In this document: one piece after another, positions 1 to 56,045 of the stretch
Numbering within the stretch: the stretch's first letter is position 1
Layout: every line of letters starts with the position of its first letter
IMG/VR virus record: IMGVR_UViG_3300045988_061467
Location: 1-56,045 of that record
Source of the DNA: a virus
Strand: one strand, 5' to 3'
Length of the DNA: 56,045 bases
Notes under the pieces: generated by a model
What the model was told of the DNA's origin: nothing
Databases searched by the model: none
Seen by the model: the letters and a program-made list of their open reading frames with translations, nothing else
Translations under genes and position numbers: made by a program

Positions 1-26
1 AAACCGCCAGCAAACGCCAGCGGTTC
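1..26 (-). terminator. Putative late-operon terminator hairpin downstream of the lysin gene
   Basis: In the minus-strand RNA, AACCGCUGGC-GUUU-GCUGGCGGUU forms a 10-bp stem with two G-U pairs, so it pairs well only in the minus-strand transcript. It lies ~35 nt after the lysin stop. The trailing U-tract is short (UUU). Confidence 0.45.
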
Positions 27-55
27 ATAGGTATAATTAATTTGTCTTTCTATTT
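1..55. repeat. Terminal direct repeat, copy 1 (identical to 55991..56045); assembly overlap of a circular or circularly permuted genome
   Basis: Read directly: bases 1-55 (aaaccgccagcaaacgccagcggttcataggtataattaatttgtctttctattt) recur letter for letter as the last 55 bases of the window. Confidence 0.95.
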
Positions 56-60
56 ATATT

Positions 61-954
61 TTATTTATCTGTGATAGTAATTAAACCATCAGGTTCAACT
101 GTGAATGCTGGTTTTTCATCCAAGCGACCATCAGGAAGAAGTAGGTACCAACCGTCATTGTACTTAATAAAGGTATCGGACTTCATGTCACCATTGACTG
201 CGTCACAGTAATACCAATTATCATAATACTTGATCCAGCCTTTCTGCATAGATCCGTCGCGATTGAAGTAGTACCATTTATCAGCGATTTTCTTCCAAGA
301 CGTAGCCATATAGCCGTCTTTGTCAAACCAATACCAATTTCCATCAGTATGCTTCAACCATTTGTCAGCGTACATATAGCCTGACTCATCGAAGTAGAAC
401 CATGATTTGTTTTCTTCGATATATTCGAACTGTCCTTTTGGATAAGTTCCATTAGTTCGAGCGTACCAGAATCCGTCATCATCTTTTTGCCATCCACGTT
501 TAGGTTCAACTGGTTTCGCATTTGCGTTAGTTAAACGATAAACATAGAAATAAGGACGACCTGCAGCTAGCCAGCGCTCATCGTGATCATTTATGGTGAT
601 ACCGTTATATGCGTAGTTACAGTGAATGATATTGTCACTGTCTACAAACATACCTGTATGACCGCCCGCTCCTGCAGAATATCCACGGCGTCCCCAAATG
701 AAGATGTCGCCACGTTTAGCATCCCATGGAGTATTTTCCGAAATAAGTTCGAATCCGTTATTAAGAAGCCAGTCATGTTCGTATTCAGTATTTACTGCCC
801 ATCCAGCAGATACTGCTCCACCTGAGCGTAGAGCGTAGTAGATAGATGAAGAACAGTCATATCCGTCAGTACCGTCACGGTAATCCATACTATAATACAC
901 TTTTCCTTTTCGGGCTTGCATCCAAGCAATAGCGTTTTCAATATTTACTGCCAT
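61..954 (-). CDS. pal: Endolysin, Pal-like: N-terminal amidase_5-type N-acetylmuramoyl-L-alanine amidase plus C-terminal choline-binding repeats
   Basis: 297-aa ORF. The C-terminal half is tandem ~20-aa aromatic repeats ([73 protein letters not shown]) typical of pneumococcal choline-binding modules. The N-terminal half is recalled as closely resembling Dp-1 Pal. It is the last gene of the late operon. Confidence 0.85.
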
Positions 955-956
955 AT

Positions 957-1472
957 TTAATTACCTCCGGCTTCTTTCTTAAAGTCATTCGGGTTGAGGT
1001 GAACGACGTCTTGCCACTTTAAAATTTCTACGATCCCGTTCCTGTGGTATTCTGAGAACATTTTGTAGATATCTTCAGTTCCTTTAGGGATTGTAAGTGG
1101 CTTATTTATAGTAACCATAGCATAGTCACCTTCCCAGCCCTCAGCTTCGTAATTTGGAATTTGAAGTTTGAGTTGTTGACCAGGGAAATATGACTTACCA
1201 ATTTCACCTTCTTCAAGGTATTGGATAAGAGTTGCAAATTGGTTATCATAAATAAATGGAGAGCGCAAGTTGACATCTAACAAAGTAGACATCAACGTGT
1301 GATCATTACGGTGTTGAAGATCTTGAATAAGATACTTACCAATTTCTTCGTCAGTTTGTTGCTTCATATCTTCTGTTAAGACATAAGGATATTCGTAGCG
1401 GAAATATGGATTGTTATCCACAACTGCTACTTTAATCCCTTCTTCATCTTCGAAGCGTTCTAGTTTAAACAT
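957..1472 (-). CDS. Hypothetical protein (171 aa) between the collagen-like fibre and the lysin
   Basis: Tightly packed ORF whose stop lies 3 nt before the lysin ATG. No TM segment and no recognisable motif. Confidence 0.6.
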
Positions 1473-1489
1473 AAATTAAACTCCTTTCA

Positions 1490-3397
1490 TTATGGTAAAA
1501 CGCCAGGCCAAGGTTCATTTGTTAGGTAAGAGATTGAACTTACACGGATATCTCCGATATCTCTATTAGTTGGTACAGGGTCTGTAAACTGGAAGCGTAG
1601 CATATGGCTATCTCCATTACCTCCGAGATACCATGTACCATAGGACACACCTTTATCATTATAAATGTTTCCTATTAAAGACCCTTCAGAACGAAAACCG
1701 ACAGGGACTCCGCCTAAAGGTAAAATGTAACAATTTTTTTCTCTATCGCTACCCTGAGCGCTATATCCTTCACCATCTCGACGAACGATACCAAACCAAC
1801 CCCAAGAAAGACCACCAAATTGGTAAGTAACTAAATCATTTTTTCGTCTAATTTTCAAGAATGAGTTTCCGAGTTTAGATTTAACATTTTTTAAAGTTAT
1901 CCAACCTGTGTCACCAGTCAAGACTTCCCAGCCTTGAGCGTCATTTCCACGGCGTTTTATCCACTTGAAAGCGCCATTTGTTGCGTTGGTATCGACATAA
2001 GTCGTGCCGACTGGTGCTGTGACTCTTCCATTTGGCATACCAGTACCGCGGATTTCATATTCATTAGCCGGTGCTGTGGCAGACGACTGACTTGGTAGGG
2101 TTACACTTCCACCACCGTCAGATAAGGTAAGTATGTTTCCGGCTAAAGATAGCTTTTGAGGAATACCTACACCGTCACGTCCGTTTTCGCCTTTTGGTCC
2201 AGTCAACCCGATTGGTCCTTGTGGTCCAGCAGGTCCTACATCACCTTTTGGTCCCGGTTCTCCTCTTTGACCGTCTTCACCTTTAGGTCCAGGTTGACCG
2301 TCTTGACCTCGTTCACCTTGCGGTCCTGGAGGCCCCATAGGTCCAGTCTGTCCGATTGGTCCGGGTTCACCTCGTTCACCTTTTTGTCCGTCTTGTCCAC
2401 GTTCTCCAGGTAGACCTTGTAAACCTTGAGGACCGGTAGGTCCAATAGGTCCTTGTAAGCCGTCATCTCCTTTTGGACCTGCGTCTCCTTTAGGCCCAAT
2501 AGGTCCTTGAATACCTTGTAAACCTTGCTGACCGGTTTCCCCTCGGGGTCCTTGTTCGCCAGTCAATCCTTGCGGTCCTTGTGGTCCGATTGGTCCACGT
2601 TCGCCAGTTTCTCCTTTAGGCCCTGGCTGACCAGTAGGTCCTTGTGGACCAGGAGGCCCTTGCAGACCTTGGAGCCCGTCAGCTCCTTTAGGTCCGGTAT
2701 CACCTTGAGGACCACGCTCTCCAGAGTCCCCCTTAGGTCCTGGTGGACCAATAGGACCTTGAGGACCTGTTTCTCCTGGTACACCTTGAGGACCTGGTTC
2801 ACCACGGTCGCCCTTCGGTCCAGGGGTGAGTGAAATGTTTCGGAGCTCTTCCTTGGTAGCAAGATGACTCGTGTCCGGTTCAGGTCTGGCTTCTAATAAA
2901 GCTAGCCGTTTTAAGACTTCCGAATCGTCATACGTTGCGCCTTCGACATGAATATTCTTAATAGCTTCTGCTAGTTCAGCTTTTGTTACAATATCAGTCA
3001 AGGCTACAATGCGCTTAGTTTCCTTTTCAATAACAGGAGCACCGTCGAGCTTGTCAATTTGTGATACACGAACACCGAACGAGAATCTAAATACGTCAGC
3101 AGATTGTAAGTCCTTTTCAGCGTAGACAAAACCTGTGACAATTTCATCAGTAGTGATCATTGATGTATCAAAAGGAATAGACGCGATATTATGTTCAACT
3201 GTTCCAGCGACTTCTAAAAATCTATTAGTTGTCTTAAAGTGGAACAAGACTATCACTTTACTAGCTTCGACATTATTTAATGTCAGTTCAATAAATGCGT
3301 TACCTTTGTCGTGAGAGTAAAATTCTTCTCTTACTCTATCCACCGTATCTCGAACACAACTACCAATGGTCGTGTCTCGTTTTATAACTTTTTTCAA
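1490..3397 (-). CDS. Collagen-like tail fibre / host-recognition protein (635 aa)
   Basis: Residues 193-411 are an uninterrupted G-X-Y tract flanked by globular N- and C-terminal domains. The RBS GGAGG lies upstream of the ATG at 3397. Confidence 0.7.
2165..2821 (-). repeat. Collagen triplet-repeat tract (~73 consecutive G-X-Y codon triplets) inside the fibre gene
   Basis: Translation reads [22 protein letters not shown]...GENGRDGVG without interruption. The repeat also creates spurious long ORFs in other frames and on the opposite strand. Confidence 0.9.
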
Positions 3398-3414
3398 ATT
3401 CTAACCTCCCTTCT

Positions 3415-3448
3415 AATAAAGAATAAAGAGAACCCAGAAGGTTCTCTT
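3415..3448 (-). terminator. Hairpin plus U-rich tail just after the holin gene (attenuator or terminator within the late operon)
   Basis: 9-bp stem aagagaacc (3426-3434) / ggttctctt (3440-3448) with a 5-nt loop. On the minus-strand RNA it is followed by UAUUCUUUAUU. Confidence 0.5.
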
Positions 3449-3451
3449 GGG

Positions 3452-3784
3452 CTATTCTTTAGTCCAGGCGTCATTCATCTGCTTGACAGCTGATTCGACG
3501 AATGTATCAAGGTCTTGATCCGTCATATGAATATTATACTTAGTTAGTTCTTCACGGATTTTAGTTCGCGCCTGTTCTAGTTTATCCTGACCTTTATAGC
3601 CGGTCTGAGTTGATACTTGTTCAACTGCGTTAACTGCATTTCGAGCTAAAATCTCAACGATTTTAACAGTCTGCTCTCCGCCCTTTTTCACTAGATATTC
3701 CTTAATTGATTTAACGGCAATTCCAGCTAAAAGGACGAAAATGCTAATCGCCGTGTTGATGATAATTTCGTTAATTTGTTCCAT
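3452..3784 (-). CDS. Holin, LL-H-type (110 aa)
   Basis: Single N-terminal TM (IIINTAISIFVLLAGIAV) followed by a charged helical tail (AVNAVEQVSTQTGYKGQDKLEQA) that resembles the Holin_LLH family layout. It sits in the lysis region. Confidence 0.65.
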   Translation of the reverse strand: MEQINEIIINTAISIFVLLAGIAVKSIKEYLVKKGGEQTVKIVEILARNAVNAVEQVSTQTGYKGQDKLEQARTKIREELTKYNIHMTDQDLDTFVESAVKQMNDAWTKE

Positions 3785-3787
3785 AGT

Positions 3788-4219
3788 CTATTCTCCCATA
3801 TTATTATCGTATTCCTCTTTAATAGGAATTTCTTTGTACTTATCGAATAACGTTTCGACCTCTCCGTTACCTCCAAGGTTCTTATAACTTTCGAACAAAA
3901 TAGATAACTCTCTAAAATGGTCAATAGTTGTATAGCCTTTCATAATCTCGTATTTAAGGTCATGATATAGACGATAGCGTTGAATCTTTCTAGTACCGTC
4001 TTGTATAACGTCATTTTGATGATTGATGTCTGCGGTTGTACGATCAATACCATCTACTTGATCTTTAAGAGTAGATAACGTAGTCGAGATACCCTTTAAG
4101 ACTTTTTTATTTTCAGCGGACTTCCACTCAAATAACTTATTCAGTAAGATAGTAAGAATCCCACTAAAAGCTGTAATAATTGTAGTTAGGACCGCCGTAT
4201 CTTTCAACCATAGTGGCAT
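3788..4219 (-). CDS. Membrane-anchored protein (143 aa), possible second holin or lysis accessory
   Basis: N-terminal TM (AVLTTIITAFSGILTILLNKLF) followed by a coiled-coil-like region. It is adjacent to the holin. Confidence 0.35.
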   Translation of the reverse strand: MPLWLKDTAVLTTIITAFSGILTILLNKLFEWKSAENKKVLKGISTTLSTLKDQVDGIDRTTADINHQNDVIQDGTRKIQRYRLYHDLKYEIMKGYTTIDHFRELSILFESYKNLGGNGEVETLFDKYKEIPIKEEYDNNMGE

Positions 4220-4232
4220 ATCCTAGCTCCTC

Positions 4233-4511
4233 CTATCCAGTTTGTTTATTAGAGTCTTCTTTGTTTAACTCTTCTAGAATTTCGTCTTCAATTTCGTACC
4301 GAGTTTGTTGAAGTTTTTGCTCGTCGGTTCGAAGTTCTCTACGATGACTAGCATAAAGATCTGGGTCATGTAGGGTCTCGGAAACTGTCGAAACGGCGTT
4401 GGCATTGGTGTTAATAATTGTAGTTTTAACAAGTCTCTTTTCACCCTCATGGGTAACTGAGAACTCTGCTACAATTTGTCGTGATTTGTTAAGTTCCAGC
4501 ATCATAATCAC
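4233..4511 (-). CDS. Hypothetical protein (92 aa)
   Basis: ORF with GGAGG RBS upstream, lying in the tail/lysis junction. Confidence 0.55.
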   Translation of the reverse strand: MIMMLELNKSRQIVAEFSVTHEGEKRLVKTTIINTNANAVSTVSETLHDPDLYASHRRELRTDEQKLQQTRYEIEDEILEELNKEDSNKQTG

Positions 4512-4551
4512 CTCCTTTCTAATAATTATTATAACATTTTTTAAATGCTTA

Positions 4552-6636
4552 TTAAATAACGAATGAAATATTATCTAAGTTCAACCATTTATTATCTACA
4601 TTGGACTTCACTACTAACCTACCGTCTGTGTTTAGTCCAAGGATCGCTAAACCGAAGTCATTATTTAAGGCTTGTAGGTATATCAGTTTTGAAGGTCGAA
4701 ACTCCGGATCAAGGACAGCAATAACAGTTTCTTTTTCAGTACCACCTTTCCAAATATTACCTTTTAGATACACTACACCTTCCATCGTCTTACAAATATA
4801 GGCGTCACCATAAGAAGAATAATGATTCCATCCACCTTGTAGCACTATCTTTCGCCAAGTTGGACGAGTAATGTCGTCCTTGAACATAAACTCTTTCCAC
4901 GGTTTTGGATTAAATCTACTAGTACTATCAGAAGTTCTAAGAAATGTACGTCCGGTAGACATTGATGTAAAAATCTGAACTATTTTCCAGCTATCGACCC
5001 AAAAGTTCCGAAGGAGTCCCCAATGACCGCCTTGACCTGTAGGATTGTCTGCGTACCTACCATTTCTCCATCCAAACTCAGTTCTCTGTAAGTCCCAAGG
5101 AGCGTCCCCCTGAGCTGATCCTCTACCTACACTTCCATCCGGATTTGTTATTGGGAAGTGCTGAATAGGATTTCCATTTACTAAGACTTGACCTTTAGCA
5201 TTAAGGTTACCGTTTGCATAGATGTCACCTTTTGCGTCAATTGAACCCGGTTTTCCTTGCTCTACAATCTTACCGACTCCTAAACGTCCATCCTTATCGT
5301 AATGAAGAATTACCGACTCAGTAGCTGCAGTTGCTACAAACTCAGTAGAAGTAAATCGATCTTCTATTTTAGCCTTTACGACATACGACTTATCTGGTGG
5401 ATAATTACCTGTCAAGTTAGCAGAAGAGTTAGTTAGTAAGGAAAGGGTAGTAAAGGTAGCTGATGCTTCTCCTCTATCTTCCACAAAGTTAGTAGAGTTC
5501 AGCGGTGCTACTGAGAATGTAATCTTCATGAAATTCTTCTGACTACCGTTTATAACGACAGGAGCAATTTTAGCATTTCTTAGTACCTGCAATGTAGATG
5601 GATTCTGTCTTGTACGCTGTACTGAAAAATTGATAGAAGGTCCATAATACTCTACAACTTTGATAGGTACCTCTTCTACCACAGATTTAATTCCTCGGGT
5701 GTCCTCTACCCAAGCTCTTACAGTAGCAGGCCCATTAAAGTTCATGATCCCTAATTTACCGCCGTTTTCATTGACCACTTGATTCTTGCCTACAATTTCA
5801 GCGTGAAAGGTCTGTATAGTAGATCCATAAATCCCGCTAGCATTGCCAAAATTGACTTGAATATTGGACAAGATTTGAAGAAATTCGTTTCCTGCTAAAA
5901 CTGAACGTGTAGAAGTGGTAGTGTCTATTAAGGAAATTCCTGACAATATAGGTCTAACAGTATCAGGAATATTAAAAGCCCAACCATTAGAATATAGGTC
6001 ACTTCCTACCTGAGTGCTTCCGTTATATGTTCGAATACAGATATCTAACGTTCCTGAACGAGATTTAGGTAACCTTCTAGCTAAATCTAGGGAAGGAGTG
6101 AACGTTACTCTAGATCTATAATTTTTACCTAAATCTATCCAGTCACTACCGAAAACTCTATACCATACTTGGTGAGTGAACGAATCTCCTTTCCTATTTA
6201 GAACAATGGTATGAGGGCTACCTAAATTTCGATCTCCTTCGAATGCTAGAATACCACTAGACCTAGGTATATTGTTCAATGTATACTTATTGGAAATAGT
6301 AATATTTCCATGAAACCCGCTATTAGGGTCAAATGAAGCCCAAACGTCTATAGTCTTAGTTCCGTCGCTGTCATGAGGAACAGTGATTTCTCCACTAGCG
6401 AGAGTGAATTCTTCTCCACTAGTTTCAAAATCAAGATAGCTATCATATACATAAGCATTATTCAACCATACTTTTAAACGACTAATCTTTCCATAGGTAA
6501 GGGTTCTAACTGATCCTTCACGGTCTAAAGTAGCACGCCACTTGACTTTTGAAGAGTTACTAGTAACGTCCTGACTGACTTGATCTACGTAAAGATGCAA
6601 GTAAAGAAACCCAGATGAGTTGCTATAGTGTGTCAT
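4552..6636 (-). CDS. Tail fibre / receptor-binding structural protein (DUF859-like N-terminus), 694 aa from the ATG at 6636
   Basis: The N-terminus (FLYLHLYVDQVSQDVTSNSSKVKWRATL) resembles the siphovirus DUF859 family. I prefer the ATG at 6636 (AAGGAGG, 5-nt spacer) over the track start 6657, because 6657 would overlap the upstream stop at 6647. Confidence 0.5.
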   Translation of the reverse strand: MTHYSNSSGFLYLHLYVDQVSQDVTSNSSKVKWRATLDREGSVRTLTYGKISRLKVWLNNAYVYDSYLDFETSGEEFTLASGEITVPHDSDGTKTIDVWASFDPNSGFHGNITISNKYTLNNIPRSSGILAFEGDRNLGSPHTIVLNRKGDSFTHQVWYRVFGSDWIDLGKNYRSRVTFTPSLDLARRLPKSRSGTLDICIRTYNGSTQVGSDLYSNGWAFNIPDTVRPILSGISLIDTTTSTRSVLAGNEFLQILSNIQVNFGNASGIYGSTIQTFHAEIVGKNQVVNENGGKLGIMNFNGPATVRAWVEDTRGIKSVVEEVPIKVVEYYGPSINFSVQRTRQNPSTLQVLRNAKIAPVVINGSQKNFMKITFSVAPLNSTNFVEDRGEASATFTTLSLLTNSSANLTGNYPPDKSYVVKAKIEDRFTSTEFVATAATESVILHYDKDGRLGVGKIVEQGKPGSIDAKGDIYANGNLNAKGQVLVNGNPIQHFPITNPDGSVGRGSAQGDAPWDLQRTEFGWRNGRYADNPTGQGGHWGLLRNFWVDSWKIVQIFTSMSTGRTFLRTSDSTSRFNPKPWKEFMFKDDITRPTWRKIVLQGGWNHYSSYGDAYICKTMEGVVYLKGNIWKGGTEKETVIAVLDPEFRPSKLIYLQALNNDFGLAILGLNTDGRLVVKSNVDNKWLNLDNISFVI

Positions 6637-6646
6637 TTCTTCCTCC

Positions 6647-9600
6647 TTATCCCACATACCGGATCACGTTCATGTCCGGATTAAATGAATATTGTTCAGT
6701 TCTAAAACGTCCGACTTGTATAGACTGAGTAAAGATCCCGTTATCGATATGAATGACCCCTTGTGTAAGGTACATGACTTCCTTACCTGCGGAGAACATA
6801 GAGATTCGGTCACTTGATACCTTAATGGTAGAGCTACCGTCATTCTTACCAATAATCAATCCCTCATTAGATGAACTCATGTAACTATCTACGAATTTTT
6901 TCAGTTCTCGTAGACCGCCAAGTTCTTGAATAGTGGATTCAATTCGACTAGCTGCTAAGATAAGGTCGGCTTCTGATTGTTTAATAGCGTCCTCGTTAGC
7001 TTTTATTCGACCATTATAAGCCTTTTCTAAATCACTTAGCTGTTCCATAGTAGCCTTAGCCTTTAACTCCACTTCATGCAATTGAGCCTTTTCAGTTAAG
7101 GCTGCCAACTGAGCTGCTGTGAGCTTATGGTCAGCTTTTGCTTTAACCATTGCCTGAATATCGTCATCCGATAGTTTAAAATCGGAAGGAACATTACCTA
7201 TCTCTAACTGAGCATTAGTGACATAAAGATCCGCTATCGCATTGTACCCTACAAATATCATTACATTAAGGTAGTCGAACGGAGTTTTAGCCTTAGTGGC
7301 TAATGCGAACCTTGAGTAAGAATCAGTAATATCTAAAGCAGAAATGTCTAGAAACGTCTGGTCAGCAATTTTACCCTTATGTATAAAGTGAATCCCTAAA
7401 TGAGCTGATTGAGGTATATCATTTTTAGCAAAGTAGGCCGAAAGCACCAACGGAGTACCCGCCTCTCCAGGTAACTGCACTACTTGTTGAAGACCTGTCC
7501 ACTGAGGGATAATAGCTTTATCTCTACTATACATACGAACACCGGGAAGTTTTTTATTTAATTTAGATTGCTCGTAATTATAGACAAGAGGTTGAGCATA
7601 ACTTAATGACCAAGCACCTGAGTCTAAAGTGAAGTTACCATTTTTAATATAGTTTCGTCCGCCTATTTCTACAGTACCTATTCTGTCGTACCAAGTATAC
7701 CTTGTAGGGTCCTTACTATCCGTCGGTACAAAGTCTGTATAATACCCCATATATTTTTGGTTACGATCGATTAAACTAAATTCAGTTCGACCGTCTGCAC
7801 TAGCTGCGTATGCTATATGGAAATATGACGTCTTACCGTCAGCACCAGGCTTTCCTGGTATCCCTTGCGCACCGTCACTACCCTTCCATTTCGTCCAACG
7901 ATAAGCTGCTGGATCCTTAGAATGTTCAGGGCTAAAATCCTGATACTGTCCAATATACGCTCGACCTTGATCTGTATGACTAAATCCTTCACCGTTAGGA
8001 CTATCTGAAAACGCGATATGGGTATATTGAGACTTTCCGTCTTTACCCGGCGCTCCTGCAATACCTCGTTCACCTTGAGGACCTTGTAGTCCAGAAATCC
8101 CACGAGGACCTGGTTCCCCCTTAGGACCTTGTTCTCCTATACGAGCTACAGAATAACCTGTCTCTGAACTTTTGTCCGTATAACGCCAGACAGTTCTTGT
8201 CCAAAGGTACTGACCTTGAGGGACGTTTGGTACCTGTGTAGACCACCCTGACGTTGGAGGTACTGTACCAGATCTATTACCTGCGTACATGATTTCAGTC
8301 GAAGCTATACCTACTCCGTCCTTACCTGCTATCCCATCTTTACCGGTATTACCGTCTTGAGGAATGTAGGCAACGGAGTAACCAGTTTCATGCGCCCCGT
8401 CAGTATAACGCCAAAATGTTCTAGTCCATAAGTAACGTCCTTTAATTAGTTCAGGAACTTGTTCACTCCAGCCACTATCAGGTTGACGAGTACCTGAAAC
8501 TGATATGGCGTAAGTAATAGAAGTATCAGCTATACCTACCCCGTTTTTACCAGGTACACCGTCCACCCCGTCACGTCCCGGAGTACCTGGATCACCTGCA
8601 GGTCCTTGTGGTCCTTGTAACCTTACCCAAGTGAAGTCATCTGGTACTAATTCCTTTTCACTCTTATTAGTATTAAGTACCCCAATATATTTACCGGACT
8701 CTGAGTTAAAATTAGTTCCTAAAATATCATCTGCGTACCTAATAGCTACGTGAGATTCAGTTTCTATTTCCCCGGATAGTACCCCGTCTCCATCCTCGTT
8801 CAGCAGGTCCATTAGATCCCGTCTAGGGTCTTGGAAAATAATAACTGACTGAGACAAGTCGTCGTAGTCAATTTTTCGAGAAGAAATTTTGCGCCATTCA
8901 ACAACATTATAATGATCATCAACAATCAACTGAGAATGATGTAGGTCTGGAACTTTGTCATAAAGTACAGCAGATGCTTCATACCCAATTAAAGGTCGAC
9001 AGTAGATGTCTAAATAGGCTCTAGCTGCGCTAAGTAAATGCTCTTTAATCTTATAACGCTCATCGCTTTTAGACTTAGCAATGTAACGAGGTCGCATTTG
9101 ACGTTCAGTAAACCATGAAACGTCAATTAGGTAGTCACTTCCATTATTGATAGAAGCGAATGTTAAAGGCTCCTGACTCCCCTCATCCTTCTTACCTGTC
9201 AACTTAAAGGCGGTGCAAAGGTTACGAGAGTCTTCTTGCCTAGTAACGTATTTCAAATTTTCTTCAACAACTAATGGAAATTCTACTTTGGTCTCTGTAT
9301 ATGGTTGTAGAAATACTACTGTTCGAACTATTCGAACTTCTTGCTCCAACACTTCTTCATAGCCGAAAGTGATCTCTAAATTGTACTGCTTTGCTAAATA
9401 GCGTAGATGCCATAGCATAGAGTTCTCATGAGCTGTGATACTTCGAACTTGTTTATTCGCTCCATCAGGTGGACATACAAGTCGAACCCACTTACCTGCG
9501 TCTTGGATAATTTCTTTCGCTACCTCTCCTACGGTAGTAGCTACACGCTTTATAGACTTTGGTAGTCCTTCAGCAAGTTCGTACCATAAGGCGTAGCAAG

Positions 9601-9886
9601 TAAACTTAGTAAGACCTTTAGCATCCTCCACGTCTTGGGCGTATTTAATACGGAACCATCTACCACCAAATCTAACAATATTTTCGACTTTTAAATGCTG
9701 ATAAATGGAAGATGTTTCAATACTTTCGAATGAGAATACTTCCTTACCTCTAGCACGGGTTACGATTTCATCGTCATACATTTTACTGAAGATTTCAACG
9801 CTGGCTCCGAGTAGATTATAGTTTTGATCGTAAACATAAACAATATCGTCCGGAATAGGACTCATTATTAAACCGTTATCTATCAT
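6647..9886 (-). CDS. Tail-associated protein Tal / phage minor structural protein (prophage tail endopeptidase-type N-terminus), 1079 aa
   Basis: It has the size and position expected after Dit. The central part carries collagen-like G-X-Y stretches and duplicated modules, and the C-terminus is coiled coil. Confidence 0.6.
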   Translation of the reverse strand: MIDNGLIMSPIPDDIVYVYDQNYNLLGASVEIFSKMYDDEIVTRARGKEVFSFESIETSSIYQHLKVENIVRFGGRWFRIKYAQDVEDAKGLTKFTCYALWYELAEGLPKSIKRVATTVGEVAKEIIQDAGKWVRLVCPPDGANKQVRSITAHENSMLWHLRYLAKQYNLEITFGYEEVLEQEVRIVRTVVFLQPYTETKVEFPLVVEENLKYVTRQEDSRNLCTAFKLTGKKDEGSQEPLTFASINNGSDYLIDVSWFTERQMRPRYIAKSKSDERYKIKEHLLSAARAYLDIYCRPLIGYEASAVLYDKVPDLHHSQLIVDDHYNVVEWRKISSRKIDYDDLSQSVIIFQDPRRDLMDLLNEDGDGVLSGEIETESHVAIRYADDILGTNFNSESGKYIGVLNTNKSEKELVPDDFTWVRLQGPQGPAGDPGTPGRDGVDGVPGKNGVGIADTSITYAISVSGTRQPDSGWSEQVPELIKGRYLWTRTFWRYTDGAHETGYSVAYIPQDGNTGKDGIAGKDGVGIASTEIMYAGNRSGTVPPTSGWSTQVPNVPQGQYLWTRTVWRYTDKSSETGYSVARIGEQGPKGEPGPRGISGLQGPQGERGIAGAPGKDGKSQYTHIAFSDSPNGEGFSHTDQGRAYIGQYQDFSPEHSKDPAAYRWTKWKGSDGAQGIPGKPGADGKTSYFHIAYAASADGRTEFSLIDRNQKYMGYYTDFVPTDSKDPTRYTWYDRIGTVEIGGRNYIKNGNFTLDSGAWSLSYAQPLVYNYEQSKLNKKLPGVRMYSRDKAIIPQWTGLQQVVQLPGEAGTPLVLSAYFAKNDIPQSAHLGIHFIHKGKIADQTFLDISALDITDSYSRFALATKAKTPFDYLNVMIFVGYNAIADLYVTNAQLEIGNVPSDFKLSDDDIQAMVKAKADHKLTAAQLAALTEKAQLHEVELKAKATMEQLSDLEKAYNGRIKANEDAIKQSEADLILAASRIESTIQELGGLRELKKFVDSYMSSSNEGLIIGKNDGSSTIKVSSDRISMFSAGKEVMYLTQGVIHIDNGIFTQSIQVGRFRTEQYSFNPDMNVIRYVG
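7680..8614 (-). repeat. Internal modular duplications in Tal: two pairs of ~55-60-aa modules separated by short collagen-like linkers
   Basis: Pair A: GIADTSITYAISVSGTRQPDSGWSEQVPELIKGRYLWTRTFWRYTDGAHETGYSVAY versus GIASTEIMYAGNRSGTVPPTSGWSTQVPNVPQGQYLWTRTVWRYTDKSSETGYSVAR. Pair B: SQYTHIAFSDSPNGEGF...YRWTKW versus TSYFHIAYAASADGRTEF...YTWYDR. The linkers read like GPQGPAGDPGTPGRDG. Confidence 0.8.
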
Positions 9887-9898
9887 GAAATTTCCTCT

Positions 9899-10738
9899 CT
9901 AATAATATGATGGACTTAGGAACATTTCTACCGTAACGGGTAAAGCATTAGTCCATGAAGCCGTATCACTAGCACGGTACTGAATTTCGATAGTACTCTC
10001 TCCAGTAGGTACCTTGAAGAAAGCTCCTCTTTTAATATACCTAAATATATTCGTTACTTGACGACTCGACTGTATCTCAATAAGTTCGAAAGTCCCTAAA
10101 TTAAGCATAATAACTGAACCAGTTTCCATAAGAACTGAGTTAGTACCGAACTCAACAAACTTTCCTGAACTCTTTTCCTCAATACGGAAGTACCCGTTCA
10201 CTCGACTATTAGCTCTTAATTCAATTCGAACTTGACGAGTAGGTCTTCCAGGGTTTGGAAGTTTACTTCCACCGTCGCTCGAATTAAAATTATAAGTCCT
10301 TCGAATGACTGAATTAGTGTACTCATAGGCGTCTTTGAATTGAATACCAATTTTGATAATCAATGTAGCTTCACCTAGAGTAGGAACTTCTGTCAGTTTT
10401 CCATGTTCACTCTCTCCTAAAAACTTACCCAACCTATAAAAGTCCGGATCCTCTTTAGTTGAAATTCGCCAAAATGATTTTGATCGAATGAACTGTTTAA
10501 ATTCTCTATATTTAGCATTTACATATTTTTCCGATATGCCTTTGAACATAACAGTGACACTCCCTGTCAGTCCGGATAGAGCAGTAGACGGAGAATCTAA
10601 TACTCCGTCTATCCCCTCTGGGTTTTTAAACCCTGAATCCTTAAATCCTGCCAAGGTAAGTCCTGTATAGTCCAGCACGGTCGCTCCTTTAGTAGCTAAA
10701 TCAATTCCATCTACTAATAGCGTCTGTCTGTTAGCCAT
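9899..10738 (-). CDS. Distal tail protein (Dit, siphovirus tail component)
   Basis: 279-aa ORF directly after the tape measure gene, the conserved TMP-Dit-Tal order. Confidence 0.6.
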   Translation of the reverse strand: MANRQTLLVDGIDLATKGATVLDYTGLTLAGFKDSGFKNPEGIDGVLDSPSTALSGLTGSVTVMFKGISEKYVNAKYREFKQFIRSKSFWRISTKEDPDFYRLGKFLGESEHGKLTEVPTLGEATLIIKIGIQFKDAYEYTNSVIRRTYNFNSSDGGSKLPNPGRPTRQVRIELRANSRVNGYFRIEEKSSGKFVEFGTNSVLMETGSVIMLNLGTFELIEIQSSRQVTNIFRYIKRGAFFKVPTGESTIEIQYRASDTASWTNALPVTVEMFLSPSYY

Positions 10739-10749
10739 ACTAACCTCCT

Positions 10750-13700
10750 CTATGGTGTTACAATGTTACCGAAACTTGATAAAGTATCTTTACTCTTATT
10801 ATACAGCCCTCTTGAGAGTTTGTCAATGTCGTCGTTATTTCTTACAACGATAGTCCCAATAGAGATTGTCGTTTGTTCTTTACCTCTAGAAGTTCCACTT
10901 CCTTGAGGTCTGTCAGCGTCCTTATCCTTATTACCGTATAGGTCTACATTAGGAGTTCTTACTGCGTCTAATACATTACCAAATCCTGGGTTAGGTAGTT
11001 CACTAGGCATCTCGTCTACAATTTGCTCGAACACGTCTTTGACCTTCTGAACTACTCCATTCTCTTGGATGTTCATCTTCACGTTACTTAGTGCGTCAGT
11101 AACTGTTTCAGCCATTTCTCTAGCCTTGTCACGAGTAGTTCGAATCATATTACCGATACCGTTTACGAAACCTTCACCAGTGTAAACACCCATCTTCTCC
11201 ATTACACGAGATGGTGAGTGGATACCAAGGAAACCTTTAACGGCGTTCAATGCACTTCTAGCCATATTAGCCGCAGCGTTTACTGCTGAACTTACCATTG
11301 ACCCAATACCGTTAATGAATCCGCGAACTAAGTTGACCCCAGCACTTGCCATCTGTCCAGCGAATCCAGTGACACGAGAGATCATTGAACTTCCCATGGA
11401 TGCAATCTTACCGATTACGGAACCAACCATAGATCCAATACCACTAGCAAGGTTTCGAATAAGGTTTGCTCCTCCAGATAACATCTGTCCTAAGAAGCTA
11501 GCAATCTTACTAATCACTGAACCCATCATCGAGCCGATAGTAGACAGTAATGAACCTAATAATGAAGAGATACCTTGAATCAGTGCTCTTAGGAGTTGAA
11601 CCCCTGCCTGAAGAATTTTAGGAGCGTGATCTATAATAGCTTTTAGAAAGGCCATCATAATTTGAATAGCTCCGGCAATCAGTTGAGGAAGTACCTGAAT
11701 AATTCCTTGTAGCAACGCAAGTAGCAATTTAACCCCAGCCGCAAGTATCTGAGGAAGGTTCGATAAGATCGAATTTAATAACGCAGTTATAATTTGAATA
11801 GCTGCTGTTATAAGTTCAGGTATCATTTGAACAAGTCCTTGAATGAGTGCCATTAGGATTTGAATACCTGCCTGAAGGATAGGTCCTATGTTTTGAACTA
11901 GCGCATTTACTAGACCCATGATAATCTGTAATGCGGCTTCGAGTAGCATAGGTAGTGCTTGAATTAGTCCTTGCGCAAGTGCCATAAGGATCTGTAAAGC
12001 CGCCTCTATAATAGCAGGTAAAGCCTGTACCAATCCCTGAATGAGAGCCTGAATAATTTGTAACGCTGCGCCAATAATTGTAGGTAGCGCCTGAACGAGT
12101 CCGTTAAATAGCGCCATAATGATTTGGAGTGCGGCTTGAATAATTGTAGGTAAGGCTTGAGAAATACCGTTAATTAAAGCCGTTAAAATTTGAACACCTG
12201 CTGCTAGTATTGTCGGTAGAATACTTGAGAGTGTGCTTACCAGCGTGGTAATTACCTGTATAATAACAGATGCAATTCCTGGAAGAGCGCTAACTATACC
12301 TTCAATGATTTTAAGTAGGATTTCAGTTCCCTTTTCTAAGAATATAGGTAGGTACTGACTAATCATGTCTGCGGCACTTTGAATAGTGCTAGTCAAGTTA
12401 TCGAATACTTGAGTAATTCCATCTGCGTTCAGTTCACCTGTACGGGCCCAAGCAGATAGGAACGAAATGACAAGACTAATAACAAAACCTAGAGGTCCAG
12501 TAATTCCAAAGAACGCAAGTCCTACCTTAGTAAGCACTGACACGGCGATTGACATAATGCCGCCTAACGTACCAAAAGCTCCTCCTAAACGTTCGAGTCC
12601 GTTACTAATAAATGAACCTATTGAGGATCCTGCTTGTCCTATGGTTAGTCCAAATCGGCTTAGTAGATTAGTCACTTTTGCACTAATAATTGCACCAAAT
12701 TCCCTGAACTTCTCGCCAGCCTTTTGTAACCACTCTCCTAATTCTTTCATTTTAGGTATTAGCCATCCAATAACTCCACCCAAACCGGCCTTAATAGCTG
12801 GACCTAAGCTATTGACAAAGTTTCGAAACTTCTCGGACTTAGTGTACGCTATCATAATGACGGCGGCTAGAGCAAAGAATATTGCTATAACTCCGGCAAT
12901 CGTTCCCATCGTTCCTAGAAACGCAGGTCCAAGAAATTGTGCAGCCATTTGAAGTTTAACCATTGTAGTGATTACAGTACCAGCTATCAATAATAGTGGA
13001 CCTAATGCTGCAACCATTGCCCCGAATATTACAACCATTTTTTGACCTGTAGGAGACATATTTACAAACGCCTCGATCAAATTAGTAATACCTGCGACAA
13101 TTTTCTTCAAAGCAGGTTCTAAAATTTGCTGAATAATAATTGCAGCAGATTCGAACGCTCCTCCCATTTGCTCGATTTTACTTGCAAGGTTGTCCTGCAT
13201 AGTCTCTGCCATTTCCTTAGCAGCTCCGTCTGAGTTGATAAGTGAGTTTGTCATCTTATCTAATTTCTCCGGACCTGCGTCTAATAGCGCAAGCATACCT
13301 GAGAGTGAGTTCTGACCGTACAAGGTTACGAGATGTCGGTTCTTTTCTTCTTGTGTTAGTCCCGCCGTAGCAGTTTTCAGTTGAGCAAGTTGTTCCTTCA
13401 GTGGGATCATCTTACCATTTGCGTCGTAGAATGATACCCCTAATTGTTCCATGGACTTAACCATAGCCTTAGTAGGTTTAGCAATACGCGAGAGAGCGCC
13501 TCTAAGCGTGGTTCCGGCTTGCGAGCCTTTAATACCGGCGTCGGCCATAATACCAATAGATGCAGCCGTTTCTTCAAGGCTCAAGCCCATAGAGTGTGCA
13601 ACCGGTGCGACGTATTTCATCGCCTCAGCCATATCACTCGTCTCAGCGTTGGTGTCTGCCGCAGCTCTTGCGAATACGTCAGCGACGTGTCCAGCTTTCG

Positions 13701-14199
13701 AAGCATCTAATCCAAACGCTCTCAAGGAACTTGCCATCGCTTCTGAACTTGCTGCTACGTCTCCTCCAGATACGGCAGCCAGGTCAAGTACACCCGGCAT
13801 GGCGTCCATGATTTCATTTACCTGGAAACCGGCTGAAGCAAGGTTTTCCATACCTTGTGCGGCTTCTTTAGCACTGAAGGCTGTCTTAGCACCGAGTTCA
13901 ATCGCTTGCCGTTTCATCTTATCCAGCTCGCCACCTGTGGCTCCTGCAATAGCCTGAACACGAGACATTTGAGCTTGGAACTCATTCCCTACTTTAATGG
14001 AAGTCGCAGCCATACCTAAAAGAGGTAGCGTAACTGCTGTGGATAATACCTTACCCATGCTAGTTAGCGCTGAACCTATTTGGAAGGATTTGGACGACTC
14101 AACCGCTAGTCGTTGAGCCTGGTTTTGAGCCAAGTTCAATTGACTTGTGAAATTTGAAATGTCTAGCGTCATTTTAGCTGCTATTGATCCAAAATCCAT
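10750..14199 (-). CDS. Tape measure protein (1149 aa)
   Basis: It is the longest ORF and is Ala/Gly/Ile/Leu-rich and helical, with TM-like central segments and periodic repeats. It follows the chaperone pair. Confidence 0.85.
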   Translation of the reverse strand: MDFGSIAAKMTLDISNFTSQLNLAQNQAQRLAVESSKSFQIGSALTSMGKVLSTAVTLPLLGMAATSIKVGNEFQAQMSRVQAIAGATGGELDKMKRQAIELGAKTAFSAKEAAQGMENLASAGFQVNEIMDAMPGVLDLAAVSGGDVAASSEAMASSLRAFGLDASKAGHVADVFARAAADTNAETSDMAEAMKYVAPVAHSMGLSLEETAASIGIMADAGIKGSQAGTTLRGALSRIAKPTKAMVKSMEQLGVSFYDANGKMIPLKEQLAQLKTATAGLTQEEKNRHLVTLYGQNSLSGMLALLDAGPEKLDKMTNSLINSDGAAKEMAETMQDNLASKIEQMGGAFESAAIIIQQILEPALKKIVAGITNLIEAFVNMSPTGQKMVVIFGAMVAALGPLLLIAGTVITTMVKLQMAAQFLGPAFLGTMGTIAGVIAIFFALAAVIMIAYTKSEKFRNFVNSLGPAIKAGLGGVIGWLIPKMKELGEWLQKAGEKFREFGAIISAKVTNLLSRFGLTIGQAGSSIGSFISNGLERLGGAFGTLGGIMSIAVSVLTKVGLAFFGITGPLGFVISLVISFLSAWARTGELNADGITQVFDNLTSTIQSAADMISQYLPIFLEKGTEILLKIIEGIVSALPGIASVIIQVITTLVSTLSSILPTILAAGVQILTALINGISQALPTIIQAALQIIMALFNGLVQALPTIIGAALQIIQALIQGLVQALPAIIEAALQILMALAQGLIQALPMLLEAALQIIMGLVNALVQNIGPILQAGIQILMALIQGLVQMIPELITAAIQIITALLNSILSNLPQILAAGVKLLLALLQGIIQVLPQLIAGAIQIMMAFLKAIIDHAPKILQAGVQLLRALIQGISSLLGSLLSTIGSMMGSVISKIASFLGQMLSGGANLIRNLASGIGSMVGSVIGKIASMGSSMISRVTGFAGQMASAGVNLVRGFINGIGSMVSSAVNAAANMARSALNAVKGFLGIHSPSRVMEKMGVYTGEGFVNGIGNMIRTTRDKAREMAETVTDALSNVKMNIQENGVVQKVKDVFEQIVDEMPSELPNPGFGNVLDAVRTPNVDLYGNKDKDADRPQGSGTSRGKEQTTISIGTIVVRNNDDIDKLSRGLYNKSKDTLSSFGNIVTP
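11563..12288 (-). repeat. Eleven tandem 22-aa (66-nt) repeats inside the tape measure protein
   Basis: Read from the translation: ALPGIASVIIQVITTLVSTLSS / ILPTILAAGVQILTALINGISQ / ALPTIIQAALQIIMALFNGLVQ / ... / HAPKILQAGVQLLRALIQGISS. There are exactly 11 units of 22 residues. Confidence 0.85.
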
Positions 14200-14220
14200 A
14201 TATCTTCCTTTCTTCTAAAT

Positions 14221-14254
14221 AATAAAAATAGGAGCGACTAAATAAAGTCACTCC
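14221..14254 (-). terminator. Hairpin plus U-tract between the tail chaperone genes and the tape measure gene (attenuator-like)
   Basis: Stem 14231-14239 / 14246-14254 (ggagcgact / agtcactcc), which contains one G-U pair only in the minus-strand RNA. It is followed on the minus strand by UAUUUUUAUU. Confidence 0.45.
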
Positions 14255-14442
14255 ATTAGCATTTGCAAACCTGGATTCTTCTTCTCGTCTCCAGGGTACC
14301 TAGGAGTCTTATCGTCCGCGATGTAACGAATATAAGCAACTGCCGCAGTATCGAAGCAATAGCGTCCAATTTCTGTGGTCAGTCCTACGACATCACTAGG
14401 TCTAATATGAAATTCAGTAGCGACTGCTATGACATTAGACAT
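14248..14442 (-). CDS. gpT-like second tail assembly chaperone ORF (64 aa from the ATG at 14442, or a frameshift extension of the upstream ORF)
   Basis: The ORF overlaps the 3' end of the 152-aa chaperone. Its frame is open from 14505 and lies +1 relative to the upstream ORF. The ATG at 14442 is 5 nt before the upstream stop. Confidence 0.45.
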   Translation of the reverse strand: MSNVIAVATEFHIRPSDVVGLTTEIGRYCFDTAAVAYIRYIADDKTPRYPGDEKKNPGLQMLME

Positions 14443-14893
14443 TTCCTTTGTCTGAACGAAAGGACTCAGCCGAAGCCACCTCTCCGTACATCGCACTGAA
14501 GATCGTCATTAACTGATCATCTGTCATGTACTCCCCAATTTCTGCGTAAGTAGGTTGAACCAACGCAGCCTCTGCAAAGACACGCAATAACTCGGCCATG
14601 TCTTGTAAGCCTGAATCACTTTTGTTCAGTTTTTCCAAGGCTTTACGTTTCTGGTCGTCTGTAATTGCAGCCATTGATAGGTCGTCTTTAGCAACTTCTT
14701 GAGTTTCTCCAAAAAGTTCAGTAACTTTACCTAAAAGAGTATTAGGGATACGACCGTTAGCGATCAAGTTCATTACCCCCGCCGAGCGAATTTGAACATA
14801 AATAGGCTCAGCGTCTTTTCCAAAACCTGGAAGAGGGATAACTTGAAATGATTTTTGACGAAATTGTTCAGCGGTGATGATGTTATTATTCAT
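14435..14893 (-). CDS. Tail assembly chaperone (gpG-like)
   Basis: 152-aa acidic ORF between the major tail protein and TMP, with an overlapping downstream ORF. This is the canonical position. Confidence 0.6.
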   Translation of the reverse strand: MNNNIITAEQFRQKSFQVIPLPGFGKDAEPIYVQIRSAGVMNLIANGRIPNTLLGKVTELFGETQEVAKDDLSMAAITDDQKRKALEKLNKSDSGLQDMAELLRVFAEAALVQPTYAEIGEYMTDDQLMTIFSAMYGEVASAESFRSDKGNV

Positions 14894-14911
14894 AGCAGTA
14901 CCTTTCTAAAT

Positions 14912-15694
14912 TTAAGCGTATTGAGCAACAAGTGTGATATCACGATCTGGCATGACACTTGTAGCGAAGTCCCACATAGCAGATTCATCTTGAATCTTCC
15001 AACCCTTGAATGTTTTACCGTCTGTTCGAGTAGGATCTGCTGGTTTAATACCAACTTTCTCACCTACTTTAACTTTAGCAGGGTTGGCCGTTCCATTACC
15101 GCCAGCTAAATCATACTTCACTGTACGCATGATAGCAGGCAATTCAGCTACATAGTCCATAGACTTAACTGGTAGACCTGCTTTAGTGGCTTCGCGAGCT
15201 TTAATCTTGAACTCTGGAGCGTAGAACTCTTTCCCAATGTTGAGTCCTGGGGCGCTACCAGTACAGTTATTCAAAGTGATTTTCACGTAGTTGACGATTG
15301 AGTCACCTACATAGTTAGGCACATAAATATTCAACCTAAATGGTTTCATATTTGACGCACCTTGGATGAGCATTGGTGAGTCATATCCGGAGATAGCCTC
15401 GTTTACTTTTCGAACAGTACCTCCTTCAATCAATGCCATAATTTCAGGGTCAAACGTGTTGTCCTTGAATGTTAGGTCGTAACCGTACAAAAGGTCAGGA
15501 GTACGCACAATCGCAAGAATACGAGTGTCATTGCGTTTGATGTCTTCCGTACCTTCAGAGGTTACTGCTTCTAGTTCCGCAGTTTCAGCGGTGTCGACTG
15601 TAAACTTAGATCCACCAACTTTTGGCAGTTGAGTCAATGGATCAAGTTCTTCGATTTCGACAAACTTAATTCCGTAAAGAATATCCTTACTCAT
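14912..15694 (-). CDS. Major tail protein with a C-terminal Listeria-Bacteroides-repeat (Flg_new)-like domain
   Basis: Position fits a major tail protein. The C-terminal ~70 aa (VKYDLAGGNGTANPAKVKVGEKVGIKPADPTRTDGKTFKGWKIQDESAMWDFATSVMPDRDITLVAQY) fit the Flg_new repeat pattern. Confidence 0.65.
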   Translation of the reverse strand: MSKDILYGIKFVEIEELDPLTQLPKVGGSKFTVDTAETAELEAVTSEGTEDIKRNDTRILAIVRTPDLLYGYDLTFKDNTFDPEIMALIEGGTVRKVNEAISGYDSPMLIQGASNMKPFRLNIYVPNYVGDSIVNYVKITLNNCTGSAPGLNIGKEFYAPEFKIKAREATKAGLPVKSMDYVAELPAIMRTVKYDLAGGNGTANPAKVKVGEKVGIKPADPTRTDGKTFKGWKIQDESAMWDFATSVMPDRDITLVAQYA

Positions 15695-16081
15695 TTATAG
15701 ATTTCCTCCTTGTGGTATTCTATATTCGATTTCTAATCTGTAGCGAGCCAACATAGTATCAAAGTAGTCACCGATTTCAGAGTAGGTTACCTCATAACCC
15801 ATGTCCTTAATCAGTTTTCGAACTCTTTGACCATAATCATCTATCCCTATAATTGAATTAGAGTGGACATAAATCTGAACTTTCCAGTATTCGAAACTTC
15901 CTAGACGATTAGTAGTGCTAGGCATTCTATGACTGAACCTAAGAACAATATAATCATCCGGGCGGTTTAACTCTTCCTCAGTTTCGCCGAACTGAAGTCC
16001 GGGGATCATAGGGGTAGGAGCCAGCTGGAAAGTCGGTAGTATTTCCTTCAATCTGTCCATCATAGAAGTTCTTTTAGTCAT
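15695..16081 (-). CDS. Tail terminator / tail completion protein (128 aa)
   Basis: Called from its position immediately upstream of the major tail protein. Confidence 0.4.
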   Translation of the reverse strand: MTKRTSMMDRLKEILPTFQLAPTPMIPGLQFGETEEELNRPDDYIVLRFSHRMPSTTNRLGSFEYWKVQIYVHSNSIIGIDDYGQRVRKLIKDMGYEVTYSEIGDYFDTMLARYRLEIEYRIPQGGNL

Positions 16082-16090
16082 TTCATTCTC

Positions 16091-16438
16091 CTAGTCTAAT
16101 AATCTTCGTAACGCCCTGAACAATTCCTCTACATTATCCTCTATAGACTGTTCAAGTATCTTGTACTTACGTCCGTGGGCTAATTCTAGCCAGAATCCGT
16201 AGAACATATGGTGCGACACGGCAATAACTATTTGATCCTTACTAACCCATGCGGCTTCGCCTTTCAATTTCTGACGGGCGTTACCAGTACGGTCAGTCCA
16301 AATCGCATGAGTCTTTGCGTATGCTTCCATTTTAGTAGCAGCGACCTCACAGACAATTAAAACAGACACAAAGAATTTGCTTTGGTATTGATGACAGGAC
16401 TGAACGAAATCACTAGGATCCCATACAAGTTCAGCCAT
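16091..16438 (-). CDS. Head-tail joining protein (HK97 gp10-like)
   Basis: 115-aa ORF in the connector cluster. The call rests on position and size only. Confidence 0.4.
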   Translation of the reverse strand: MAELVWDPSDFVQSCHQYQSKFFVSVLIVCEVAATKMEAYAKTHAIWTDRTGNARQKLKGEAAWVSKDQIVIAVSHHMFYGFWLELAHGRKYKILEQSIEDNVEELFRALRRLLD

Positions 16439-16830
16439 TAGTCACTAACCTCCAATTTCAGTTCAACTACAATATCTTGCTCTAAAATGTTGTGGGCGTC
16501 TACTACTCGATACCCTCTTCCGGAGTGAAGAATAGTAATGGTATCAGTAGGTTTAATTTTCGAACCTCCATCATTATACATGATAAAAATTCGAACTCCA
16601 TTTTGAGCGAAGATCCTACCAGCGTCAGTGGAATTGGACAGTAAGTCAGGAGCAGTAGAGTTGTCGAGTAAGCAAGTAGCATTCTCTAAAACAACTTCTT
16701 TCGAGGCATCTCGTTTCTTTCCTCCGTAACCGTCACTGACCCAACTACTCCGGGTCACTTTTATCTTAGTAGGTGCAGTTTCAATAGCTCGACGAACTTG
16801 TGCTTCGACATAATTGTAGTCATAAGTCAT
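16438..16830 (-). CDS. Head closure / head-tail adaptor protein (130 aa)
   Basis: In the connector cluster, with start and stop overlapping its neighbours. Confidence 0.4.
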   Translation of the reverse strand: MTYDYNYVEAQVRRAIETAPTKIKVTRSSWVSDGYGGKKRDASKEVVLENATCLLDNSTAPDLLSNSTDAGRIFAQNGVRIFIMYNDGGSKIKPTDTITILHSGRGYRVVDAHNILEQDIVVELKLEVSD

Positions 16831-17144
16831 GTCCCGTCCGCCCTTTTCATTAAAATAGTAGACCCTTCACTAGCTGAAAGTTCTTGCTCTTGCTGTTCGG
16901 CTCTGTATTCATCGTAGAATAGTTTAGCCATATTCTTCCAGTATTCGGCGTCACCTTTCAAAGTAATAGGTCCAAGAGTCACAGCGTCGTTTCGAGTTTT
17001 TAGTAAGCATAATTTATAGCTAACATACGCAACAGACTTGTGACGATCTAAAAGAGCGGAGATGTATTCTAGTGAATAAGGTGTAGGAGAATCATAATTA
17101 CCTATGTTCTCTGCTACCAATTCAATATCCGCTTTTTCAGCCAT
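16827..17144 (-). CDS. Head-tail connector protein (105 aa)
   Basis: First of the small connector ORFs after the capsid region. Confidence 0.4.
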   Translation of the reverse strand: MAEKADIELVAENIGNYDSPTPYSLEYISALLDRHKSVAYVSYKLCLLKTRNDAVTLGPITLKGDAEYWKNMAKLFYDEYRAEQQEQELSASEGSTILMKRADGT

Positions 17145-17145
17145 G

Positions 17146-17484
17146 TTATTCTCCTAATTCATAGTTAATGAGGGCGTCAATGTATTCACTCTTGCGGTTA
17201 AGGCCAGTTAGGTCAATACCGTTAGCTTGTGCAAGTTCAGTAAGCTGAGGAATAGTCATAGCTGCGTACTCTTTACGCATCTTTTCAACTTCTTCCTCGT
17301 CATCTAAAACAGTAGCTTCAGTGGTGCTTACTGGAATATCTGTACCCTCTGCCTCTTTAAGTTCAAAGGCAAAACCACGCTCAATCAAGGAAGATCCTAG
17401 TGCATCGGGACAGTGAAACACAGAACCCGTATGCACTACACTTCCGGAGACAATCAACGTGCTTAACGCTTTTAGTGTAGCCAT
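17146..17484 (-). CDS. Hypothetical protein with a C-terminal HeH / Rho-N-like motif (112 aa)
   Basis: The C-terminal MTIPQLTELAQANGIDLTGLNRKSEYIDALINY resembles a SAP/HeH/Rho_N helix-extended-helix. It lies just after the capsid gene. Confidence 0.4.
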   Translation of the reverse strand: MATLKALSTLIVSGSVVHTGSVFHCPDALGSSLIERGFAFELKEAEGTDIPVSTTEATVLDDEEEVEKMRKEYAAMTIPQLTELAQANGIDLTGLNRKSEYIDALINYELGE

Positions 17485-17501
17485 AAATTACCTCCTAAAA
17501 A

Positions 17502-18587
17502 TTAGCCTTCGTTGGTTTTAATAACCCCAACATAGTCGATTCCTTCGAATGATGGAATCATTACCGCTGAAACAACAGTCACGACGTTCACTGGATGTTT
17601 TTCCATGTAAGTAGTGACTGTAGGTCCACCTGAAAGGACTTGAACTTGTGCATCTGTTCCACCTGAAGCTAAGTCAAACGCTTCTGGAGTAGTTCCGTAC
17701 CAAGTGTGACCAACTGGATCTGGTGGAAGTAGGACAACTACATGGTCATCGATCAAGTTGAACTGACGAATGTTACCTGAGTCAGGAAGTTTGTCAGCGT
17801 CAGCGAATTGAGCAATTTTCTTAGAGTACACTGCAATTTGAAGTTGAGTCTTCTCAGCAATGAATCTTTCAGCGTCAGCTGATAATAGCATGAAGTTTTC
17901 CCAAGAACCTTGAACACCGATTGCAAGAGCTTTCTTAATTGAGTCACTCTTAGTCATGTGGTTGTAAGTGTTACGGTTCATGATCATACGAGTAGGACGG
18001 ACACCAGTACGGTTCTCCATGTCGTCCATAGCTGCTAAAATATCCGCGATAGGGTCTGATGTAGTATGGTCAGTCCATTTCTTCGCTGCGGTATACTGTT
18101 GTTTAGCATCCATGTTATAGTCGTAAGTGTATTGAGCTTCTGAGTTAGTAGACTTAACAGTAAATTTACCATACTGAAGCAACTGCATACGCATGTATTC
18201 AGCTTGCGCTTCTACACCATCAACAAGGTTCTTAGTGTCATTGTAAAGCTGAGTAATGATGGGTTGAGCCATTCCTTGACTTTGAGCCAATAACAATTGA
18301 AGTTGTTGACGGTCTTTTTCACCCAAGCGCATTGATTCACGGAAGAACGCCATTTCAGTAGCTTGTTTGCTAAATCCAGCACGTTCACGGATGCTAGCCT
18401 TAGCATCGTAGTTAGATGGTTGGATTGTTACTGGAAGGTTATTAGCACCTTTTAACCAAGAAATGTCAGTCCCTGCTTGTTGCGCATTAGGGAAAAGAGT
18501 AGAGCCGAGGTATGGAAGAGCGTTTGAAGGTAGTGCTTGAATGTAAGCCGCAACCTCACTAGCATTTAGGTAATCATAAATATTCAT
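17502..18587 (-). CDS. Major capsid protein (gpE-like family)
   Basis: 361-aa ORF preceded by scaffold and a small decoration-like ORF. The N-terminal pattern and size fit the Phage_cap_E type. Confidence 0.7.
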   Translation of the reverse strand: MNIYDYLNASEVAAYIQALPSNALPYLGSTLFPNAQQAGTDISWLKGANNLPVTIQPSNYDAKASIRERAGFSKQATEMAFFRESMRLGEKDRQQLQLLLAQSQGMAQPIITQLYNDTKNLVDGVEAQAEYMRMQLLQYGKFTVKSTNSEAQYTYDYNMDAKQQYTAAKKWTDHTTSDPIADILAAMDDMENRTGVRPTRMIMNRNTYNHMTKSDSIKKALAIGVQGSWENFMLLSADAERFIAEKTQLQIAVYSKKIAQFADADKLPDSGNIRQFNLIDDHVVVLLPPDPVGHTWYGTTPEAFDLASGGTDAQVQVLSGGPTVTTYMEKHPVNVVTVVSAVMIPSFEGIDYVGVIKTNEG

Positions 18588-18600
18588 CTAAAACTTCCTC

Positions 18601-18978
18601 CTATTTCATTACCAAAATCATTGGGTTTTTAGATTCAGGGACTGCTGAACCAACCTTTTGAAGGGCTGCGTATTTAACAAATCCATGAACAAGAACAGTG
18701 ACAGTGACATTAGTTTCACCGTCGTAAACACGTTGATCCGCAAAGATAACTCCATCAAATTGTTCACCTGCGCCTACTACTTGAAGTCCAGTCTTACGAC
18801 CGTCAAGTGTAGTTGCATTTTTCACGCAAGTTCCGGCTAAAATATACTTCTTACCGCCTACTTCAGTAGCAGCAGTAGCAGGGATTTGAGCACTTAGGGC
18901 GACATAATGATCTGGGATTGCGACAACGCTTCGAGTGGTTTGATTAAAATCAGTTTTCTTAACTCGTACATTAGGCAT
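18601..18978 (-). CDS. Head decoration-like protein (125 aa)
   Basis: Small beta-rich ORF between the scaffold and capsid genes, with a gpD-like layout (ILAGTCV...DGVIFADQRVYDGE...LVHGFVKYAAL). Confidence 0.4.
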   Translation of the reverse strand: MPNVRVKKTDFNQTTRSVVAIPDHYVALSAQIPATAATEVGGKKYILAGTCVKNATTLDGRKTGLQVVGAGEQFDGVIFADQRVYDGETNVTVTVLVHGFVKYAALQKVGSAVPESKNPMILVMK

Positions 18979-18993
18979 AGCCTTTTCCTCCTA

Positions 18994-19680
18994 TTAGTTA
19001 AAGAATGTAGCTTGTTGCTGACCAGTAGCACTTTGTGATTGAGCTAATGATTCAGCGAGTTGCTTACCAAAGGCACCTACTTCACGTGGTTCCGGAACTC
19101 CTGCGCCTACGCGACCTGAGTTACCCGGGTTACCTGTTCCAGAAGCTCCTTTTTGTGAAGATTCAGGGTTAGGTGTTTCCTCGTCTTTAGGTGTTTCTTT
19201 GAATAAGTATTTACGAGACTCACGCAAAGACTTCAATTGATCTTCTAAACCTTTGACGTTACCTTTGTCGTCGACTGTGATATCGTCTAAGTTCATAAAT
19301 CCAAGAATGTCCGCTGCGGGAGCAATGGAATCAGTAATCAAAGGATGTAGAGCTGAAGTTACTGCTGCACTTTTAGCAATTTGAGTTTGAGCTTCTAATT
19401 GGCCTTGAAGTTTTTGAATTGTAGCCTGCGCATCACTACCCTCTTCAACTTGTTTAGACAATGTAGAAACTTCCGTCTTGTATTGCTCAATTGAATTGTT
19501 CGCTTGATCTCGTTGTTGAACAACTTCATCGAAACGTGCGTGCGGTACATAGTGCTGACCGTCGCCGTCGATAAACAATTTTGCGTCCAATTCTTTTGCT
19601 TTAGACTTCACGTGCTCTGTGACATTTTTGATTGTTGGTTCATCTAGACCTTTTAAAAGATCTTCTAATTGATAAGCCAT
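18994..19680 (-). CDS. Scaffolding protein (GP20-like)
   Basis: 228-aa helical, Q/E/K-rich protein upstream of the capsid gene. The motif YVPHARFDEVVQQRD is typical of GP20-type scaffold proteins. Confidence 0.6.
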   Translation of the reverse strand: MAYQLEDLLKGLDEPTIKNVTEHVKSKAKELDAKLFIDGDGQHYVPHARFDEVVQQRDQANNSIEQYKTEVSTLSKQVEEGSDAQATIQKLQGQLEAQTQIAKSAAVTSALHPLITDSIAPAADILGFMNLDDITVDDKGNVKGLEDQLKSLRESRKYLFKETPKDEETPNPESSQKGASGTGNPGNSGRVGAGVPEPREVGAFGKQLAESLAQSQSATGQQQATFFN

Positions 19681-19791
19681 TTGATTTCCTCCTTGAGTTT
19701 ACGCCCTCCGGCTGAATCTTCTGTTTCGATTTAATTGGAACAGTGAAACCAATTTCGAGTCGTTAAGGCGACAAGTTCCTTTTCAACATAT

Positions 19792-19820
19792 ATTATAACA
19801 GAATCGAACCCTTTTTACTA
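19792..19820 (-). promoter_or_regulatory. Extended -10 promoter ahead of the scaffold/capsid genes
   Basis: Minus strand reads TAGTAA-17 nt-(TGt)TATAAT, with the -10 at 19792-19797 and TG at 19799-19800. It would leave a leader of roughly 100 nt. Confidence 0.45.
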
Positions 19821-19856
19821 TATTTCGAAGGTTCTCGAAATTAGACAATTTATAGA

Positions 19857-19884
19857 CAAAAAGACTCGGTATTGAACCGAGTCT
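19857..19884 (-). terminator. Rho-independent terminator after the MuF-like gene
   Basis: 8-bp stem agactcgg (19862-19869) / ccgagtct (19877-19884), followed on the minus strand by UUUUUG. It overlaps the stop codon at 19883-19885. Confidence 0.65.
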
Positions 19885-20878
19885 AGTAGCTTTTAACAAA
19901 TTCGAGATCGCTATATTTTTCAGTTTTCCCTGAAGTCAGATCGTCATACCAAGCGTCTAATACATCATTAGGCTCTCCGTCTACCCATCCTCTTAACTCA
20001 TCAGCGATTTCTTCGAGTGAGTTTTCGTACCATATAGTTTGATAGCACATTCCATTAGGATGGTCGAAAGGACATTCTTCGATAGGAAATACTTCACCAT
20101 CGAGGTCGATACAGGCTTGACAAGTTCGACCTGGAGCGTGTACTGAGTGCCATTGAACTTTTCGAGCATAAGGATTAACCTTGCCCCATTGCCTCACTCC
20201 AGCTGTGGCTGAGTGGCTAATAGTAGTTCGAGCAAGTCGAAGGGCATTATATTCGAGATTTTGATATCTGTGAGCAGTTGGTTTTCCTAATGTTTCCGCG
20301 ATTTTATCGAAGTCCCATTCTTTTCGAGCTTTTGGATCAATGTACTTTTCGAGCATTTTAGCCATGTCGACTGCAGACATTCCACTTGCTAGGCCTTGTG
20401 TGACGATTTGTTGAACGTCATTTCCTGCGCGTGCTGCATTAGACCATACACGTTTCGATAGATTCTTTCCATCTTTGTAGATTTCACCTTTAGTGACTAC
20501 TTCAGCAGCTCTACGGCTAAAGACTAATGATGCTGCCCGTACTTCCTTTTCGAACTTTTCAGCTGTTGCGTTGCCATCTTCCCCTAGAATGTTCAATAAA
20601 TGTAGAACTTGTCCATCTATGGCGTTCTCTGCGGCCTTTTCGGAGTATTCGTGCATGACATGAACTAAAACTTTATGAAGGTCATAGGCGTAGTCTTTAT
20701 AGATGCGTTTAGGTAGGTAGCCATTTCGAGATTTTCGAATCTTTTCTATTAAAGTGTTCCCTGCGTCATTAAATGCTTTTAAAACAGCTTCCTCTTGTTC
20801 AAGGGTCAATTTAATGTTGGTCTCGTGTATAGCTTTTTCCCAACTACTGAGATACCCATTCTTTTTCTCTTTTCTCAA
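19883..20878 (-). CDS. Minor capsid / head morphogenesis protein (SPP1 gp7 / Mu F-like)
   Basis: The C-terminal HAPGRTCQACIDLDGEVFPIEECPFDHPNGMCYQ is a typical Phage_Mu_F ending. The start is a TTG at 20878 with AAGGAG 7 nt upstream. Confidence 0.7.
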   Translation of the reverse strand: MRKEKKNGYLSSWEKAIHETNIKLTLEQEEAVLKAFNDAGNTLIEKIRKSRNGYLPKRIYKDYAYDLHKVLVHVMHEYSEKAAENAIDGQVLHLLNILGEDGNATAEKFEKEVRAASLVFSRRAAEVVTKGEIYKDGKNLSKRVWSNAARAGNDVQQIVTQGLASGMSAVDMAKMLEKYIDPKARKEWDFDKIAETLGKPTAHRYQNLEYNALRLARTTISHSATAGVRQWGKVNPYARKVQWHSVHAPGRTCQACIDLDGEVFPIEECPFDHPNGMCYQTIWYENSLEEIADELRGWVDGEPNDVLDAWYDDLTSGKTEKYSDLEFVKSY

Positions 20879-21281
20879 TGTTCAGCTCCTTTTTCAATTT
20901 TGCAGTAAGGCCTGAAATCTTATGACCAGCGTCTTCGTCCTTCATTCGATATTCATGGTAAAGGTTTTGGTTCATTGCTGGACCTTTTTCTAATTCCTTT
21001 TTCATTTTGTTACGACATTCATTTCTAAATCGAATGAGTTTTTCGATCTCTTTATCGCCGACATAAGTAGTGAACCTATAATGACACTTAGGACATTCGA
21101 AGAATCTCCACTCTACGCCTCTTTCGATATGTTTCGAAATGATTTGTTTCGAAGATAGTTCGAATTTATGTTCACAATGGTCACAGTTGACATCAAAGAC
21201 CGTTTTAGATTCGATCTTGGGCTTGTTGCTCTTCTTGTCCTGGCGCACTTGGTTCTTCAATTGTTTCTTCTTGTTCTTCAT
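20844..21281 (-). CDS. Zinc-ribbon protein (about 145-152 aa), start uncertain (ATG 21281 or 21302)
   Basis: Carries CDHC...CPKC (two CxxC pairs). The basic N-terminus is encoded inside the 3' end of the portal gene in another frame. AAGAGGA lies 7 nt before the ATG at 21281. Confidence 0.5.
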   Translation of the reverse strand: MKNKKKQLKNQVRQDKKSNKPKIESKTVFDVNCDHCEHKFELSSKQIISKHIERGVEWRFFECPKCHYRFTTYVGDKEIEKLIRFRNECRNKMKKELEKGPAMNQNLYHEYRMKDEDAGHKISGLTAKLKKELNIEKREKEWVSQ

Positions 21282-22947
21282 GTTGAGGTTCCTCTTGTTC
21301 ATTTAATTCTTCTGCTAATACTGGTAGGGCGCCTGCGGAAATTTCATCCAGTTGCGCAAGTTCTTCTAATACACGTTCCCACTCTTTATCAGCTTTTTCT
21401 TTCTTACTGAACTCTTCGATATAAGATTGGTGACTTCGAACGTTTGTCTGTACTTCAGTAAGTGCAGTCTGTTTAGCAGAAAGTTCGTCACTTGGTAATG
21501 GATAACGATGCTCAATTGATAACGTTGTTAGTGTCTGGTAGCTTGATTGAATGTCTTGGGGTAAAATGCCTAAGTCGACTGATACTTTACCTAAGATTTC
21601 TTCTAATAGTTCAATAAGCCATTGAATAGCGTCATCCCATTCTGCCCACTTGTCATCACATTTACTCATTAGGTCATAGAATAGATATTGCATTGCAATT
21701 CCAGATGGCGCATCTTGTACTTTTTCAGGTAGTGGCTGGTCCATGAGTTCATACATGGCTTTCTTGGCTCCATCTAAATAGTATTGAGCAGTAGGTAGGA
21801 AGTTGAAGTTTCCGGAAATAGTAGTGACTTGAGCCTGCTTCCCTCCTGCTCCGCCAATTGAGGACGTAGGGTCACTCTTAATATCAACAAGTGCATTAGG
21901 AGCAATCTTCATTCCTTGAATTGATTTCGAAGATCCGTCAATAATAACAGGTTGTTCGAACATTTTAAATCGAAGTGAATCGCGCATGTCACTAATAGTT
22001 CGGTTCGTGTTATCCGCGATAGTGATTAAGTCTTTGACGTCGCTTGTACCATATACATCATTAGTAAGTGGTTCATTTAAAATGACTTTGCAAGGAATTT
22101 GACTAAGTCCAGTTGGCGCTGACTCTTGAACTTTTAATGGTACTTGAACTTTATTACCTAAATTGTCTTCGATTTCAATTAGTTTAGCGTCTTTTTCTTT
22201 AATTGTAGTTTGACCGTCTTCTGTCATGTAGATTTGGTTCGAAGTTCCGTCAGTCAGCGTGTAGGTGATCCAGCATTGCTCTTCGACATCTTCTAGCGCC
22301 GTGGTGATCCCAGAATTCGAACTTCCTGATTTCATTTCATAACGGTAGTGGTGCCATAATTGCTTTTCAGTAGACATTCCTTTCGTACGCTCGTCTTGAT
22401 AAACAATGTCAACGGACAATAGACGTGAAGGATCTTTAGGATCTACTATATATGAAAATTGCGGCATTGAATAAAACTGAACATCAATTGACTCGCCTGG
22501 GTTTGCAATAACGGATAATAGAACTCGTTTACCTACTGTCGCATCTACGAGAGCTCGTTTACATTTACTCCAGAACTTTGCGTGAGCTAAAATATGGTCG
22601 AATAAAATTCGCTTATTCTCCGCCTTATCGTCTTCTTTGTCTACAATAGGACTGAAGATCAGTTCAGGCTCAGTTCCCATCATAAAGCGTGCTTGCTTTT
22701 TAATGAGGGATCGAATGTAGTTTCGAATTTCTCGAGTAGGTGTATAGTCAAGTGAATCTTCTTTTATCTTCCACGTTTGACCATAGTCAGTATTCAAGTC
22801 CGTTACATCATATCCGTCGAAGTATTGATAATACTGTTCGACTTCCTGAAGTTCCTTTTTGAACTTTTGATTTTGCGCCAACGGGCTGTCAAAGGACTGA
22901 CTGACAAGCTCGTCGGTATGGGAAATAGCTTTTGATTTTTTAGCCAT
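21205..22947 (-). CDS. Portal protein (SPP1 gp6-like)
   Basis: 580-aa ORF directly after terL, with an acidic C-terminal tail (EEPQHEEQEETIEEPS). Confidence 0.8.
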   Translation of the reverse strand: MAKKSKAISHTDELVSQSFDSPLAQNQKFKKELQEVEQYYQYFDGYDVTDLNTDYGQTWKIKEDSLDYTPTREIRNYIRSLIKKQARFMMGTEPELIFSPIVDKEDDKAENKRILFDHILAHAKFWSKCKRALVDATVGKRVLLSVIANPGESIDVQFYSMPQFSYIVDPKDPSRLLSVDIVYQDERTKGMSTEKQLWHHYRYEMKSGSSNSGITTALEDVEEQCWITYTLTDGTSNQIYMTEDGQTTIKEKDAKLIEIEDNLGNKVQVPLKVQESAPTGLSQIPCKVILNEPLTNDVYGTSDVKDLITIADNTNRTISDMRDSLRFKMFEQPVIIDGSSKSIQGMKIAPNALVDIKSDPTSSIGGAGGKQAQVTTISGNFNFLPTAQYYLDGAKKAMYELMDQPLPEKVQDAPSGIAMQYLFYDLMSKCDDKWAEWDDAIQWLIELLEEILGKVSVDLGILPQDIQSSYQTLTTLSIEHRYPLPSDELSAKQTALTEVQTNVRSHQSYIEEFSKKEKADKEWERVLEELAQLDEISAGALPVLAEELNEQEEPQHEEQEETIEEPSAPGQEEQQAQDRI

Positions 22948-23004
22948 GTAGTTTACCTCCTATAATGTATTATACACTATTTTGACTAATATCGTTTACC
23001 TTAT

Positions 23005-24393
23005 TTAGCGCGCACCTTTACCTGATAATACTTGGATTTCGAAACCAAAGTCGTCATTGATGATGGCGTCAGTAAGGCAGGCGTACCTATTACGGTCCAT
23101 ACAGTGGTCATTCTCTTTAATGACCTGATCTTTACCAATTTGGCTGGCCTTACTGTCCCAGCTATATGAATAATATTCATCTATGTCGTGCGTGTTGCTT
23201 GGATCTAATGTAAAGCGTCCCTCGGTTAAGAGTTCAGCGTGAAATGAAATTCCGAGTGTCACATCATTTCGAGCAGGAATGATAGGAATGTTCTTTCTTA
23301 CTATATAAGGATGCTTTTGAAGTTCGACAATCATTGCAGCCGCTGAAGGGTCTAGTATGATGTATTCAATAGGAAGTCCTCTAATCATTTTTACTAGATC
23401 ATTTGCATATTCTTTAGTTGTCTTTTGAAGTATTGAACTGAACTGAACATTAGCATTCACATCCGCCTCAGTGAGTTGTTCTTCCGCCTCGCGCCCTGAG
23501 TGGTAGTATGATTGAATTAAATGGTAGTGCTTGTGACGTTTCGAGAATCCATAAAGTCCAAAGGTAGTGGCGTTATAGATACCAAAGTCCCCTGCGACGA
23601 ATAATCGATCAAATTCTATGTCTAGGGGTCGAACATGCTGCTCTTCATTAAACATTGAATAAACAAGTCCATCCGCTGTGACCCAAAGGCCTAAAATGAA
23701 TCGCTTACGGAAAACACCTGCATACATTTTAGAATAGCGCTCTTTGACGTGTTCACTAAGACTAGGATTATCATCCATTGTAAAGTGAAGATATAGAATA
23801 CGTTTTTCGAGTTGTTTATCAATCCAATTCTTTTTGAAATAGTGATTTGGATTTGCCGGGTTACAAGAGAACCACATTTTCGAACCTTCTACTGAACAGC
23901 GCCCTGTGGCCTGGTTGACAAAGGATTCAGGCATCAGTGCCACCTCATCACAAAAGATCCCAGCTAGTGTGACCCCTTGAATAAGGTCTTGGCTCGACTC
24001 ATCTTTTCCTCCGAATATATAGAAGTAATTGACTATTTCTTCTCCGTCTCTAAAGTGTCTAATAATAAGTAGATTTTCATTTCGGACATCTCTTATTTCA
24101 TACCCGCGACTTGTGAGCATTTGTTTTAGAGGCTGAATAACATTCCGTCTAGCTGAGTGAATTGTCTTTCCGCAGATGGCAAAGTTTTGTCCATTGAATT
24201 CCGTCATGGCCCAAAGCGAAAATGAAAGAGCCATGGATACTGTCTTCCCTGAACGAATTGACCCGTCTGCTATGACGATATCGAAATCTCGAAAAGGGGA
24301 TCCTTTTGTCCACCATGTTAATAATTGAAGCTGTTTCTTGCTAAAAGGAACAAAGTTGAATCTAGGTAGTTTATTTCTCAGGCTTGTTATCAT
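23005..24393 (-). CDS. terL: Terminase large subunit (PBSX / Terminase_3-like, headful type)
   Basis: Walker A-like ADGSIRSGKT, a DE motif (GIFCDEVA) and a C-terminal nuclease half. It sits in the terS-terL-portal order. Confidence 0.85.
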   Translation of the reverse strand: MITSLRNKLPRFNFVPFSKKQLQLLTWWTKGSPFRDFDIVIADGSIRSGKTVSMALSFSLWAMTEFNGQNFAICGKTIHSARRNVIQPLKQMLTSRGYEIRDVRNENLLIIRHFRDGEEIVNYFYIFGGKDESSQDLIQGVTLAGIFCDEVALMPESFVNQATGRCSVEGSKMWFSCNPANPNHYFKKNWIDKQLEKRILYLHFTMDDNPSLSEHVKERYSKMYAGVFRKRFILGLWVTADGLVYSMFNEEQHVRPLDIEFDRLFVAGDFGIYNATTFGLYGFSKRHKHYHLIQSYYHSGREAEEQLTEADVNANVQFSSILQKTTKEYANDLVKMIRGLPIEYIILDPSAAAMIVELQKHPYIVRKNIPIIPARNDVTLGISFHAELLTEGRFTLDPSNTHDIDEYYSYSWDSKASQIGKDQVIKENDHCMDRNRYACLTDAIINDDFGFEIQVLSGKGAR

Positions 24394-25111
24394 TGTCAGT
24401 TACTCCTTTAATGTAGGAACCTGTTGCTTCACTAAATTCTTGCCAAACGGCTTGAGCTGCTTTATCTAGTGCTTCTACGAAGTTATCTTTGACTTCACCT
24501 TCGACTTCTTGGTCGCCCATTTTGGCCCGGAGCAATGTAATTTTATCGCGCTCAATTTGTAGTCTATATCGAACTTCCTCAGGCAACATTCCATTTGCTC
24601 TTTCTTGTCCTTTTTGAGCTCTGTCTATAAGGTTCGAAAGTACATCTAATGCGCCCCATCTAATATTTCCTTCTTTAGTAAATAAATATCTATCAGGATT
24701 ATCTAAGCACATTTCGACGATGTTCATTAGTTTTTCCCAGGCGGCGTGATATTTAATATTGACTGATACTTTAAACCCTGCATACATTTGAGTCAAAGTA
24801 TCATTAGTAACAAGAGCCTTTTCATTCTCGAACTCTTTCTTAGCCTTGACCCATTTATCGCGAGCTCTAATTTCGCCAACACGTTTTTCCGCCATGCCAT
24901 AACGGGCAGCAATTTCCTGAATAGTCATGCCTCTAATAAATTCCAATTTCATTCTAGCATCACGTTCCTTAATTGTCATCTTAATGCCTTTATAGTCATA
25001 TTCTATATATTGGTCTTTATCGACACGCGCATTCGCTTTTATTCCCTTTTTGCCTTTTGGCCGTGAAGGAGTTCTTCCTTTTCGAACTTTTGGTCCAGTA
25101 GCTTTCGCCAT
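24371..25111 (-). CDS. terS: Terminase small subunit
   Basis: Basic N-terminus and an HTH (MTIQEIAARYGMAEKRVGEIRARDKW). It is the first gene of the late block and overlaps terL by 23 nt. Confidence 0.7.
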   Translation of the reverse strand: MAKATGPKVRKGRTPSRPKGKKGIKANARVDKDQYIEYDYKGIKMTIKERDARMKLEFIRGMTIQEIAARYGMAEKRVGEIRARDKWVKAKKEFENEKALVTNDTLTQMYAGFKVSVNIKYHAAWEKLMNIVEMCLDNPDRYLFTKEGNIRWGALDVLSNLIDRAQKGQERANGMLPEEVRYRLQIERDKITLLRAKMGDQEVEGEVKDNFVEALDKAAQAVWQEFSEATGSYIKGVTDNDNKPEK

Positions 25112-25143
25112 TTATTGACCCTCCTTTATAATTTATCGTTTAC

Positions 25144-25172
25144 ATTGTAACAAATTTGCGCGTGACTTACAA
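25144..25172 (-). promoter_or_regulatory. Putative late-operon promoter upstream of terS
   Basis: Minus strand reads TTGTAA (25167-25172)-17 nt-(TGt)TACAAT (25144-25149), ~30 nt upstream of the terS RBS. Confidence 0.5.
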
Positions 25173-25222
25173 TTGACTGAATTTATAGTCCTATAATGAG
25201 AAAAAGAGTGATTTTGAAATTA

Positions 25223-25509
25223 AACCGGTTGAACTAATACGGTAATATTTTCCGTTTTCGAGCAGTTATTTTGAGGTCGATTTTTCGAAAGATTGAGGTT
25301 TTCGAACCGGTTGAGTTTTTCGAGCATTTCCCTGAGTTTTTCGAGCATTCTCGACTTTTCAAACCGGTTCGACTTTTCGAGAAATTGAGGTTTTCGACCC
25401 CTTTTTTATGCTCGACTTTTCGAAGATTCTGAACTTTTCGACCCGTTTTTTGAGGTCGATTATTCGAGCATTCTCGACTTTTCGAGTGCTTTTCAGTCAG
25501 TATCGAAAA
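25223..25509. repeat. Dense short-repeat array (TTTTCGA iterons, AACCGGTT palindromes, nested 13-20-bp direct repeats); candidate pac, ori or activator-binding region
   Basis: Ten perfect TTTTCGA start at 25255, 25282, 25299, 25317, 25338, 25374, 25391, 25417, 25435 and 25479. Variants lie at 25356 and 25461, and an inverted copy at 25503. AACCGGTT occurs at 25223, 25305 and 25362. The 20-mer TCGAGCATTCTCGACTTTTC occurs at 25341 and 25464. Confidence 0.8.
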
Positions 25510-25699
25510 GTTCAAACTTACTAATTTTACGGTATTTGAGAGCATTTTTAGATTTTGTTTGTAGAAGTGCTTCTTTAGGTCTCTCATTCTATATTCAGTA
25601 GTTCATTCGAAAGTTTGCTAAATGCTTATCTAATTAGTGTTTGCTGTGTATTATTTGTTGATAGAATTGTTTATTATTGATAAAGGTCTCGACTTTTAT

Positions 25700-25854
25700 G
25701 TCGCCCCTAATTTTTGTTTATACTTACGGACTATGGCGTTTATAGGTATTTTGGGCGCCTTTATTTTTAGGGCCTTGTTAAGTCCTTTTTCTATATTAGA
25801 TTGACTATAAATGAGGGTAAAAATAAGTATGAAATAGCACTTGTTTTTGGCGCC
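25700..25854. promoter_or_regulatory. Three G(G/T)CGCC boxes embedded in T-tracts within the AT-rich divergent intergenic region
   Basis: ttttatGTCGCCcctaattttt (25700), attttgGGCGCCtttattttt (25754) and gtttttGGCGCCcatttttt (25849). These GC hexamers stand out in otherwise AT-rich non-coding DNA. Confidence 0.5.
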
Positions 25855-25920
25855 CATTTTTTAATTTTTAAATAGTTCAAAAAAAAATTTAAAAAAGTTC
25901 GACTTTTTACACAAAAATGC

Positions 25921-25949
25921 TTTACATTATTCGTTCATTATCGTATAAT
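25921..25949 (+). promoter_or_regulatory. Family-1 (early, sigma-A consensus-like) promoter, plus-strand copy 1
   Basis: TTTACA-17 nt-TATAAT with an upstream A/T tract. About 90 bp, including the leader and RBS (aagaggtaaNcaaaATG), is duplicated at 27880-27970. Confidence 0.7.
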
Positions 25950-25983
25950 CATAATATAAATAAAAATAAAAGAGGTAACCAAA

Positions 25984-26388
25984 ATGGAAAAAGTTCTTAA
26001 TTTCGCATACGTCACTCCTAAGTGGACAGACAACAAAAAAGGATATAAGTTTCACTTCGAAAGTATTCGAGTAAAGGAAACTGAAAAACAATATAAAGTA
26101 ATTAAAACTAACCCTAACTTATTTTTGGACCTAGGTTCAGTTATTAAAAAAGATGAATTAGATCACAGAGCAGTATCTAAAGCTTGCGGTTTTTCTGAAG
26201 TAGGAATAACTATTGTAGATGGAAGTCTAATAGATGCTAAAATGGCTCTCGTTACTAAAATCGGTGAACGTATCTCTTATATAAAAGGAAGAATGCAAAG
26301 CCGAGCAGACAAAGGAAGAGGTGAAAGCAGTCACTTAACAAAACAGATGGAAGATTGCGCTAATCAACTCATAGCTATTTATGCTTAA
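25984..26388 (+). CDS. Hypothetical protein (134 aa)
   Basis: First ORF after the family-1 promoter, with RBS AGAGG. No recognisable motif. Confidence 0.6.
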   Translation: MEKVLNFAYVTPKWTDNKKGYKFHFESIRVKETEKQYKVIKTNPNLFLDLGSVIKKDELDHRAVSKACGFSEVGITIVDGSLIDAKMALVTKIGERISYIKGRMQSRADKGRGESSHLTKQMEDCANQLIAIYA

Positions 26389-26402
26389 CGAGGAAGTGTC
26401 CA

Positions 26403-26723
26403 ATGAAACTTTATCACGCCACTAACTTTGAAAATTTAAGTGATATCCTAGACGAGGGCTTGAAGCCTTCGTTTGGGGTTATCTATTTTGCTGAGAGTTA
26501 TGAAAAAGCTCTTGCATTTTTAGCCTTACGCTCTATTGATGTAGTTGTGTTCGAAGTTGAAGTTGATATTGAACAATGTCAGGAAAGTTTCGACCATAGC
26601 GGATCAATGTTTTGTCGACTATTTAATTTTGACAATTGTCGCGCCTGGACTTACGATAAGCCTATTGCTCCTGAAGATATTGACTTCAGTAAAGCTCGAG
26701 TCTATAATAGGAAAGGAGAATAA
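26403..26723 (+). CDS. Hypothetical protein (106 aa) with a possible minimal ADP-ribosyltransferase-fold N-terminal motif
   Basis: MKLYHATNFENLSDILDEGLKPSFGVIYFAESYEKALAF resembles the LYHG[ST]...GL / FG-x-FY-x-[ST] opening motifs of H-Y-E-type ART-fold families. This is motif-level only. Confidence 0.25.
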   Translation: MKLYHATNFENLSDILDEGLKPSFGVIYFAESYEKALAFLALRSIDVVVFEVEVDIEQCQESFDHSGSMFCRLFNFDNCRAWTYDKPIAPEDIDFSKARVYNRKGE

Positions 26724-27094
26724 TGGGAAATAAATGGAAGGTCATTCATTTTCAGAATTCCTGTATTAAACAAGTAGACGATGAAAAAAGACGTCTACTT
26801 TTTGAGGTGCCCGGAACTCCTTATCGTCTAAGAGTTTGGGTGAAAATGAGCCTAGTTAAAATTGAAACACGCGCAGGAAATGGCTATTATAAGGAACTAA
26901 TATATCAAGACGATTTTGTATTTTATGGTAAGGAGTTAATAGATGGTTATTTAATTGACGCCACCATAACTGGCAAATCTTTGGCGGAATATTGTGAGCC
27001 TATGAATAGACATATTCTCGAAACTATTGCATCGCGAGAAGCAGCTGAATTAAACAGAGCTAAAAAGCTAGACCAACAGAAATGGAGATATTAG
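26723..27094 (+). CDS. Hypothetical protein (123 aa)
   Basis: Its ATG overlaps the upstream stop (TAATG), suggesting a translationally coupled cassette. Confidence 0.55.
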   Translation: MGNKWKVIHFQNSCIKQVDDEKRRLLFEVPGTPYRLRVWVKMSLVKIETRAGNGYYKELIYQDDFVFYGKELIDGYLIDATITGKSLAEYCEPMNRHILETIASREAAELNRAKKLDQQKWRY

Positions 27095-27095
27095 T

Positions 27096-27848
27096 ATGGC
27101 AAAAAATAAAAAACGGAAAAAAGTCAATGTTAAAAGGAAAATGCTTATCCCTACAAATATCTCGAAAAAGGTAAATGTAAAAGCAATTGCTTATCGAAAA
27201 GTCACAGTTAAATGGCTTCCTAATACAGATGAAATCCAAGTATATTTCGACCTTTATATGAATAAAAATAGGCTCACTATGTTAGGCACTATTGACCCGG
27301 ACAGGAGCTATTTTGAAGGAATTAGAATTGTTTGTAGAAACCCGCAGCCTTGGATGACTGTTAAGGAGCTCCAGGTTGCGCGTGTAGACGCCCCAGGTTT
27401 TTTTGCAGTTCTTAAAGCCTATTGTCATACAGTCGGAGACGTACTAGACAACGGCGCAGAGCCTGATGAAATTGTTCCTGGTATTATGTATAAAGGTGGT
27501 GAACTATTTAAGGACAGTGAAATTGTCAGCCTTTTCAAGTACGATGTCAAAGAGCCTTACGAGTTTCCAAAAGATACTCCTATAACTGCTGGCAACTTCA
27601 AGGATTTTATTATGTCTAGCCAACATACTAGAGCACTTGTTTTAAGGTGTGCTAATATAGGTGAGTTTTCTACGAACTGGAGGAAGTGGCAAGCATCTAT
27701 CCAGGTTCTGCTCGACTATGCCAAGGCGGATGACTTTACAGTAGATGAAACTGTTTGGGACTTTTCACCTGGCTCTAAAGCTGGAAAGATAGCACGTCGA
27801 AAGGGTTATGAAGCAATTCAACAATCCCTTGAGCTTATAAATCAATAA
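27096..27848 (+). CDS. Hypothetical protein (250 aa) with a strongly basic N-terminus
   Basis: The ORF begins MAKNKKRKKVNVKRK and is followed by a terminator. Confidence 0.55.
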   Translation: MAKNKKRKKVNVKRKMLIPTNISKKVNVKAIAYRKVTVKWLPNTDEIQVYFDLYMNKNRLTMLGTIDPDRSYFEGIRIVCRNPQPWMTVKELQVARVDAPGFFAVLKAYCHTVGDVLDNGAEPDEIVPGIMYKGGELFKDSEIVSLFKYDVKEPYEFPKDTPITAGNFKDFIMSSQHTRALVLRCANIGEFSTNWRKWQASIQVLLDYAKADDFTVDETVWDFSPGSKAGKIARRKGYEAIQQSLELINQ

Positions 27849-27875
27849 CGTAGCTTCGGCTCGTTATTTTTTTTT
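27847..27875 (+). terminator. Rho-independent terminator after the 250-aa gene
   Basis: aacgtagc-ttcg-gctcgtt (7 bp with one bulge) followed by a run of T (attttttttt). Confidence 0.55.
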
Positions 27876-27905
27876 AAAAAAATTAAAAATTTTTACACAA
27901 AATGC

Positions 27906-27934
27906 TTTACTTTATTCACTCATTATAGTATAAT
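27906..27934 (+). promoter_or_regulatory. Family-1 promoter, plus-strand copy 2
   Basis: TTTACT-17 nt-TATAAT. The flanks are near-identical to the copy at 25921. Confidence 0.65.
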
Positions 27935-27967
27935 CATACTATAAATAAAACAAAAGAGGTAAACAAA

Positions 27968-28147
27968 ATGGCAAAAGTTAAAGATTTACAAGTAAGGATG
28001 AAAGTTGTAAACGAAAAAGGTACTGAATTTGAAGTAACTTCTCGTCAAGGTCGTAAGTGGGTAGGACTAGAACGTCTTACAGATGGACGCATTTGGTTCT
28101 ACGATAACGAAACACTTCTAGTTGAAAAGGTTGAGGTAGTAAAATGA
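27968..28147 (+). CDS. Small hypothetical protein (59 aa), absent from the ORF track because it is under 60 aa
   Basis: The ATG at 27968 is preceded by the same aagaggtaaacaaaATG RBS context as the gene at 25984. It translates to MAKVKDLQVRMKVVNEKGTEFEVTSRQGRKWVGLERLTDGRIWFYDNETLLVEKVEVVK. Its stop overlaps the next ATG (ATGA). Confidence 0.6.
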   Translation: MAKVKDLQVRMKVVNEKGTEFEVTSRQGRKWVGLERLTDGRIWFYDNETLLVEKVEVVK

Positions 28148-28350
28148 ACGAAGATCGTTTTAACATACAACCTGAGGACATACTTAACTTCATCGGTATC
28201 CTTAATACAAAGGATCCAGACTTTCATGACTGCTTAGTAGCCCGGCTAGTAAGCTCCTACACTAAAAAGGAACTTGCGTATAAAGGATTATCCTTCGACG
28301 ATTTTATTGCTGAGATTCAAAGTCAATCACTCGCTTATCTAGGAAAGTAA
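28144..28350 (+). CDS. Hypothetical protein (68 aa)
   Basis: ATGA-coupled to the 59-aa ORF and followed by the bidirectional terminator. Confidence 0.55.
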   Translation: MNEDRFNIQPEDILNFIGILNTKDPDFHDCLVARLVSSYTKKELAYKGLSFDDFIAEIQSQSLAYLGK

Positions 28351-28351
28351 A

Positions 28352-28375
28352 AAAGACCTATTCATTTAGGTCTTT
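28352..28375. terminator. Bidirectional terminator at the convergence of the plus-strand cassette and the minus-strand early/middle block
   Basis: 9-bp stem aaagaccta (28352-28360) / taggtcttt (28367-28375) with a 6-nt loop. It has A-runs upstream and T-runs downstream, so a U-tract is available on both strands. Confidence 0.75.
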
Positions 28376-28638
28376 TATTTTTGCGATTGTAGTTTAGTGA
28401 GATAGTTCGCTAAATCTAGCGCCTCCTCTTTAGCGTGCTGCAGGAAGTCATCTTCGTTATTTTGTTCAAGTGTAGTTCCATACTTGTTTACACCTACAAC
28501 ACTACGAGATATAAGCTCTAATGCTGTACGCAGTACAATAGGATCTAATCCTGTCACGTCTATATAGTCACGTGACTCTGATATCTCACTAGAAGTAATA
28601 ATACTTCCCTGAGGTGTGATATTATATACCTTAGGCAT
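28375..28638 (-). CDS. Hypothetical protein (87 aa), possibly related to the dATP/dGTP pyrophosphohydrolase N-terminal domain family
   Basis: TALELISRSVVGVNKYGTTLEQNNEDDFLQHAKEEALDLANYL resembles the helical KYG...EA-D-a-Yl pattern of small phage dNTP pyrophosphohydrolase-like proteins. This rests on a weak recollection. Confidence 0.25.
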   Translation of the reverse strand: MPKVYNITPQGSIITSSEISESRDYIDVTGLDPIVLRTALELISRSVVGVNKYGTTLEQNNEDDFLQHAKEEALDLANYLTKLQSQK

Positions 28639-28978
28639 CTTTATCCTCCATCATTCGATTGAACTGTTTTAGCGTCATTGCTATATACTGTTCGCCATTG
28701 TCTCCGTAGTCGAACACTAGTGCGCAATAATCTTTTTTGGTAGCGAACCGTTCCTGTTCATTTTTATCGAACCATTCCTTTTTCAGGCTTACTGTCTTTT
28801 GTGGCTTCATAACTGTCTTGCATTCTATAAGCATCGAGTCTGTTACGACGTCACCTTTGTAGTAGTCAGTAGCTCCTGAATTAGGCTGTACTTTTCCTCC
28901 TAACTGCTTAGCAACTGCCTTCTCTTGTTTAGCACTAGCTCTGCGCGTAGGAATTGGCTTGTATGCGCGTGATTTCAT
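28631..28978 (-). CDS. PD-(D/E)XK nuclease, Hjc-type Holliday junction resolvase-like (115 aa from the ATG at 28978)
   Basis: EKAVAKQLGGKVQPNSGATDYYKGDVVTDSMLIECKT fits the E...G...SG...D-x(n)-E-x-K resolvase core. The ATG at 28978 forms an ATGA overlap with the stop of the upstream small membrane ORF. The longer track ORF (TTG 29113) has no RBS. Confidence 0.5.
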   Translation of the reverse strand: MKSRAYKPIPTRRASAKQEKAVAKQLGGKVQPNSGATDYYKGDVVTDSMLIECKTVMKPQKTVSLKKEWFDKNEQERFATKKDYCALVFDYGDNGEQYIAMTLKQFNRMMEDKDA

Positions 28979-29166
28979 GGCAGATAGGCGAGTATAAAGA
29001 GTGACGCATAAAACGCGATAGAGCTTACGACAGCCCCTAAAAACAGGGCGATAGGGCTTCGGTCGTCTTCTTTCTTTCCTACTACAAGATATATCATTGC
29101 AGTAGTTAGGCAAAAAGCAGAAAGGACAAAGACACTACTTAGAATAATTTTTACCATATAACTCAT
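28975..29166 (-). CDS. Small two-TM membrane protein (63 aa)
   Basis: MSYMVKIILSSVFVLSAFCLTTAMIYLVVGKKEDDRSPIALFLGAVVSSIAFYASLFILAYLP has two hydrophobic helices. AAGGAG lies 7 nt before the ATG at 29166. Confidence 0.55.
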   Translation of the reverse strand: MSYMVKIILSSVFVLSAFCLTTAMIYLVVGKKEDDRSPIALFLGAVVSSIAFYASLFILAYLP

Positions 29167-29530
29167 CAAGTTTCTCCTTTATTTTAAGTCCGTGTTTAGA
29201 GCGGATAATGTTATCCCCATCTAAAATTTCTTCAAGTGTTTCAACTGCTTTGTCTCGAAGTTGGTGAACCCATGTATAGTGATAACCAATTTCAGCTGCT
29301 GCGTTAGTGACTGGAAGGTCATCTAATACACATAGCCTCAAGACATTTCGTTGGCTTTCAGGAAAACATTCGACTAGATTGTCAATGTATCCTACAAAGG
29401 CTTCAAGGTTTTCGAGTTCTTCGCTGTTATCTTTTACAGCAAGCAGGAAGTTTATTCGACCTCTTGCACGTTGATAGTCTTTGCGAAGTTCGACAATTCG
29501 TTTGTTCATTTGCTTTCGCTGATTGTTCAT
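29135..29530 (-). CDS. ArpU/RinA-like late transcriptional regulator (sigma-70 region-4-like)
   Basis: SQRNVLRLCVLDDLPVTNAAAEIGYHYTWVHQLRDKAVETLEEIL is a region-4-type HTH. The gene sits near the distal end of the early/middle block. Confidence 0.5.
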   Translation of the reverse strand: MNNQRKQMNKRIVELRKDYQRARGRINFLLAVKDNSEELENLEAFVGYIDNLVECFPESQRNVLRLCVLDDLPVTNAAAEIGYHYTWVHQLRDKAVETLEEILDGDNIIRSKHGLKIKEKLDELYGKNYSK

Positions 29531-29814
29531 GCAATAGGCTCCTCGTATTTAATAGTTTCACAAGTTGCTTCGACGTAGATGATACTGTCTAGCCGAAGTA
29601 TAATGTCCGTAGCAATAACGTCACCATTGATGTCAGAATTGTAAGGAGTCATTCTAATACTCCTTTGATTATAGAGATCAGGGCTATCAATGTAACCCTG
29701 AATGTCCTCTATAACGTCATCGTAATCGTCAATGGTGTTGAATAAAGCTGCTACTTCTAAATGAGTTCCATTTTCATAGATAACATGAAATAGCGTCTTT
29801 ATTCGTTCCATCAT
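29527..29814 (-). CDS. Hypothetical protein (95 aa)
   Basis: Overlapping start/stop junctions with its neighbours. Confidence 0.5.
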   Translation of the reverse strand: MMERIKTLFHVIYENGTHLEVAALFNTIDDYDDVIEDIQGYIDSPDLYNQRSIRMTPYNSDINGDVIATDIILRLDSIIYVEATCETIKYEEPIA

Positions 29815-30188
29815 AATTCTCCAGATTCAACTAATTGCAATGCAAGGTTGCCAATTTTTCTGTCCATGTCGATAAGGCCTAAGATAATATCTTTTAAGTC
29901 TTCAGCCTTTTCGTTTTTACAAGCCTCTTCAACCGCTTCTTGGAAAGACTCAATTCGAGCATTTGCGATACAAAGTTTCTTGTCCAAATCTTCTGCGTGG
30001 GAAACAGGAAGAGCCATAACTGAAGCAACAAGCAGACTTTGACGGTCTTTCTTTTCTACTGCCATGTTGATAATAGCTGCTGCTGTGTCGCGAATTTCCT
30101 TGTAAGTAAACGAAGCGTCGACATAGCCACTTTCATCTTCATTGTAGATCCTAGTATTGAATTTTTCGTTTTGACAATTTTCACACAT
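29811..30188 (-). CDS. Hypothetical protein (125 aa)
   Basis: ORF that begins with CENC. No other motif seen. Confidence 0.5.
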   Translation of the reverse strand: MCENCQNEKFNTRIYNEDESGYVDASFTYKEIRDTAAAIINMAVEKKDRQSLLVASVMALPVSHAEDLDKKLCIANARIESFQEAVEEACKNEKAEDLKDIILGLIDMDRKIGNLALQLVESGEL

Positions 30189-30206
30189 TTTATTTTGACC
30201 TTTCTT

Positions 30207-31466
30207 TTAAGGGCGAGGGCGACGAGAAGGCGCTGGAGTCTTTCGAGTAGGTTTTGCAACTGCTTTAGGTTTTTCTGTGCGCTTGATGTATTCAGCTTCA
30301 GTGATAGGTTCCCAAGTTTCTTCATCATATTCTTCAGGCAAGCGTTCGCCTTTTGCAAGTTTATGAACTTCACCATCTAGTTCGTAGAAGAAGTCTTCTT
30401 CTAAAATAGGGCACATTGCATCCATGTATTCTTCTTCATCTACAAGAATGTCGCTGTCATCGTCTGGTTCATTGACATCTTTCTTGTAGTAAACATCAGC
30501 CACTTCACTGTAGAAGTAGTAAACATCTCGAACGTGTCCAGCAGGTGCTACAACATTGTTATCTTCTACTTCTTCGACTTCTGGCTCCTCTTTAGGCTCC
30601 TCTACCTTTTCAGCTTTTTTAGGCATACGGATTTTAGAAGATTTCTTAGGCTCCTCTTTTGGCTCCTCTACCGTTTCCTCTTTTGGAGCAGGTTTTCGAC
30701 GTCGAGTGATTCCAGCTTTTGGAGTTTCTTCTGCTTCTTCAACAGTTTCAACTTCTTCTTCCTTAGGCGCAGTCTTTTTGCGTGAAGCCTTTTTAGGCTC
30801 TTCTTTGACAACTTCTTCAACTACTTCCTCTTCGACCTCAGCTTCTTGCTCAATTGAACCTTGAGAGTATTCGAAGTTTTCATTTTCGACTACATAAGTT
30901 GCAGCCATGTCTGCGCGATGAATTAGGAAAGCAAGTGGATTAGTTTCGAAAGCTGCTCCGCATCCATTCAAATTTGCATAAGGACTAATATCATAGGCTC
31001 CCATATGCCAGAAAATTGCTTGAGCTTCAACTGGAGTGAGTTGAATGAAACGTTGAAGAAGATAGATAGACTTTGCTCCATGTCCCATTGTAAGTTGTTC
31101 AGGATCGTATTCATATGCTAAATAACTTTCCCACTGACCGTCAGCGTCCTTATGCCATTTTTCAGTTTCGCGATATTGACCTACTTTGCAAAGGTCGTGG
31201 AATAGTGCTACGATTGCAACTGTTTCCATTGAATAAATGTCTTCCCAGCCTTTGCCAACCATAGTATCCATTTCGAAAAGTAGTTGATTGAACACGTTTA
31301 ATGAATGTTCAACAAGTCCACCTTCATAGCTTCCATGGTATCGAGTGCTTGCTGGACTCGAGAAGAAATTAGTTTCATTTTCGAGCCAATCCATAAGGTT
31401 ATCAATTCCGTCACGAGTGATTGTTTCTGTAACTGCTTTCTTGAAGCGTTTTTTAAAGTCTGTCAT
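30207..31466 (-). CDS. HD-domain phosphohydrolase with a long E/K/P-rich linker and a C-terminal domain (419 aa)
   Basis: The N-terminal domain has LVEHSLNV...ALFHDLCK (an H...HD signature). Residues ~205-300 are low-complexity E/K/P/V. Confidence 0.6.
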   Translation of the reverse strand: MTDFKKRFKKAVTETITRDGIDNLMDWLENETNFFSSPASTRYHGSYEGGLVEHSLNVFNQLLFEMDTMVGKGWEDIYSMETVAIVALFHDLCKVGQYRETEKWHKDADGQWESYLAYEYDPEQLTMGHGAKSIYLLQRFIQLTPVEAQAIFWHMGAYDISPYANLNGCGAAFETNPLAFLIHRADMAATYVVENENFEYSQGSIEQEAEVEEEVVEEVVKEEPKKASRKKTAPKEEEVETVEEAEETPKAGITRRRKPAPKEETVEEPKEEPKKSSKIRMPKKAEKVEEPKEEPEVEEVEDNNVVAPAGHVRDVYYFYSEVADVYYKKDVNEPDDDSDILVDEEEYMDAMCPILEEDFFYELDGEVHKLAKGERLPEEYDEETWEPITEAEYIKRTEKPKAVAKPTRKTPAPSRRPRP

Positions 31467-31606
31467 ATTAGACCCCTTTCATTTTCTATAATATAGCTGA
31501 TTGAAGTTTCGTTTCCGTACTTCTTTTTTAAATATTCGAGAAATTCAATATTTCCGACCATAACTACTCTCACCTTTTGCGGGCTATTTACCGCAACTTT
31601 TGTCAT
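31463..31606 (-). CDS. Small hypothetical protein (47 aa), not in the ORF track
   Basis: GGAGGA lies 6 nt before the ATG at 31606. It translates to MTKVAVNSPQKVRVVMVGNIEFLEYLKKKYGNETSISYIIENERGLI. The stop overlaps the HD gene ATG (ATGA). Confidence 0.5.
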   Translation of the reverse strand: MTKVAVNSPQKVRVVMVGNIEFLEYLKKKYGNETSISYIIENERGLI

Positions 31607-31632
31607 AGGCTGTCCTCCTTTGCTTATACTGT

Positions 31633-31662
31633 AATATACACAGATCTCAGCCTATTTGTTAA
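31633..31662 (-). promoter_or_regulatory. Family-2 promoter (TTAACA-18 nt-TATATT, TGTG immediately before the -10)
   Basis: Minus strand reads TTAACAaataggctgagatctgtgTATATT, upstream of the 47-aa ORF and HD gene. Confidence 0.5.
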
Positions 31663-32552
31663 GTAAGTGAAAAAATTTTATACAAAGAAATGTAGACCGC
31701 TGAACTTTCTGTGTATCGACCATTCTTGATACCTTCAATAGCTTGACCTAAAATAGACATTCCTTCGAAAGCTGAGTCCAATTCGTATTGAAAGTTATAG
31801 ACAATCTTATTGATTAAGAACTGCTTAATTCCTAAATTAGATTCTTTGGGCTCTTCTGCTCCTAATACAAGACAGGCGTTATTGAAGTTTTGATAAAGTA
31901 AGGTAAGCAACCCAATAGGACTTTCACCTTTTGCCAAAAGTTCAGTGACTTTTATAATTGCCTGCTCCGGCCTATATTCAAGTACATCATCGACTAGGCT
32001 GAAAATATCAATTTCTGTCTTGTGCTTGACAATAGATTCAACTACTGATGCGTCGACCTTTTTTAATCGAGACAGCTTGTCGAGTTCATTATCAATTCTA
32101 GAATAGTCATTTAGACAGAACTGGATAACCATGTCAATCATGTTGCTATCAATAGTTGAGTATTTAGACACAAAGTGCCTTTTCAACTGGGCGTCAGTCA
32201 TTTTCTCAAATTCAACACAATTATCAGGAAAGGCTTTTAGCAACTTGCTTCGCTTGTCAATTTTAGTAACCATTAAAACAAGTGTCCCATATCTAACATC
32301 CGGAAGCCTTTTCCATCTAGACTCATTTGCTAAAAAGTCTTTATCGTCTCGAACAGCGAATATTCGACGATTAGAAACAAGCCCTCTTTGAGTAAGGGTT
32401 TTCCAGACTGTCGAAACTGAAGACTCTCGAACTACATTTCCCATTTGATTGAGATATACATTCATAAGTCCAATTTCTTCGCCGTATAAGATATAGAACG
32501 GTTTCAAATTATTAGTTCGAATATCTTTTTGAAATGATACTAAATCACTCAA
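31659..32552 (-). CDS. holA: Clamp-loader subunit, DNA polymerase III delta-like (HolA-like)
   Basis: The N-terminal LKPFYILYGEEIGLMNVYL matches the delta-subunit opening motif. It is adjacent to the delta-prime-like and gamma/tau-like genes. Confidence 0.55.
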   Translation of the reverse strand: MSDLVSFQKDIRTNNLKPFYILYGEEIGLMNVYLNQMGNVVRESSVSTVWKTLTQRGLVSNRRIFAVRDDKDFLANESRWKRLPDVRYGTLVLMVTKIDKRSKLLKAFPDNCVEFEKMTDAQLKRHFVSKYSTIDSNMIDMVIQFCLNDYSRIDNELDKLSRLKKVDASVVESIVKHKTEIDIFSLVDDVLEYRPEQAIIKVTELLAKGESPIGLLTLLYQNFNNACLVLGAEEPKESNLGIKQFLINKIVYNFQYELDSAFEGMSILGQAIEGIKNGRYTESSAVYISLYKIFSLT

Positions 32553-33384
32553 CTTGTTTGACCCTCCTGATAAATTCGTTTACACTAACACGCGCATTTG
32601 AGCCTTTTTTAGATATCTTTCTCAAACACCTTGACGCCTCTCTTACTAAAAGGTCATGAGCTTCAAGTTCGTCGAAAGACATTTCTAAATAATGTTTACG
32701 GATAACAACTGTCGACCAATTTAGCAAACAGTTGAGGAATAGTTTAGAATCAATTTTTCCTTCATCAGTCTCCTTAAATTTAAGCCAATTAGTAACCTTT
32801 AATGAGTTGCTAGCACTTGCCTCCCATATTAAGTCATAGAATGTTGTAACCTTTTCAAATAGCTCTTCTGCGCCATATTCTAATATATCCTCAAGCATTT
32901 GAAGATTGCTGGCAAGATTGCAATAGTCTACAATCGCCCGGTCGTCAATTCCTGAAGTATCTACTTTCTTGTAGGACTTAACAAACTGCATTTTCTCTTC
33001 AGTAGTATAGGGTAGCATGGTTAGAACTTTTGCTCGACTTGCAAGCGTTGGTAAAGCATTATTGATACTATCAACAGTCATGGCTATATGACAGTTTAGA
33101 GGCGGCTCTTCCGCTATCTTTAAAAGCGAGTTAAGAGCGGACATCGACAAGCTATTGCCGTCTATCACGTAGATTCTCGCCTTGAAAATAGTTTGAGCGT
33201 CCTGTATAATGTTCCGAATGTCATCTACACTTGTTCCCACTACAATAGAATCAGCGTCAAATTTTGAAGAAATATAACGGATTAAGGTTTTTCTTCCCGA
33301 ACCTACTTCGCCTTCGACGATTATAAATTTTGGAAGCTGTTTCCATTTTGAGATAGTAGATTTAACAAGCTCCTGTCCAATCAT
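32545..33384 (-). CDS. holB: Clamp-loader subunit, DNA polymerase III delta-prime-like (HolB-like)
   Basis: P-loop-like GEVGSGRKT together with ALNSLLKIAEEPPLNCHIAM and LPTLASRAKV (the LLKtLEEP / SRc motifs of the delta-prime/gamma family). Confidence 0.6.
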   Translation of the reverse strand: MIGQELVKSTISKWKQLPKFIIVEGEVGSGRKTLIRYISSKFDADSIVVGTSVDDIRNIIQDAQTIFKARIYVIDGNSLSMSALNSLLKIAEEPPLNCHIAMTVDSINNALPTLASRAKVLTMLPYTTEEKMQFVKSYKKVDTSGIDDRAIVDYCNLASNLQMLEDILEYGAEELFEKVTTFYDLIWEASASNSLKVTNWLKFKETDEGKIDSKLFLNCLLNWSTVVIRKHYLEMSFDELEAHDLLVREASRCLRKISKKGSNARVSVNEFIRRVKQVE

Positions 33385-33385
33385 T

Positions 33386-34411
33386 TTACTCCTCCTTGCT
33401 CATCAAAAGAAGTTTGGTTTCAATTATCGGTTTAGCATTCGGTTCCCATTTAACAACTCCAGCAAGTTCATTCATTTCTTCAAGCATCCATAATAGAGTA
33501 GGATATTGAAAAGCCTCACAAAATTGTTCTAGCTTACTTTCAAAATGAGCAGGAAGTTGAGTGATTGAAATATCTCGAACTAGCCAATACTTACAAACCT
33601 CTAAAAGGAAATCAGTGAAGTTTCGAGTCACTAATTTCAAGTCTTTTCCTGAGTAATGGAAATCATTTACAATTTCCAAACACTTTGAGCCGTCATAGTT
33701 GGCAATAGCTTCAACAAGTGAAGCGAATGTTTCATAGTCAGGAACGCCTAGTGCATTAGAAACGGCTTCCATATCAACGTGATGACTATAATCAAGGACT
33801 TTTTCAAGCCTTGTGATACTGTCACGCATTCCGCCATTTGCAAGTTTACCAATGAAAGAAAGGGCGTCACGCTCATAACTATAACCAGCTCCTTCTTCAT
33901 TTTCGCTTTTAATGATAAATTCAAGCTGACTGACAATGTCGTCATTATCAATTCGAGTGAAGTCAAACCTTTGAACTCGACTGAGGATTGTGTCAGGAAT
34001 CTTTTGAGGGTCAGTAGTGCATAAAATGAACACGGTTCCGGAAGAAGGTTCTTCTAATGTTTTCAGCAGCGCATTAAACGCTCCAGTTGAAAGCATATGA
34101 ACTTCGTCAATGATGTAAACTTTGAACTCACTATCCATAGCCTTGTATCTAGAATCTTCAATAATGTTTCGAACATTCTCTACCCCATTATTAGAGGCAG
34201 CATCAATTTCAATAGGAGAGCCTAGTCCTTTATTCACATCTTTTGCAAAGATTCGAGCAGTAGTTGTTTTCCCTGTTCCAGCTCCTCCACAGAATAGATA
34301 GCCATGTTTTATAGCGCCATTTTGCAATTGATTTAAAAGAATTTCTTTCACATATTCTTGAGCTACCACTTCCTCAAAAGTGCGAGGGCGGTATTTGGAT
34401 GCTAAATTCAT
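33386..34411 (-). CDS. dnaX: Clamp-loader ATPase, DNA polymerase III gamma/tau-like (DnaX-like, 341 aa, no tau extension)
   Basis: YRPRTFEEVVAQEYVKEILLNQL, GGAGTGKTT, IIDEVHMLS, NALLKTLEEP and ILSRVQRF form the complete AAA+ clamp-loader motif set. Confidence 0.8.
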   Translation of the reverse strand: MNLASKYRPRTFEEVVAQEYVKEILLNQLQNGAIKHGYLFCGGAGTGKTTTARIFAKDVNKGLGSPIEIDAASNNGVENVRNIIEDSRYKAMDSEFKVYIIDEVHMLSTGAFNALLKTLEEPSSGTVFILCTTDPQKIPDTILSRVQRFDFTRIDNDDIVSQLEFIIKSENEEGAGYSYERDALSFIGKLANGGMRDSITRLEKVLDYSHHVDMEAVSNALGVPDYETFASLVEAIANYDGSKCLEIVNDFHYSGKDLKLVTRNFTDFLLEVCKYWLVRDISITQLPAHFESKLEQFCEAFQYPTLLWMLEEMNELAGVVKWEPNAKPIIETKLLLMSKEE

Positions 34412-34767
34412 TTTCTTAAAAGCCTTTCTGCGACCCTTACAGCAAACTGACAGTCGTATGGAAGTCCCATTCCAGTATTTCCATCAAACTGTTTAAACTC
34501 GTTATAGAGAACAGTTTGTCGAAACTCATCAGGGTGTGAAACTATAAGAGAATATAGTTCGTGGCTCCATTTATCATACTGTCCGTCTGCTATAATTAAG
34601 TCATTAAAATAGTAATAGATACAACTATGAACAAGCACTTGACGCTCTCTGCGGTTCATAAGTTCAACCACTTGCTCATCGATTTTAGGTTTAGGTTTAG
34701 GAACTGTCCTCGCTTTTCGCTTTACAACTGGAGGACCAGGTTTCGAACCAAATAGAGATTTTTGCAT
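34408..34767 (-). CDS. 119-aa protein: N-terminal clamp-binding-like peptide, basic linker, and a LigA domain-Ia-like module
   Basis: MQKSLFGSKP shares QKxLFGxKP with the polymerase N-terminus. HSCIYYYFNDLIIADGQYDKWSHELYSLIVSHPDEF aligns by eye with the NAD-ligase Ia motif YY-x-D-x-I-x-D-x-YD-x4-EL-x2-L-x3-HP. Confidence 0.35.
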   Translation of the reverse strand: MQKSLFGSKPGPPVVKRKARTVPKPKPKIDEQVVELMNRRERQVLVHSCIYYYFNDLIIADGQYDKWSHELYSLIVSHPDEFRQTVLYNEFKQFDGNTGMGLPYDCQFAVRVAERLLRK

Positions 34768-35927
34768 TAACCTTCTTCTCGAGTGATAATTTCGTGAACC
34801 GCAGTCATCACCATGTCGAATAAGTAGTCATCTTCTTTAAAGCGTCGAACTAGATTTGCCTTACCTTGGAACTTCAATGGTTCTTCGTCTTCATCTGTCA
34901 TGATTTCTCCAGTTTCAAGGTCTACGACACTGAACCATGCTCCTGCCTTTTGAATGACTCCAAATTCGACAGCGACATCTACAAGGTCATTTTCAATTTG
35001 AATTCCATCATGATAGGAAAGCGTATAGGAAACTAATTTTCTGTCCGGCTTGAATGCTTTAGTCTTTTCAACGAATGATTCCACTACATTCCCGGCAGGG
35101 TTTCGAGCAGTACGGGTCAATGATGCACCGTTCTCGTCAAGGTAGTCACCTTTTCTAAATTTTAGGCGAACCGCGCAAGCATGCTTCCACATCTTTCCGC
35201 CTGGAGTTGAATAGGCATTGTACTGACTATTCATATCTTCTCGAATTTGATTGATGCCTAGGAATATTGCATTGTAGCGAGTAAGAAGTGGAGTCACTTT
35301 TCGACTAAATTCTGTTAAAGGCGCTGAGATTCCTGCATAAGCCTTCTTAGTCAACTCTTCATCTATAAGGTTTTGACTGACCATGTAAGGCAAGGAGTCT
35401 AGAACTACTAGGCCAACTTCTCCTGTTTCAAAAATGTCTAAAACGTATTGAAGTATTTCTTCAGCGCTATTCATTTCCGGGCGAACTATCCAAATATTGT
35501 CAACATCGACTCCAATCTTTTTAGCCCACTCAGTGTCTAATGTATTCTCAAGGTCGAGATATACAATTTTAAGTGGCTCCTGAAGGCTGTCTAGTTGCAT
35601 TTCAAGTTCCTTGATAGCAGTCTTGCTGGCTTTAGATGCACGCGCATTTTCTAGCTTTTCCTTGAGTTCTTCAGTCTTCTGTTCCCATTCCTGCTCAAAT
35701 ACCATTTGCGCATTCTTAACAATGTCGAGAGCTGAAGTAGTCTTCCCACTTGACTCAGGACCAAAGAATTCAATTACCCTTTTTCGAGGAAGCCCGCCAT
35801 AGGTTTGATAATTCATAGAAGGCGCAGAAAAAGGAATTCTTGGAAGCGCTTCACGTTCAAGTCCTTGAACTGCTACAAGAGCTTTCGAATCCTTATTCCA
35901 GTCCTTCATCAACTGTTCTAGTTTCAT
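34767..35927 (-). CDS. recA: RecA-like recombinase
   Basis: GGLPRKRVIEFFGPESSGKTT (Walker A) and a RecA core. There is a ~40-aa coiled-coil-like insertion after Walker A (EQEWEQKTEELKEKLENARASKASKTAIKELEMQLDSLQ). Confidence 0.75.
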   Translation of the reverse strand: MKLEQLMKDWNKDSKALVAVQGLEREALPRIPFSAPSMNYQTYGGLPRKRVIEFFGPESSGKTTSALDIVKNAQMVFEQEWEQKTEELKEKLENARASKASKTAIKELEMQLDSLQEPLKIVYLDLENTLDTEWAKKIGVDVDNIWIVRPEMNSAEEILQYVLDIFETGEVGLVVLDSLPYMVSQNLIDEELTKKAYAGISAPLTEFSRKVTPLLTRYNAIFLGINQIREDMNSQYNAYSTPGGKMWKHACAVRLKFRKGDYLDENGASLTRTARNPAGNVVESFVEKTKAFKPDRKLVSYTLSYHDGIQIENDLVDVAVEFGVIQKAGAWFSVVDLETGEIMTDEDEEPLKFQGKANLVRRFKEDDYLFDMVMTAVHEIITREEG

Positions 35928-36418
35928 TAGAAATCACCTGTACTTCCATGACCGCCACGAGCCACATTTCCTAAGGACTCTACGAAATTAAACTTAATAG
36001 CAGGTTGCTTTTCCTGAATTCTAAATTGAGCAATTCTTTGGTCGTAGAAAATATCTGCGTCGCGAGTAGCATACCAAACTGAGAACCATTCATCAGTGTC
36101 GCCTTTGTAACCTTCGTCAATCACTCCGCTAGACACGAAGATAAGACCTGTCTTTTTAAATAGACTTGAACGAGGATGGAGAATAGCTTCATGTCCTTCA
36201 GGTAGTTCTAAAGCAAATCCGTGTGCAATTTTAATGCACTCACCGGCTGCCACTGAATACACTTGAGACTTTTGAAGAACAGTTCGACATTTCGATACTT
36301 GTTCCTTGCTTGCGTCAATGGCAGTGATTGAACTAATACGCACATCAACCCAGTCACCTGTAAATTTCAGTCGGTCAAGTTTAGGGTCAATCATTTTCAC
36401 GTTTACGTCTTTTGACAT
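35927..36418 (-). CDS. dut: dUTPase (trimeric type)
   Basis: Motifs PRSS, GVIDEGYKG, RIAQF and the C-terminal RGGHGSTG. Confidence 0.8.
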   Translation of the reverse strand: MSKDVNVKMIDPKLDRLKFTGDWVDVRISSITAIDASKEQVSKCRTVLQKSQVYSVAAGECIKIAHGFALELPEGHEAILHPRSSLFKKTGLIFVSSGVIDEGYKGDTDEWFSVWYATRDADIFYDQRIAQFRIQEKQPAIKFNFVESLGNVARGGHGSTGDF

Positions 36419-36956
36419 TTAATACTCCTTTTAAATTATTAGATTGAGTTTCTAACTCTGCTAGTTGCCATGTTTGAATACGTTTTAAAGATGCTAATAC
36501 TTTGTCAGCTTGCTCAAGTTTTAATTGAACTTTTTTGTAGGCTCGCTTGTAAGCATTTTCGATGACTTCTTCATTCATAACAAGTTTTCGAGTCTCTGCT
36601 TGTTTGTCAGGAATTGTTTTCCCAGCAGCTAGAATATATAGATTATCGTATTTTTCTTTCCTAATAGCCGAACTTGAATCCATTTGTATTCCCACCATTT
36701 CCGCCCTGTCTGAGGCGAAATAAAGCAGAGTGGGAAGATACCCTATATAGTAGTTCAAGTCTTCTATAATGACAGGATTTTGGCTTACAACATCTTGAAT
36801 TTCAAGCATTGCTTCATCTAATGGACCGCAAGCTGCTTCAACAATTTCGTCGACTACTTTATTGATAATGAAGCCGTACGAATCTGCAACCTCTTGCGCC
36901 TCTCGTATTTCATCTTCCCGTATATCGATTTGAGGGAGCTTTGGTTTATTAGACAT
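36387..36956 (-). CDS. Hypothetical protein (189 aa from the ATG at 36956)
   Basis: AAGGAGGAAGG lies just upstream of the ATG at 36956. The track start at 36992 is a TTG inside the upstream gene. Confidence 0.5.
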   Translation of the reverse strand: MSNKPKLPQIDIREDEIREAQEVADSYGFIINKVVDEIVEAACGPLDEAMLEIQDVVSQNPVIIEDLNYYIGYLPTLLYFASDRAEMVGIQMDSSSAIRKEKYDNLYILAAGKTIPDKQAETRKLVMNEEVIENAYKRAYKKVQLKLEQADKVLASLKRIQTWQLAELETQSNNLKGVLNVKRRKREND

Positions 36957-37437
36957 ATCCTTCCTCCTTAAATTGATATTCAATAGCTTCAATTAGAGAA
37001 TAGATATCGAACGTACAGCGAGTGCGCTTACTGTAGAATTTCACAGGATATCCAATTCCAGGGAGCTTATCAGGATTTATACTTTTAGCGCCTGATTGAC
37101 GCAGGTTCTCAAGCTGTTGAATAGGATACCACATTAGCAATTTCTTTTCATAGAAGAATACTAATAGCCCTCCTACTCCGTAGTCACTTGAATCTGCTTC
37201 TAATAAACCTTGCCATTGGTGTTCACTTACATTGCTAAAAGGGAACGAAGCTTCCTTAGTTGCTTTTAGCTCTAGATAAATTGTTCCGAATTTACAAGCT
37301 AGGATGAAATCACAAGGATTTTGAATGCCTTTGAATCCGTTTGTCGTATCATAAAGCCTAGTCAGGTGAGTTCCTTCGGGACTGGACTTCCAACTAGAAA
37401 AGAAATCTTCTTCAAACATTTTTCCAGTATAGCTCAC
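36949..37437 (-). CDS. recU: RecU-like Holliday junction resolvase
   Basis: GKMFEEDF...NPCDFILACKFGTIYLELKATKEASFPFSNVSEHQWQGL parallels the RecU D-x(n)-E-x-K...SFP-x-N-x3-HQ core. Confidence 0.55.
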   Translation of the reverse strand: MSYTGKMFEEDFFSSWKSSPEGTHLTRLYDTTNGFKGIQNPCDFILACKFGTIYLELKATKEASFPFSNVSEHQWQGLLEADSSDYGVGGLLVFFYEKKLLMWYPIQQLENLRQSGAKSINPDKLPGIGYPVKFYSKRTRCTFDIYSLIEAIEYQFKEEGYV

Positions 37438-38210
37438 AGATTTCTACCTTCCTTTCTACAATACGGACAATATGCTGAAGAGCAATAGATTTTAGGACTT
37501 TCGCCTTTCTCTACATACTCTTCGCAAGTCATAATTTTTTCAAGAACTTGATTTTTCATCTCGTCTGTGATGTGAAACGTGTAGGCTTTCTTTTCGAAGT
37601 TATCTCGATTTTCATAAAGGAAAATAACATCATCGACTCCTAAACACATTCCATAGCAAGTTGCCTGCATTTTATGTTCTTCATAAGGCTCAGTATGTTT
37701 AGTGAACTTGAACATAGTCTCAGTCTTAATCTCTAAAATATAGAGCTTACCTTTATATCGAACTAGCCCGTCACATAAGAATGAAAGTTGAAGAAGTTCG
37801 TTCTTACACTTTGTCTCATAATCATTCTTTTTGAACCGTTCGTCGACGATAGTTCCCTCAACTGGATTTTCTTTCAGGAACTCTGCTACATTTAACCATT
37901 CAAAGTCCTCATCAATTTCAGCCATTTTAACCATGTATTCTTGAAGAACTTCGTGCCTAAATGTTCCAGCTTCACCCATTGCAATTAGATTAGAATCTGC
38001 GTTATCTATAATAGACTTGCCGATTCTTTCGAAATACATTTTTCGAATACAGCCACCAACCCCGCTGGGCTTGTAATATGTCGAAGGATTATATTCTGGC
38101 TGAGTTCGTTCAATGACCTGTGTCAGTGAATTGACAAAAGATGAAGCAGGACCTTCACTATTTCCTGCTCTAACCATCTTTGCAATTCTAGTTAAATTTG
38201 ACTTAGCCAT
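37434..38210 (-). CDS. Cas4/RecB-family PD-(D/E)XK exonuclease with an Fe-S cysteine set
   Basis: One N-terminal Cys (GVGGCIRKMYF), a nuclease core (DGLVRYKGKLYILEIKT) and a C-terminal C-x5-C-x2-C (CSSAYCPYC). Confidence 0.6.
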   Translation of the reverse strand: MAKSNLTRIAKMVRAGNSEGPASSFVNSLTQVIERTQPEYNPSTYYKPSGVGGCIRKMYFERIGKSIIDNADSNLIAMGEAGTFRHEVLQEYMVKMAEIDEDFEWLNVAEFLKENPVEGTIVDERFKKNDYETKCKNELLQLSFLCDGLVRYKGKLYILEIKTETMFKFTKHTEPYEEHKMQATCYGMCLGVDDVIFLYENRDNFEKKAYTFHITDEMKNQVLEKIMTCEEYVEKGESPKIYCSSAYCPYCRKEGRNL

Positions 38211-39283
38211 TATTCTTCCGGCTCTTGAAGTGCTAAGAAGTAAACGACACCATTCGATGAGATCTTAATTGCATTTTCGCTTCCATAAGAGACAGTGAAG
38301 TTTTCTTCGGTGACCGTTGATACAATTTCCTTCAAGAGTAAGCTGTTAAGGTGGCAAGTGAATTCTTTTTTCGAAACCTTTTTGCCTGCAGATGCGTACA
38401 TAATGTCTTCATAACTGCTTGTCGAAGTTTTAATTCGAAGTCGATCTTTTAAGAACAAGAATTCAACAGTCCCCTTATCAAAGGCTGAAGTGAATAGGAC
38501 AAGACGATCTAATACACTCAAGATCTCTGCAGTAGGAACCGCCGCATCGTCAATGAATTCGAGTGAATCCAGCTGTGAAACGTCTTCATAATCTTCCATA
38601 CCTTCCATCAATTTTCCGTAAATTTCAACCGACGCTGACGAAATGTAGACAGTATTGCTATCAATTTGCCAGAAGTACATTTTTTCATCAGGAATACTAG
38701 CAAGAATGCTCATTAAGTTATAAGGAACAAGCATTTCTAATTGTTCTTCTTCGATAGGGTTGATACATACGCGAATAATGTCTGTAGTAATTGCTTTTCC
38801 GCCCTTTAACAGGAAGCCGGTATAAATTCCATCTGCTCCTGATTTAGATACCGCAGAATCGTTAATATTGGCGATCCCGTAGAACAGCGAACTTTTCAAT
38901 GTCAATGCGTCCTCTTCTTTGACATCTTCTAATAGGTGGTCAAAGGTAGGATACTCTTCGTCTTCTGTAACGATGTCAATATTGTATTCCCCATTCCCAA
39001 TAACTTTTAGCGAAGATTCTTCAGGAACTAATGTGATAGTCGCTGCAGTTGTCTTTTCTACAAGTTTTCCAAACTGTTCTGCTTTCACAATGACGTCAAT
39101 TTCAACATCACTGTCGATAATGCATCGAAGGAAGTTTGAGCCGTCATACGCTGTGAACATAACGCATTCACCGTCACCGAAAATATGCCAATAGTTTGTG
39201 ATTTCTAGCAACTTGCTAGGCTTCAACTTATTGAGCTGAGAGACAATTTTTGAAAGTTCTTCAGTCTTGAACTTAATACTCAT
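38210..39283 (-). CDS. dnaN: Sliding clamp, DNA polymerase III beta-like (DnaN-like)
   Basis: The 357-aa length, three-domain periodicity and its context with a clamp loader support the call. Sequence similarity was judged only by eye. Confidence 0.55.
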   Translation of the reverse strand: MSIKFKTEELSKIVSQLNKLKPSKLLEITNYWHIFGDGECVMFTAYDGSNFLRCIIDSDVEIDVIVKAEQFGKLVEKTTAATITLVPEESSLKVIGNGEYNIDIVTEDEEYPTFDHLLEDVKEEDALTLKSSLFYGIANINDSAVSKSGADGIYTGFLLKGGKAITTDIIRVCINPIEEEQLEMLVPYNLMSILASIPDEKMYFWQIDSNTVYISSASVEIYGKLMEGMEDYEDVSQLDSLEFIDDAAVPTAEILSVLDRLVLFTSAFDKGTVEFLFLKDRLRIKTSTSSYEDIMYASAGKKVSKKEFTCHLNSLLLKEIVSTVTEENFTVSYGSENAIKISSNGVVYFLALQEPEE

Positions 39284-39312
39284 AATATGAGCCTCCTTTT
39301 TTTGATATATAT

Positions 39313-39342
39313 AATATACACGAATTACCCTAAATCTGTAAA
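39313..39342 (-). promoter_or_regulatory. Family-2 promoter upstream of the clamp gene
   Basis: Minus strand reads TTTACAgatttagggtaattcgtgTATATT (18-nt spacer). Confidence 0.55.
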
Positions 39343-39349
39343 CCTATTT

Positions 39350-39589
39350 CTAAATAATTTTAAATCTTCTAAGCATGTTGAGTTTTGCTTCATAAGTTCC
39401 ATTCACGGCAGCCTCTTGCATTTTGAGTACAATAAAAGGAGGCTCGTCAATATTGTTGAAACTATAGAATGTGAATAACTGGATAATAGCTTCGTCGACG
39501 CCTATTTTCCCTTCTCGAAAATTTAAGGAAAGTTGACGTTTAAACTCGACCAGTTTTTGATATTCTTGGTATGTTTGAATTTTTCTCAT
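39350..39589 (-). CDS. Hypothetical protein (79 aa)
   Basis: First ORF after the family-1 promoter at 39625-39653. Confidence 0.5.
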   Translation of the reverse strand: MRKIQTYQEYQKLVEFKRQLSLNFREGKIGVDEAIIQLFTFYSFNNIDEPPFIVLKMQEAAVNGTYEAKLNMLRRFKII

Positions 39590-39624
39590 AATATAGATTC
39601 CCCTTTTGTTTTATTTATAGTATG

Positions 39625-39653
39625 ATTATACGATAATGAATGAATAATGTCAA
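39625..39653 (-). promoter_or_regulatory. Family-1 promoter
   Basis: Minus strand reads cgcTTGACAttattcattcattatcgTATAAT (17-nt spacer) with an A/T-rich upstream tract. Confidence 0.7.
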
Positions 39654-39674
39654 GCGTTTTTGTAAATTTTTTAC

Positions 39675-39702
39675 AAAAAAAAATAAGAGCGAAAAGCTCT
39701 TA
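39675..39702 (-). terminator. Strong Rho-independent terminator after the DpdA-like gene
   Basis: Stem taagagc (39684-39690) / gctctta (39696-39702) with loop gaaaa, followed on the minus strand by nine U. Confidence 0.8.
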
Positions 39703-39703
39703 T

Positions 39704-40639
39704 CTAAAATAGTCGACGCTGACGATTTTTAATTCCCTTGAATTCATAGTTCTCTGCCCAATCCAGCATGTATTGAACATTGAACAATGCTCGAAGTTTA
39801 TAGTCATCAACTAATTGTTCTAAACTAAAATGCGCTCCAGTTTCTTCAATAATAGACTCGATTTCAACTTGAACAGGTTTTGGCAGCCTTCGGACAGCAT
39901 CAATTCCTCCGTTCTTCTGTGATAAGTCAACTAGTCCTTTTGAAGTCATAATGTTTCCCATAGCCCCTGTCAACAGTACAGAAGTCGAGTCGGCGCTATA
40001 AAATGGGTGACGCTCTAATTGGCTAGTAACTGTCATCCCGAAAGCGTGAGTCTTGACATCTGGATTAGAACTGTTTCGAATAACTTCGAATACTCGTTCC
40101 ATCCATTTGTCTTTATGCTTTGTAGTCGAGTCATTGGCTGGAGAAATCCCGATGTAAGGAATATGCTTCCCGCCTTCGAATGTAGTCTCGAGCATCAAGT
40201 TGAGCCATTTAAAGTCTTCTCCCATATGGAAAATAGGTAAGAGCTTGTCTTTCTCAACCATTCGCTCGCGCATGTATAGATAGTTATCCCAAGAAATTTG
40301 TGGCGCCTCTAAAAGCTGTTCACGTGTCTTAGGCTGTCTAAATACACCAGGAATTTTATCGAGTTCAGCAATGCAGTCAAACATTCCTACATTATCATTG
40401 ACATATTCGATATAGGCGTCAATGTCAACTTCAGCTCCCTTGGTATGAGCAGAATATGCACTAGAGTCGACGAATAATTTTGAAGTAGTGTTTGGATTGT
40501 TTTTCTTATGTTCAATCCACCTTTTGCCAATTCCGTTTCTTTCATACAGCTGATTGAATAGGCGATTGGCTCCTCTTTCCTTCAAATAATCGTCAGTGCT
40601 AATAGCATGTCCGCCTGCGAAATATAGATTAAATCCCAT
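39704..40639 (-). CDS. dpdA: DpdA-like DNA guanine transglycosylase (TGT superfamily)
   Basis: LFVDSSAYSAHTKG, YIGISP, HAFGMT and SADSTS resemble TGT/DpdA barrel motifs. It is the last gene of the preQ1 cassette and ends in QRRLF. Confidence 0.65.
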   Translation of the reverse strand: MGFNLYFAGGHAISTDDYLKERGANRLFNQLYERNGIGKRWIEHKKNNPNTTSKLFVDSSAYSAHTKGAEVDIDAYIEYVNDNVGMFDCIAELDKIPGVFRQPKTREQLLEAPQISWDNYLYMRERMVEKDKLLPIFHMGEDFKWLNLMLETTFEGGKHIPYIGISPANDSTTKHKDKWMERVFEVIRNSSNPDVKTHAFGMTVTSQLERHPFYSADSTSVLLTGAMGNIMTSKGLVDLSQKNGGIDAVRRLPKPVQVEIESIIEETGAHFSLEQLVDDYKLRALFNVQYMLDWAENYEFKGIKNRQRRLF

Positions 40640-41126
40640 TTCTCGCTCCTATCATTGTTCTAAAATGGCTGTTCTTCGCCATTGTAGAAATAAGGAAGTA
40701 TCCAATTAAAACGATAATCGCTTCACTAATTCCTACATAGACGGAAGATTCCCAAAAAGGTAAAGAGTAAACGATTCGAAGTTCCAGCGCGATAAGGTAA
40801 GCATTAGCAACAACTGGACAGATAAGTGAATATAGAGGACTTGACATCTTAGCGACTTTCACCATTGACACTACTCCAATGAAAGTAGCAAGTGAACCGA
40901 ATATAACGTCAATTAGTCCAAGAGGTGAAAAGAAGTTTGCAATAATTGTCCCTACTACAATCCCAGGAGTCCATCTATGGTTCCATAAAGGTAGAAGAAT
41001 TAGGAATTCACTTACTCTAAATTGAATAGGTCCATAACTAATAGCAGAAAATGAGACAGTTAATGTCACATATAAGGCTGCAATAAGAGCTGTTCGAACG
41101 AGCCATAGGGTTGCACTTTTATTCAT
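40629..41126 (-). CDS. queT: QueT-family queuosine-precursor transporter (ECF S-component-like membrane protein)
   Basis: 165 aa with ~5 TM segments. LIAALYVTLTVSFSAISYGPIQFRVSEFLILLP...GLIDVIFGSLATFIG matches the QueT pattern (iQfRisE, D-x-fG). Confidence 0.7.
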   Translation of the reverse strand: MNKSATLWLVRTALIAALYVTLTVSFSAISYGPIQFRVSEFLILLPLWNHRWTPGIVVGTIIANFFSPLGLIDVIFGSLATFIGVVSMVKVAKMSSPLYSLICPVVANAYLIALELRIVYSLPFWESSVYVGISEAIIVLIGYFLISTMAKNSHFRTMIGARNGI

Positions 41127-41136
41127 TTTTCGCCTC

Positions 41137-41772
41137 CTACTTTTTAATCAACTGAAGCAATTCTGCTCGAGCAGATGCGTCATCTTGGAAAAGCCCTCGC
41201 ATAGTTGAAGTCACTGTCGTTGCTCCATGTTTCTTAATTCCACGGCCACTCATACAAGTATGCTCAGCCTCTACAATAACGGCGACAGCTTGAGGATTTA
41301 GAACTTCCTGAATAGCGTCAGCGATTTGCTGAGTCAAGCGCTCTTGTACTTGAAGTCTTTTAGCATATCCTTCAACCACTCGACCGAATTTTGAAAGACC
41401 TGTAATCTTATCCTGAGGAATGTATGCAATATGCACCTTCCCTACGAACGGAGCTAAATGATGCTCACATAATGAATTGAATGGAATGTCCTTAACTAGG
41501 ACGAGGTCGTTATGATCTACGTCAAAAGTCTTTTCTAAATGTAGTTTAGGATCTTCACGATAGCCTTCAGTATGTTCAGCTAGGGCTTTTATAAAACGGA
41601 ACGGAGTATCTTGTAGTCCGTCACGTTCTGCGTCCTCTCCCATTAAATTAAATAGTCCTCGAATCGCTGCTTCTGCGTTGTCCAGCAGTACGATATCATC
41701 TGTCTTTAGGGTAGCCATTCCATTCCCTTTCCCTAATACGGTGCGGATTTTATTCAGTTGTTCAATTTTCAT
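41137..41772 (-). CDS. folE: GTP cyclohydrolase I (FolE)
   Basis: Signature SLCEHHLAPFVGKVHIAYIP. The ATG at 41772 has AGAGGAG 6 nt upstream and sits just after the queE stop. The track start at 41832 is rejected. Confidence 0.85.
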   Translation of the reverse strand: MKIEQLNKIRTVLGKGNGMATLKTDDIVLLDNAEAAIRGLFNLMGEDAERDGLQDTPFRFIKALAEHTEGYREDPKLHLEKTFDVDHNDLVLVKDIPFNSLCEHHLAPFVGKVHIAYIPQDKITGLSKFGRVVEGYAKRLQVQERLTQQIADAIQEVLNPQAVAVIVEAEHTCMSGRGIKKHGATTVTSTMRGLFQDDASARAELLQLIKK

Positions 41773-41773
41773 T

Positions 41774-42568
41774 CTATACTCCTCTCTTATTATCATATAC
41801 CAGTGTGTGAAGCTGTGGTAAAGGTCGAACATTGTTAAAAGCTGGATCTTGATATACTTTGTCCCATAGCCAACCTAATTTTTCAAGTAGTCTGTCACTG
41901 ATTTTTCCTTCTTCGTAGGCGTTTGCATTTCCGACTGATAAATAGTTGACATCCGGCAACTTATCTTCAAAAGTTTTGAACATATCACGCGCATAAGCTA
42001 GGTCATTTTCGTCAAAGATGACGATTTTAAATGACCAGTCAAGGTGCTCTTCATTCATTCTATCTACAATAGCTTCAAGAATTTTCATATTAGTTCGCAT
42101 TCCACTTGAAGGAGGTTTAGGACTAATAGTGATATCGCTTACTTCTTTGAACCATTCCTGGAATCGAGTTCCTTGAGTTTCGAGACCGAACTTGAATCCA
42201 TGCCCTTTTAGAATCGAAATCATCTTAGCCATAGGCTCGTTGATTAAGGCAGGATTTCCTCCAGTCAATGTCACGTGGTTACAGATTTGCTCACCCTTTT
42301 CGTTGAACGCTAATTTCAAAATTCGATTAGCTGCTTCTTCTCCTGTAATGTATTCAGGTTCTGTAGTACCGTTCCAAGTGAACGCCGAATCACACCAGTT
42401 GCAGTGATAGTCACATCCACCAGTTCGAATGAAAATGGTTTTTTGACCTATAACCATTCCTTCCCCTTGGATTGTAGGACCAAAGACTTCCATAATAGGC
42501 ATCTTTTCAGGGTCGCGAACATTGATTCGAATCTTGCCTCTTTCAGGCTGGTTGTACTGATTAACCAT
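41774..42568 (-). CDS. queE: 7-carboxy-7-deazaguanine synthase (QueE, radical SAM)
   Basis: EVFGPTIQGEG and the cysteine motif CDYHCNWCDS. The ATG at 42568 has AGGAG 7 nt upstream. Confidence 0.8.
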   Translation of the reverse strand: MVNQYNQPERGKIRINVRDPEKMPIMEVFGPTIQGEGMVIGQKTIFIRTGGCDYHCNWCDSAFTWNGTTEPEYITGEEAANRILKLAFNEKGEQICNHVTLTGGNPALINEPMAKMISILKGHGFKFGLETQGTRFQEWFKEVSDITISPKPPSSGMRTNMKILEAIVDRMNEEHLDWSFKIVIFDENDLAYARDMFKTFEDKLPDVNYLSVGNANAYEEGKISDRLLEKLGWLWDKVYQDPAFNNVRPLPQLHTLVYDNKRGV

Positions 42569-43079
42569 TAGCATGCTCCTGTAGAATTTCACGAACAGTA
42601 ATCTTTTCGTCTTTGTCGATAAAGGTTACATTCTTGAACATTTCAATCTCATCCTCTGTGAAAATCTCGTAGTAAGTACACTCTGCGCAACCTGTAGGAG
42701 TTTCCCATAGTTTGATAGAGTCGATACGAGAATGCTGCCACATGAGTTCCGTAAGTGTCCAGGTAAGGAATCTTGACATATTTTCAGCCGTAGTTCTAAA
42801 TCCAAATAGAACCCGCTTAGTGTCAACTGCGTTTGCTAAAGCAATAGGCTCATTTCCTTGAAGAAGAACAGCGTGGTCAAGTCTGTCAATGAATGTACCT
42901 GCGATTTTCTTGACGTGATAAAAGTCAACAACCATTCCTTGACTCGAACCGTGGTCATAAGTTCCGCCTGCTAATGAAATTTCGACCTTGTAAGTATGCC
43001 CATGCAAGTTGGCACATTTACCAAAATGGCCAACTAGTTGATGAGCTGCGTCGAATGTTAAGGTTTTAGAAACTCTCAT
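42561..43079 (-). CDS. queD: 6-carboxy-5,6,7,8-tetrahydropterin synthase (QueD) with a C-terminal extension
   Basis: FDAAHQL...KCANLHGHTYKVE (QueD Cys-His-His signature). About 50 extra C-terminal residues. Confidence 0.8.
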   Translation of the reverse strand: MRVSKTLTFDAAHQLVGHFGKCANLHGHTYKVEISLAGGTYDHGSSQGMVVDFYHVKKIAGTFIDRLDHAVLLQGNEPIALANAVDTKRVLFGFRTTAENMSRFLTWTLTELMWQHSRIDSIKLWETPTGCAECTYYEIFTEDEIEMFKNVTFIDKDEKITVREILQEHANG

Positions 43080-43080
43080 A

Positions 43081-43767
43081 TCAATTCTCCTTGTAATGAA
43101 TGGGGTCAGTCATTCCATTTTCTTCGAATGCCTTTTTGCGGTCGATACAAGTTGCGCAAGTTCCACAACTTTCCTCATCGCTTTCATAACATGAGCGAGT
43201 TAGGAAGTAAGGGACATCTAAATCAAGCCCCCATTTAACTACCTGCGCCTTGGTTAATGTAAGTAGATGAGCGACAAGGGTTACCTTGCCTCCAGTTCCA
43301 TATTCCATTGCATTTGACATTGAATTATAGAATTCAGGAGTACAGTCAGGATAGGCTCCTCCAGCCGCATCGTCTGCGTGAGCGCCATATACGACATATG
43401 AAGCTCCAACCGAATAAGCATAAGCCGCAGCCTGTGAAAGCATAAGACCATTTCTAAAAGGGACATAGGTATCAACAACTTCTTTTTCTTTTAGAATTTC
43501 AGCATAAGATTTGCCGTGAGACATTTCGCCCTTTCCTTGTAATAGAGAAGAGCTAGAGCTTGAATAGATTTTCGAGTCAATTTCGAGAACGGTGAACTTG
43601 ACTCCGTAGAACATTGCAACATTAGCAGCATTTTCGAGTTCTGCTTCATGCTTTTGTCCATAATTGAATGCTATAGCATGAACATTTTTAGCGCCCCATT
43701 TATCAACTTCGATAGCTAAGCAAGTGGCTGAGTCGACTCCTCCTGATAATAATACGACAGATTTCAT
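43081..43767 (-). CDS. queC: 7-cyano-7-deazaguanine synthase (QueC)
   Basis: PP-loop SGGVDSATC and a C-terminal zinc cysteines cluster (CYESDEESCGTCATCIDR). Confidence 0.85.
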   Translation of the reverse strand: MKSVVLLSGGVDSATCLAIEVDKWGAKNVHAIAFNYGQKHEAELENAANVAMFYGVKFTVLEIDSKIYSSSSSSLLQGKGEMSHGKSYAEILKEKEVVDTYVPFRNGLMLSQAAAYAYSVGASYVVYGAHADDAAGGAYPDCTPEFYNSMSNAMEYGTGGKVTLVAHLLTLTKAQVVKWGLDLDVPYFLTRSCYESDEESCGTCATCIDRKKAFEENGMTDPIHYKEN

Positions 43768-43776
43768 TTCAGCCTC

Positions 43777-44298
43777 CTATCGAATAGCTCTTCCTAGAGT
43801 GTGAACACTTCCCAAGAAATTCAATTTGCGTTGAAGTGAAAGCTGTTCGAGTTCAGGAGTTGCAAATTCAGGATTGACTTTGTTGACGAAAGGATAAATT
43901 GAAATTCCGCCACGAGGAGTGAATAGGCCCATGACTTCAATGTACTTAGGATTCATCAATTCATACAAGTCATTCAAGATAATGTTCATGCAATCTTCGT
44001 GGAAGTCGCCGTGGTTACGGAAGCTAAATAGGTAAAGTTTTAAAGATTTTGACTCAACCATTTCTTCATTTGGAATGTAACTAATGAAAACATTTGCGAA
44101 ATCAGGCTGTCCTGTTTTAGGACATAGTGAAGTGAATTCATATCCGTCGAATGTTACTAGGTAATTATTTTCAGGATGTTTGTTAGGGAATGTTTCAAGA
44201 ACTTCAGGATTATAATCATAATCGTATTTGGTGTCTTGGTTTCCTAATAGTGTAACGCCTGTTAGTTCAGCGTCTGTGCGTGTAGTGTTTTGACTCAT
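43777..44298 (-). CDS. queF: NADPH-dependent 7-cyano-7-deazaguanine reductase (QueF, unimodular type)
   Basis: Catalytic-Cys context [14 protein letters not shown] and the QueF motif [20 protein letters not shown]. Confidence 0.85.
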
Positions 44299-44362
44299 GT
44301 TCGAGCCTCCTTTATTTTTATTTTTAGCAGGATGTCAGGTTCTACAAAACTGCTTCATATAT

Positions 44363-44392
44363 ATTATACACGAATTTGATTCATTTTGTTAA
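44363..44392 (-). promoter_or_regulatory. Family-2 promoter upstream of queF
   Basis: Minus strand reads TTAACAaaatgaatcaaattcgtgTATAAT (18-nt spacer). Confidence 0.55.
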
Positions 44393-44425
44393 GCAAAAAT
44401 AACCCAATATCTGCTTCATAATTTT

Positions 44426-44454
44426 ATTATACGATAACGAATGAATGATGTCAA
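44426..44454 (-). promoter_or_regulatory. Family-1 promoter, in tandem with the family-2 promoter, upstream of queF
   Basis: Minus strand reads cgcTTGACAtcattcattcgttatcgTATAAT (17-nt spacer). Confidence 0.7.
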
Positions 44455-44464
44455 GCGTTTTTGT

Positions 44465-44492
44465 AAAAAAAAATAATCAGGAATTTTCCTGA
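44465..44492 (-). terminator. Strong Rho-independent terminator after the polymerase gene
   Basis: Stem tcagga (44477-44482) / tcctga (44487-44492), followed on the minus strand by UUAUUUUUUUUU. Confidence 0.75.
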
Positions 44493-44499
44493 CTACTTT

Positions 44500-46839
44500 T
44501 TAGATTTCAATTTCTTCACCATACCATCTTTCTACTATACTAGGGTCACATTTCATTGGAAGACTAATAATGTCCTTGGCTGCTTCAATCATAACTTCTG
44601 TCAACCGTTCTGCGCCTCGTTTAGCATTCTCTTTAGGAACTTCACCTAGTAACTCGTCATGAACTGGAATCATTAAATGGAATCCTAATTCTTTTAGTTC
44701 AGGGTCATTGTGTACCTTAATCATTGCGTACTTAGTCATGTCGGCTGCTGTTCCTTGAATAACGGAGTTCAAACATTGACGCTGAGCATCAGCTATCTTG
44801 CCTCCATTATCCTTGATAAGAATTCCCTCAGCTTTTGCTTGGTCTTTAATTTCCTGCTTCTTCTTAAATCCCCAAGCCCTGTCCAGCTGGGCCCAATATT
44901 TTTCGATAATATGTTCAGGAACAGCGTCATCCATCTGTTGGTCAGCGTCGAAGTTAAATGGGTCGAAGTCTTCGTTCTTGCTGGCGTCAATATACTCGAA
45001 TTCATATTCAGGCAAGCTCATATCAGGAAGTCTTCTTCTTCGACCGGTAGCGGTTTGAACGTATCCAAATTCCTGCGCGTGCTGTTGAACGAATATGATA
45101 TAGTCTGCTACTTTAGGGAACTCGCTAAAGAAGTCTTCTATAACTTTATTCGCTTCTTTGACAGACACATTCATTTGCTCAGCGATTGAGTTAGCCCCAC
45201 GGCCATACATTAGACCTAAAAGAACTGACTTGACTGAGTTTCTTCGAAGTTTCCCTTCCTTGTTAGTTGTTCCGTCTGGATAAAACTCTAAACACTCTTC
45301 ATAAGGGACACCATAAAGTTTCGAACCGATAACTGAATATAGGTCCAGGTTTTGTTCGTAAGCGTGACGCATACTTTCATCACCACTTAATTCAGCGAGT
45401 GAACGTGGCTCTTGTTGAGAGTAGTCACTACCGATAATGTAGTGGCCTGGACTTGCTGAAAAGATTTGTCGAACTACTGCGCCTTCTCCTCTTGACGGAA
45501 TATTCTGTAAGTTAGGGCCTTCACTTGACATACGTCCAGTCTTAGCTCCGTACTGTTTGAATGTAGTGTGAATTCGATTGTCAGGTTTTGCAAGGTGCTG
45601 GTCAAGTGTTGTATAGGTAGAAACTAATTTTGCATATTTTCTATATTTCAAAAGTGCTTTTGAGATATCGTTATCAAAATGCTCGACAATACTTTCACCC
45701 GTCCCTCTAGGTTTATCCTTTTCAGGACTCTTCAATCCCATGATGTCATAAAACAGAATTGCTAATTGAGTAGGACTGGAAATGCTTACTGCTACTCTAC
45801 CTCTTGCATCCATTTCGAGTTTTTGATAGCTTTGGAAATTAGTTTGTCGAAGTTCTTCAATTTCAGGTTGCCACTCACTAACAAGCTGTTGAAATTCAGC
45901 TTCTGCTTCATTCATGCTATTAGTAAACTTCTCTCTAATCTCTTGTAGCTTGTCCTGGTCTAAATCTACTCCGTAGACTTCCATGTCAAAGAGGACTTTA
46001 ATTAGAGGCATTTCAATATTATGAAGAACCCATGAAACTTTTTCTAGGTTGTATTCTTCACATTCTTCAGTTCCCGGTGTTAGATATTGTTTTTGAAACT
46101 CATAAAGTTCGAAAGTTTGCAAAGGGTCATAAGCCGCATACATATATGCAACATCCGGAGGAATTAAACTAAAAGGAATGCCTTTGAACAAGTCATTGAA
46201 TTTAGCAACCTCTGCATTTTCTTCATTTCGAACATATTTAGAATGAAGACTTTTCAAGCTGTGAGATTCGTTTTCATTTAAAAGCATTGCGGCTAAATAA
46301 GTATCCCATTCAGGCTCATTCATCTTGACGCCAAGTCGCCAATAAATCGATTTCATATCAAATTTCGAATTGTGGTAGATAATAGGAATTCCTGAATCTA
46401 TAATTCGTTGAAGCATTTTCTTCATAAACTCAGGAGAAATTTGATTCTTAATTCGCATCTTTGTCATATTGCTAACATGATTGACAGGAGCGTAGATTCC
46501 TTTTTGACTCGGTGAGTACAAGCAGACTCCTGCTAGCTCATCGTGAATAGTATCCAGTCCGTCAGTTTCCACGTCAATAGAACCTATTCCATCTTCAATC
46601 ATTTTGTCTACATACTGCTCGAGTTTTTCTTCCTCAGTGACTAACTCAAGTCTATCAAGAACGTGTCCAAGAATTCTAGTTGAAAGAGTTCGAGCTCTAG
46701 CGACTGCATCCTTTAGAGCGTTTCCTGAAATGTAAGTAACCTCAACTGCAGGCTTCTTATTTCTTCTTTGTGCTAATAATTGGGCGTCATTCTTCTTACT
46801 TGAACGAGGCTTTGCACCAAAAAGTCCTTTCTGTGACAT
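44500..46839 (-). CDS. polA: Family A DNA polymerase (PolA-like, with a 3'-5' exonuclease domain and an N-terminal basic extension)
   Basis: Exo motif (IDVETDGL), pol motifs (DYSQQEPR, RRNSVKSVLLGLMYG, IPVHDELL). The N-terminus reads MSQKGLFGAKPRSSKK. Confidence 0.85.
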   Translation of the reverse strand: MSQKGLFGAKPRSSKKNDAQLLAQRRNKKPAVEVTYISGNALKDAVARARTLSTRILGHVLDRLELVTEEEKLEQYVDKMIEDGIGSIDVETDGLDTIHDELAGVCLYSPSQKGIYAPVNHVSNMTKMRIKNQISPEFMKKMLQRIIDSGIPIIYHNSKFDMKSIYWRLGVKMNEPEWDTYLAAMLLNENESHSLKSLHSKYVRNEENAEVAKFNDLFKGIPFSLIPPDVAYMYAAYDPLQTFELYEFQKQYLTPGTEECEEYNLEKVSWVLHNIEMPLIKVLFDMEVYGVDLDQDKLQEIREKFTNSMNEAEAEFQQLVSEWQPEIEELRQTNFQSYQKLEMDARGRVAVSISSPTQLAILFYDIMGLKSPEKDKPRGTGESIVEHFDNDISKALLKYRKYAKLVSTYTTLDQHLAKPDNRIHTTFKQYGAKTGRMSSEGPNLQNIPSRGEGAVVRQIFSASPGHYIIGSDYSQQEPRSLAELSGDESMRHAYEQNLDLYSVIGSKLYGVPYEECLEFYPDGTTNKEGKLRRNSVKSVLLGLMYGRGANSIAEQMNVSVKEANKVIEDFFSEFPKVADYIIFVQQHAQEFGYVQTATGRRRRLPDMSLPEYEFEYIDASKNEDFDPFNFDADQQMDDAVPEHIIEKYWAQLDRAWGFKKKQEIKDQAKAEGILIKDNGGKIADAQRQCLNSVIQGTAADMTKYAMIKVHNDPELKELGFHLMIPVHDELLGEVPKENAKRGAERLTEVMIEAAKDIISLPMKCDPSIVERWYGEEIEI

Positions 46840-46884
46840 GATTTTCCCTTTCTTTCAATAATAAAGAGGGCTTTCGCCCTCATG

Positions 46885-47613
46885 TTAGAATCCTCGACCT
46901 CGTGTTGGAGGAGTTCTGCGACTAACTGAAGGAGTTCTTTCAGCTGTTCGACCTTGTGAAGATTCTCGACCAGCGCCTCGTCTTGGAGCAGGTGATGCAC
47001 CTCTACGAGAATTTGAACGACTAGAAGAACGCTCTTCTTGAAGAGTGAATCTTCCGTCAACGACGTCCAGCATTTGGTCTTCATCTAGTTCTAAAATTAG
47101 AGTGCCAAGAAGATCACTCTTTTCTGGAAAGTCATCGAGAGTAGCATTGTCCTCAGGACGCTCTGGAAGAAATTCGTAGGTAGTTCGTTGGTCACCTTTA
47201 GCTCCTGAGCGAATAATTTCGAAAGGCTGCGTCACAAGGCTTCCATATTTGTTGATAAATGTAACAATCTTCTGAACATAAGAACGGCCTCGGTCCCATG
47301 TCTCAACTTTTCCGGTGTTGTGGTTGTAAAGTTGAAGAAATAGTTTTTCAATACGAGGGAACCCGTTTTGGCATAGTGGACAGTTATCAGGATTGATAGA
47401 TTCACCGTCTTCGCTGATAGCGTTGCAATTGATATAACGGCGTCGACCGTCAATGTCTGCTTCATGGACTACAAAGTAGTCGATATCTTCGCCCTCTGGA
47501 TCTTCGTACAATAGAGTGACAATTGCGCTGTCACCGTGGTCTGCGAGTGTAAAGAACTCGTTATTAGACCCTGAGCTAAATGTTCCTGATTTTTGAATAG
47601 ATACTCTTGCCAT
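46885..47613 (-). CDS. gp32-like single-stranded DNA-binding protein with a zinc motif and a basic RG-rich C-terminal tail
   Basis: The layout FFTLADHGDSAIVTLL...VVHEADIDGRRRYINC...NPDNCPLCQ parallels the T4 gp32 OB-fold with its His/Cys3 zinc site. The tail reads SRRGASPAPRRGAGRE...TRGRGF. Confidence 0.5.
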   Translation of the reverse strand: MARVSIQKSGTFSSGSNNEFFTLADHGDSAIVTLLYEDPEGEDIDYFVVHEADIDGRRRYINCNAISEDGESINPDNCPLCQNGFPRIEKLFLQLYNHNTGKVETWDRGRSYVQKIVTFINKYGSLVTQPFEIIRSGAKGDQRTTYEFLPERPEDNATLDDFPEKSDLLGTLILELDEDQMLDVVDGRFTLQEERSSSRSNSRRGASPAPRRGAGRESSQGRTAERTPSVSRRTPPTRGRGF

Positions 47614-47693
47614 ATCAATTCTCCTTTATAAGTTTTTAATGGTTGAAAGATTTTTGAAGTTTTTAAGGTTTCAAAGTTTGTCCTTTCATATAT

Positions 47694-47723
47694 AATATAC
47701 ACGAAATTCACGTGATTTGTAAA
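47694..47723 (-). promoter_or_regulatory. Family-2 promoter upstream of the SSB-like gene
   Basis: Minus strand reads TTTACAaatcacgtgaatttcgtgTATATT (18-nt spacer). AACCGGTT overlaps the -35 at 47722-47729. Confidence 0.55.
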
Positions 47724-47727
47724 CCGG

Positions 47728-48342
47728 TTATAAAAAATCTTTTAATTTATTTTGCAATGACTTCTTAGACTGACTAATAGCGGACCTGCTTACTCCAATT
47801 TCACGCGCAATTTCTGCGTCGCTTACTGAAGGCCCGTTTTGAATGACTGACGAAATATAAGCGTATTCTGTATTAGAAAGAGTCATACAATCTAAACTTG
47901 CTTCAATTTCAATTTTTCCATAGTCTTCACAATAGCCAACTGTTGACAGGATACTAAAATCGTTGCTTTCATCATTTGTTGAGACGTTTTCAAACGTGAC
48001 TTCTACATACCAATTTCGATGCATAGAAGGCGCATTTAGATATCTATACTCCAAGACTATTCTGTTTTTGAAGAGCCTTGTAAGGTAAGTTGAAAACTTA
48101 GCACCCTGGTCTGATTTAAATGTTGCCAGACACTTTGAGATAGTTTCGAAAGCAATGCTCTCAATGTCATGTCGAGATAGGCATTTAAACCTTTTTGCAT
48201 AAGAATAAAGCATCCCAAAATAACGATGATAAGCAGACGCAATTGACATATCAGGATTTAATTCAAAGTTCCTGACACATTCATCGTCCGTCCAGCATTC
48301 GAATCCTACATAACTAGACACCAGTCTATTTACTTCTTTCAT
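47728..48342 (-). CDS. Phage-encoded sigma-70-family factor (regions 2 and 4)
   Basis: Region-2-like DIESIAFETISKCLATFKSDQGAKFSTYLTRLFKNRIVLEYR and region-4 HTH SDAEIAREIGVSRSAISQSKKSLQNKL. Confidence 0.65.
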   Translation of the reverse strand: MKEVNRLVSSYVGFECWTDDECVRNFELNPDMSIASAYHRYFGMLYSYAKRFKCLSRHDIESIAFETISKCLATFKSDQGAKFSTYLTRLFKNRIVLEYRYLNAPSMHRNWYVEVTFENVSTNDESNDFSILSTVGYCEDYGKIEIEASLDCMTLSNTEYAYISSVIQNGPSVSDAEIAREIGVSRSAISQSKKSLQNKLKDFL

Positions 48343-48377
48343 ATTGATGTGACCTCTTTTAAAAATTTGCTAACTTT

Positions 48378-48406
48378 ATTATACGATAATAAAAGAATTT
48401 CTACAA
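48378..48406 (-). promoter_or_regulatory. Family-1-like promoter (degenerate -35) upstream of the sigma-like gene
   Basis: Minus strand reads TTGTAG-17 nt-TATAAT, sharing ttatcgTATAAT with family 1. The -35 overlaps the primase stop codon. Confidence 0.45.
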
Positions 48407-49417
48407 GACTAAATCCTTAAAATTTAATAATTCCGGATGGTCGTTTATATCCCACTTATTATCATAGAACTCTTTAGGGTAGTTTAGAAACCGAACAACC
48501 TTGCTTCGTTTTAACTGTCGATAGAGTTTTTCCTGCGCTGTCTGCCCAGCGTTATCAGGGTCAAGCGCTAGAACAATATTTCTATAAGGAAGGCGTTTTA
48601 GTAAATTGATTTGATTTCCTCCACCTACTCCCATGAGAGCGACTGCTGGAATCTTCATTGACCAAAGAGTCAAGCAGTTGATAACAGACTCAGTCACGAA
48701 TACTTGACTAATAGGTTTTTCAAAATAGTCTCGAAATGCTGTGAGCTCATATTGACCGTAAAGGAAATCCGTTTTAGGGTCATCTTCTCCGTACTGGTGA
48801 AACTTAGAACGAACACTTCGACGGTTGAAGAATACTGTTTCGCCTTTTAGGTTTCTTACTGGAAAAGTAATGCAGTCATGCAGTTTGTCATAACCTACAT
48901 CGAACATCTCGATGAGCTCGTCCGTCAATTTCCGTTCATACATATAAGGATGAATGAACCTGTACTTATCAAGTTCCTCTTCCGGAATGATTTTATGCTC
49001 GACTTTTTTAGTTCTCCCATTTCTTCGAAACGCTTCCGGACTAACTCCCTGCCTAACTACTTCACTGGATGTTCCAAAATTTCTTTTCAGCCACTGGTTT
49101 CCGTAGAATCCTCCATCCTTTCGTCCTAATACGTTCGAGATGAACTCAGTTAGTCCTGAAGTATAGCCGCAAGTGAAACAGTGAACTGTTCCAGCTTCTG
49201 TCACTTTACTTCCTGAATAAGAAGGATTTCTACTCATACCGCAAGAGGGATGCTTTTCAGTCCCTCCTGCATGGAATGGGCATGAGAATTGATAGTTGCT
49301 TGCTAGCGACTTAGTTCTTCTAAAAATGAATACTCCTTCATCTTCCAGCTGTCTTGAAAGTTTTTCAATTATTTGCTCAGGAGTGGCTTCAATTTGAAGA
49401 CCGTTTACTTTCATCAA
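48401..49417 (-). CDS. dnaG: DNA primase (DnaG-like: CHC2 zinc finger plus TOPRIM)
   Basis: FSCPFHAGGTEKHPSCGMS...HCFTCG zinc finger. TOPRIM acidic motifs (VTESVINC, LALDPDNAG). Confidence 0.75.
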   Translation of the reverse strand: MMKVNGLQIEATPEQIIEKLSRQLEDEGVFIFRRTKSLASNYQFSCPFHAGGTEKHPSCGMSRNPSYSGSKVTEAGTVHCFTCGYTSGLTEFISNVLGRKDGGFYGNQWLKRNFGTSSEVVRQGVSPEAFRRNGRTKKVEHKIIPEEELDKYRFIHPYMYERKLTDELIEMFDVGYDKLHDCITFPVRNLKGETVFFNRRSVRSKFHQYGEDDPKTDFLYGQYELTAFRDYFEKPISQVFVTESVINCLTLWSMKIPAVALMGVGGGNQINLLKRLPYRNIVLALDPDNAGQTAQEKLYRQLKRSKVVRFLNYPKEFYDNKWDINDHPELLNFKDLVL

Positions 49418-50751
49418 AATGCTTCAACTCCTTCCCTTGTAACTTTACTTCGAAGACGAGCAGTCGCTCTAGATGCTTTTGCTTTCAATGGAGAGCTTTC
49501 GCTTTTCTCAGTTCCTTCCTCACCTTCCTCTTTAAATCCTATAAGAGTATAGGTTCCGGTTTCAACGTCCCACATATATTCGATGATTTTTCTGTCTTCA
49601 CCATATCGATTTTTAACTACTGACAATTCAAGTATGCCCGATTTCTCATCACGCTTCATAGCGATAACTCTACTAGCATTTTGACCTACTCCGTCACTTT
49701 CTGCTATATGTTCTAGTTCAATACTTTCAGCGCCTTCAGTTTTAGCCGAACGTCCTGCTTGGACATTAAGCACAATAGGAATTCCATATTTAGCAGAAAT
49801 CTTATATAAGTCCATGGTGATGTTGGCGTACTGGATACGCTTCTGCTCTCTAGAGGGATAAGACTCGCTCATAAGTGAAAGCTGGTCAATTCCTACCACG
49901 GATGGTTTATATTTAGATATCATGCTATCTAAAATTGCAGGAGTAAGATTCTTTCCGCCAATCATAAATGGCGTAACTACGACCAAAGAATTTTCAGACT
50001 CAGTCATTGCTTGAATATGGTCCTCATATTTCTCGAACTGGTGGTCGTTCCATATTCCTTTGGTAATTGAATTGATGCTAACATTAGAAAGAATAGTATC
50101 AATACGAGCACCAACTTGCATTTCACTCATTTCTCCACTATATAGGAGAACATCATGCCCGTTCTTCCAAGCGGTTGCAAGCATTTTATCAATAGTCCAC
50201 GACTTACCTTGTCCAGGTCGAGCCATTATGACAACCAAATCCTCACCAGGAAGTAAGCCTCCAAGCACGTCGTCCAGTAGTTCAAACCCTGTCGATATTC
50301 CAAGTCTTTCACCGTCATGGTTTCTAATATTATTCGCCCAGTCTAGTCGAAGTTTAGCATTTCTTGCAATGTCCATTCCGCCTACGAATTTAGAGCGATT
50401 GAAAAGTTCTTCGAGTTTTGGAATTATATTTGCAATCGCAATGTTACTATCTACTTGAATATCCTCAGCCGCCTCCGTTAAAATTGGCACCAGTGAATTA
50501 TATAAATGCTCCTCTTTTAACTTGTCGATAAGATATTCATCAGTTTCGCCAATTTCAAAAAATTCAAATCCAGGGAAATGGTCGAGAATAGTTTCGTCAT
50601 CCGGAACTCTTCCATACTTCGAAAAATGTTCTTGAATAAATTGATACTCATCTAAATAATCCGTGAAGTATTCTTGGTCAATTCCATTATTTTCTAAAAT
50701 GGATAAGCTCTTGTCTTCAAGAACTTTGTTTAAGACTTGAAGTTGTATCAC
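49414..50751 (-). CDS. dnaB: Replicative DNA helicase (DnaB-like)
   Basis: ARPGQGKSWT Walker A, a RecA-like C-terminal domain and a DnaB-like N-terminal domain. Confidence 0.8.
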   Translation of the reverse strand: MIQLQVLNKVLEDKSLSILENNGIDQEYFTDYLDEYQFIQEHFSKYGRVPDDETILDHFPGFEFFEIGETDEYLIDKLKEEHLYNSLVPILTEAAEDIQVDSNIAIANIIPKLEELFNRSKFVGGMDIARNAKLRLDWANNIRNHDGERLGISTGFELLDDVLGGLLPGEDLVVIMARPGQGKSWTIDKMLATAWKNGHDVLLYSGEMSEMQVGARIDTILSNVSINSITKGIWNDHQFEKYEDHIQAMTESENSLVVVTPFMIGGKNLTPAILDSMISKYKPSVVGIDQLSLMSESYPSREQKRIQYANITMDLYKISAKYGIPIVLNVQAGRSAKTEGAESIELEHIAESDGVGQNASRVIAMKRDEKSGILELSVVKNRYGEDRKIIEYMWDVETGTYTLIGFKEEGEEGTEKSESSPLKAKASRATARLRSKVTREGVEAF

Positions 50752-51029
50752 TCTTCCACCTCTTTCAATTTTCCTACCTGCTGCCCCTTTTCATTATAGA
50801 GAGGACTTTCCTTAGCCCCTGGAGTGCTTCCTAGCCAAGCTCCGGAACTATCGACTGTAACATAGACAGCAGACTTTTCTTTCTGCTTATAACTTTCAAT
50901 TATTTTAGTTTGAACATCTCGCTCATCATATCTACCTTTAGCATAAGTTACCATACAACAGACGACAAGGAAAAGAATTGCCCATAAGAGAATATTCGTC
51001 ACTTTACTATATCTATGATTCAATTTCAT
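50748..51029 (-). CDS. Membrane-anchored hypothetical protein (93 aa)
   Basis: N-terminal TM (ILLWAILFLVVCCMVTY). Confidence 0.5.
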   Translation of the reverse strand: MKLNHRYSKVTNILLWAILFLVVCCMVTYAKGRYDERDVQTKIIESYKQKEKSAVYVTVDSSGAWLGSTPGAKESPLYNEKGQQVGKLKEVEE

Positions 51030-51657
51030 CTACCTCCAATCCTCTTACATTGCTTGCCTGAAAATCTAGAACCACTGAGGTATCGTAGATACGACTATAA
51101 AGCCTTTGGCCTAAAAGTTCAATAATTTCATCATCACTATAATTAGTTGTATAGATAGTTGACAAATTATTATCGACTCGATAATTAACTAGGTCATAAA
51201 GATAAGGATAAGACGCCTTGGTTAAGGAGCCCCCTCCTATTTCATCAATGACTAATAGTTCACAAGTTTTAAGTCGTTCAAACCTTTCGAGAAATTCTTG
51301 CATAGTTTGAAAATAATTGTAGTCGCCAAACTCAGTCAAAAGTTGAGCAGACACTACAAACATTCCTTTCTCGACCATTCTTCCATCAAGTGCAGTTTCT
51401 GCTAAATAGCGTTGCAAAAGTCGAACCGCCCAGCTAGTTTTTCCATTCCCGACAGTTTTCGAAGTAATAACAATGCTGAGACCATTTCGAACTTCTTCGA
51501 CTATATTTGCTCGAACAGATTCGAGCCATTCCCAACATTCCTTATCAGCTTCTCTCTCGACTAATATTTGAGGTTCGAAATACTTCTGAGGTAGTCCACT
51601 TCTCTCGAAAAGGTCATTTAACTTTTTCTTCCATATTCTATCAGCTAAATTTTCCAA
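51013..51657 (-). CDS. DnaC/IstB-like AAA+ helicase loader
   Basis: GNGKTSWAVRLL Walker A and LLVIDEIG Walker B. TTG start at 51657 with AAGGAG 5 nt upstream. Confidence 0.65.
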   Translation of the reverse strand: MENLADRIWKKKLNDLFERSGLPQKYFEPQILVEREADKECWEWLESVRANIVEEVRNGLSIVITSKTVGNGKTSWAVRLLQRYLAETALDGRMVEKGMFVVSAQLLTEFGDYNYFQTMQEFLERFERLKTCELLVIDEIGGGSLTKASYPYLYDLVNYRVDNNLSTIYTTNYSDDEIIELLGQRLYSRIYDTSVVLDFQASNVRGLEVDEIES

Positions 51658-51682
51658 CTTTTCTCCTTTTTATATTTTCGAT

Positions 51683-51709
51683 ACTATAATTTATTAACTA
51701 TAATTTATT
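51683..51709. repeat. Tandem 13-bp direct repeat (ACTATAATTTATT x2, 14-bp period) in the leader of the loader gene
   Basis: Copies at 51683-51695 and 51697-51709. The near-palindrome GGTGTATATATACC lies nearby at 51721-51734. Confidence 0.7.
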
Positions 51710-51759
51710 TCTCGATTATTGGTGTATATATACCGGCCCGAAAGAATCAAGATTGATAA

Positions 51760-51789
51760 ATTATACGCCAATTGAGGTCATTTTGTTAA
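51760..51789 (-). promoter_or_regulatory. Family-2 promoter upstream of the loader gene (~100-nt leader)
   Basis: Minus strand reads TTAACAaaatgacctcaattggcgTATAAT. The 20-nt block cattttgttaagcaaaaat is shared with 44378-44398. Confidence 0.5.
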
Positions 51790-51824
51790 GCAAAAATTTA
51801 AAAATCTAAAAATAGTCTACTTAA

Positions 51825-52304
51825 CTAATAAAATCCTTCGAATTTTGAACCCGTTTTTCCTTCGAGTTCGTCCAAAATCCAGGCTCTTTTGAAAGTCGAG
51901 ACCGTTATGAACCTTTCACTTAGGTTCAATCTTTTTCGAACCTTTTCATATTTAACAAAACTTTCTGCTAAAAATCGACAAAGTTCAAGGTTCGAGTCAA
52001 TATTTAAATACTGCTGAACTTTTTTCATTGTGCTCGAAAAGTTGAACCAGTTATAATCGATGCACTTAATATTGAAAATAAATTCGTACTGAACTATAAA
52101 GAAAGATGACACTTGCTTCATATTAGGTTCGAATTGTTTTCCGTTGAGCGCTTCAACTATTTGAAAATAATCTTGCTCGACTTTTGAAAGACCTGTTGCC
52201 ACGTCCTTCTGAAATAAGGTAGAACGAGTTTTAGGCTTGTCTTTGAATGATAGTTCAATTTCATTTTTAGGCTTTCCTGAATTGCCTATTCTTTGCCTTG
52301 CCAC
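51825..52304 (-). CDS. Hypothetical protein (159 aa), possible replisome organiser by position
   Basis: GTG start at 52304 with AAGGAGG upstream. It lies immediately upstream of the loader-helicase-primase genes. No motif recognised. Confidence 0.3.
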   Translation of the reverse strand: MARQRIGNSGKPKNEIELSFKDKPKTRSTLFQKDVATGLSKVEQDYFQIVEALNGKQFEPNMKQVSSFFIVQYEFIFNIKCIDYNWFNFSSTMKKVQQYLNIDSNLELCRFLAESFVKYEKVRKRLNLSERFITVSTFKRAWILDELEGKTGSKFEGFY

Positions 52305-52327
52305 TTATTTCCTCCTTATGGTATAAT
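52298..52327 (+). promoter_or_regulatory. Plus-strand (antisense-oriented) sigma-A-like promoter inside the minus-strand early block
   Basis: TTGCCA (52298-52303)-18 nt-TATAAT (52322-52327) with TG at 52319-52320 (extended -10). Confidence 0.4.
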
Positions 52328-52424
52328 GTTAACCTTCTAAAATTAACGCAGACAGCGGTTGCCTGCGCAGGTGGTGTGATTGTATTCTGCTAACCCTAAA
52401 AACGTCGCAGAACCAAAAATATCG

Positions 52425-52844
52425 CTAAATTTTAGCCTTTCCAAAACGAATGCCTTCTGTAACAGAAACGACAACTGCAGGAAGAATTGCTTCTTGGTCA
52501 ATTTCTCCGTGATAAATCATGTCCTCGAGAAGTTTCGTATTGATGACAGGCTTGTATTCGATAAGCCCTGAAAGTTTTTCACACATTTCTTCCGTCTCGG
52601 CTTCGTCAACTAATTTTTCGATAATTTCTTTCAAGCGTTCTTCGTCCATAGTTGAGCGCTCTGTTGTGTAGAAGGTAGCAGAAAAGTGCTTACCTTGGGC
52701 AGATTCAATGTCATTTTCTTTCATGTACTCTTTTAGAGCGTCACGAAGACCTTTAACCTGTTTCTCCATGTCGCCTTTGGTAGCATTTAATTCACCGGCT
52801 TCTTCGATGGCGTCAATGAACTGTTTTTCGTTTTCGAGTTTCAT
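52425..52844 (-). CDS. Siphovirus Gp157-like protein (139 aa from the ATG at 52844)
   Basis: Acidic coiled-coil protein. The ATG at 52844 follows GGAGAA and lies directly after the upstream stop at 52846. Confidence 0.35.
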   Translation of the reverse strand: MKLENEKQFIDAIEEAGELNATKGDMEKQVKGLRDALKEYMKENDIESAQGKHFSATFYTTERSTMDEERLKEIIEKLVDEAETEEMCEKLSGLIEYKPVINTKLLEDMIYHGEIDQEAILPAVVVSVTEGIRFGKAKI

Positions 52845-52845
52845 G

Positions 52846-53187
52846 CTAATTCTCCAATCCGTGTTCACGTTTAAATGCTTTAGCATCTTCTTGAATTAAC
52901 TCTCGATCAGTTTTCCCTGCAAGAGTTCGAGTGTAGAATGCTAAGTCACCGCGCATTAGATTATCTCTAAATCGTTTGAGTTTGTTCACGCCTTCGTCGT
53001 CCCAGAATCGAGAGCCGCGGTTGTCGAGGTCTGTTCTAGGTTCGGGAAGAACAAACGGGAAGTGAATGTTATTTTCATTTGCGAAGTCTTGTGCTTCGTA
53101 CCAAACATTAATCGTAGATAAGGAGCGGTTCAACATTTGACATACCTCTCCAACTTTATACCAATTTTTACCTTCTGTGAATTTCAT
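52846..53187 (-). CDS. HTH DNA-binding protein (MerR/excisionase-type)
   Basis: WYKVGEVCQMLNRSLSTINVWYE is an N-terminal helix-turn-helix. Confidence 0.45.
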   Translation of the reverse strand: MKFTEGKNWYKVGEVCQMLNRSLSTINVWYEAQDFANENNIHFPFVLPEPRTDLDNRGSRFWDDEGVNKLKRFRDNLMRGDLAFYTRTLAGKTDRELIQEDAKAFKREHGLEN

Positions 53188-53398
53188 TTAAATACCTTTC
53201 TATTATTAAACATTGCTCTTTAGTGAGCAATTTATCGAGTTGTAAAATTCTAGTTGCTGTCCTTTCAGGAATTTGAAGAACACTTGCAAGCTCGCTAGAC
53301 GAAATATCTAACTCTTGAGCCAGCTCTAGTGCAGTTTTCTTTCCGTTCCTGTCCGGCTTCTTTTTAGTGTCTTTCCTTAGGATATTGATAGTTTTCAT
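53168..53398 (-). CDS. Small HTH protein (76 aa)
   Basis: ALELAQELDISSSELASVLQIPERTATRIL is HTH-like. Confidence 0.45.
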   Translation of the reverse strand: MKTINILRKDTKKKPDRNGKKTALELAQELDISSSELASVLQIPERTATRILQLDKLLTKEQCLIIERYLNEIHRR

Positions 53399-53399
53399 T

Positions 53400-55091
53400 C
53401 TATTTAAGCAAAATGTCGAACAAGTTGCCTATCTTAGATTTCATAGGCTTACCGTCTACGATATAATCTGCTAGTTCTCCTTTCCTTTCAATAAGGTCCT
53501 CTATACGTTCGTCAACAGTACCTTTGGCGACAAGCGTGTAGATAGTGACAGAACTCTTTGCGCCAATTCTATGACACCTATCCTCTGCCTGGTCCTTTTC
53601 TGCGCGTGTCCACGGACTGTCTAAGAAAATAACCGTATCTGCTTTCGTCAAAGTAAATCCTGTCCCTAGCGCACCTATAGTTCCTAAAATAACAGAAGCC
53701 TTTTTGTAATTCATAAATTCTTCAATTTCGTTGAACTTATCTGTGGTCTCACCTGTTACCAAGTTGCATTTGACTGACTTCGAAAGAATTTTAGCAAGTG
53801 GTTCAATAACCTTTTCCCAGTTGCTAAATATTACGCAGGACTTTCCTTGCTGAATACATTCTTCGACAATTTCTATACATCTTTCGAACTTGCAAGACTT
53901 GACATCTTGAGTAGTTAAAATCGAAGGATTTCCAGTCGCTTGTCGAAGTCGAATTGTTTCGGCCAGTGGGTTAGGCATGAGCTTGACTTTATCAATTTCT
54001 TCAACAAGTTTAGTTAGAACCTCTTTATAGATTTTAGCTTGCTTAGAGTTCATATCGACGTACTCTGTGACTCGAATCTTTTCAGGCAAGTCTAAAACTT
54101 CTTCCTTAGTTCTTCTAAGCATGTAGTCGTTGACAAGCTCACGAAGTTCAGCTAGGTTTCGATATCCAGTGATTTGATTAAACTGGTCGACGATACAGTA
54201 TCGCTCTTTGAATTGAGTCAGTGTATGATGTTCCGCCCCTAGCCATTTCATAACATTATAAACATCAATTGGGTTATTCATTAGAGGAGTTCCAGTAAGG
54301 CCCATCTTGTAGTAACTTTGGAGCTTATGAATTGAAGCTCCTTGCTTACTTGAAGGATTCTTACACTTGTGAATCTCGTCAATAATGACCATTCCAATTT
54401 CCCCGCTCTTGGTTAGTTCATTTAAGTATTTAATGAAAACAGCGTCGCGAAGTGTCTCGATGTTAGTGATAAGGAAAAATTCATCATGTCCTCCAAGCAA
54501 GTCTTCAGCTCTTTTAGAAACTCCATCAATCACTAATTTTTCATCTTTAGTAACTCGACTTCCTAAAATATGAGCAGACTCGTTTGAATGAATGCCTACC
54601 TCTTTTGCCCAATTCCATTTGAGCCCTGATATACAGCATACTATCAAGCAGTGCTTGAAACTTGACTTTCTGCTAACAGCTATGTCAATCGCCTGCTTAG
54701 TTTTCCCAAGTCCTTGTTCGTCGCCTAAAAGGAAACAAGGATGATCTTTTGCGTATTCAAAGCATTCAACTTGATGATCAAAGGGAGTAGTCTTGAATGA
54801 AAAATGTTCATTGCTCGAAGAAGCGATTTGGTTTCGAGAGTCAATGTAGTCTTGAACATCTTTATCAAGTTCGCCGAAGATGTGAAGCTCCCATTCATCT
54901 AGAGCGTCTATAACATTATTGAAATACTTATAAGGTAGTTCAAAATTATTAGAAGACGTCTCGACCACATTGGGCAAGCTAGATATCCTGTCAGCCATTT
55001 TTATTGCATCTTCATCTGTGCTTGCCCATGTTTCAATGAATATAGTTCGACCTCGCCTAGCTTTCGAACGTGCTATAACGATTTCAATCAT
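53400..55091 (-). CDS. SNF2-family helicase/translocase
   Basis: LGDEQGLGKT, DEIHKCKN, LTGTPLMNN and a C-terminal helicase domain (QAEDRCHRIG). Confidence 0.8.
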   Translation of the reverse strand: MIEIVIARSKARRGRTIFIETWASTDEDAIKMADRISSLPNVVETSSNNFELPYKYFNNVIDALDEWELHIFGELDKDVQDYIDSRNQIASSSNEHFSFKTTPFDHQVECFEYAKDHPCFLLGDEQGLGKTKQAIDIAVSRKSSFKHCLIVCCISGLKWNWAKEVGIHSNESAHILGSRVTKDEKLVIDGVSKRAEDLLGGHDEFFLITNIETLRDAVFIKYLNELTKSGEIGMVIIDEIHKCKNPSSKQGASIHKLQSYYKMGLTGTPLMNNPIDVYNVMKWLGAEHHTLTQFKERYCIVDQFNQITGYRNLAELRELVNDYMLRRTKEEVLDLPEKIRVTEYVDMNSKQAKIYKEVLTKLVEEIDKVKLMPNPLAETIRLRQATGNPSILTTQDVKSCKFERCIEIVEECIQQGKSCVIFSNWEKVIEPLAKILSKSVKCNLVTGETTDKFNEIEEFMNYKKASVILGTIGALGTGFTLTKADTVIFLDSPWTRAEKDQAEDRCHRIGAKSSVTIYTLVAKGTVDERIEDLIERKGELADYIVDGKPMKSKIGNLFDILLK

Positions 55092-55765
55092 AGCGAAGAA
55101 AGATGAGAGGCTTCAATTAGTTCCATTGCTGTATCAATATCAGCCTCTTTAACGATTTTGAAAATTCCGTCAATCGCCCATTCATAAGATGCAGGAGCAA
55201 TAGATGCAAGAAGTTTCTTTTGGTCTTCCGTCAACCCTTTTGCTCTAACTCCGATAGAAACACCTTTTCGAGTTTCTTCAATAGTAACGAAGTTTTTCTT
55301 AGAGCGGTAGGCAACGTAAGATTGAGTGACAATTCGAGTGCTAGCAGGAAATGCTTCAACAATTCGATTTTCAAGAGTTTTAGTGATAGCCATCACGCTC
55401 TCTTTTTTAGGAGCAGGTTTTCGAACAGATGCCTTTTCACTAATAGAGCCAACTTCTTCTGGCTGTTCCTTAACTTCAGGAATTGTTTCCTCGATAACTT
55501 CCTTTTTAGGTTTAGGGGCAACTCTACCTCTTCGAACAGGTCGAGCAACTGCAAGAGCAGGCTTCTTCTCTTCGCTTTCTTCGGCTTTTGTGTACCAACG
55601 CTCGATAGTTGCAGCTGATAAAGTAATAAGCTCGTCACCTTCTACAGATTTTAGGTCTGCCTTTTTCTCATCTGCTAAAATTGAGATAACTTTGAATTGA
55701 GCGCCATTTTTCGGTCTCAAGATAACGCTACCTTCGGTAAGCTCGCTGAATTTAATTTTTGACAT
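55088..55765 (-). CDS. Hypothetical early protein (225 aa from the ATG at 55765) with an E/K/P-rich linker
   Basis: GAGGAGGA lies 4 nt before the ATG at 55765. The track start at 55840 lies inside the promoter. Confidence 0.5.
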   Translation of the reverse strand: MSKIKFSELTEGSVILRPKNGAQFKVISILADEKKADLKSVEGDELITLSAATIERWYTKAEESEEKKPALAVARPVRRGRVAPKPKKEVIEETIPEVKEQPEEVGSISEKASVRKPAPKKESVMAITKTLENRIVEAFPASTRIVTQSYVAYRSKKNFVTIEETRKGVSIGVRAKGLTEDQKKLLASIAPASYEWAIDGIFKIVKEADIDTAMELIEASHLSSL

Positions 55766-55807
55766 AATGTCCTCCTCGCCTTCCGGCTTTTTTATTTTTA
55801 TAATTGT

Positions 55808-55836
55808 ATTATACGATAATGAATGAATGTTGTCAA
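55808..55836 (-). promoter_or_regulatory. Family-1 promoter at the head of the early block
   Basis: Minus strand reads tgcTTGACAacattcattcattatcgTATAAT (17-nt spacer) with an A/T-rich upstream region. Confidence 0.7.
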
Positions 55837-55870
55837 GCATTTTTTATAAAAAGTTCAACTTTTTTTTTCA

Positions 55871-55902
55871 AAATAAAACGCCCTGCAGGATATGCAGAGC
55901 GA
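55871..55902 (-). terminator. Rho-independent terminator separating the end of the late operon from the early promoter on the circular map
   Basis: Stem 55880-55888 / 55894-55902 (cgccctgca / tgcagagcg, one mismatch) with a 5-nt loop, followed on the minus strand by UUUUAUUUU. Confidence 0.6.
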
Positions 55903-55990
55903 AAAAGGGTCATCATCAACAGTATTTGCTGACAATTTAATTATAATTGAAATTTTCGAATAAGTAAATAGTCTAAATTAAGGTAACATC

Positions 55991-56045
55991 AAACCGCCAG
56001 CAAACGCCAGCGGTTCATAGGTATAATTAATTTGTCTTTCTATTT
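55991..56045. repeat. Terminal direct repeat, copy 2 (identical to 1..55)
   Basis: Exact 55-nt identity with the window start. Confidence 0.95.

Follow-up and report, generated by a model that had tools for sequence, protein, structure and literature searches.

To our knowledge, the way in which small terminases select viral DNA is poorly understood, and the pac site is undefined for most pac phages. Here, we ask what role is played by a dense array of short direct repeats upstream of a terS-like gene in a 56,045-nt stretch of viral DNA (the window), whose source phage is a Dp-1-like virulent Streptococcus siphophage. A first-pass annotation of the sequence had offered three roles for the array: small-terminase recognition (pac), an origin of replication, or a platform for ArpU/sigma-like phage regulators. 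Comparison with relatives (Dp-1, MS1, IMG/VR contigs and Logan/ENA assemblies) shows that the array is real and conserved across the clade, that its motif is lineage-specific, and that the neighbouring protein is modular.

The array lies between the late block and the plus-strand block, where the annotation had placed it, and all of the annotated counts and coordinates were reproduced (10 perfect, 2 imperfect and 1 inverted copies of TTTTCGA, three palindromes, and the nested repeats); what had been missed were the lineage-specific nature of the motif and an underlying 9-bp lattice. The array and its parts are:

25223 to 25509, unstranded: the whole array, kept with varying copy number in Dp-1 and IMG/VR relatives
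25255, 25282, 25299, 25317, 25338, 25374, 25391, 25417, 25435 and 25479, plus strand: the 10 perfect copies of TTTTCGA
25356 and 25461, plus strand: the imperfect copies TTTTCAA and TATTCGA, respectively
25223, 25305 and 25362: palindrome AACCGGTT, with one further copy in the whole 56 kb
25340/25463, 25292/25384 and 25269/25448: nested repeats of 21, 14 and 13 nt, respectively
25255 to 25397, plus strand: left (terS-proximal) block, with 7 perfect TTTTCGA and the TTTTCAA at 25356
25398 to 25411, unstranded: central non-repeat element CCCCTTTTTTATGC, the only G+C-rich patch within the array
25412 to 25485, plus strand: right block, with 3 perfect TTTTCGA and the TATTCGA at 25461
25503 to 25524, minus strand: right closure, an inverted TCGAAAA at 25503 followed by GTTCAAAC, near-invariant in the Dp-1 group

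Against 0.15 copies of TTTTCGA expected in 231 bp, 10 are found in 25255-25485 (P(>=10) ~1e-15, estimated with a high empirical genome background), and the array is the densest 300-bp stretch for repeats in the whole sequence. Outside it, the plus strand carries 36 copies for a maximal-order Markov expectation of 33.8, so that sub-word composition accounts for the genome-wide abundance of the word on this strand. For AACCGGTT, 0.7 copies are expected over the whole window. The heptamers are the strong half of a finer lattice of about 9 bp, formed by 22 TYGA cores (25258-25482) that are spaced by 8-10 bp or multiples of this; the spectrum peaks at 9.0 bp in this phage and at 8.75 bp in Dp-1. 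By column, conservation is 0.88 in the cores versus 0.72 in the spacers, in a repeat alignment that itself favours core matching. The AACCGGTT palindromes are head-to-head junctions of TCGAAC-type units, and relatives have TCGAACCGGTTCGA at the equivalent place; the copies at 25305 and 25362 fall in the left block, which also holds interleaved TTGAG/TCGAC half-units. The right block and part of the left block make up a 44-bp super-repeat. The position of CCCCTTTTTTATGC between the blocks is kept across the Dp-1 group; lineage L202 has a comparable element where its arms switch, and we infer that CCCCTTTTTTATGC may be a cleavage or spacer region.

Relative to the ATG of the minus-strand terS-like gene, the array occupies the region from 112 to 398 bp upstream, beyond a sigma-70-like promoter, and begins about 80-85 bp upstream of the -35 hexamer of that promoter. 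Its surroundings are:

23005 to 24393, minus strand: terL, the large terminase gene, with Terminase_6N/Terminase_3 domains on homologues
24371 to 25111, minus strand: terS-like gene, a Dp-1 gp36 homologue of 246 aa, its stop codon overlapping the terL start
25144 to 25172, minus strand: predicted terS-like gene promoter (TTGTAA-17-TACAAT, extended -10 TG), without variation in the Dp-1 group
25557 to 25570, unstranded: conserved box GTTTGTAGAAGTGC, about 50 bp right of the array, single copy in the genome
25921 to 25949, plus strand: promoter-like site for the plus-strand block, TTTACA-17-TATAAT

A plausible promoter between the array and terS had been annotated, and the one predicted at 25172-25144 fits this place; its sequence is palindromic, so the plus strand reads identical hexamers. 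In MS1-type relatives, TTGACT-16-TATAAT (hexamers identified by eye) occupies the same position. The terS promoter and the 25921-25949 site bracket an 870-bp non-coding region. Within it, GTTTGTAGAAGTGC is found in every examined lineage having sequence there, regardless of the array motif, and we speculate that it could be the terminase cut site or the site of another factor. A predicted 117-aa ORF (25234-25587) had been described as a mirror of the DNA repeats, and it appears to be an artefact of them, as it has no homologue in any relative.

Dp-1, MS1 and all clade contigs and assemblies with enough upstream sequence carry a repeat array 100-400 bp in front of the terS-like gene; one short contig of the P0008 lineage, with 219-267 bp of upstream sequence, shows no clear repeats, and the more distant relatives whose protein has no N-terminal arm (L163, L166 and phiCTP1) have no array. 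The motif varies by lineage, with at least nine motifs seen (TTTTCGA, TTCGAAC, TGTTCAG, GGAAC, TTTCGG, CTGAC/GTCAG and others). In many of the arrays the repeats form two arms of roughly 70-120 bp that face opposite ways, plainly so in L202, L204 and the MS1 type, and whole repeat units are gained or lost between close relatives. Conserved cores combined with turnover of units form a pattern typical of protein-binding sites. Features expected of a pac site are present: repeated recognition-type elements (22 cores in two blocks around a unique element) and proximity to the small terminase gene, the latter here and in the relatives with enough upstream sequence. A search for three spaced copies of TTTTCGA in 596 Gb of genomes gave, among the matches listed, only chance hits in unrelated taxa, and the same pattern in viral contigs gave Dp-1-like contigs and one 3-copy coding coincidence in an unrelated phage; the matches listed in these two scans include no satellite or host copy of the array.

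The terS-like gene is directly upstream of terL and overlaps it, as is expected of a small-terminase gene. Its product consists of a Lys/Arg/Pro-rich N-terminal arm, an HTH (residues 47-108; weak PHROG hits and a sigma-70 region 4-like match), a conserved helical core and a C-tail. An AlphaFold model (pLDDT 63.5) has helices at 47-98 and long helices at 119-229, and the protein as modelled appears to fit the HTH and helical candidate oligomerisation core of a small terminase. No TerS family in Pfam or NCBIfam matches the 246-aa protein, a PDB sequence search with it returned nothing except an HTH, and Foldseek of its model, at this low pLDDT, against the PDB gave noise, with no match at E<=0.001. 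In one source, a homologue goes under the name 'middle operon regulator'. Variation is concentrated in the arm and HTH (44-56% identity), and the core is conserved (~83%); with a C-tail that tracks the TerL type, the protein looks modular from these alignments. The mosaics of group 3, which include MS1, have a Dp-1-type TerL (93% identical to that of the window, versus 80-84% in other MS1-type lineages) and a C-tail (last 21 residues) that is 57-67% identical to that of the window, versus 33% in other MS1-type lineages, together with an MS1-type HTH (96%) and an MS1-type array. In these natural mosaics, the terS-like protein thus appears to be functionally coupled to TerL through its C-tail.

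Across the natural recombination junction in these phages, the array moves together with the HTH half of the terS-like protein. Lineages that share TTCGAAC have HTHs that are 96-98% identical, compared with 46% for the sigma-like protein, 57% for gp65 and 75% for the ECF sigma, the other DNA-binding candidates. HTH type and array motif agree in most lineages, with two exceptions. Class 4 (GGAAC) and class 5 (TYGAAC) have identical HTHs and arrays that overlap only in a GAAC core, and the recognition helix of P0002 is identical to that of the window, yet its array consists of CTGAA/GCTCAG. In a permutation test, array similarity correlated with the TerS core (r 0.68), and with the core controlled for, the partial correlation of array with HTH was negative (r -0.22, p 0.98), so the co-variation of array and HTH is inseparable from physical linkage or phylogeny. 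When all proteins of the two closest lineages that differ in motif are compared, differences of 0-50% are seen throughout, and therefore no candidate binder is singled out or excluded.

Of the three roles originally proposed, pac appears to be the best supported by the comparative evidence, which disfavours ArpU/sigma regulators and is a poor fit to an origin. In favour of pac, the array accompanies the terS-like gene in the Dp-1/MS1 clade wherever there is enough upstream sequence, moves with the HTH half of its product, and is absent from the distant relatives whose protein has no arm; against it stand the negative permutation test, the lineages in which HTH and motif disagree, and the 9-bp spacing. 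We therefore put forward only tentatively, at a little short of an even chance, that the array is a candidate small-terminase recognition platform, the TerS-binding part of the pac region of a headful phage. MS1 was reported, with PhageTerm, to package by headful from a pac site (PMC5511896). In the mechanism that we propose, the 246-aa HTH protein would be made late, and many copies of it would load cooperatively on the 20-odd short sites, in two blocks of about 100-140 bp each on either side of the short unique element. The HTH would read the TYGA/GAAC-type core, and the Lys/Arg/Pro-rich arm would probably read the adjoining T-tract. The resulting nucleoprotein complex would recruit TerL through the TerS C-tail, and TerL would then cut nearby to begin unidirectional headful packaging. 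Lying right beside the terS promoter, the array with its bound protein could in addition reduce terS transcription, an effect reported for SPP1 (PMC4737164, PMC6316719).

The array may plausibly, if not quite probably, be a variant of known pac-type sites, comparable to SPP1 pacL/pacR or the P1 pac hexamers. Like it, the SPP1/SF6 pac (pacL-pacC-pacR, bound by the TerS G1P) consists of sets of direct repeats at, and spanning, the terS promoters (PMC4737164, PMC6316719). In these phages TerS has an N-terminal HTH, binds two regions (pacL and pacR) that flank the cut and represses its own production, and packaging is headful (PMC4737164, PMC6316719). SPP1 differs in having only pairs of boxes (A, B and C) and a pac that extends into the terS coding sequence, whereas here more than 20 candidate sites on a 9-bp lattice lie wholly upstream of the terS-like gene, and the protein falls outside the curated TerS families and has an extra basic N-terminal arm. 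In SF6/SPP1, the best-studied of these systems, the isolated DNA-binding domain (that of SF6) has little sequence specificity (PMC4737164), and explicit repeats are therefore no general requirement of TerS. Sites 9 bp apart do not keep register with the 10.5-bp helical repeat, and for this reason the simple wrapping around a ring of HTHs proposed for SF6 does not fit the array.

The pac site of P1 lies within the pacA gene and consists of hexamer repeats (TGATCA/G), four and three copies flanking the cut, under the control of Dam methylation of the hexamers. It resembles the array in that a very short motif is repeated many times, in one cluster to each side of a central region, and the small packaging subunit of P1 recognises the hexamers; copy number is three times higher here and no link to a methyltransferase was found. 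Lambda cosB has the sites R1-R3 for gpNu1, plus IHF, and is similar in its repeated sites for a small-terminase HTH beside the terminase genes. It differs in that the sites are three in number and 16 bp long and that cos is not a headful site, and no site for a host bending factor was recognised in the array.

An extension of the pac reading, which we consider unlikely, is that the array and the TerS arm-HTH module form a fast-evolving lock and key that splits co-circulating oral Streptococcus phages into packaging-specificity groups, through bipartite, cooperative recognition on the 9-bp lattice. The at least nine motifs do occur in phages with 80-95% identity in their other packaging and head genes. 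Under such a scheme, the HTH would serve the core and an AT-hook-like arm the T-tract, a solution unlike the weakly specific ring-wrapping described for SF6, and through recombination just inside the terS 3' end a new specificity could be joined to whatever TerL and head module is present. Selection against cross-packaging, or against piracy by satellites, could be what makes the motifs diversify.

Should the array be the recognition site, it would be an unusually explicit multi-copy one. The clade would then provide a series of naturally occurring specificity variants, with at least nine motifs matched to differing HTH and arm modules, as well as natural chimeras in which the half of TerS that recognises DNA is parted from the tail that docks TerL. 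Dp-1 and MS1 are pneumococcal phages considered for therapy, and their pac region would be defined, which bears on their transduction potential. If the array is instead an origin or operator array, a key control region would have been located in a phage group with unmapped replication and transcription programmes.

A second explanation, doubtful in our view, is that the array is a transcription-control platform, on which another phage regulator polymerises or TerS purely autoregulates, and which activates, silences or insulates two divergent promoters, one serving terS and the late operon on the left and the other the plus-strand block on the right. Its location between the promoter-like sites at 25144-25172 (minus) and 25921-25949 (plus), starting about 80-85 bp upstream of the terS -35, is in keeping with this, as are the ECF-like sigma and the sigma/ArpU-like protein that the phage encodes and the regulator name given to the terS-like protein in one source. 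Cooperative repressors that bind dense arrays of 7-11-bp units provide a precedent, for example on the omega heptads of pSM19035. Ribbon-helix-helix proteins bind heptad or short-repeat operator and centromere arrays, such as those of omega of pSM19035 and ParR/parC of R1, and these are the closest to the array in pure DNA anatomy, with 7-10 or more contiguous units of 7-11 bp, direct and inverted, located beside promoters and spaced by less than a helical turn. Here, however, the candidate binder is an HTH protein, no ribbon-helix-helix protein is confidently identified, and the phage is virulent and has no need for partition. For a cooperative repressor, of the ribbon-helix-helix or another type, the sole hint is a 56B_RHH hit below threshold in a 153-aa protein; among 25 neighbouring or early proteins, searches of Pfam, PHROGs and NCBIfam found no cooperative repressor or origin-binding protein. 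The ArpU/sigma-like regulator that had been proposed is disfavoured because group 3 and the L12 group, both of which have TTCGAAC arrays, show just 46% identity in the 131-aa protein concerned (29135-29530). Sigma factors have no need of arrays, and the array reaches at least 250 bp past any usual activator position, although by co-variation the ECF-like sigma is still compatible (75-80% identity among motif-sharing lineages).

Less likely again is an iteron-type origin, or one of two such origins as in SPP1 (oriL/oriR), bound by a phage initiator. Nowhere else in the genome is non-coding DNA strongly repetitive, and the array lies in the 870-bp non-coding region that separates divergent transcription units, an anatomy comparable to that of SPP1 oriR, where a set of direct repeats occupies an intergenic site within the late region (PMC6316719). 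Like the iteron origins SPP1 oriL/oriR and lambda ori, it offers non-coding direct repeats in a phage with its own helicase and loader. The candidate initiator is a 159-aa protein encoded just upstream of the genes for a DnaC-like loader and a DnaB-like helicase, and weak secondary clusters of array-type words occur in or beside its gene (51400-52250), including two inverted CTCGACTTTTGAA-like 16-mers. These clusters, however, consist of words generated by the LEK/FEK codons of the genome, and an equally strong cluster is present in a head-protein gene. The intergenic repeat array that the origin proposal had assumed is real, but the role itself fits poorly: the units are 4-7-bp cores in more than 20 copies on a 9-bp lattice, much shorter, denser and more numerous than 3-7 iterons of 17-22 bp; DnaA boxes are absent from 25112-25983; and the array is 60% A+T, equal to the genome mean, with no A+T-rich unwinding element adjoining it. 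The candidate initiator does not track the motif (57% identity between motif-sharing lineages), a weak test given that the initiator of the clade is not identified. An alternative origin candidate is a 75% A+T intergenic stretch with a 14-bp tandem repeat, at 51658-51824 beside the loader gene. GC skew tracks the direction of transcription and gives no origin signal.

Least likely of all are repeats with no sequence-specific partner, whether hypervariable and maintained by slippage or recombination at a mosaic junction or serving as structural DNA, a non-coding RNA or the 117-aa ORF: copy number and arrangement do shift between close relatives, the region coincides with a recombination boundary and frequent assembly breaks, and both strands fold better than shuffles (z -3.3 and -5.1), but position and architecture are retained in every lineage with enough upstream sequence while the motif is replaced, which is unexpected under neutral slippage, core columns are more conserved than spacers, and the good folding is due to the TCGA and AACCGGTT palindromes. 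A role as RNA or as the ORF is unlikely, as the latter is confined to this phage among its relatives, Rfam searches were negative both for the window at gathering score and for 25050-26050 at E<=1, and the strongest two of the promoter-like sites (25144-25172 and 25921-25949) are directed away from the array, with only 9-of-12 matches on the plus strand (25145-25173 and 25162-25189) pointing into it.

Several further observations concern the locus. Contig ends cluster in the intergenic region yet are scattered within it, and were dropped as a proxy for the pac terminus because these assemblies are sensitive to repeats; k-mer repeats and hypervariability explain the clustering, which is therefore no evidence for a physical end. 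Resemblances of the motif to CodY, CtsR, LexA (Cheo) and ECF -35 sites were dropped because the motif changes among phages of the same host group and no spacing fits. A Chi/KOPS-like polar signal was rejected because the strand bias of TTTTCGA (36 versus 8 copies) is explained by sub-word composition together with xTC-GAA-AAx codons.

Read in reverse, the region aligns with Streptococcus phage Dp-1 (HQ268735); the two have a common gene order and are 88% identical across the intergenic DNA and the junction of terS and terL. Late genes are transcribed leftward from the minus strand, a small rightward block occupies 25984-28350, and the early and middle genes (28375-56045) again run leftward; an 870-bp non-coding stretch separates the rightward block from the late operon and contains the TTTTCGA array.

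Features of the late-gene end and the intergenic region
21205-22947, minus strand, portal gene
23005-24393, minus strand, terL
24371-25111, minus strand, terS-like gene, gp36 homologue
25112-25983, non-coding stretch
25223-25509, TTTTCGA array

Cassettes of the rightward block (seen at 25984-26388 and in relatives) are shuffled: the 134-aa ORF that comes first in the window's block is placed elsewhere in relatives, adjoining the gp26 homologue, a 78-79-aa ORF that the window lacks opens the block in most relatives, and in MS1 the block opens with a homologue of window 27968-28147.

The array is real and functional-looking. All counts and coordinates of the first-pass annotation proved correct on recheck: ten perfect TTTTCGA copies (25255-25485), two imperfect copies (TTTTCAA at 25356 and TATTCGA at 25461), a single inverted copy (25503), AACCGGTT palindromes at 25223, 25305 and 25362, and nested 21-, 14- and 13-mer repeats in two copies each. 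Outside the array, TTTTCGA occurs 36 times on this strand versus 8 times for its complement, a strand abundance whose source is xTC-GAA-AAx codons; since a maximal-order Markov model predicts 33.8 copies, the genome-wide abundance is a composition effect. With this high background, 0.15 copies are expected in the array versus the 10 observed (P ~1e-15), and the stretch has the highest repeat density of the whole window. A finer lattice, whose strong members are the heptamers, comprises 22 TYGA cores (25258-25482) spaced at 8-10 bp or multiples, with a spectral peak at 9.0 bp in the window and 8.75 bp in Dp-1. Units of TTGAGK-TTTTCGA and CTCGAC-TTTTCGA alternate, and the AACCGGTT palindromes are TCGAAC-type units joined head-to-head; relatives carry a perfect 14-bp palindrome, TCGAACCGGTTCGA, at their place.

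Arrays are also carried by Dp-1, with a different number of units, by MS1, whose intergenic DNA has otherwise diverged beyond the reach of blastn, by 21 IMG/VR contigs found via the terS-like protein, by further contigs found through TerL, and by most Logan/ENA assemblies with intermediate variants of the terS-like protein. Repeats lie ~100-400 bp upstream of the terS-like gene wherever sequence suffices; in one short contig of the P0008 lineage, where the upstream sequence spans only 219-267 bp, no clear repeats were seen. No array was found in the more distant L163, L166 and phiCTP1 (protein 25-32% identical), whose terS-like protein lacks the N-terminal basic arm, and pattern scans yielded no array copies outside Dp-1-like phages among the matches listed. 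Arrays of the Dp-1 group gain and lose whole units, and their core columns are conserved at 0.88 versus 0.72 for spacers in a repeat alignment that favours cores. The dominant motif varies by lineage (L-numbers are contigs).

Dominant array motif by lineage
Window and Dp-1 group: TTTTCGA
L007/L008: TTTTCAG mixed with TTTTCGA
L144: GTTCAG
L202: CTGAA arm facing GCTCAG arm
L207: TCGAGC
MS1, group 3, L12 group: TTCGAAC, GTTC arm on the right
L011/L150: TGTTCAG
L014/L155: GGAAC/GTTCC
L208: TTTCGG
L204: CTGAC arm facing GTCAG arm

All of these motifs fit a loose YYGA(V) family, usually adjoining a T-tract, and they indicate that many arrays consist of two opposed arms, which in the clearest cases measure ~70-120 bp each, on either side of a short unique segment.

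The Dp-1 and MS1 annotations list the terS-like protein as hypothetical. It had no match in the Pfam and NCBIfam terminase families, retrieved only a sigma-70 region 4-like HTH in a profile search of PDB sequences, and gave a mediocre AlphaFold model for which no fold match was found. Nevertheless, it behaves as a small terminase. The stop of its gene overlaps the terL start, and the protein comprises a Lys/Arg/Pro-rich arm (1-45), an HTH (~47-98) and long helices (119-229), parts that evolve independently (arm and HTH 44-56% identical between Dp-1 and MS1 types, core ~83%). The Lys/Arg/Pro/Gly-rich arm (window 24977-25111, minus strand) has an AT-hook-like sequence in some lineages, such as P0013 (KRGRPKG) and the MS1 type (KRGRKP). 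Group-3 contigs, including MS1, are natural mosaics that combine Dp-1-type structural genes (92-98%) and TerL (93%) with MS1-type early genes, an MS1-type array and a terS-like protein that has an MS1-type HTH (96% to the L12 group) and a Dp-1-like last 21 residues (57-67% versus 33% for other MS1-type lineages). Thus, in these mosaics, the tail of the terS-like protein goes with TerL, and its HTH with the array. The natural recombination junction lies inside the terS 3' end (window 24371-24440 and related contigs), where Dp-1-type terL and structural genes are joined to an MS1-type terS N-terminus, array and early genes.

We tentatively read the array as the small-terminase recognition platform of a pac region, and consider this reading to stand just short of an even chance. 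MS1 uses headful packaging from a pac site (PMC5511896). In SPP1, pac consists of three sets of direct repeats spanning promoters and the start of terS, and TerS both binds pacL and pacR, which flank the pacC cut, and represses its own production (PMC4737164, PMC6316719). The ring proposed for SF6, with one HTH per helical turn, does not fit the 9-bp spacing of the array. A second precedent is P1, whose pac site has two clusters with seven hexamers in total. Position, repeat-based design and two-block layout are shared, but the array differs in packing more than 20 sites onto a 9-bp lattice, in lying wholly upstream of the gene, in a motif that changes among close relatives, and in an adjoining protein that falls outside curated TerS families. 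If the pac reading holds, the array would be a variation on a known type of pac site, not a separate kind, and would supply explicit sites, along with naturally occurring specificity variants, for the still-open problem of DNA recognition by small terminases.

The case for TerS as the reader of the array is not clean. HTHs are identical, and arms 91% identical, between classes 4 (GGAAC) and 5 (TYGAAC), and the P0002 variant has the recognition helix of the window, yet a CTGAA/GCTCAG array. In a permutation test across 20 lineages, array similarity follows overall relatedness (Spearman 0.73 with the core) and shows no dependence on the HTH after correction for the core (partial r -0.22, p 0.98); linkage alone could give an array-HTH association, because array and gene 5' end are adjacent. 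The array could instead be a transcription-control platform for another regulator, which we consider unlikely. Among lineages sharing TTCGAAC (group 3, L12, class 5), identity is 96-98% for the terS-like HTH, 75-80% for the ECF-like sigma, 57-78% for the 159-aa protein adjoining the helicase loader gene and 46-52% for the 131-aa sigma/ArpU-like protein, which counts against the ArpU-like protein and, weakly, against the 159-aa one. The closest match in DNA anatomy is to heptad-type arrays cooperatively bound by ribbon-helix-helix proteins, and no such protein was found among 25 neighbouring and early proteins profiled.

A replication origin at the array is rather improbable: iterons are much longer and less densely packed than these units, A+T content (60%) is like that of the whole genome, and no DnaA boxes were found in the intergenic region. 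Weak clustering of array-type words is seen in and next to the 159-aa gene, yet a head-protein gene contains a cluster just as strong. These clusters of array-type 7-mers, at 20151-20551 in the minor head protein gene (25 hits/400 bp, including the 12-mer TTTTCGAGCATT) and at 51400-52250 around the DnaC-like and 159-aa genes (14-17 hits; inverted 16-mers CTCGACTTTTGAAAGA at 51885 and 52176), probably arise from LEK/FEK codons. A separate A+T-rich (75%) intergenic stretch between the 159-aa and DnaC-like loader genes (51658-51824), with a perfect 14-bp tandem repeat (ACTATAATTTATTA x2), is a candidate origin or promoter region. That the array has no specific partner, or is an RNA or ORF, is very doubtful, as Rfam gave no match, the palindromes account for the favourable folding energies, the strongest pair of promoter-like sites (25144-25172 and 25921-25949) is directed away from the array, with only 9-of-12 plus-strand matches (25145-25173 and 25162-25189) pointing into it, and the 117-aa ORF across it had no counterpart in any relative. 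The remaining probability falls to something else.

Intergenic breaks upstream of terS affect an unusually large share of independent IMG/VR, Logan and ENA assemblies (L006-L008, L013, L014, L016, L018, L125, L130, L133, L155-L158, L205-L208), at scattered positions. As evidence of termini these stops were rejected, since repeated k-mers and population heterogeneity would give scattered stops; repeats and strain heterogeneity are the likely cause, so that complete genomes of the clade may often have been closed wrongly at this point.

A box ~50 bp to the right of the array, GTTTGTAGAAGTGC (25557-25570, consensus GTTTGYRGAAGTSC; flanks 25503-25575), recurs across all examined lineages with sequence there, independent of array motif; it occurs once in the genome and has no sigma-70 promoter resemblance, and contigs L155 and L208 end inside it. 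Further blocks conserved in the Dp-1 group lie at 25598-25900, including GTTCATTCGAAAGTTTGCTAAATGC, TCTCGACTTTTATG...AATTTTTGTTTWTACTTACGGAC, CTTRTTAAGTCCTTTTC and a long-range inverted GGGCGCC/GGCGCCC pair, with no Rfam hit. The terS promoter region (25144-25173) is palindromic, with TTGTAA-17-TACAAT on both strands, and its spacer contains GCGCGTG, the Lactococcus lactis Chi heptamer; this word has 12 copies on both strands versus 2 expected from base composition and 8 from a Markov model, and the spacer copy is not conserved in L007. TTCGA occurs 400 times in the whole window, both strands counted. In Dp-1, dPreQ1 is reported at 1.7% of G (PMC6884629), implying ~378 modified guanines per genome, an agreement with the TTCGA count that may be coincidence; the DpdA target might overlap the TCGA-type array cores.

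Follow-up and report, generated by a model that had tools for sequence, protein, structure and literature searches.

Genes for a sliding clamp and its loader are already annotated in Streptococcus phage Dp-1 (HQ268735 / NC_015274) and in MS1 (KY629621), where GenBank carries the labels DnaN, DnaX, gamma-tau or delta-prime (HolB-like) and HolA. The same entries name a 119-aa protein 'DNA ligase' and the DpdA homolog a tRNA-ribosyltransferase, and the terminal motifs described below are unmentioned in these public annotations. dPreQ1 is present in Dp-1 DNA (PMC6884629). A family A polymerase is likewise paired with bacterial-type clamp and loader parts in Ma-LMM01 and RSL1: both encode PolA, polIII-beta and a gamma homolog, an unusual set in which the clamp was proposed as a processivity factor for PolA (Kazlauskas and Venclovas, 2011, PMC3201878). 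These genomes exceed 150 kb and a gamma homolog was the only loader subunit detected in them, whereas the 56-kb siphophage described here encodes all three subunits, gamma, delta-prime and delta.

The window, that is, the whole stretch of 56,045 nucleotides that was analysed (IMGVR_UViG_3300045988_061467), corresponds to a Dp-1-like pneumococcal phage. It shares 91.7% nucleotide identity with Dp-1 over 94% of the region and is a Dp-1-type phage, an isolate or contig distinct from Dp-1 itself. Gene content and gene order of the replication module (Table 1) are the same as in Dp-1 and MS1, and the window clamp shares 96% identity with its Dp-1 counterpart and 54% with its MS1 counterpart. The presence of a clamp and loader beside PolA is already known from the Dp-1 annotation and is not new; the new element is the possible connection of client proteins to the clamp, as terminal QxxLF-type peptides suggest how PolA, DpdA and a small ligase-like protein dock onto it.

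Table 1. Replication, recombination and modification genes of the window and the sequence elements discussed in the text.
Feature	Position	Strand	Length (aa)	Basis
Delta (HolA)	31659-32552	-	297	TIGR01128, PF21694, phrog_20214, 3ZH9
Delta, TQRGLV	32376-32393			Alignment
Delta-prime-like (HolB-like) subunit	32545-33384	-	279	PF13177, phrog_5846, motifs
DnaX, gamma-like	33386-34411	-	341	TIGR02397, E. coli gamma/tau PDB match, AAA+ motifs
Solo Nlig-Ia (lone NAD-ligase Ia domain)	34408-34767	-	119	PF22745 (1.2e-25)
Nlig-Ia, N-terminal QKSLF	34750-34764			
Recombination and nucleotide genes between loader and clamp, whole span	34767-38210	-		PHROGs, Dp-1 annotation
RecA/UvsX-like	34767-35927	-		
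dUTPase	35927-36418	-		
Unknown ORF	36387-36992	-		
RecU	36949-37437	-		
Cas4-like exonuclease	37434-38210	-		
Beta-type sliding clamp	38210-39283	-	357	AlphaFold, Foldseek, family profile, phrog_947
Clamp, TTDIIRV	38768-38788			Alignment
DpdA-type DNA 7-deazaguanine transglycosylase	39704-40639	-	311	phrog_887 (3.8e-66)
DpdA, C-terminal QRRLF	39707-39721			
Family A DNA polymerase (PolA)	44500-46839	-	779	PF00476 (291.5 bits), PF01612, AlphaFold
PolA, N-terminal tail (residues 1-38)	46726-46839			AlphaFold
PolA, QKGLF (residues 3-7)	46819-46833			
Remaining replication module, whole span	46885-55091	-		
SSB	46885-47613	-		Pfam, NCBIfam, PHROGs
Sigma-like protein	47728-48342	-		Pfam, NCBIfam, PHROGs
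DnaG primase	48401-49417	-		Pfam, NCBIfam, PHROGs
DnaB helicase	49414-50751	-		Pfam, NCBIfam, PHROGs
DnaC-like loader	51013-51657	-		Pfam, NCBIfam, PHROGs
SNF2 helicase	53400-55091	-		Pfam, NCBIfam, PHROGs

An earlier note on this DNA had read three consecutive genes as clamp-loader subunits and a fourth as a 357-aa beta-like clamp, and all four were found where it had placed them, on the minus strand. DnaX, for which a full AAA+ motif set had been claimed, scores 314.9 bits against TIGR02397 (cutoff 250), matches E. coli gamma/tau in the PDB (E 3.8e-51) and keeps Walker A (GGAGTGKTT), Walker B (YIIDEVH), LSRVQRF and GGMRDS. The protein ends after collar domain III, tau domains IV-V being absent, and the zinc module of about 22 residues is deleted (query residues 64 and 66 align to E. 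coli chain residues 67 and 90). In the delta-prime-like protein the LLKIAEEP/SR motif is likewise present, as LLKIAEEP and the arginine finger ASRA, together with a degenerate P-loop (GEVGSGRKT) and a Walker B lacking the acid pair (YVIDGNS); its top NCBIfam matches are HolB models, all below cutoff (48.8 bits vs 180.6), and it matches Pfam DNA_pol3_delta2 (PF13177, 9e-11) and phrog_5846 (1.2e-60). The FYILYGEE taken as delta-like lies at residues 19-26 of a protein that passes the holA model TIGR01128 (91 bits, cutoff 80) and matches PF21694, phrog_20214 (1.8e-139) and B. subtilis delta (PDB 3ZH9, E 2.8e-4). TQRGLV in this protein aligns at the beta-interacting element of E. coli delta, the clamp wedge QAMSLF, and relatives have GLF or SLF at the same position. 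These sequence features support the expected division of labour between an ATPase-competent gamma-like DnaX, an ATPase-dead delta-prime with an arginine finger, and delta.

Sequence matches of the clamp are weak (TIGR00663, E 4.7e-11, below cutoff; phrog_947, 2.3e-52), and a profile of its family matches Firmicutes beta clamps (E 6.7e-22). A three-domain acidic beta-type fold is supported by the AlphaFold model (pLDDT 90.7, pTM 0.86), which Foldseek matches to the clamps of S. pneumoniae, S. pyogenes and B. subtilis with a TM of about 0.8; identity to the pneumococcal clamp is about 16%. The pI is 4.4 and the net charge is -30, a value that fits loader-dependent clamps (PMC3201878). In a comparison that covers one strand of the peptide-binding pocket, TTDIIRV aligns with the bacterial TD(S/G)HRL (TDSHRL).

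PolA, which the earlier note had taken as the sole polymerase, consists of a 3'-5' exonuclease and a Klenow-like polymerase domain, the 5' nuclease domain being absent, and its AlphaFold model (pLDDT 86 overall) matches Klenow with a TM of 0.85. No PolC, DnaE or other polymerase was found besides it in the window, where all other ORFs longer than 600 aa are tail or tape-measure proteins. The gene is preceded by the ribosome-binding site AAAGGGA, and residues 1-38 of the product, with pLDDT below 50, form a predicted disordered tail with QKGLF near its tip. The accompanying DnaB, DnaG, DnaC-like loader, SSB and SNF2 helicase, also proposed beforehand, were recovered with Pfam, NCBIfam and PHROGs. 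SSB and DnaB of the Dp-1 clade have conserved aromatic C-termini.

In all six frames there are exactly two occurrences of QK[GS]LFG, and each lies at the N-terminus of a protein, one in PolA and one in Nlig-Ia. The Nlig-Ia start codon and the stop codon of RecA overlap (TAATG), and the QKSLF of the protein is followed by a basic linker. A related peptide, QRRLF, forms the extreme C-terminus of DpdA, the gene of which lies directly upstream of the clamp gene. The three candidate clamp-binding peptides (MSQKGLFGAKPR, MQKSLFGSKPG and KNRQRRLF) are similar to the motif by which bacterial proteins bind the clamp (beta-clamp consensus Qxx[LM]F), which suggests a shared docking mode, and on this basis both Nlig-Ia and DpdA are predicted to be clamp clients. 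Three proteins with a terminal Q..[LM]F compare with 0.084 expected, and three were reached in 1 of 5000 shuffles.

Among about 45 gene families, a terminal [LIVM]F is kept only by PolA and Nlig-Ia, at the N-terminus, and by DpdA, at the C-terminus. About 140 related loci retain these termini, with variable residues beside them: the PolA motif with its subsequent basic linker is present in all of the best 120 PolA homologs, QKSLF of Nlig-Ia recurs in MS1 and metagenomic relatives, and the DpdA C-terminal LF is found in 65 of 74 related loci, counts that overstate the support, the sequences not being independent. The LF end of DpdA is present in 62 of the 65 loci with a clamp and in none of the five without a clamp within 10 kb. 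The motif is short and degenerate, and some clades lose the Q (MSLF, MALF, MGRIGDMF) or replace LF by LL or SF. Phage phi8074-B1, the nearest clamp-less relative and as a negative control a single lineage, has the same replication module with a PolA 39.6% identical, and no clamp or loader was detected in it; its PolA and Nlig-Ia have no N-terminal extensions, the whole PolA tail being missing. Unrelated polymerases beside phage clamps in 9g, NP1 and BcepGomr likewise begin with a GLFW-type motif, and Queuovirinae are among further phages in which DpdA, clamp and polymerase genes again neighbour each other, with matching termini. PolA, clamp, DnaX, HolB and HolA occur together in 65 clamp-containing related viral contigs wherever the flanks reach, and the arrangement is therefore not due to chance; some of the relatives have the clamp gene immediately after PolA.

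The explanation we favour, with a probability of roughly 0.6, is a self-contained phage processivity system in which a gamma3-delta-delta-prime complex loads a clamp that tethers PolA, DpdA and Nlig-Ia. Three gamma-like DnaX, one delta-prime and one delta (3:1:1) would form a minimal pentameric loader, devoid of the tau extension, chi and psi, that opens the acidic and highly diverged clamp via the delta wedge and closes it as a ring around primed DNA. The clamp would then act as a hub: PolA may dock in its peptide pocket by QKGLF at the tip of the flexible basic tail of about 38 residues, DpdA, inserting preQ1 into phage DNA, may ride the same clamp via its C-terminal peptide, and the solo NAD-binding domain Nlig-Ia via its N-terminal one. 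The 'hybrid replisome' of the earlier note, Pol III accessory machinery attached to a Pol I-family enzyme, agrees with every test run; as a combination of genes it is not novel, and a physical link between PolA and the clamp is probable rather than observed.

The clamp gene lies in an operon with recombination genes, so the clamp could act mainly in repair or in recombination-dependent synthesis. That clamp and loader work chiefly in recombination, repair and DNA modification (RecA/UvsX, Cas4-like, RecU, DpdA, Nlig-Ia), bulk PolA synthesis being clamp-independent, is considered unlikely. The interleaving of their genes with those for Cas4-like, RecU, dUTPase, RecA and Nlig-Ia, the position of PolA about 5 kb away with SSB, primase and helicase, the non-polymerase nature of two of the three motif-bearing proteins and the clamp-free replication of phi8074-B1 with a similar PolA agree with such a role; however, the best-conserved motif is PolA's own, the PolA tail is lost exactly where the clamp is absent, and the clamp gene can stand immediately after PolA. 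It is quite unlikely that the QxxLF termini bind another hub, such as SSB, DnaB helicase or a host protein: the motif fits the beta-clamp consensus, is similar to the delta wedge found in these phages, tracks clamp presence and has GLFW-type counterparts on unrelated clamp-adjacent polymerases, and phi8074-B1 retains SSB and DnaB yet has neither clamp nor motifs. This is so even though many replisome contacts use short hydrophobic terminal peptides, the aromatic SSB and DnaB C-termini indicate that such contacts are common in the clade, and the tie between motif and clamp pocket is indirect.

Recruitment of host PolC or DnaE by the clamp and loader, with PolA confined to Okazaki processing or gap filling as bacterial Pol I, appears very unlikely. 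C-family polymerases are the usual partners of beta clamps and gamma complexes and PolA is Klenow-like, but the identity of only about 16% to the pneumococcal clamp makes host partners unlikely to fit, PolA has no 5' nuclease domain for Pol I-style primer removal, DnaX is without the tau domains on which binding to the alpha subunit of Pol III and to DnaB depends, and the phage has its own helicase, primase and SSB. The least probable alternative is that, besides or in place of its role in processivity, the clamp links replication with late transcription via phage sigma-like proteins, in the manner of T4 gp45 with gp33 and gp55. In phage Mu, late transcription makes use of the host clamp (PMC12867686). 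Two sigma-like proteins are encoded in the window, and the one listed in Table 1 has a conserved C-terminus (KLKDFL, KLDNFL, KLDGFI); this end does not match QxxLF, may be no more than the terminus of region 4, and its conservation is seen only inside the close Dp-1/MS1 group.

A phage clamp and loader serving PolA, the reading preferred here, can be set beside several known replisomes. In T4 the gp45 clamp and gp44-62 loader serve the gp43 polymerase through a terminal peptide and the clamp is a hub for non-polymerase clients; the clamp is PCNA-like, trimeric and two-domain, the loader RFC-like, and the family B polymerase has a C-terminal tail. The window phage, like T4, has its own clamp and loader, but of bacterial type and with a family A polymerase. 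T7 also replicates with a family A enzyme, gp5, whose processivity comes from host thioredoxin, with no clamp and no loader; its gp4 and gp2.5 end in an aromatic residue, and so do helicase and SSB in the Dp-1 group. The family A Pol I of M. tuberculosis binds the peptide pocket of the beta clamp via QLSLLDD, a Mycobacteriales-restricted motif internal to the Klenow fragment of a repair and Okazaki-processing enzyme (preprint 10.64898/2026.09.19.751633), whereas the phage motif, whose binding is predicted, is carried at the tip of a disordered N-terminal tail, on an enzyme presumed to be replicative. With the bacterial Pol III accessory set (beta2 and gamma3-delta-delta-prime) the phage shares homologous DnaX, delta-prime and delta and a three-domain clamp, ATPase motifs in DnaX only, the arginine finger in delta-prime, a delta wedge element in the expected place and QxxLF-type client peptides. 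Unlike the Pol III holoenzyme, it has no C-family polymerase, chi, psi or DnaX zinc module, its DnaX ends after domain III and so provides no tau link to polymerase or helicase, and its presumed client polymerase is of family A, with the motif at the N-terminus.

The region at 31659-39283, whose genes lie on the minus strand, aligns in a nucleotide search over 94% of its length with the 56.5-kb Streptococcus phage Dp-1, at 91.7% identity, and phage MS1 was retrieved as a more distant relative. The Dp-1 records already name the homologues (Gp10 as DnaN, Gp17 as DnaX, Gp18 as "gamma-tau" or clamp loader and Gp19 as HolA) and place Cas4-like, RecU, dUTPase, RecA/UvsX and small "DNA ligase" genes between those of the clamp and the loader; MS1 shows the same gene order and its annotation says "delta prime" explicitly. 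The earlier note, which found these genes in the raw sequence, therefore rediscovered the published annotation of a close relative. The gene content is known, and as an inventory the window is one further Dp-1-type phage in an annotated group. What is added here is a testable model for the missing link, namely clamp-binding-like termini on PolA, DpdA and Nlig-Ia which track the presence of the clamp. No clamp interactions are listed in the phage-host interactome paper.

Two other features were observed in the window. The otherwise minus-strand genome is broken by a short block of plus-strand genes, in which GC and AT skew are reversed; one of its genes is, going by the Dp-1 annotation, a homolog of the RNA 2'-phosphotransferase Tpt1/KptA. 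The C-terminal part of an HD-domain phosphohydrolase is a long low-complexity stretch with EEPKK-type repeats and much E, K and P.

Positions of the features discussed in the window and of loci in other viral sequences compared (L-numbers are handles for these sequences)
Sequence	Feature	Position	Strand
Window	Plus-strand gene block	25984-28350	+
Window	HD-domain phosphohydrolase	30207-31466	
Window	Delta (HolA)	31659-32552	-
Window	Delta-prime-like (HolB-like)	32545-33384	-
Window	DnaX	33386-34411	-
Window	Nlig-Ia ("DNA ligase" gene)	34408-34767	-
Window	Clamp (of the DpdA-clamp-polymerase locus)	38210-39283	-
Window	DpdA (of the DpdA-clamp-polymerase locus)	39704-40639	-
Window	PolA	44500-46839	-
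Window	SSB	46885-47613	
Window	Sigma-like protein	47728-48342	
Window	DnaB	49414-50751	
L072	DpdA-clamp-polymerase locus	17778-22098	
L073	DpdA-clamp-polymerase locus	19830-24180	
L074	DpdA-clamp-polymerase locus	19803-23727	
L075	DpdA-clamp-polymerase locus	19830-23953	
L084	DpdA-clamp-polymerase locus	3977-8507	
L085	DpdA-clamp-polymerase locus	3824-8522	
L077 (phi8074-B1)	Nlig-Ia	26838-27185	

The assignment of three consecutive genes to the clamp loader was confirmed, since DnaX and HolA score above their NCBIfam cutoffs and the middle gene has the delta-prime pattern. DnaX matches TIGR02397 (dnaX_nterm) at 314.9 bits against a cutoff of 250, as well as the E. coli gamma/tau chains in the PDB (E 3.8e-51), and retains the AAA+ motifs: Walker A GGAGTGKTT (42-50), Walker B YIIDEVH (99-105), the arginine finger LSRVQRF (143-149), in which SRV replaces SRC, and sensor 2 GGMRDS (193-198). 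The protein has 341 aa and matches NF004046 up to position ~358 of 567; it thus ends after collar domain III and corresponds to the gamma-length form, without tau domains IV-V, the part with which the bacterial protein binds DnaB and Pol III alpha. At the site of the zinc module it is shorter by about 22 residues than the E. coli protein (query 64/66 corresponds to E. coli 67/90). A DnaX without a zinc-binding module that stops after domain III is unusually minimal.

The best matches of the middle protein are HolB models, all under their cutoffs (TIGR00678, 48.8 bits against 180.6), while Pfam PF13177 is matched above its cutoff at 9e-11; by sequence it is a HolB homolog too diverged for equivalog status. 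Its P-loop, GEVGSGRKT, has one extra residue, YVIDGNS is devoid of the DE pair and ASRA keeps the arginine finger. Judged from these motifs, a dead P-loop and a missing Walker B acid pair next to a kept arginine finger constitute the pattern of delta-prime. When this protein was searched against the PDB with phmmer, designed TIM barrels came on top, a spurious, repeat-like local match that was discarded, and T4 gp44 was matched only weakly. The third protein, HolA, matches TIGR01128 at 91 bits (cutoff 80), the delta C-terminal domain PF21694 at 29.2 bits (cutoff 27) and B. subtilis delta (3ZH9) at E 2.8e-4. In a MAFFT alignment of these distant sequences, the E. coli delta segment QAMSLF (the clamp-opening hydrophobic wedge of domain I, L73/F74) aligns to TQR-GLV in the window and to GLF, SLF or KLF in relatives, which is consistent with a delta wedge that would use the same clamp pocket as the candidate client peptides.

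The 357-aa product read in the earlier note as a beta-like clamp was borne out by a full-length profile match to Firmicutes clamps and by its AlphaFold fold. The model (pLDDT 90.7, pTM 0.86) has the three-domain beta-clamp fold; all of the 50 Foldseek matches listed are bacterial beta clamps (query-normalised TM 0.74-0.83, the top five 0.79-0.83), and superposition on the clamps of S. pneumoniae, S. pyogenes and B. subtilis gives a TM of ~0.8 at ~16% identity. The protein scores under the curated sequence cutoffs (TIGR00663, 42.2 bits against 137.65; PF00712, 17.7 bits against 24.4); the TIGR00663 match spans the full length (E 4.7e-11), and a profile of 28 clamp family sequences finds Firmicutes clamps in the PDB over the full length at E 6.7e-22. 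The segment TTDIIRV (166-172), whose T and D are near-invariant across the family, aligns to TDSHRL, a strand of the hydrophobic peptide-binding pocket between domains II and III; for the pocket residues at the C-terminus no alignment was obtained. The clamp is very acidic (pI 4.4, net charge -30), a property associated with loader-requiring clamps by Kazlauskas and Venclovas (PMC3201878), and its predicted charge would suit a ring that depends on a loader, which in bacterial beta clamps is a head-to-tail homodimer. Metagenomes hold a large family of such clamps: an exhaustive profile search found 542 representatives at E <= 1e-30, compared with only 29 proteins in a word-indexed homolog search.

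PolA contains the Pol A (PF00476, 291.5 bits) and 3'-5' exonuclease (PF01612, 54.4 bits) domains, a 5' nuclease domain was not found in it, and its model is Klenow-like (TM 0.85 to the Klenow fragment). An acidic insertion of ~80 residues (approximately 609-690), at which the Pfam match is split, lies between conserved stretches of the polymerase domain, with pLDDT of ~60 around residues 620-640. A hidden PolC or DnaE was considered and ruled out, since every other ORF of more than 600 aa encodes a tail, host-range or tape-measure protein; PolA stands as the sole polymerase, as had been proposed, and DnaB, DnaG, the DnaC-like loader, SSB and the SNF2 helicase were all verified too. Scanning viral contigs with the clamp profile yielded 65 loci, and all those with enough flanking sequence carry PolA, clamp, DnaX, HolB-like, HolA, RecA, Cas4-like, RecU and SSB genes, the full module being kept even where the clamps are only 26-35% identical. 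Among isolated phages, only Dp-1, MS1, Clostridium phiCTP1 and FA88, and Bacillus Flasso have a detectable clamp, and all carry the same module. The recurrence of the module with PolA and the conserved PolA terminus support the proposal that Pol III accessory machinery would operate here with a Pol I-family enzyme.

Bacterial proteins bind the clamp through peptides of consensus QL[SD]LF or QxxLF. By sequence, the termini of PolA, Nlig-Ia and DpdA match this consensus. PolA begins with MSQKGLFGAKPRSS and Nlig-Ia with MQKSLFGSKPGPP, and the candidate docking peptides are MSQKGLFGAKPRSS in PolA (QKGLF at residues 3-7), MQKSLFGSKPGP in Nlig-Ia (QKSLF at residues 2-6) and GIKNRQRRLF in DpdA, whose end ...NRQRRLF (QRRLF being the last five residues) was found by a wider motif scan. 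In all six reading frames of the window the pattern QK[GS]LFG is found at two places only, the N-termini of PolA and Nlig-Ia, and terminal Q..[LM]F was observed in three proteins against 0.084 expected, with three or more in 1 of 5000 shuffles. The AlphaFold model of PolA has pLDDT below 50 over residues 1-38 and shows a folded enzyme from about residue 39; this predicted disordered tail, with the motif near its tip, is built like a tethering peptide on a flexible linker.

Termini of this kind read MAQKGLFG, MAQRTLFS and ...KQNRLF in MS1, MFQNSLF and ...SQGKLF in Flasso, and MALFNF and MNLFS in phiCTP1. Across ~45 gene families of the 65 loci, terminal [LIVM]F is kept only at the N-termini of PolA and Nlig-Ia and the C-terminus of DpdA (20 of 23 distinct PolA sequences and 16/16 of DpdA), the misses being false upstream starts or truncated ORFs. 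All of the best 120 PolA homologs in the protein database (at least 48% identity) open with a motif of this kind, and a variable, basic linker comes next. The motif might be suspected to arise from a wrongly chosen start codon; for PolA this was ruled out by a well-spaced ribosome-binding site, by the same start in Dp-1 and MS1 and by the motif also standing first in the gene calls of homologs in the protein database. The start codon of Nlig-Ia, which overlaps the stop codon of RecA, is likewise sound.

The "DNA ligase" gene encodes the NAD-binding Ia domain (PF22745) alone, with QKSLF and a basic linker in front of it. In an article that nowhere mentions a clamp, a role as NAD+ sensors was considered possible for solo Nlig-Ia proteins (PMC9503650), and no literature link of such proteins to a sliding clamp was found. 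In one clade of IMG/VR contigs (L096, L102 and L111), PolA starts with M[SG]LLNIKAP, LL standing for LF, and DpdA ends in ...GF or ...GFNS; this joint change may reflect co-variation with the clamp of that clade. Other termini were also seen to be conserved. Throughout the clade the last residue of the SSB and DnaB homologs is invariably aromatic (...RGRGF, ...DDEF, ...EGVEAF, ...GEELF). In T7, C-terminal Phe tails of gp2.5 and gp4 contact the polymerase, and by analogy the aromatic ends could provide a helicase-polymerase link in place of tau. Within the Dp-1/MS1 group the sigma-like protein has a conserved C-terminus (KLKDFL/KLDNFL/KLDGFI) that could be a clamp contact, an RNA polymerase contact or merely the end of region 4.

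A clamp-less relative serves as a negative control, in a single lineage. The nearest PolA outside the clade is that of Clostridium phage phi8074-B1 and the CS phages (39.6% identity, aligned from residue 66 only). The same module (SSB, PolA, Cas4, RecU, UvsX, SNF2, DnaB, Nlig-Ia and primase) is present in phi8074-B1, and neither clamp nor loader was found by phmmer or the clamp profile at 6670-47595 of its 47.6 kb. Its PolA begins with MFYTRDNIKAHIW, without the basic tail, and its Nlig-Ia begins at the folded domain, without an N-terminal extension. Extensions and clamp are thus co-present or co-absent.

The DpdA gene lies directly upstream of the clamp gene. The TGT-like gene of Dp-1 is a DpdA, and dPreQ1 is found at ~1.7% of the guanines in the DNA of this phage (PMC6884629). 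At least 516 DpdA loci occur in IMG/VR; of the loci from a scan centred on DpdA, 74 have the complete C-terminus, and 65 of these end in LF (38 of 46 distinct tails). The LF ending was present in 62 of the 65 loci with a Dp-1-type clamp in the flank and absent from five loci without one within 10 kb. A mycobacteriophage DpdA without a nearby clamp ends in ...AKENGQ, and in Cellulophaga phi3ST:2 DpdA has no tail and an overlapping ParB-like gene ends in NLF. DpdA homologs of the jumbo-phage contigs L151, L152 and L161 (150-166 kb) end in ...ARRIGL, similar to hexapeptide-type clamp motifs (QLVLGL); DnaX-like and HolB-like genes lie nearby, and no Dp-1-type clamp was found within 10 kb of DpdA.

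In Queuovirinae 9g and NP1, RHEph04, MiCath, BcepGomr and Edwardsiella ZHS, DpdA adjoins a beta-like clamp and a polymerase or shares a queuosine-gene cluster with them. The polymerases of these distant clusters are not recognised by Pfam, the Queuovirinae clamps and polymerases have no Pfam matches, and the hhalign comparison of the 9g clamp with the Dp-1 clamp profile was not significant; the Queuovirinae parts were therefore treated as an analogous module and not as members of the same family. DpdA ends there in QDLFDE, QELF, QRLF, QGLFV or QSLW, a tail of the type Q-x(1-2)-L-[FW], and the polymerases begin with xGLFW, GFFW or SFF, followed by a linker. Judging by these termini, the same DpdA-clamp-polymerase logic appears to recur in unrelated phage groups, with C-terminal Q-x-LF on DpdA and N-terminal GLFW-type motifs on the polymerase. 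No report of this recurrent neighbourhood was found in the searchable literature, nor any link of DpdA to a sliding clamp, and the papers accessible to the search do not deal with the targeting of DpdA.

Taken together, we favor a mechanism, with a probability of about 0.6, in which a gamma3-delta-delta-prime complex would load the phage clamp and the clamp would tether PolA, DpdA and Nlig-Ia via terminal QxxLF-type peptides. The broader proposal, that the clamp acts as a tool-belt coupling DNA hypermodification to replication, with such termini tethering the replicative polymerase, DpdA and the solo Nlig-Ia, has about even chances of being correct; in that case nascent DNA would receive its deazaguanine directly behind the fork. 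The question of how the parts connect is turned into concrete tests on three short peptides and one small acidic clamp. If the peptides bind, a compact, wholly phage-encoded family A replicase with a bacterial-type clamp would become available, useful both as a model of minimal size and as an orthogonal, processive system for DNA synthesis; binding would also account for how DpdA finds phage DNA and for 7-deazaguanine modification being tied to replication in many phages, and solo Nlig-Ia proteins could be placed at the clamp, where they would act at nicks or primer ends.

Three precedents exist for this arrangement: the Dp-1 and MS1 annotations, the phages analyzed by Kazlauskas and Venclovas, for which the clamp was suggested to serve PolA (PMC3201878), and a 2026 preprint in which M. 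tuberculosis Pol I binds its clamp via an internal QLSLLDD motif (10.64898/2026.09.19.751633). E. coli Pol I was noted as reported to be stimulated by beta (PMC3201878); this precedent is contested, since the assays of the preprint showed no interaction between E. coli Pol I and beta. Compared with the bacterial holoenzyme, the phage system is devoid of a C-family polymerase, tau, chi, psi and the zinc module, its clamp is only ~16% identical to that of the host, and the predicted docking peptide is located at the N-terminus of the polymerase.

Follow-up and report, generated by a model that had tools for sequence, protein, structure and literature searches.

A seven-gene operon for the supply and very probable DNA installation of preQ1 in a relative of Streptococcus phage Dp-1

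The closest described counterpart of the locus analysed here is gp1-gp7 of the pneumococcal phage Dp-1 (HQ268735 / NC_015274), a system that is already in print (2011, 2016 and 2019). Dp-1 virion DNA contains 3389 dPreQ1 per 10^6 nt, about 1.7% of G, and dG+, dPreQ0 and dADG were not detected in it (Hutinet 2019; PMC6884629); we compute this level to about 383 bases per genome. Streptococcus phage MS1 carries a cassette of QueC, QueD, QueE, FolE, Vut_1 and DpdA, with Vut_1, a transporter of the QPTR/YhhQ family, in place of QueT; QueF was sought across the MS1 genome and is absent, and the product is predicted to be dPreQ0. In Escherichia phage CAjan, the neighbours of dpdA are genes for preQ0 synthesis and for a predicted transporter of preQ0, QueF is missing, preQ0 reaches ~32% of G, and the CAjan enzyme (DpdA1) is genetically required for dPreQ0 in CAjan DNA. 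Among bacterial enzymes, the preQ0-specific DpdA of Salmonella Montevideo (PDB 7UI4) is one component, alongside DpdB, of the larger Dpd restriction-modification system. On the host side, S. pneumoniae D39 lacks queCDE and possesses a QueF without the catalytic Cys (PMC12632869).

Operon layout and kinship with Dp-1

The stretch of DNA analysed (the window, 56,045 nt) is a complete genome, that of a relative of Dp-1. The first-pass annotation had placed a seven-gene preQ1-type cassette here, and indeed all seven open reading frames were confirmed on the minus strand (44298-39704), in the order queF, queC, queD, queE, folE, queT and a 311-aa dpdA, located between polA and dnaN (Table 1). A GGAGG-like ribosome-binding site (Shine-Dalgarno) precedes every one of the seven genes, and the intergenic gaps span merely -11 to +10 nt, including overlaps of 8 nt for queE/queD and 11 nt for dpdA/queT, indicating a tight operon, which is framed by terminator hairpins with T9 tails and preceded by two consensus promoters.

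Table 1. Features of the operon and its flanks, listed in the direction of transcription
Feature	Position	Strand	Assignment	Details	Identity to Dp-1 protein
Upstream terminator	44465..44496	-	intrinsic terminator	hairpin GUAGUCAGGAAAAUUCCUGAUUAU then T9 tail; -14.8 kcal/mol, z -5.99	
Promoter P1 (family 1)	44426..44460	-	sigma-70-like in appearance	AAACGCTTGACAT-N-ATTCATTC-N-TTATCGTATAAT; perfect -35/-10 hexamers, 17 nt spacing	
Promoter P2 (family 2)	44363..44394	-	sigma-70-like in appearance	GCTTAACA-N15-GTGTATAAT; TG-extended -10	
queF	43777..44298	-	predicted unimodular NADPH-dependent preQ0 reductase (preQ0 to preQ1)	173 aa; TIGR03139, 165.6 bits vs cutoff 86.9	95.4% (gp1)
queC	43081..43767	-	predicted 7-cyano-7-deazaguanine (preQ0) synthase	228 aa; TIGR00364, 169 bits vs cutoff 150; PF06508, 1.7e-57	96.9% (gp2)
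queD	42561..43079	-	predicted 6-carboxytetrahydropterin synthase	172 aa; PF01242, 2.6e-29	97.1% (gp3)
queE	41774..42568	-	predicted radical-SAM 7-carboxy-7-deazaguanine synthase	264 aa; TIGR03365 (Bacillus-type QueE), 279 bits vs cutoff 206	
folE	41137..41772	-	predicted GTP cyclohydrolase I (first step from GTP)	211 aa; TIGR00063, 236.5 bits vs cutoff 182; PF01227, 3.8e-72	
queT	40629..41126	-	predicted S component (substrate binding) of a queuosine-precursor ECF transporter	165 aa; PF06177, 132.7 bits vs cutoff 33.7; model positions 1-141 of 141	
dpdA	39704..40639	-	DNA-guanine transglycosylase, phage DpdA1 type	311 aa; phrog_887, 3.8e-66	98.7% (gp7)
Downstream terminator	39675..39705	-	intrinsic terminator	hairpin then T9 tail; -10.9 kcal/mol, z -3.19	
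Second family-1 promoter copy	39625..39659	-		0 mismatches to family pattern	

The operon is genuine and a close counterpart of the one described for Dp-1, with an identical gene set, order and polA-dnaN position. The cassettes share 90.9% DNA identity and their proteins 90-99%, with synonymous changes prevailing; the cassette is under purifying selection and is the ortholog of gp1-gp7, confirming the link to Dp-1-type phages drawn in the first-pass annotation. Both flanking terminators and P2 are likewise common to the two phages. Elsewhere the genomes differ: the structural half is merely 69-77% identical, gp8 downstream of the Dp-1 cassette is missing here, and so is gp72 (177 aa, a DUF165/YhhQ-like membrane protein), which in Dp-1 separates polA from the upstream terminator, the two genomes differing here by a clean insertion or deletion.

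The upstream terminator immediately follows the stop codon of polA (44500), and could operate in both directions since pairing is possible between the A and U tracts on its flanks; Dp-1 has kept it, with a terminator annotation at 56442-56472. Its downstream equivalent, whose hairpin begins at the stop codon of dpdA, is also annotated in Dp-1 (4733-4756). The two had been ranked among the strongest terminators of the genome, which holds for the T9 tails, the longest T runs in a window-wide scan (tied with one other site), but not for the stems, which rank 6th and 12th by energy. A stock terminator scan of the window yielded no more sites than shuffled sequence.

The proposed tandem family-1 and family-2 promoters were both recovered, and both families recur in the window. 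The P1 core (44454-44426) matches TTGACA-17-TATAAT at 12/12 positions and belongs to a conserved 35-nt family with four copies in the window (25915+, 39659-, 44460- and 55842-), against 0 expected. The copy at 39659 starts the next operon (orf79, dnaN onward), and thereby marks the downstream boundary of the cassette. P2 (core 44392-44363) matches the consensus at 11/12 positions; a loose P2 pattern (<=3 mismatches) is found six times in the window, always on the minus strand, with 0.15 expected. It is the counterpart of the promoter annotated at Dp-1 40-69, and the GenBank record of Dp-1 annotates, of these elements, only P2 and both terminators; P1 is missing from it, since this promoter runs across the two ends of the record. 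The first-pass proposal that promoters of two classes would keep the pathway switched on in the early as well as the middle phase is a conjecture, both promoters looking sigma-70-like.

Synthesis and salvage of preQ1

The gene identities of the first-pass annotation proved right, with family scores above or near the curated cutoffs for all six genes other than dpdA; QueD falls slightly below that of TIGR03367 (86.3 bits, cutoff 89.25). Congruently, the translations display the SGGVDS ATP loop and a C-terminal Cys cluster in QueC, the C-x3-HGH motif (CANLHGH) in QueD, the CDYHCNWC cluster in QueE and CEHH in FolE. Two start codons were settled: queE begins with the ATG at 42568 rather than the GTG at 42592, and folE at 41772 rather than 41832, both as judged from the ribosome-binding site and the gene calls of near-identical contigs, and for folE also from a 211-aa call in MS1. 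QueF aligns with B. subtilis QueF (PDB 4F8B) at E 6.7e-67 and is of the bacterial type, retaining both the catalytic Cys (10-residue motif) and the NADPH motif (14 residues).

QueT is rare among phages, being present in 20 of 50,697 records, and is the least constrained gene of the cassette: its codon differences to Dp-1, 18 of them synonymous and 16 non-synonymous, indicate relaxed constraint. Its function would require an energizing ECF module from the host. Related phages exist in which dpdA is accompanied by either QueT or Vut_1 alone, without synthesis genes, and this pairing of DpdA with a transporter alone supports a salvage role for QueT, which we infer here.

The DNA-guanine transglycosylase

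Pfam and NCBIfam searches with the dpdA product, TGT models included, returned no match, and neither the single sequence nor a narrow profile matched solved DpdA/TGT structures. However, the AF2 model (pLDDT 90.5) has exclusively TGTs as its best 18 matches among PDB folds (E about 5e-8, query-normalised TM-score ~0.6), and also resembles phage DpdA models, including DpdA2 of Vibrio phage nt-1. A profile comparison with DpdA and TGT had been suggested as a check; using a broad family profile, the best PDB match was, weakly, the bacterial DpdA 7UI4 ('DNA-guanine transglycosylase', E 0.0033), while hhalign against E. coli Tgt gave E 0.0047 with a probability of just 7.5%. In the broad-profile alignment D58, D94 and D217 line up with Asp95, Asp130 and Asp256 of 7UI4, for which catalytic roles are described (PMC10164549), and they are invariant in 49 homologs down to 26% identity. 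We propose that these are the catalytic residues. Relative to Dp-1 gp7, dpdA shows 53 synonymous and 4 non-synonymous differences.

The enzyme shares a TGT-like TIM barrel and three catalytic Asp with 7UI4, which is larger (deposited chain 436 aa, apparently including a ~20-residue tag) and has a GGMVPL loop in place of the phage GISPAND. In contrast to the Salmonella system the phage DpdA stands alone, and the cassette yielded no partner gene for it. Bacterial Tgt (PF01702) has the fold in common, and presumably the same base-exchange chemistry. E. coli Tgt is nonetheless longer (375 aa) and of a zinc-site family, whereas the phage protein is zinc-less, its single Cys being unable to form the Cys3-His site of TGT. 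CAjan DpdA is ~30% identical (E 2e-20), with the invariant Asp and His positions in common and a GG-type loop (YITIGGMVGR). MS1 shares cassette position, orientation, preQ0 pathway and DpdA family with the window, its DpdA being 47% identical with a GLGGLVG loop.

The installed base and its role

The substrate loop (beta6-alpha6) of the window DpdA reads G164-I-S-P-A-N-D170. Among SP-type loci with QueC, QueF is present in 21 of 21, as opposed to 0 of 32 loci with a GG-type (GLGG) DpdA. The rule is also borne out in phi47:1, R5C and Mufasa8, with one exception, Mycobacterium phage Funsized, which combines a genuine-looking QueF with a GG-type DpdA. Such covariation is consistent with preQ1 itself being the base recognised by DpdA. 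The initial view that the installed base is unreadable from sequence was consequently too pessimistic, considering the catalytic Cys and NADPH motif of QueF and the QueF-associated loop. By analogy, the proteins being 95-99% identical, preQ1 is probably the base in this phage as in Dp-1, and the seven-gene operon very probably serves to supply preQ1 and install it in phage dsDNA; since dPreQ1 has been measured in Dp-1 virion DNA, this reading is supported yet already published. The pathway logic originally put forward (GTP to preQ0 to preQ1 to base exchange in DNA) is likewise supported.

The order of the last two steps could conceivably be reversed, with DpdA inserting preQ0 and QueF reducing DNA-bound dPreQ0 to dPreQ1, as archaeal QueF-L does on tRNA preQ0. 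This route was left open for Dp-1 (PMC6884629), and all DpdA characterised before 2023 insert preQ0 (PMC10516641). We nevertheless regard it as very improbable: the window QueF is bacterial, unimodular and equipped with the NADPH motif, which is missing from QueF-L, and none of the phage QueF proteins aligned with QueF-L, whereas they do reduce the free base in E. coli (PMC10516641). Moreover, a loop that shifts with the presence of QueF would be unexpected for a DpdA that handles preQ0 throughout. An E. coli delta-queF strain is complemented by QueF proteins of phages, and preQ1 is the base inserted by one phage DpdA2 (PMC10516641), in line with the free-base route, in which preQ1 is made before insertion and which we infer for this phage. 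The modification of tRNA rather than DNA might alternatively be the main purpose, with a flood of preQ1, in a host unable to make it, allowing either the Tgt of that host or the phage's own enzyme to raise preQ1 and epoxy-queuosine (oQ) at position 34, retuning translation. This is reportedly the original interpretation of 2011, and the Dp-1 and MS1 records still annotate the gene as queuine tRNA-ribosyltransferase. S. pneumoniae tRNA is preQ1-starved, 100 nM of added preQ1 elevating oQ more than 100-fold (PMC12632869), and phage-made preQ1 would thus very probably reach host tRNA as a side effect. As the main purpose it appears quite unlikely, however, with dPreQ1 physically found in Dp-1 DNA, a single Cys and no TGT zinc site in a protein that no TGT sequence model matched, a DNA enzyme (7UI4) as the nearest solved relative by sequence, and dpdA kept next to the replication genes polA and dnaN in salvage-only relatives.

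It is also unlikely that the DNA modification is real but directed mainly at something other than classical restriction enzymes; it could then be a self-DNA mark, block a host DNA-binding protein or another defence, or permit phage/host DNA discrimination. The low level in Dp-1 is congruent with such a role, and Dp-1 already evades the GATC-specific Dpn systems through near-absence of GATC (8 sites, observed/expected 0.07, against 105 in the window phage). The restriction-resistance tests of PMC6884629 did not include Dp-1 DNA (Fig. 5 legend), nor did the literature examined yield such a test. With only ~1.7% of G modified and Dp-1 absent from those tests, an anti-restriction benefit in pneumococci is an extrapolation. 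On the other hand, the DNA of 9g, CAjan, Rosebush and HVTV-1 is shielded by its 7-deazaguanines against many restriction enzymes, a protection that is lost in CAjan delta-dpdA (PMC6884629). Pneumococci rely above all on restriction-modification, with several systems that include phase-variable type I ones (PMC6755750).

Returning to installation of preQ1 in DNA, FolE, QueD, QueE and QueC would convert GTP to free preQ0, which QueF would reduce to preQ1 with NADPH, and QueT together with the host ECF energizing module would additionally allow external preQ1 or preQ0 to be salvaged. The full pathway with a working QueF would be needed because S. pneumoniae, which may not be the host of this phage, makes neither preQ0 nor preQ1. 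The zinc-less, TGT-type TIM barrel of DpdA would then swap guanine for preQ1 after replication in limited sequence contexts, likely by the double displacement that TGT and the bacterial DpdA use; D217 would be the nucleophile, D58 would serve as acid/base and D94 would read the base. The expected gain would be phage DNA shielded from host nucleases.

The Dp-1-type operon and its genomic setting

The window, a complete genome, is a relative of Streptococcus phage Dp-1; compared to HQ268735 it is permuted and in reverse-complement orientation. Of its length, 91% aligns to Dp-1, at an identity of about 90-91% in the replication and que half and 69-77% in the structural half. Seven intact ORFs, queF, queC, queD, queE, folE, queT and dpdA, lie between polA and dnaN and align to Dp-1 1-4836 at 90.9%, corresponding to gp1-gp7 in unchanged order, with protein identities ranging from 90.0% (FolE) to 98.7% (DpdA). 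In all genes but one, codon differences to Dp-1 are far more often synonymous than non-synonymous (53 versus 4 in dpdA), the exception being queT with 18 and 16, respectively. Near-identical cassettes were recovered in several uncultured contigs.

The first-pass annotation had proposed a seven-gene 7-deazaguanine cassette in this region, and our analysis confirmed it, six of the genes through curated models and DpdA through PHROG 887, its fold and its homologs. FolE, QueD, QueE and QueC make up a complete preQ0 pathway, three of them above the NCBIfam equivalog cutoffs and QueD below it on TIGR03367. Aligned to PDB 4F8B, the cassette QueF retains the catalytic Cys as well as the NADPH motif ESKSLKLYL (pattern E(S/L)K(S/A)hK(L/Y)(Y/F/W)), and this motif identifies the protein as QueF and rules out archaeal QueF-L. 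The starts of queE and folE were reset relative to the mechanical ORF list, to 42568 (264 aa) and 41772 (211 aa), matching the gene calls of the near-identical contigs. As a GGAGG-like ribosome-binding site precedes all seven genes and the intergenic gaps range from -11 to +10 nt, the cassette forms one tightly coupled operon.

Features of the 7-deazaguanine operon and of further regions of the window
Feature	Positions	Strand	Evidence or description
Seven-gene cassette	44298-39704	-	queF to dpdA
QueF		-	TIGR03139, 165.6 bits (cutoff 86.9)
QueC		-	TIGR00364, 169 bits (cutoff 150)
QueD		-	PF01242, 2.6e-29; TIGR03367, 86.3 (cutoff 89.25)
QueE		-	TIGR03365, 279 bits (cutoff 206)
FolE		-	TIGR00063, 236 bits (cutoff 182)
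QueT		-	PF06177, 132.7 bits (cutoff 33.7), profile positions 1-141 of 141
DpdA, 311 aa		-	PHROG 887 'queuine tRNA-ribosyltransferase', 3.8e-66
DpdA residues 63-119	~40283-40453	-	insert between barrel strands
Upstream terminator	44496-44465	-	hairpin and T9 tail, -14.8 kcal/mol, z -6.0; directly 3' of the polA stop (44500)
Downstream terminator	39705-39675	-	hairpin from the dpdA stop codon, T9 end, -10.9 kcal/mol, z -3.2
Promoter P1	44460-44426	-	one copy of the 35-nt family AAACGCTTGACAT.ATTCATTC.TTATCGTATAAT
Promoter P2	44394-44363	-	TTAACA-18-TATAAT, TG-extended -10
Octamer TGAAGCAG	44411-44418 and 44350-44357	-	5-8 nt downstream of the -10 of P1 and P2
Tail-fibre-like protein, 635 aa	1490-3397	-	collagen-like Gly-X-Y repeat, a GC-rich patch (GC 0.526 in 2001-3000)
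Endolysin	61-954		neighbour of the tail-fibre-like gene; choline-binding-type repeats

The description of the flanking terminators as two of the strongest in the genome held for the T runs, which are the longest of a window-wide scan, tied with one other site, and failed for stem energy, where they rank only 6th and 12th. A copy of the 35-nt promoter family represented by P1 occurs at most ~20 nt after each cassette terminator, with four copies in the window against none expected, and the loose P2 pattern has six matches at up to three mismatches against 0.15 expected, all on the minus strand; both promoters are sigma-70-like in appearance. The two promoter-associated copies of the octamer are kept in Dp-1, and the window holds eight copies in total against 2.3 expected, seven of them on the minus strand; possible readings of the octamer are a start-site region common to both promoters, an operator and a remnant of promoter duplication. 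The 130-nt leader and the region before queT were considered as sites of a preQ1 riboswitch and rejected: no Rfam family scored at gathering level in the whole window, and preQ1 aptamers (-I, -II or -III) were missing from 39500-44600 even at a threshold of E <= 10.

Dp-1 gp72, a 177-aa DUF165/YhhQ-like membrane protein of a preQ0/preQ1 transporter family, is encoded between the Dp-1 polA and the upstream terminator, and is cleanly missing from the window (44465-44500 versus Dp-1 55855-56472). A direct duplication of ~56 nt in Dp-1 takes in the terminator together with the 3' end of gp72, and among the near-identical uncultured relatives gp72 is present in some (L014, L037) and missing in others (L006, L007, L018). 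Just 3' of the cassette, the 57-aa hypothetical protein gp8 of Dp-1 has no counterpart (39591-39604 versus Dp-1 4837-5038), and the next operon of the window opens directly with a 79-aa ORF, the homolog of Dp-1 gp9. Elsewhere in the genome, the tail-fibre-like protein has no DNA match in Dp-1. The repeats of the adjacent endolysin agree with a putative host in the pneumoniae/mitis group.

The Dp-1 cluster was reportedly first interpreted, by Sabri in 2011, as a set of tRNA queuosine genes. In 2016 it was re-read as a DNA-modification cluster with the potential to insert preQ1 (PMC5699537), and in 2019 Dp-1 virion DNA was found to contain 3389 +/- 184 dPreQ1 per 10^6 nt, ~1.7% of G, with dPreQ0, dADG, dG+ and dQ all below detection (PMC6884629). 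In the Escherichia phage CAjan, DpdA is genetically needed for dPreQ0 and for restriction resistance (PMC6884629). Thus, the initial interpretation of a cassette for predicted preQ1-type DNA modification with a link to Dp-1 is correct, and in view of the Dp-1 literature from 2011 to 2019 it is also already published. The cassette is an ortholog of a known system in which dPreQ1 has been measured; as a system it adds little, being of low interest as a discovery and of moderate interest as comparative material.

The measured level translates into ~383 modified bases per Dp-1 genome, a number that fits almost any 4-mer (113,012 / 256 = 441) and therefore only points to a specificity of ~4 bp. GATC was rejected as the modified motif, since two G per site would need ~190 sites and Dp-1 carries only 8. 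These eight sites (observed/expected 0.07) all fall at Dp-1 39231-41212 in the antireceptor genes gp54/gp55, whereas the window holds 105 (observed/expected 0.73), concentrated in 1-24000; the structural half has 82 of them, the early/replication half (28-56 kb) 20. Pneumococci carry one of DpnI, DpnII and DpnIII, which act on GATC, and the two sister phages seem therefore to experience different restriction pressure, or to have done so recently. Dp-1 DNA was absent from the restriction-resistance panel of the 2019 study (PMC6884629), and PMC4334900 contains nothing relevant on restriction of Dp-1.

Predicted fold, candidate catalytic residues and class of the 311-aa DpdA

The 311-aa protein has no Pfam or NCBIfam match at E <= 0.01, PF01702 and the NCBIfam Tgt models included, and searches of PDB sequences with the single protein or with a narrow family profile (A1) returned only noise. 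An AlphaFold (AF2) model generated from 38 homologs reached a pLDDT of 90.5 and a pTM of 0.88. In a Foldseek comparison to the PDB, ranks 1-18 were all tRNA-guanine transglycosylases (E 5e-8 to 6e-6, query-normalised TM-score ~0.6), and 7UI4, the structure of the Salmonella Montevideo DNA-guanine transglycosylase DpdA, was not among the top 50 matches; in a viral structure library the best matches were phage DpdA-type proteins, including DpdA2 of Vibrio phage nt-1. By tblastn, the protein is 98.7% identical to Dp-1 gp7, 47% to gp6 of Streptococcus phage MS1 and 30.5% to CAjan DpdA (E 2e-20), and the family encompasses 5361 clusters (50% identity) at E <= 0.001.

A broad profile (A2) of 49 sequences, extending down to 26% identity, contains nine invariant positions: D58, Y76, D94, H138, H198, G201, S215, D217 and R283. 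The DpdA-like designation of the first-pass annotation found support at the profile level through A2, with 7UI4 as best PDB match (E 0.0033), and none through A1; for E. coli Tgt, hhalign gave E 0.13 with A1 and 0.0047 at low probability with A2. D58, D94 and D217 align to residues 115, 150 and 276 of the deposited 7UI4 chain, which is offset by +20 from the paper numbering. In bacterial DpdA, Asp95 acts as acid/base, Asp130 in base recognition and Asp256 as nucleophile (PMC10164549), and D58, D94 and D217 would be the respective equivalents, representing candidate catalytic residues. DpdA1 and DpdA2 are told apart by a conserved histidine, His196 in phage 9g DpdA and His181 in bacterial DpdA; H138 and H198 are both invariant in A2, the HMM alignment to 7UI4 being three residues out of register near H138.

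The window protein has a single cysteine (C89), as opposed to the Cys3-His zinc subdomain of bacterial Tgt, and thus no TGT zinc site; moreover, E. coli Tgt is 64 residues longer. We class the protein, as judged from sequence and model, as a predicted DNA transglycosylase of the DpdA1 type rather than a tRNA Tgt.

Separately, the insert at residues 63-119 shows a weak, repeatable match to the anti-CRISPR AcrIC9 (PDB 8HJJ, 8G9T), at E 0.75 with the single sequence, 0.026 with A1 and 0.08 with A2. The motifs D-V-D-x-Y-[IV]-x-[WY]-L-N and S/G-W-D-N/D-[YF] are common to both. The likeness could be due to chance, or AcrIC9 could be an anti-CRISPR derived from a DpdA fragment.

Substrate supply and the host

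The supply module that accompanies dpdA differs within this group: some phages carry the complete pathway including QueF, others the complete pathway lacking QueF, and others nothing but a transporter. In more distant relatives (~50% DpdA identity), dpdA is located between polA and dnaN with no synthesis genes; the transporter-only loci encode QueT alone (L013) or a Vut_1/QPTR-family protein alone (L012, L020-22 and L071/72). This pairing of dpdA with nothing but a transporter supports QueT as a putative route of substrate supply for DpdA. In S. mutans, preQ0 and preQ1 were demonstrated to enter by ECF transport that depends on QueT (PMC12632869). QueT is rare in phages, occurring in 20 of 50,697 records. 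EcfA, EcfA' and EcfT are not listed in the Dp-1 annotation; the energizing module is assumed to be supplied by the host.

S. pneumoniae D39 lacks queCDE, its QueF is devoid of the catalytic Cys, and it salvages preQ1 and not preQ0 (PMC12632869). A D39-like host is hence unable to make preQ1, and a phage infecting it must therefore supply the whole pathway, QueF included. Phage-made preQ1 would probably reach host tRNA too, and a further possibility is that preQ1 from the operon floods the pneumococcal Tgt and alters tRNA modification during infection.

In the related locus L009 (3368-4999) the queE position is occupied by a 543-aa ORF that lacks a precomputed Pfam match and is QueE-like by tblastn at 50% identity; it may be a QueE broken by an insertion. 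In the related locus L010 (260-3640), a GIY-YIG homing-endonuclease gene interrupts polA.

The DpdA substrate loop and QueF

The loop following beta-strand 6 holds the position-7 substituent of the base in TGT and DpdA, and in 7UI4 includes Gly206-Gly207 (PMC10164549). S166-P167 occupy this spot in the window protein, within Y-I-G-I-S-P-A-N-D. We surveyed 80 related IMG/VR loci and further loci, scoring the flanks for que genes and counting those that encode QueC. QueF accompanied the SP-type (GISPAND-like) loop in 21/21 loci (seven clusters at 70% DpdA identity) and the GG-type loop, G-L-G-G-[LT]-V-G, in 0/32 (two clusters, one with MS1). These counts overstate independence, as many loci share their ancestry, and a fairer measure is roughly a dozen lineages and a single exception. 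Congruently, QueF is missing from the entire MS1 genome, while CAjan, where dPreQ0 was measured, combines a GG-type loop with the lack of QueF. The SP..ND loop is also found together with QueF in Cellulophaga phi47:1 (29% identical), in which mdPreQ1 was measured, in Dinoroseobacter R5C and in Arthrobacter Mufasa8. The exception is Mycobacterium phage Funsized, in which a GG-type DpdA coexists with a QueF that has both the NADPH motif and the catalytic Cys; an absolute rule linking loop and QueF was rejected on this basis.

The pattern bears on the order of events, as preQ0 could be reduced either as a free base before insertion or once bound in DNA. Free preQ0 is known to be reduced by phage QueF proteins, and preQ1 to be inserted by a phage DpdA2 (PMC10516641). 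At the level of sequence, the pairing of loop and QueF favours free-base reduction followed by preQ1 insertion over reduction of DNA-bound preQ0. Tentatively, phage DpdA1 enzymes may carry a specificity code in the beta6-alpha6 loop, with G-[IV]-S-P-x-N-D for preQ1 and G-L-G-G-x-V-G for preQ0, a reading that we consider possible, if slightly on the doubtful side. The loop signature is new here and correlative; we found no determinant of preQ0 versus preQ1 specificity described for DpdA1 in the papers searched. The GGhsbb versus GGhsG rule that was proposed for bacterial DpdA and TGT (PMC10164549) fails for phage DpdA1, as CAjan inserts preQ0 and reads GGMVGR.

A third loop type, G-[IL]-A-A-T-T-D, was detected in two IMG/VR relatives, L049 and L076 (dpdA at 10001-10927 and 10001-10903, respectively). 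These loci encode QueD, QueE and FolE, and within 10 kb of dpdA there is no QueC and no QueF; the pathway would end at 7-carboxy-7-deazaguanine or a derivative, and therefore a different base may be installed.

The operon represents a phage filling a metabolic gap of its putative host, pneumococci being unable to make preQ1. In dozens of uncultured relatives, as in Dp-1, MS1 and the window phage, dpdA stays between polA and dnaN, and it is the supply module that varies. The loop varies with the supply module, providing a concrete and cheap hypothesis for preQ0 versus preQ1 specificity in DpdA1. If the loop code is true, the installed base would be predictable from sequence, and the aminomethyl group of preQ1 would have a candidate partner in the acidic D170.
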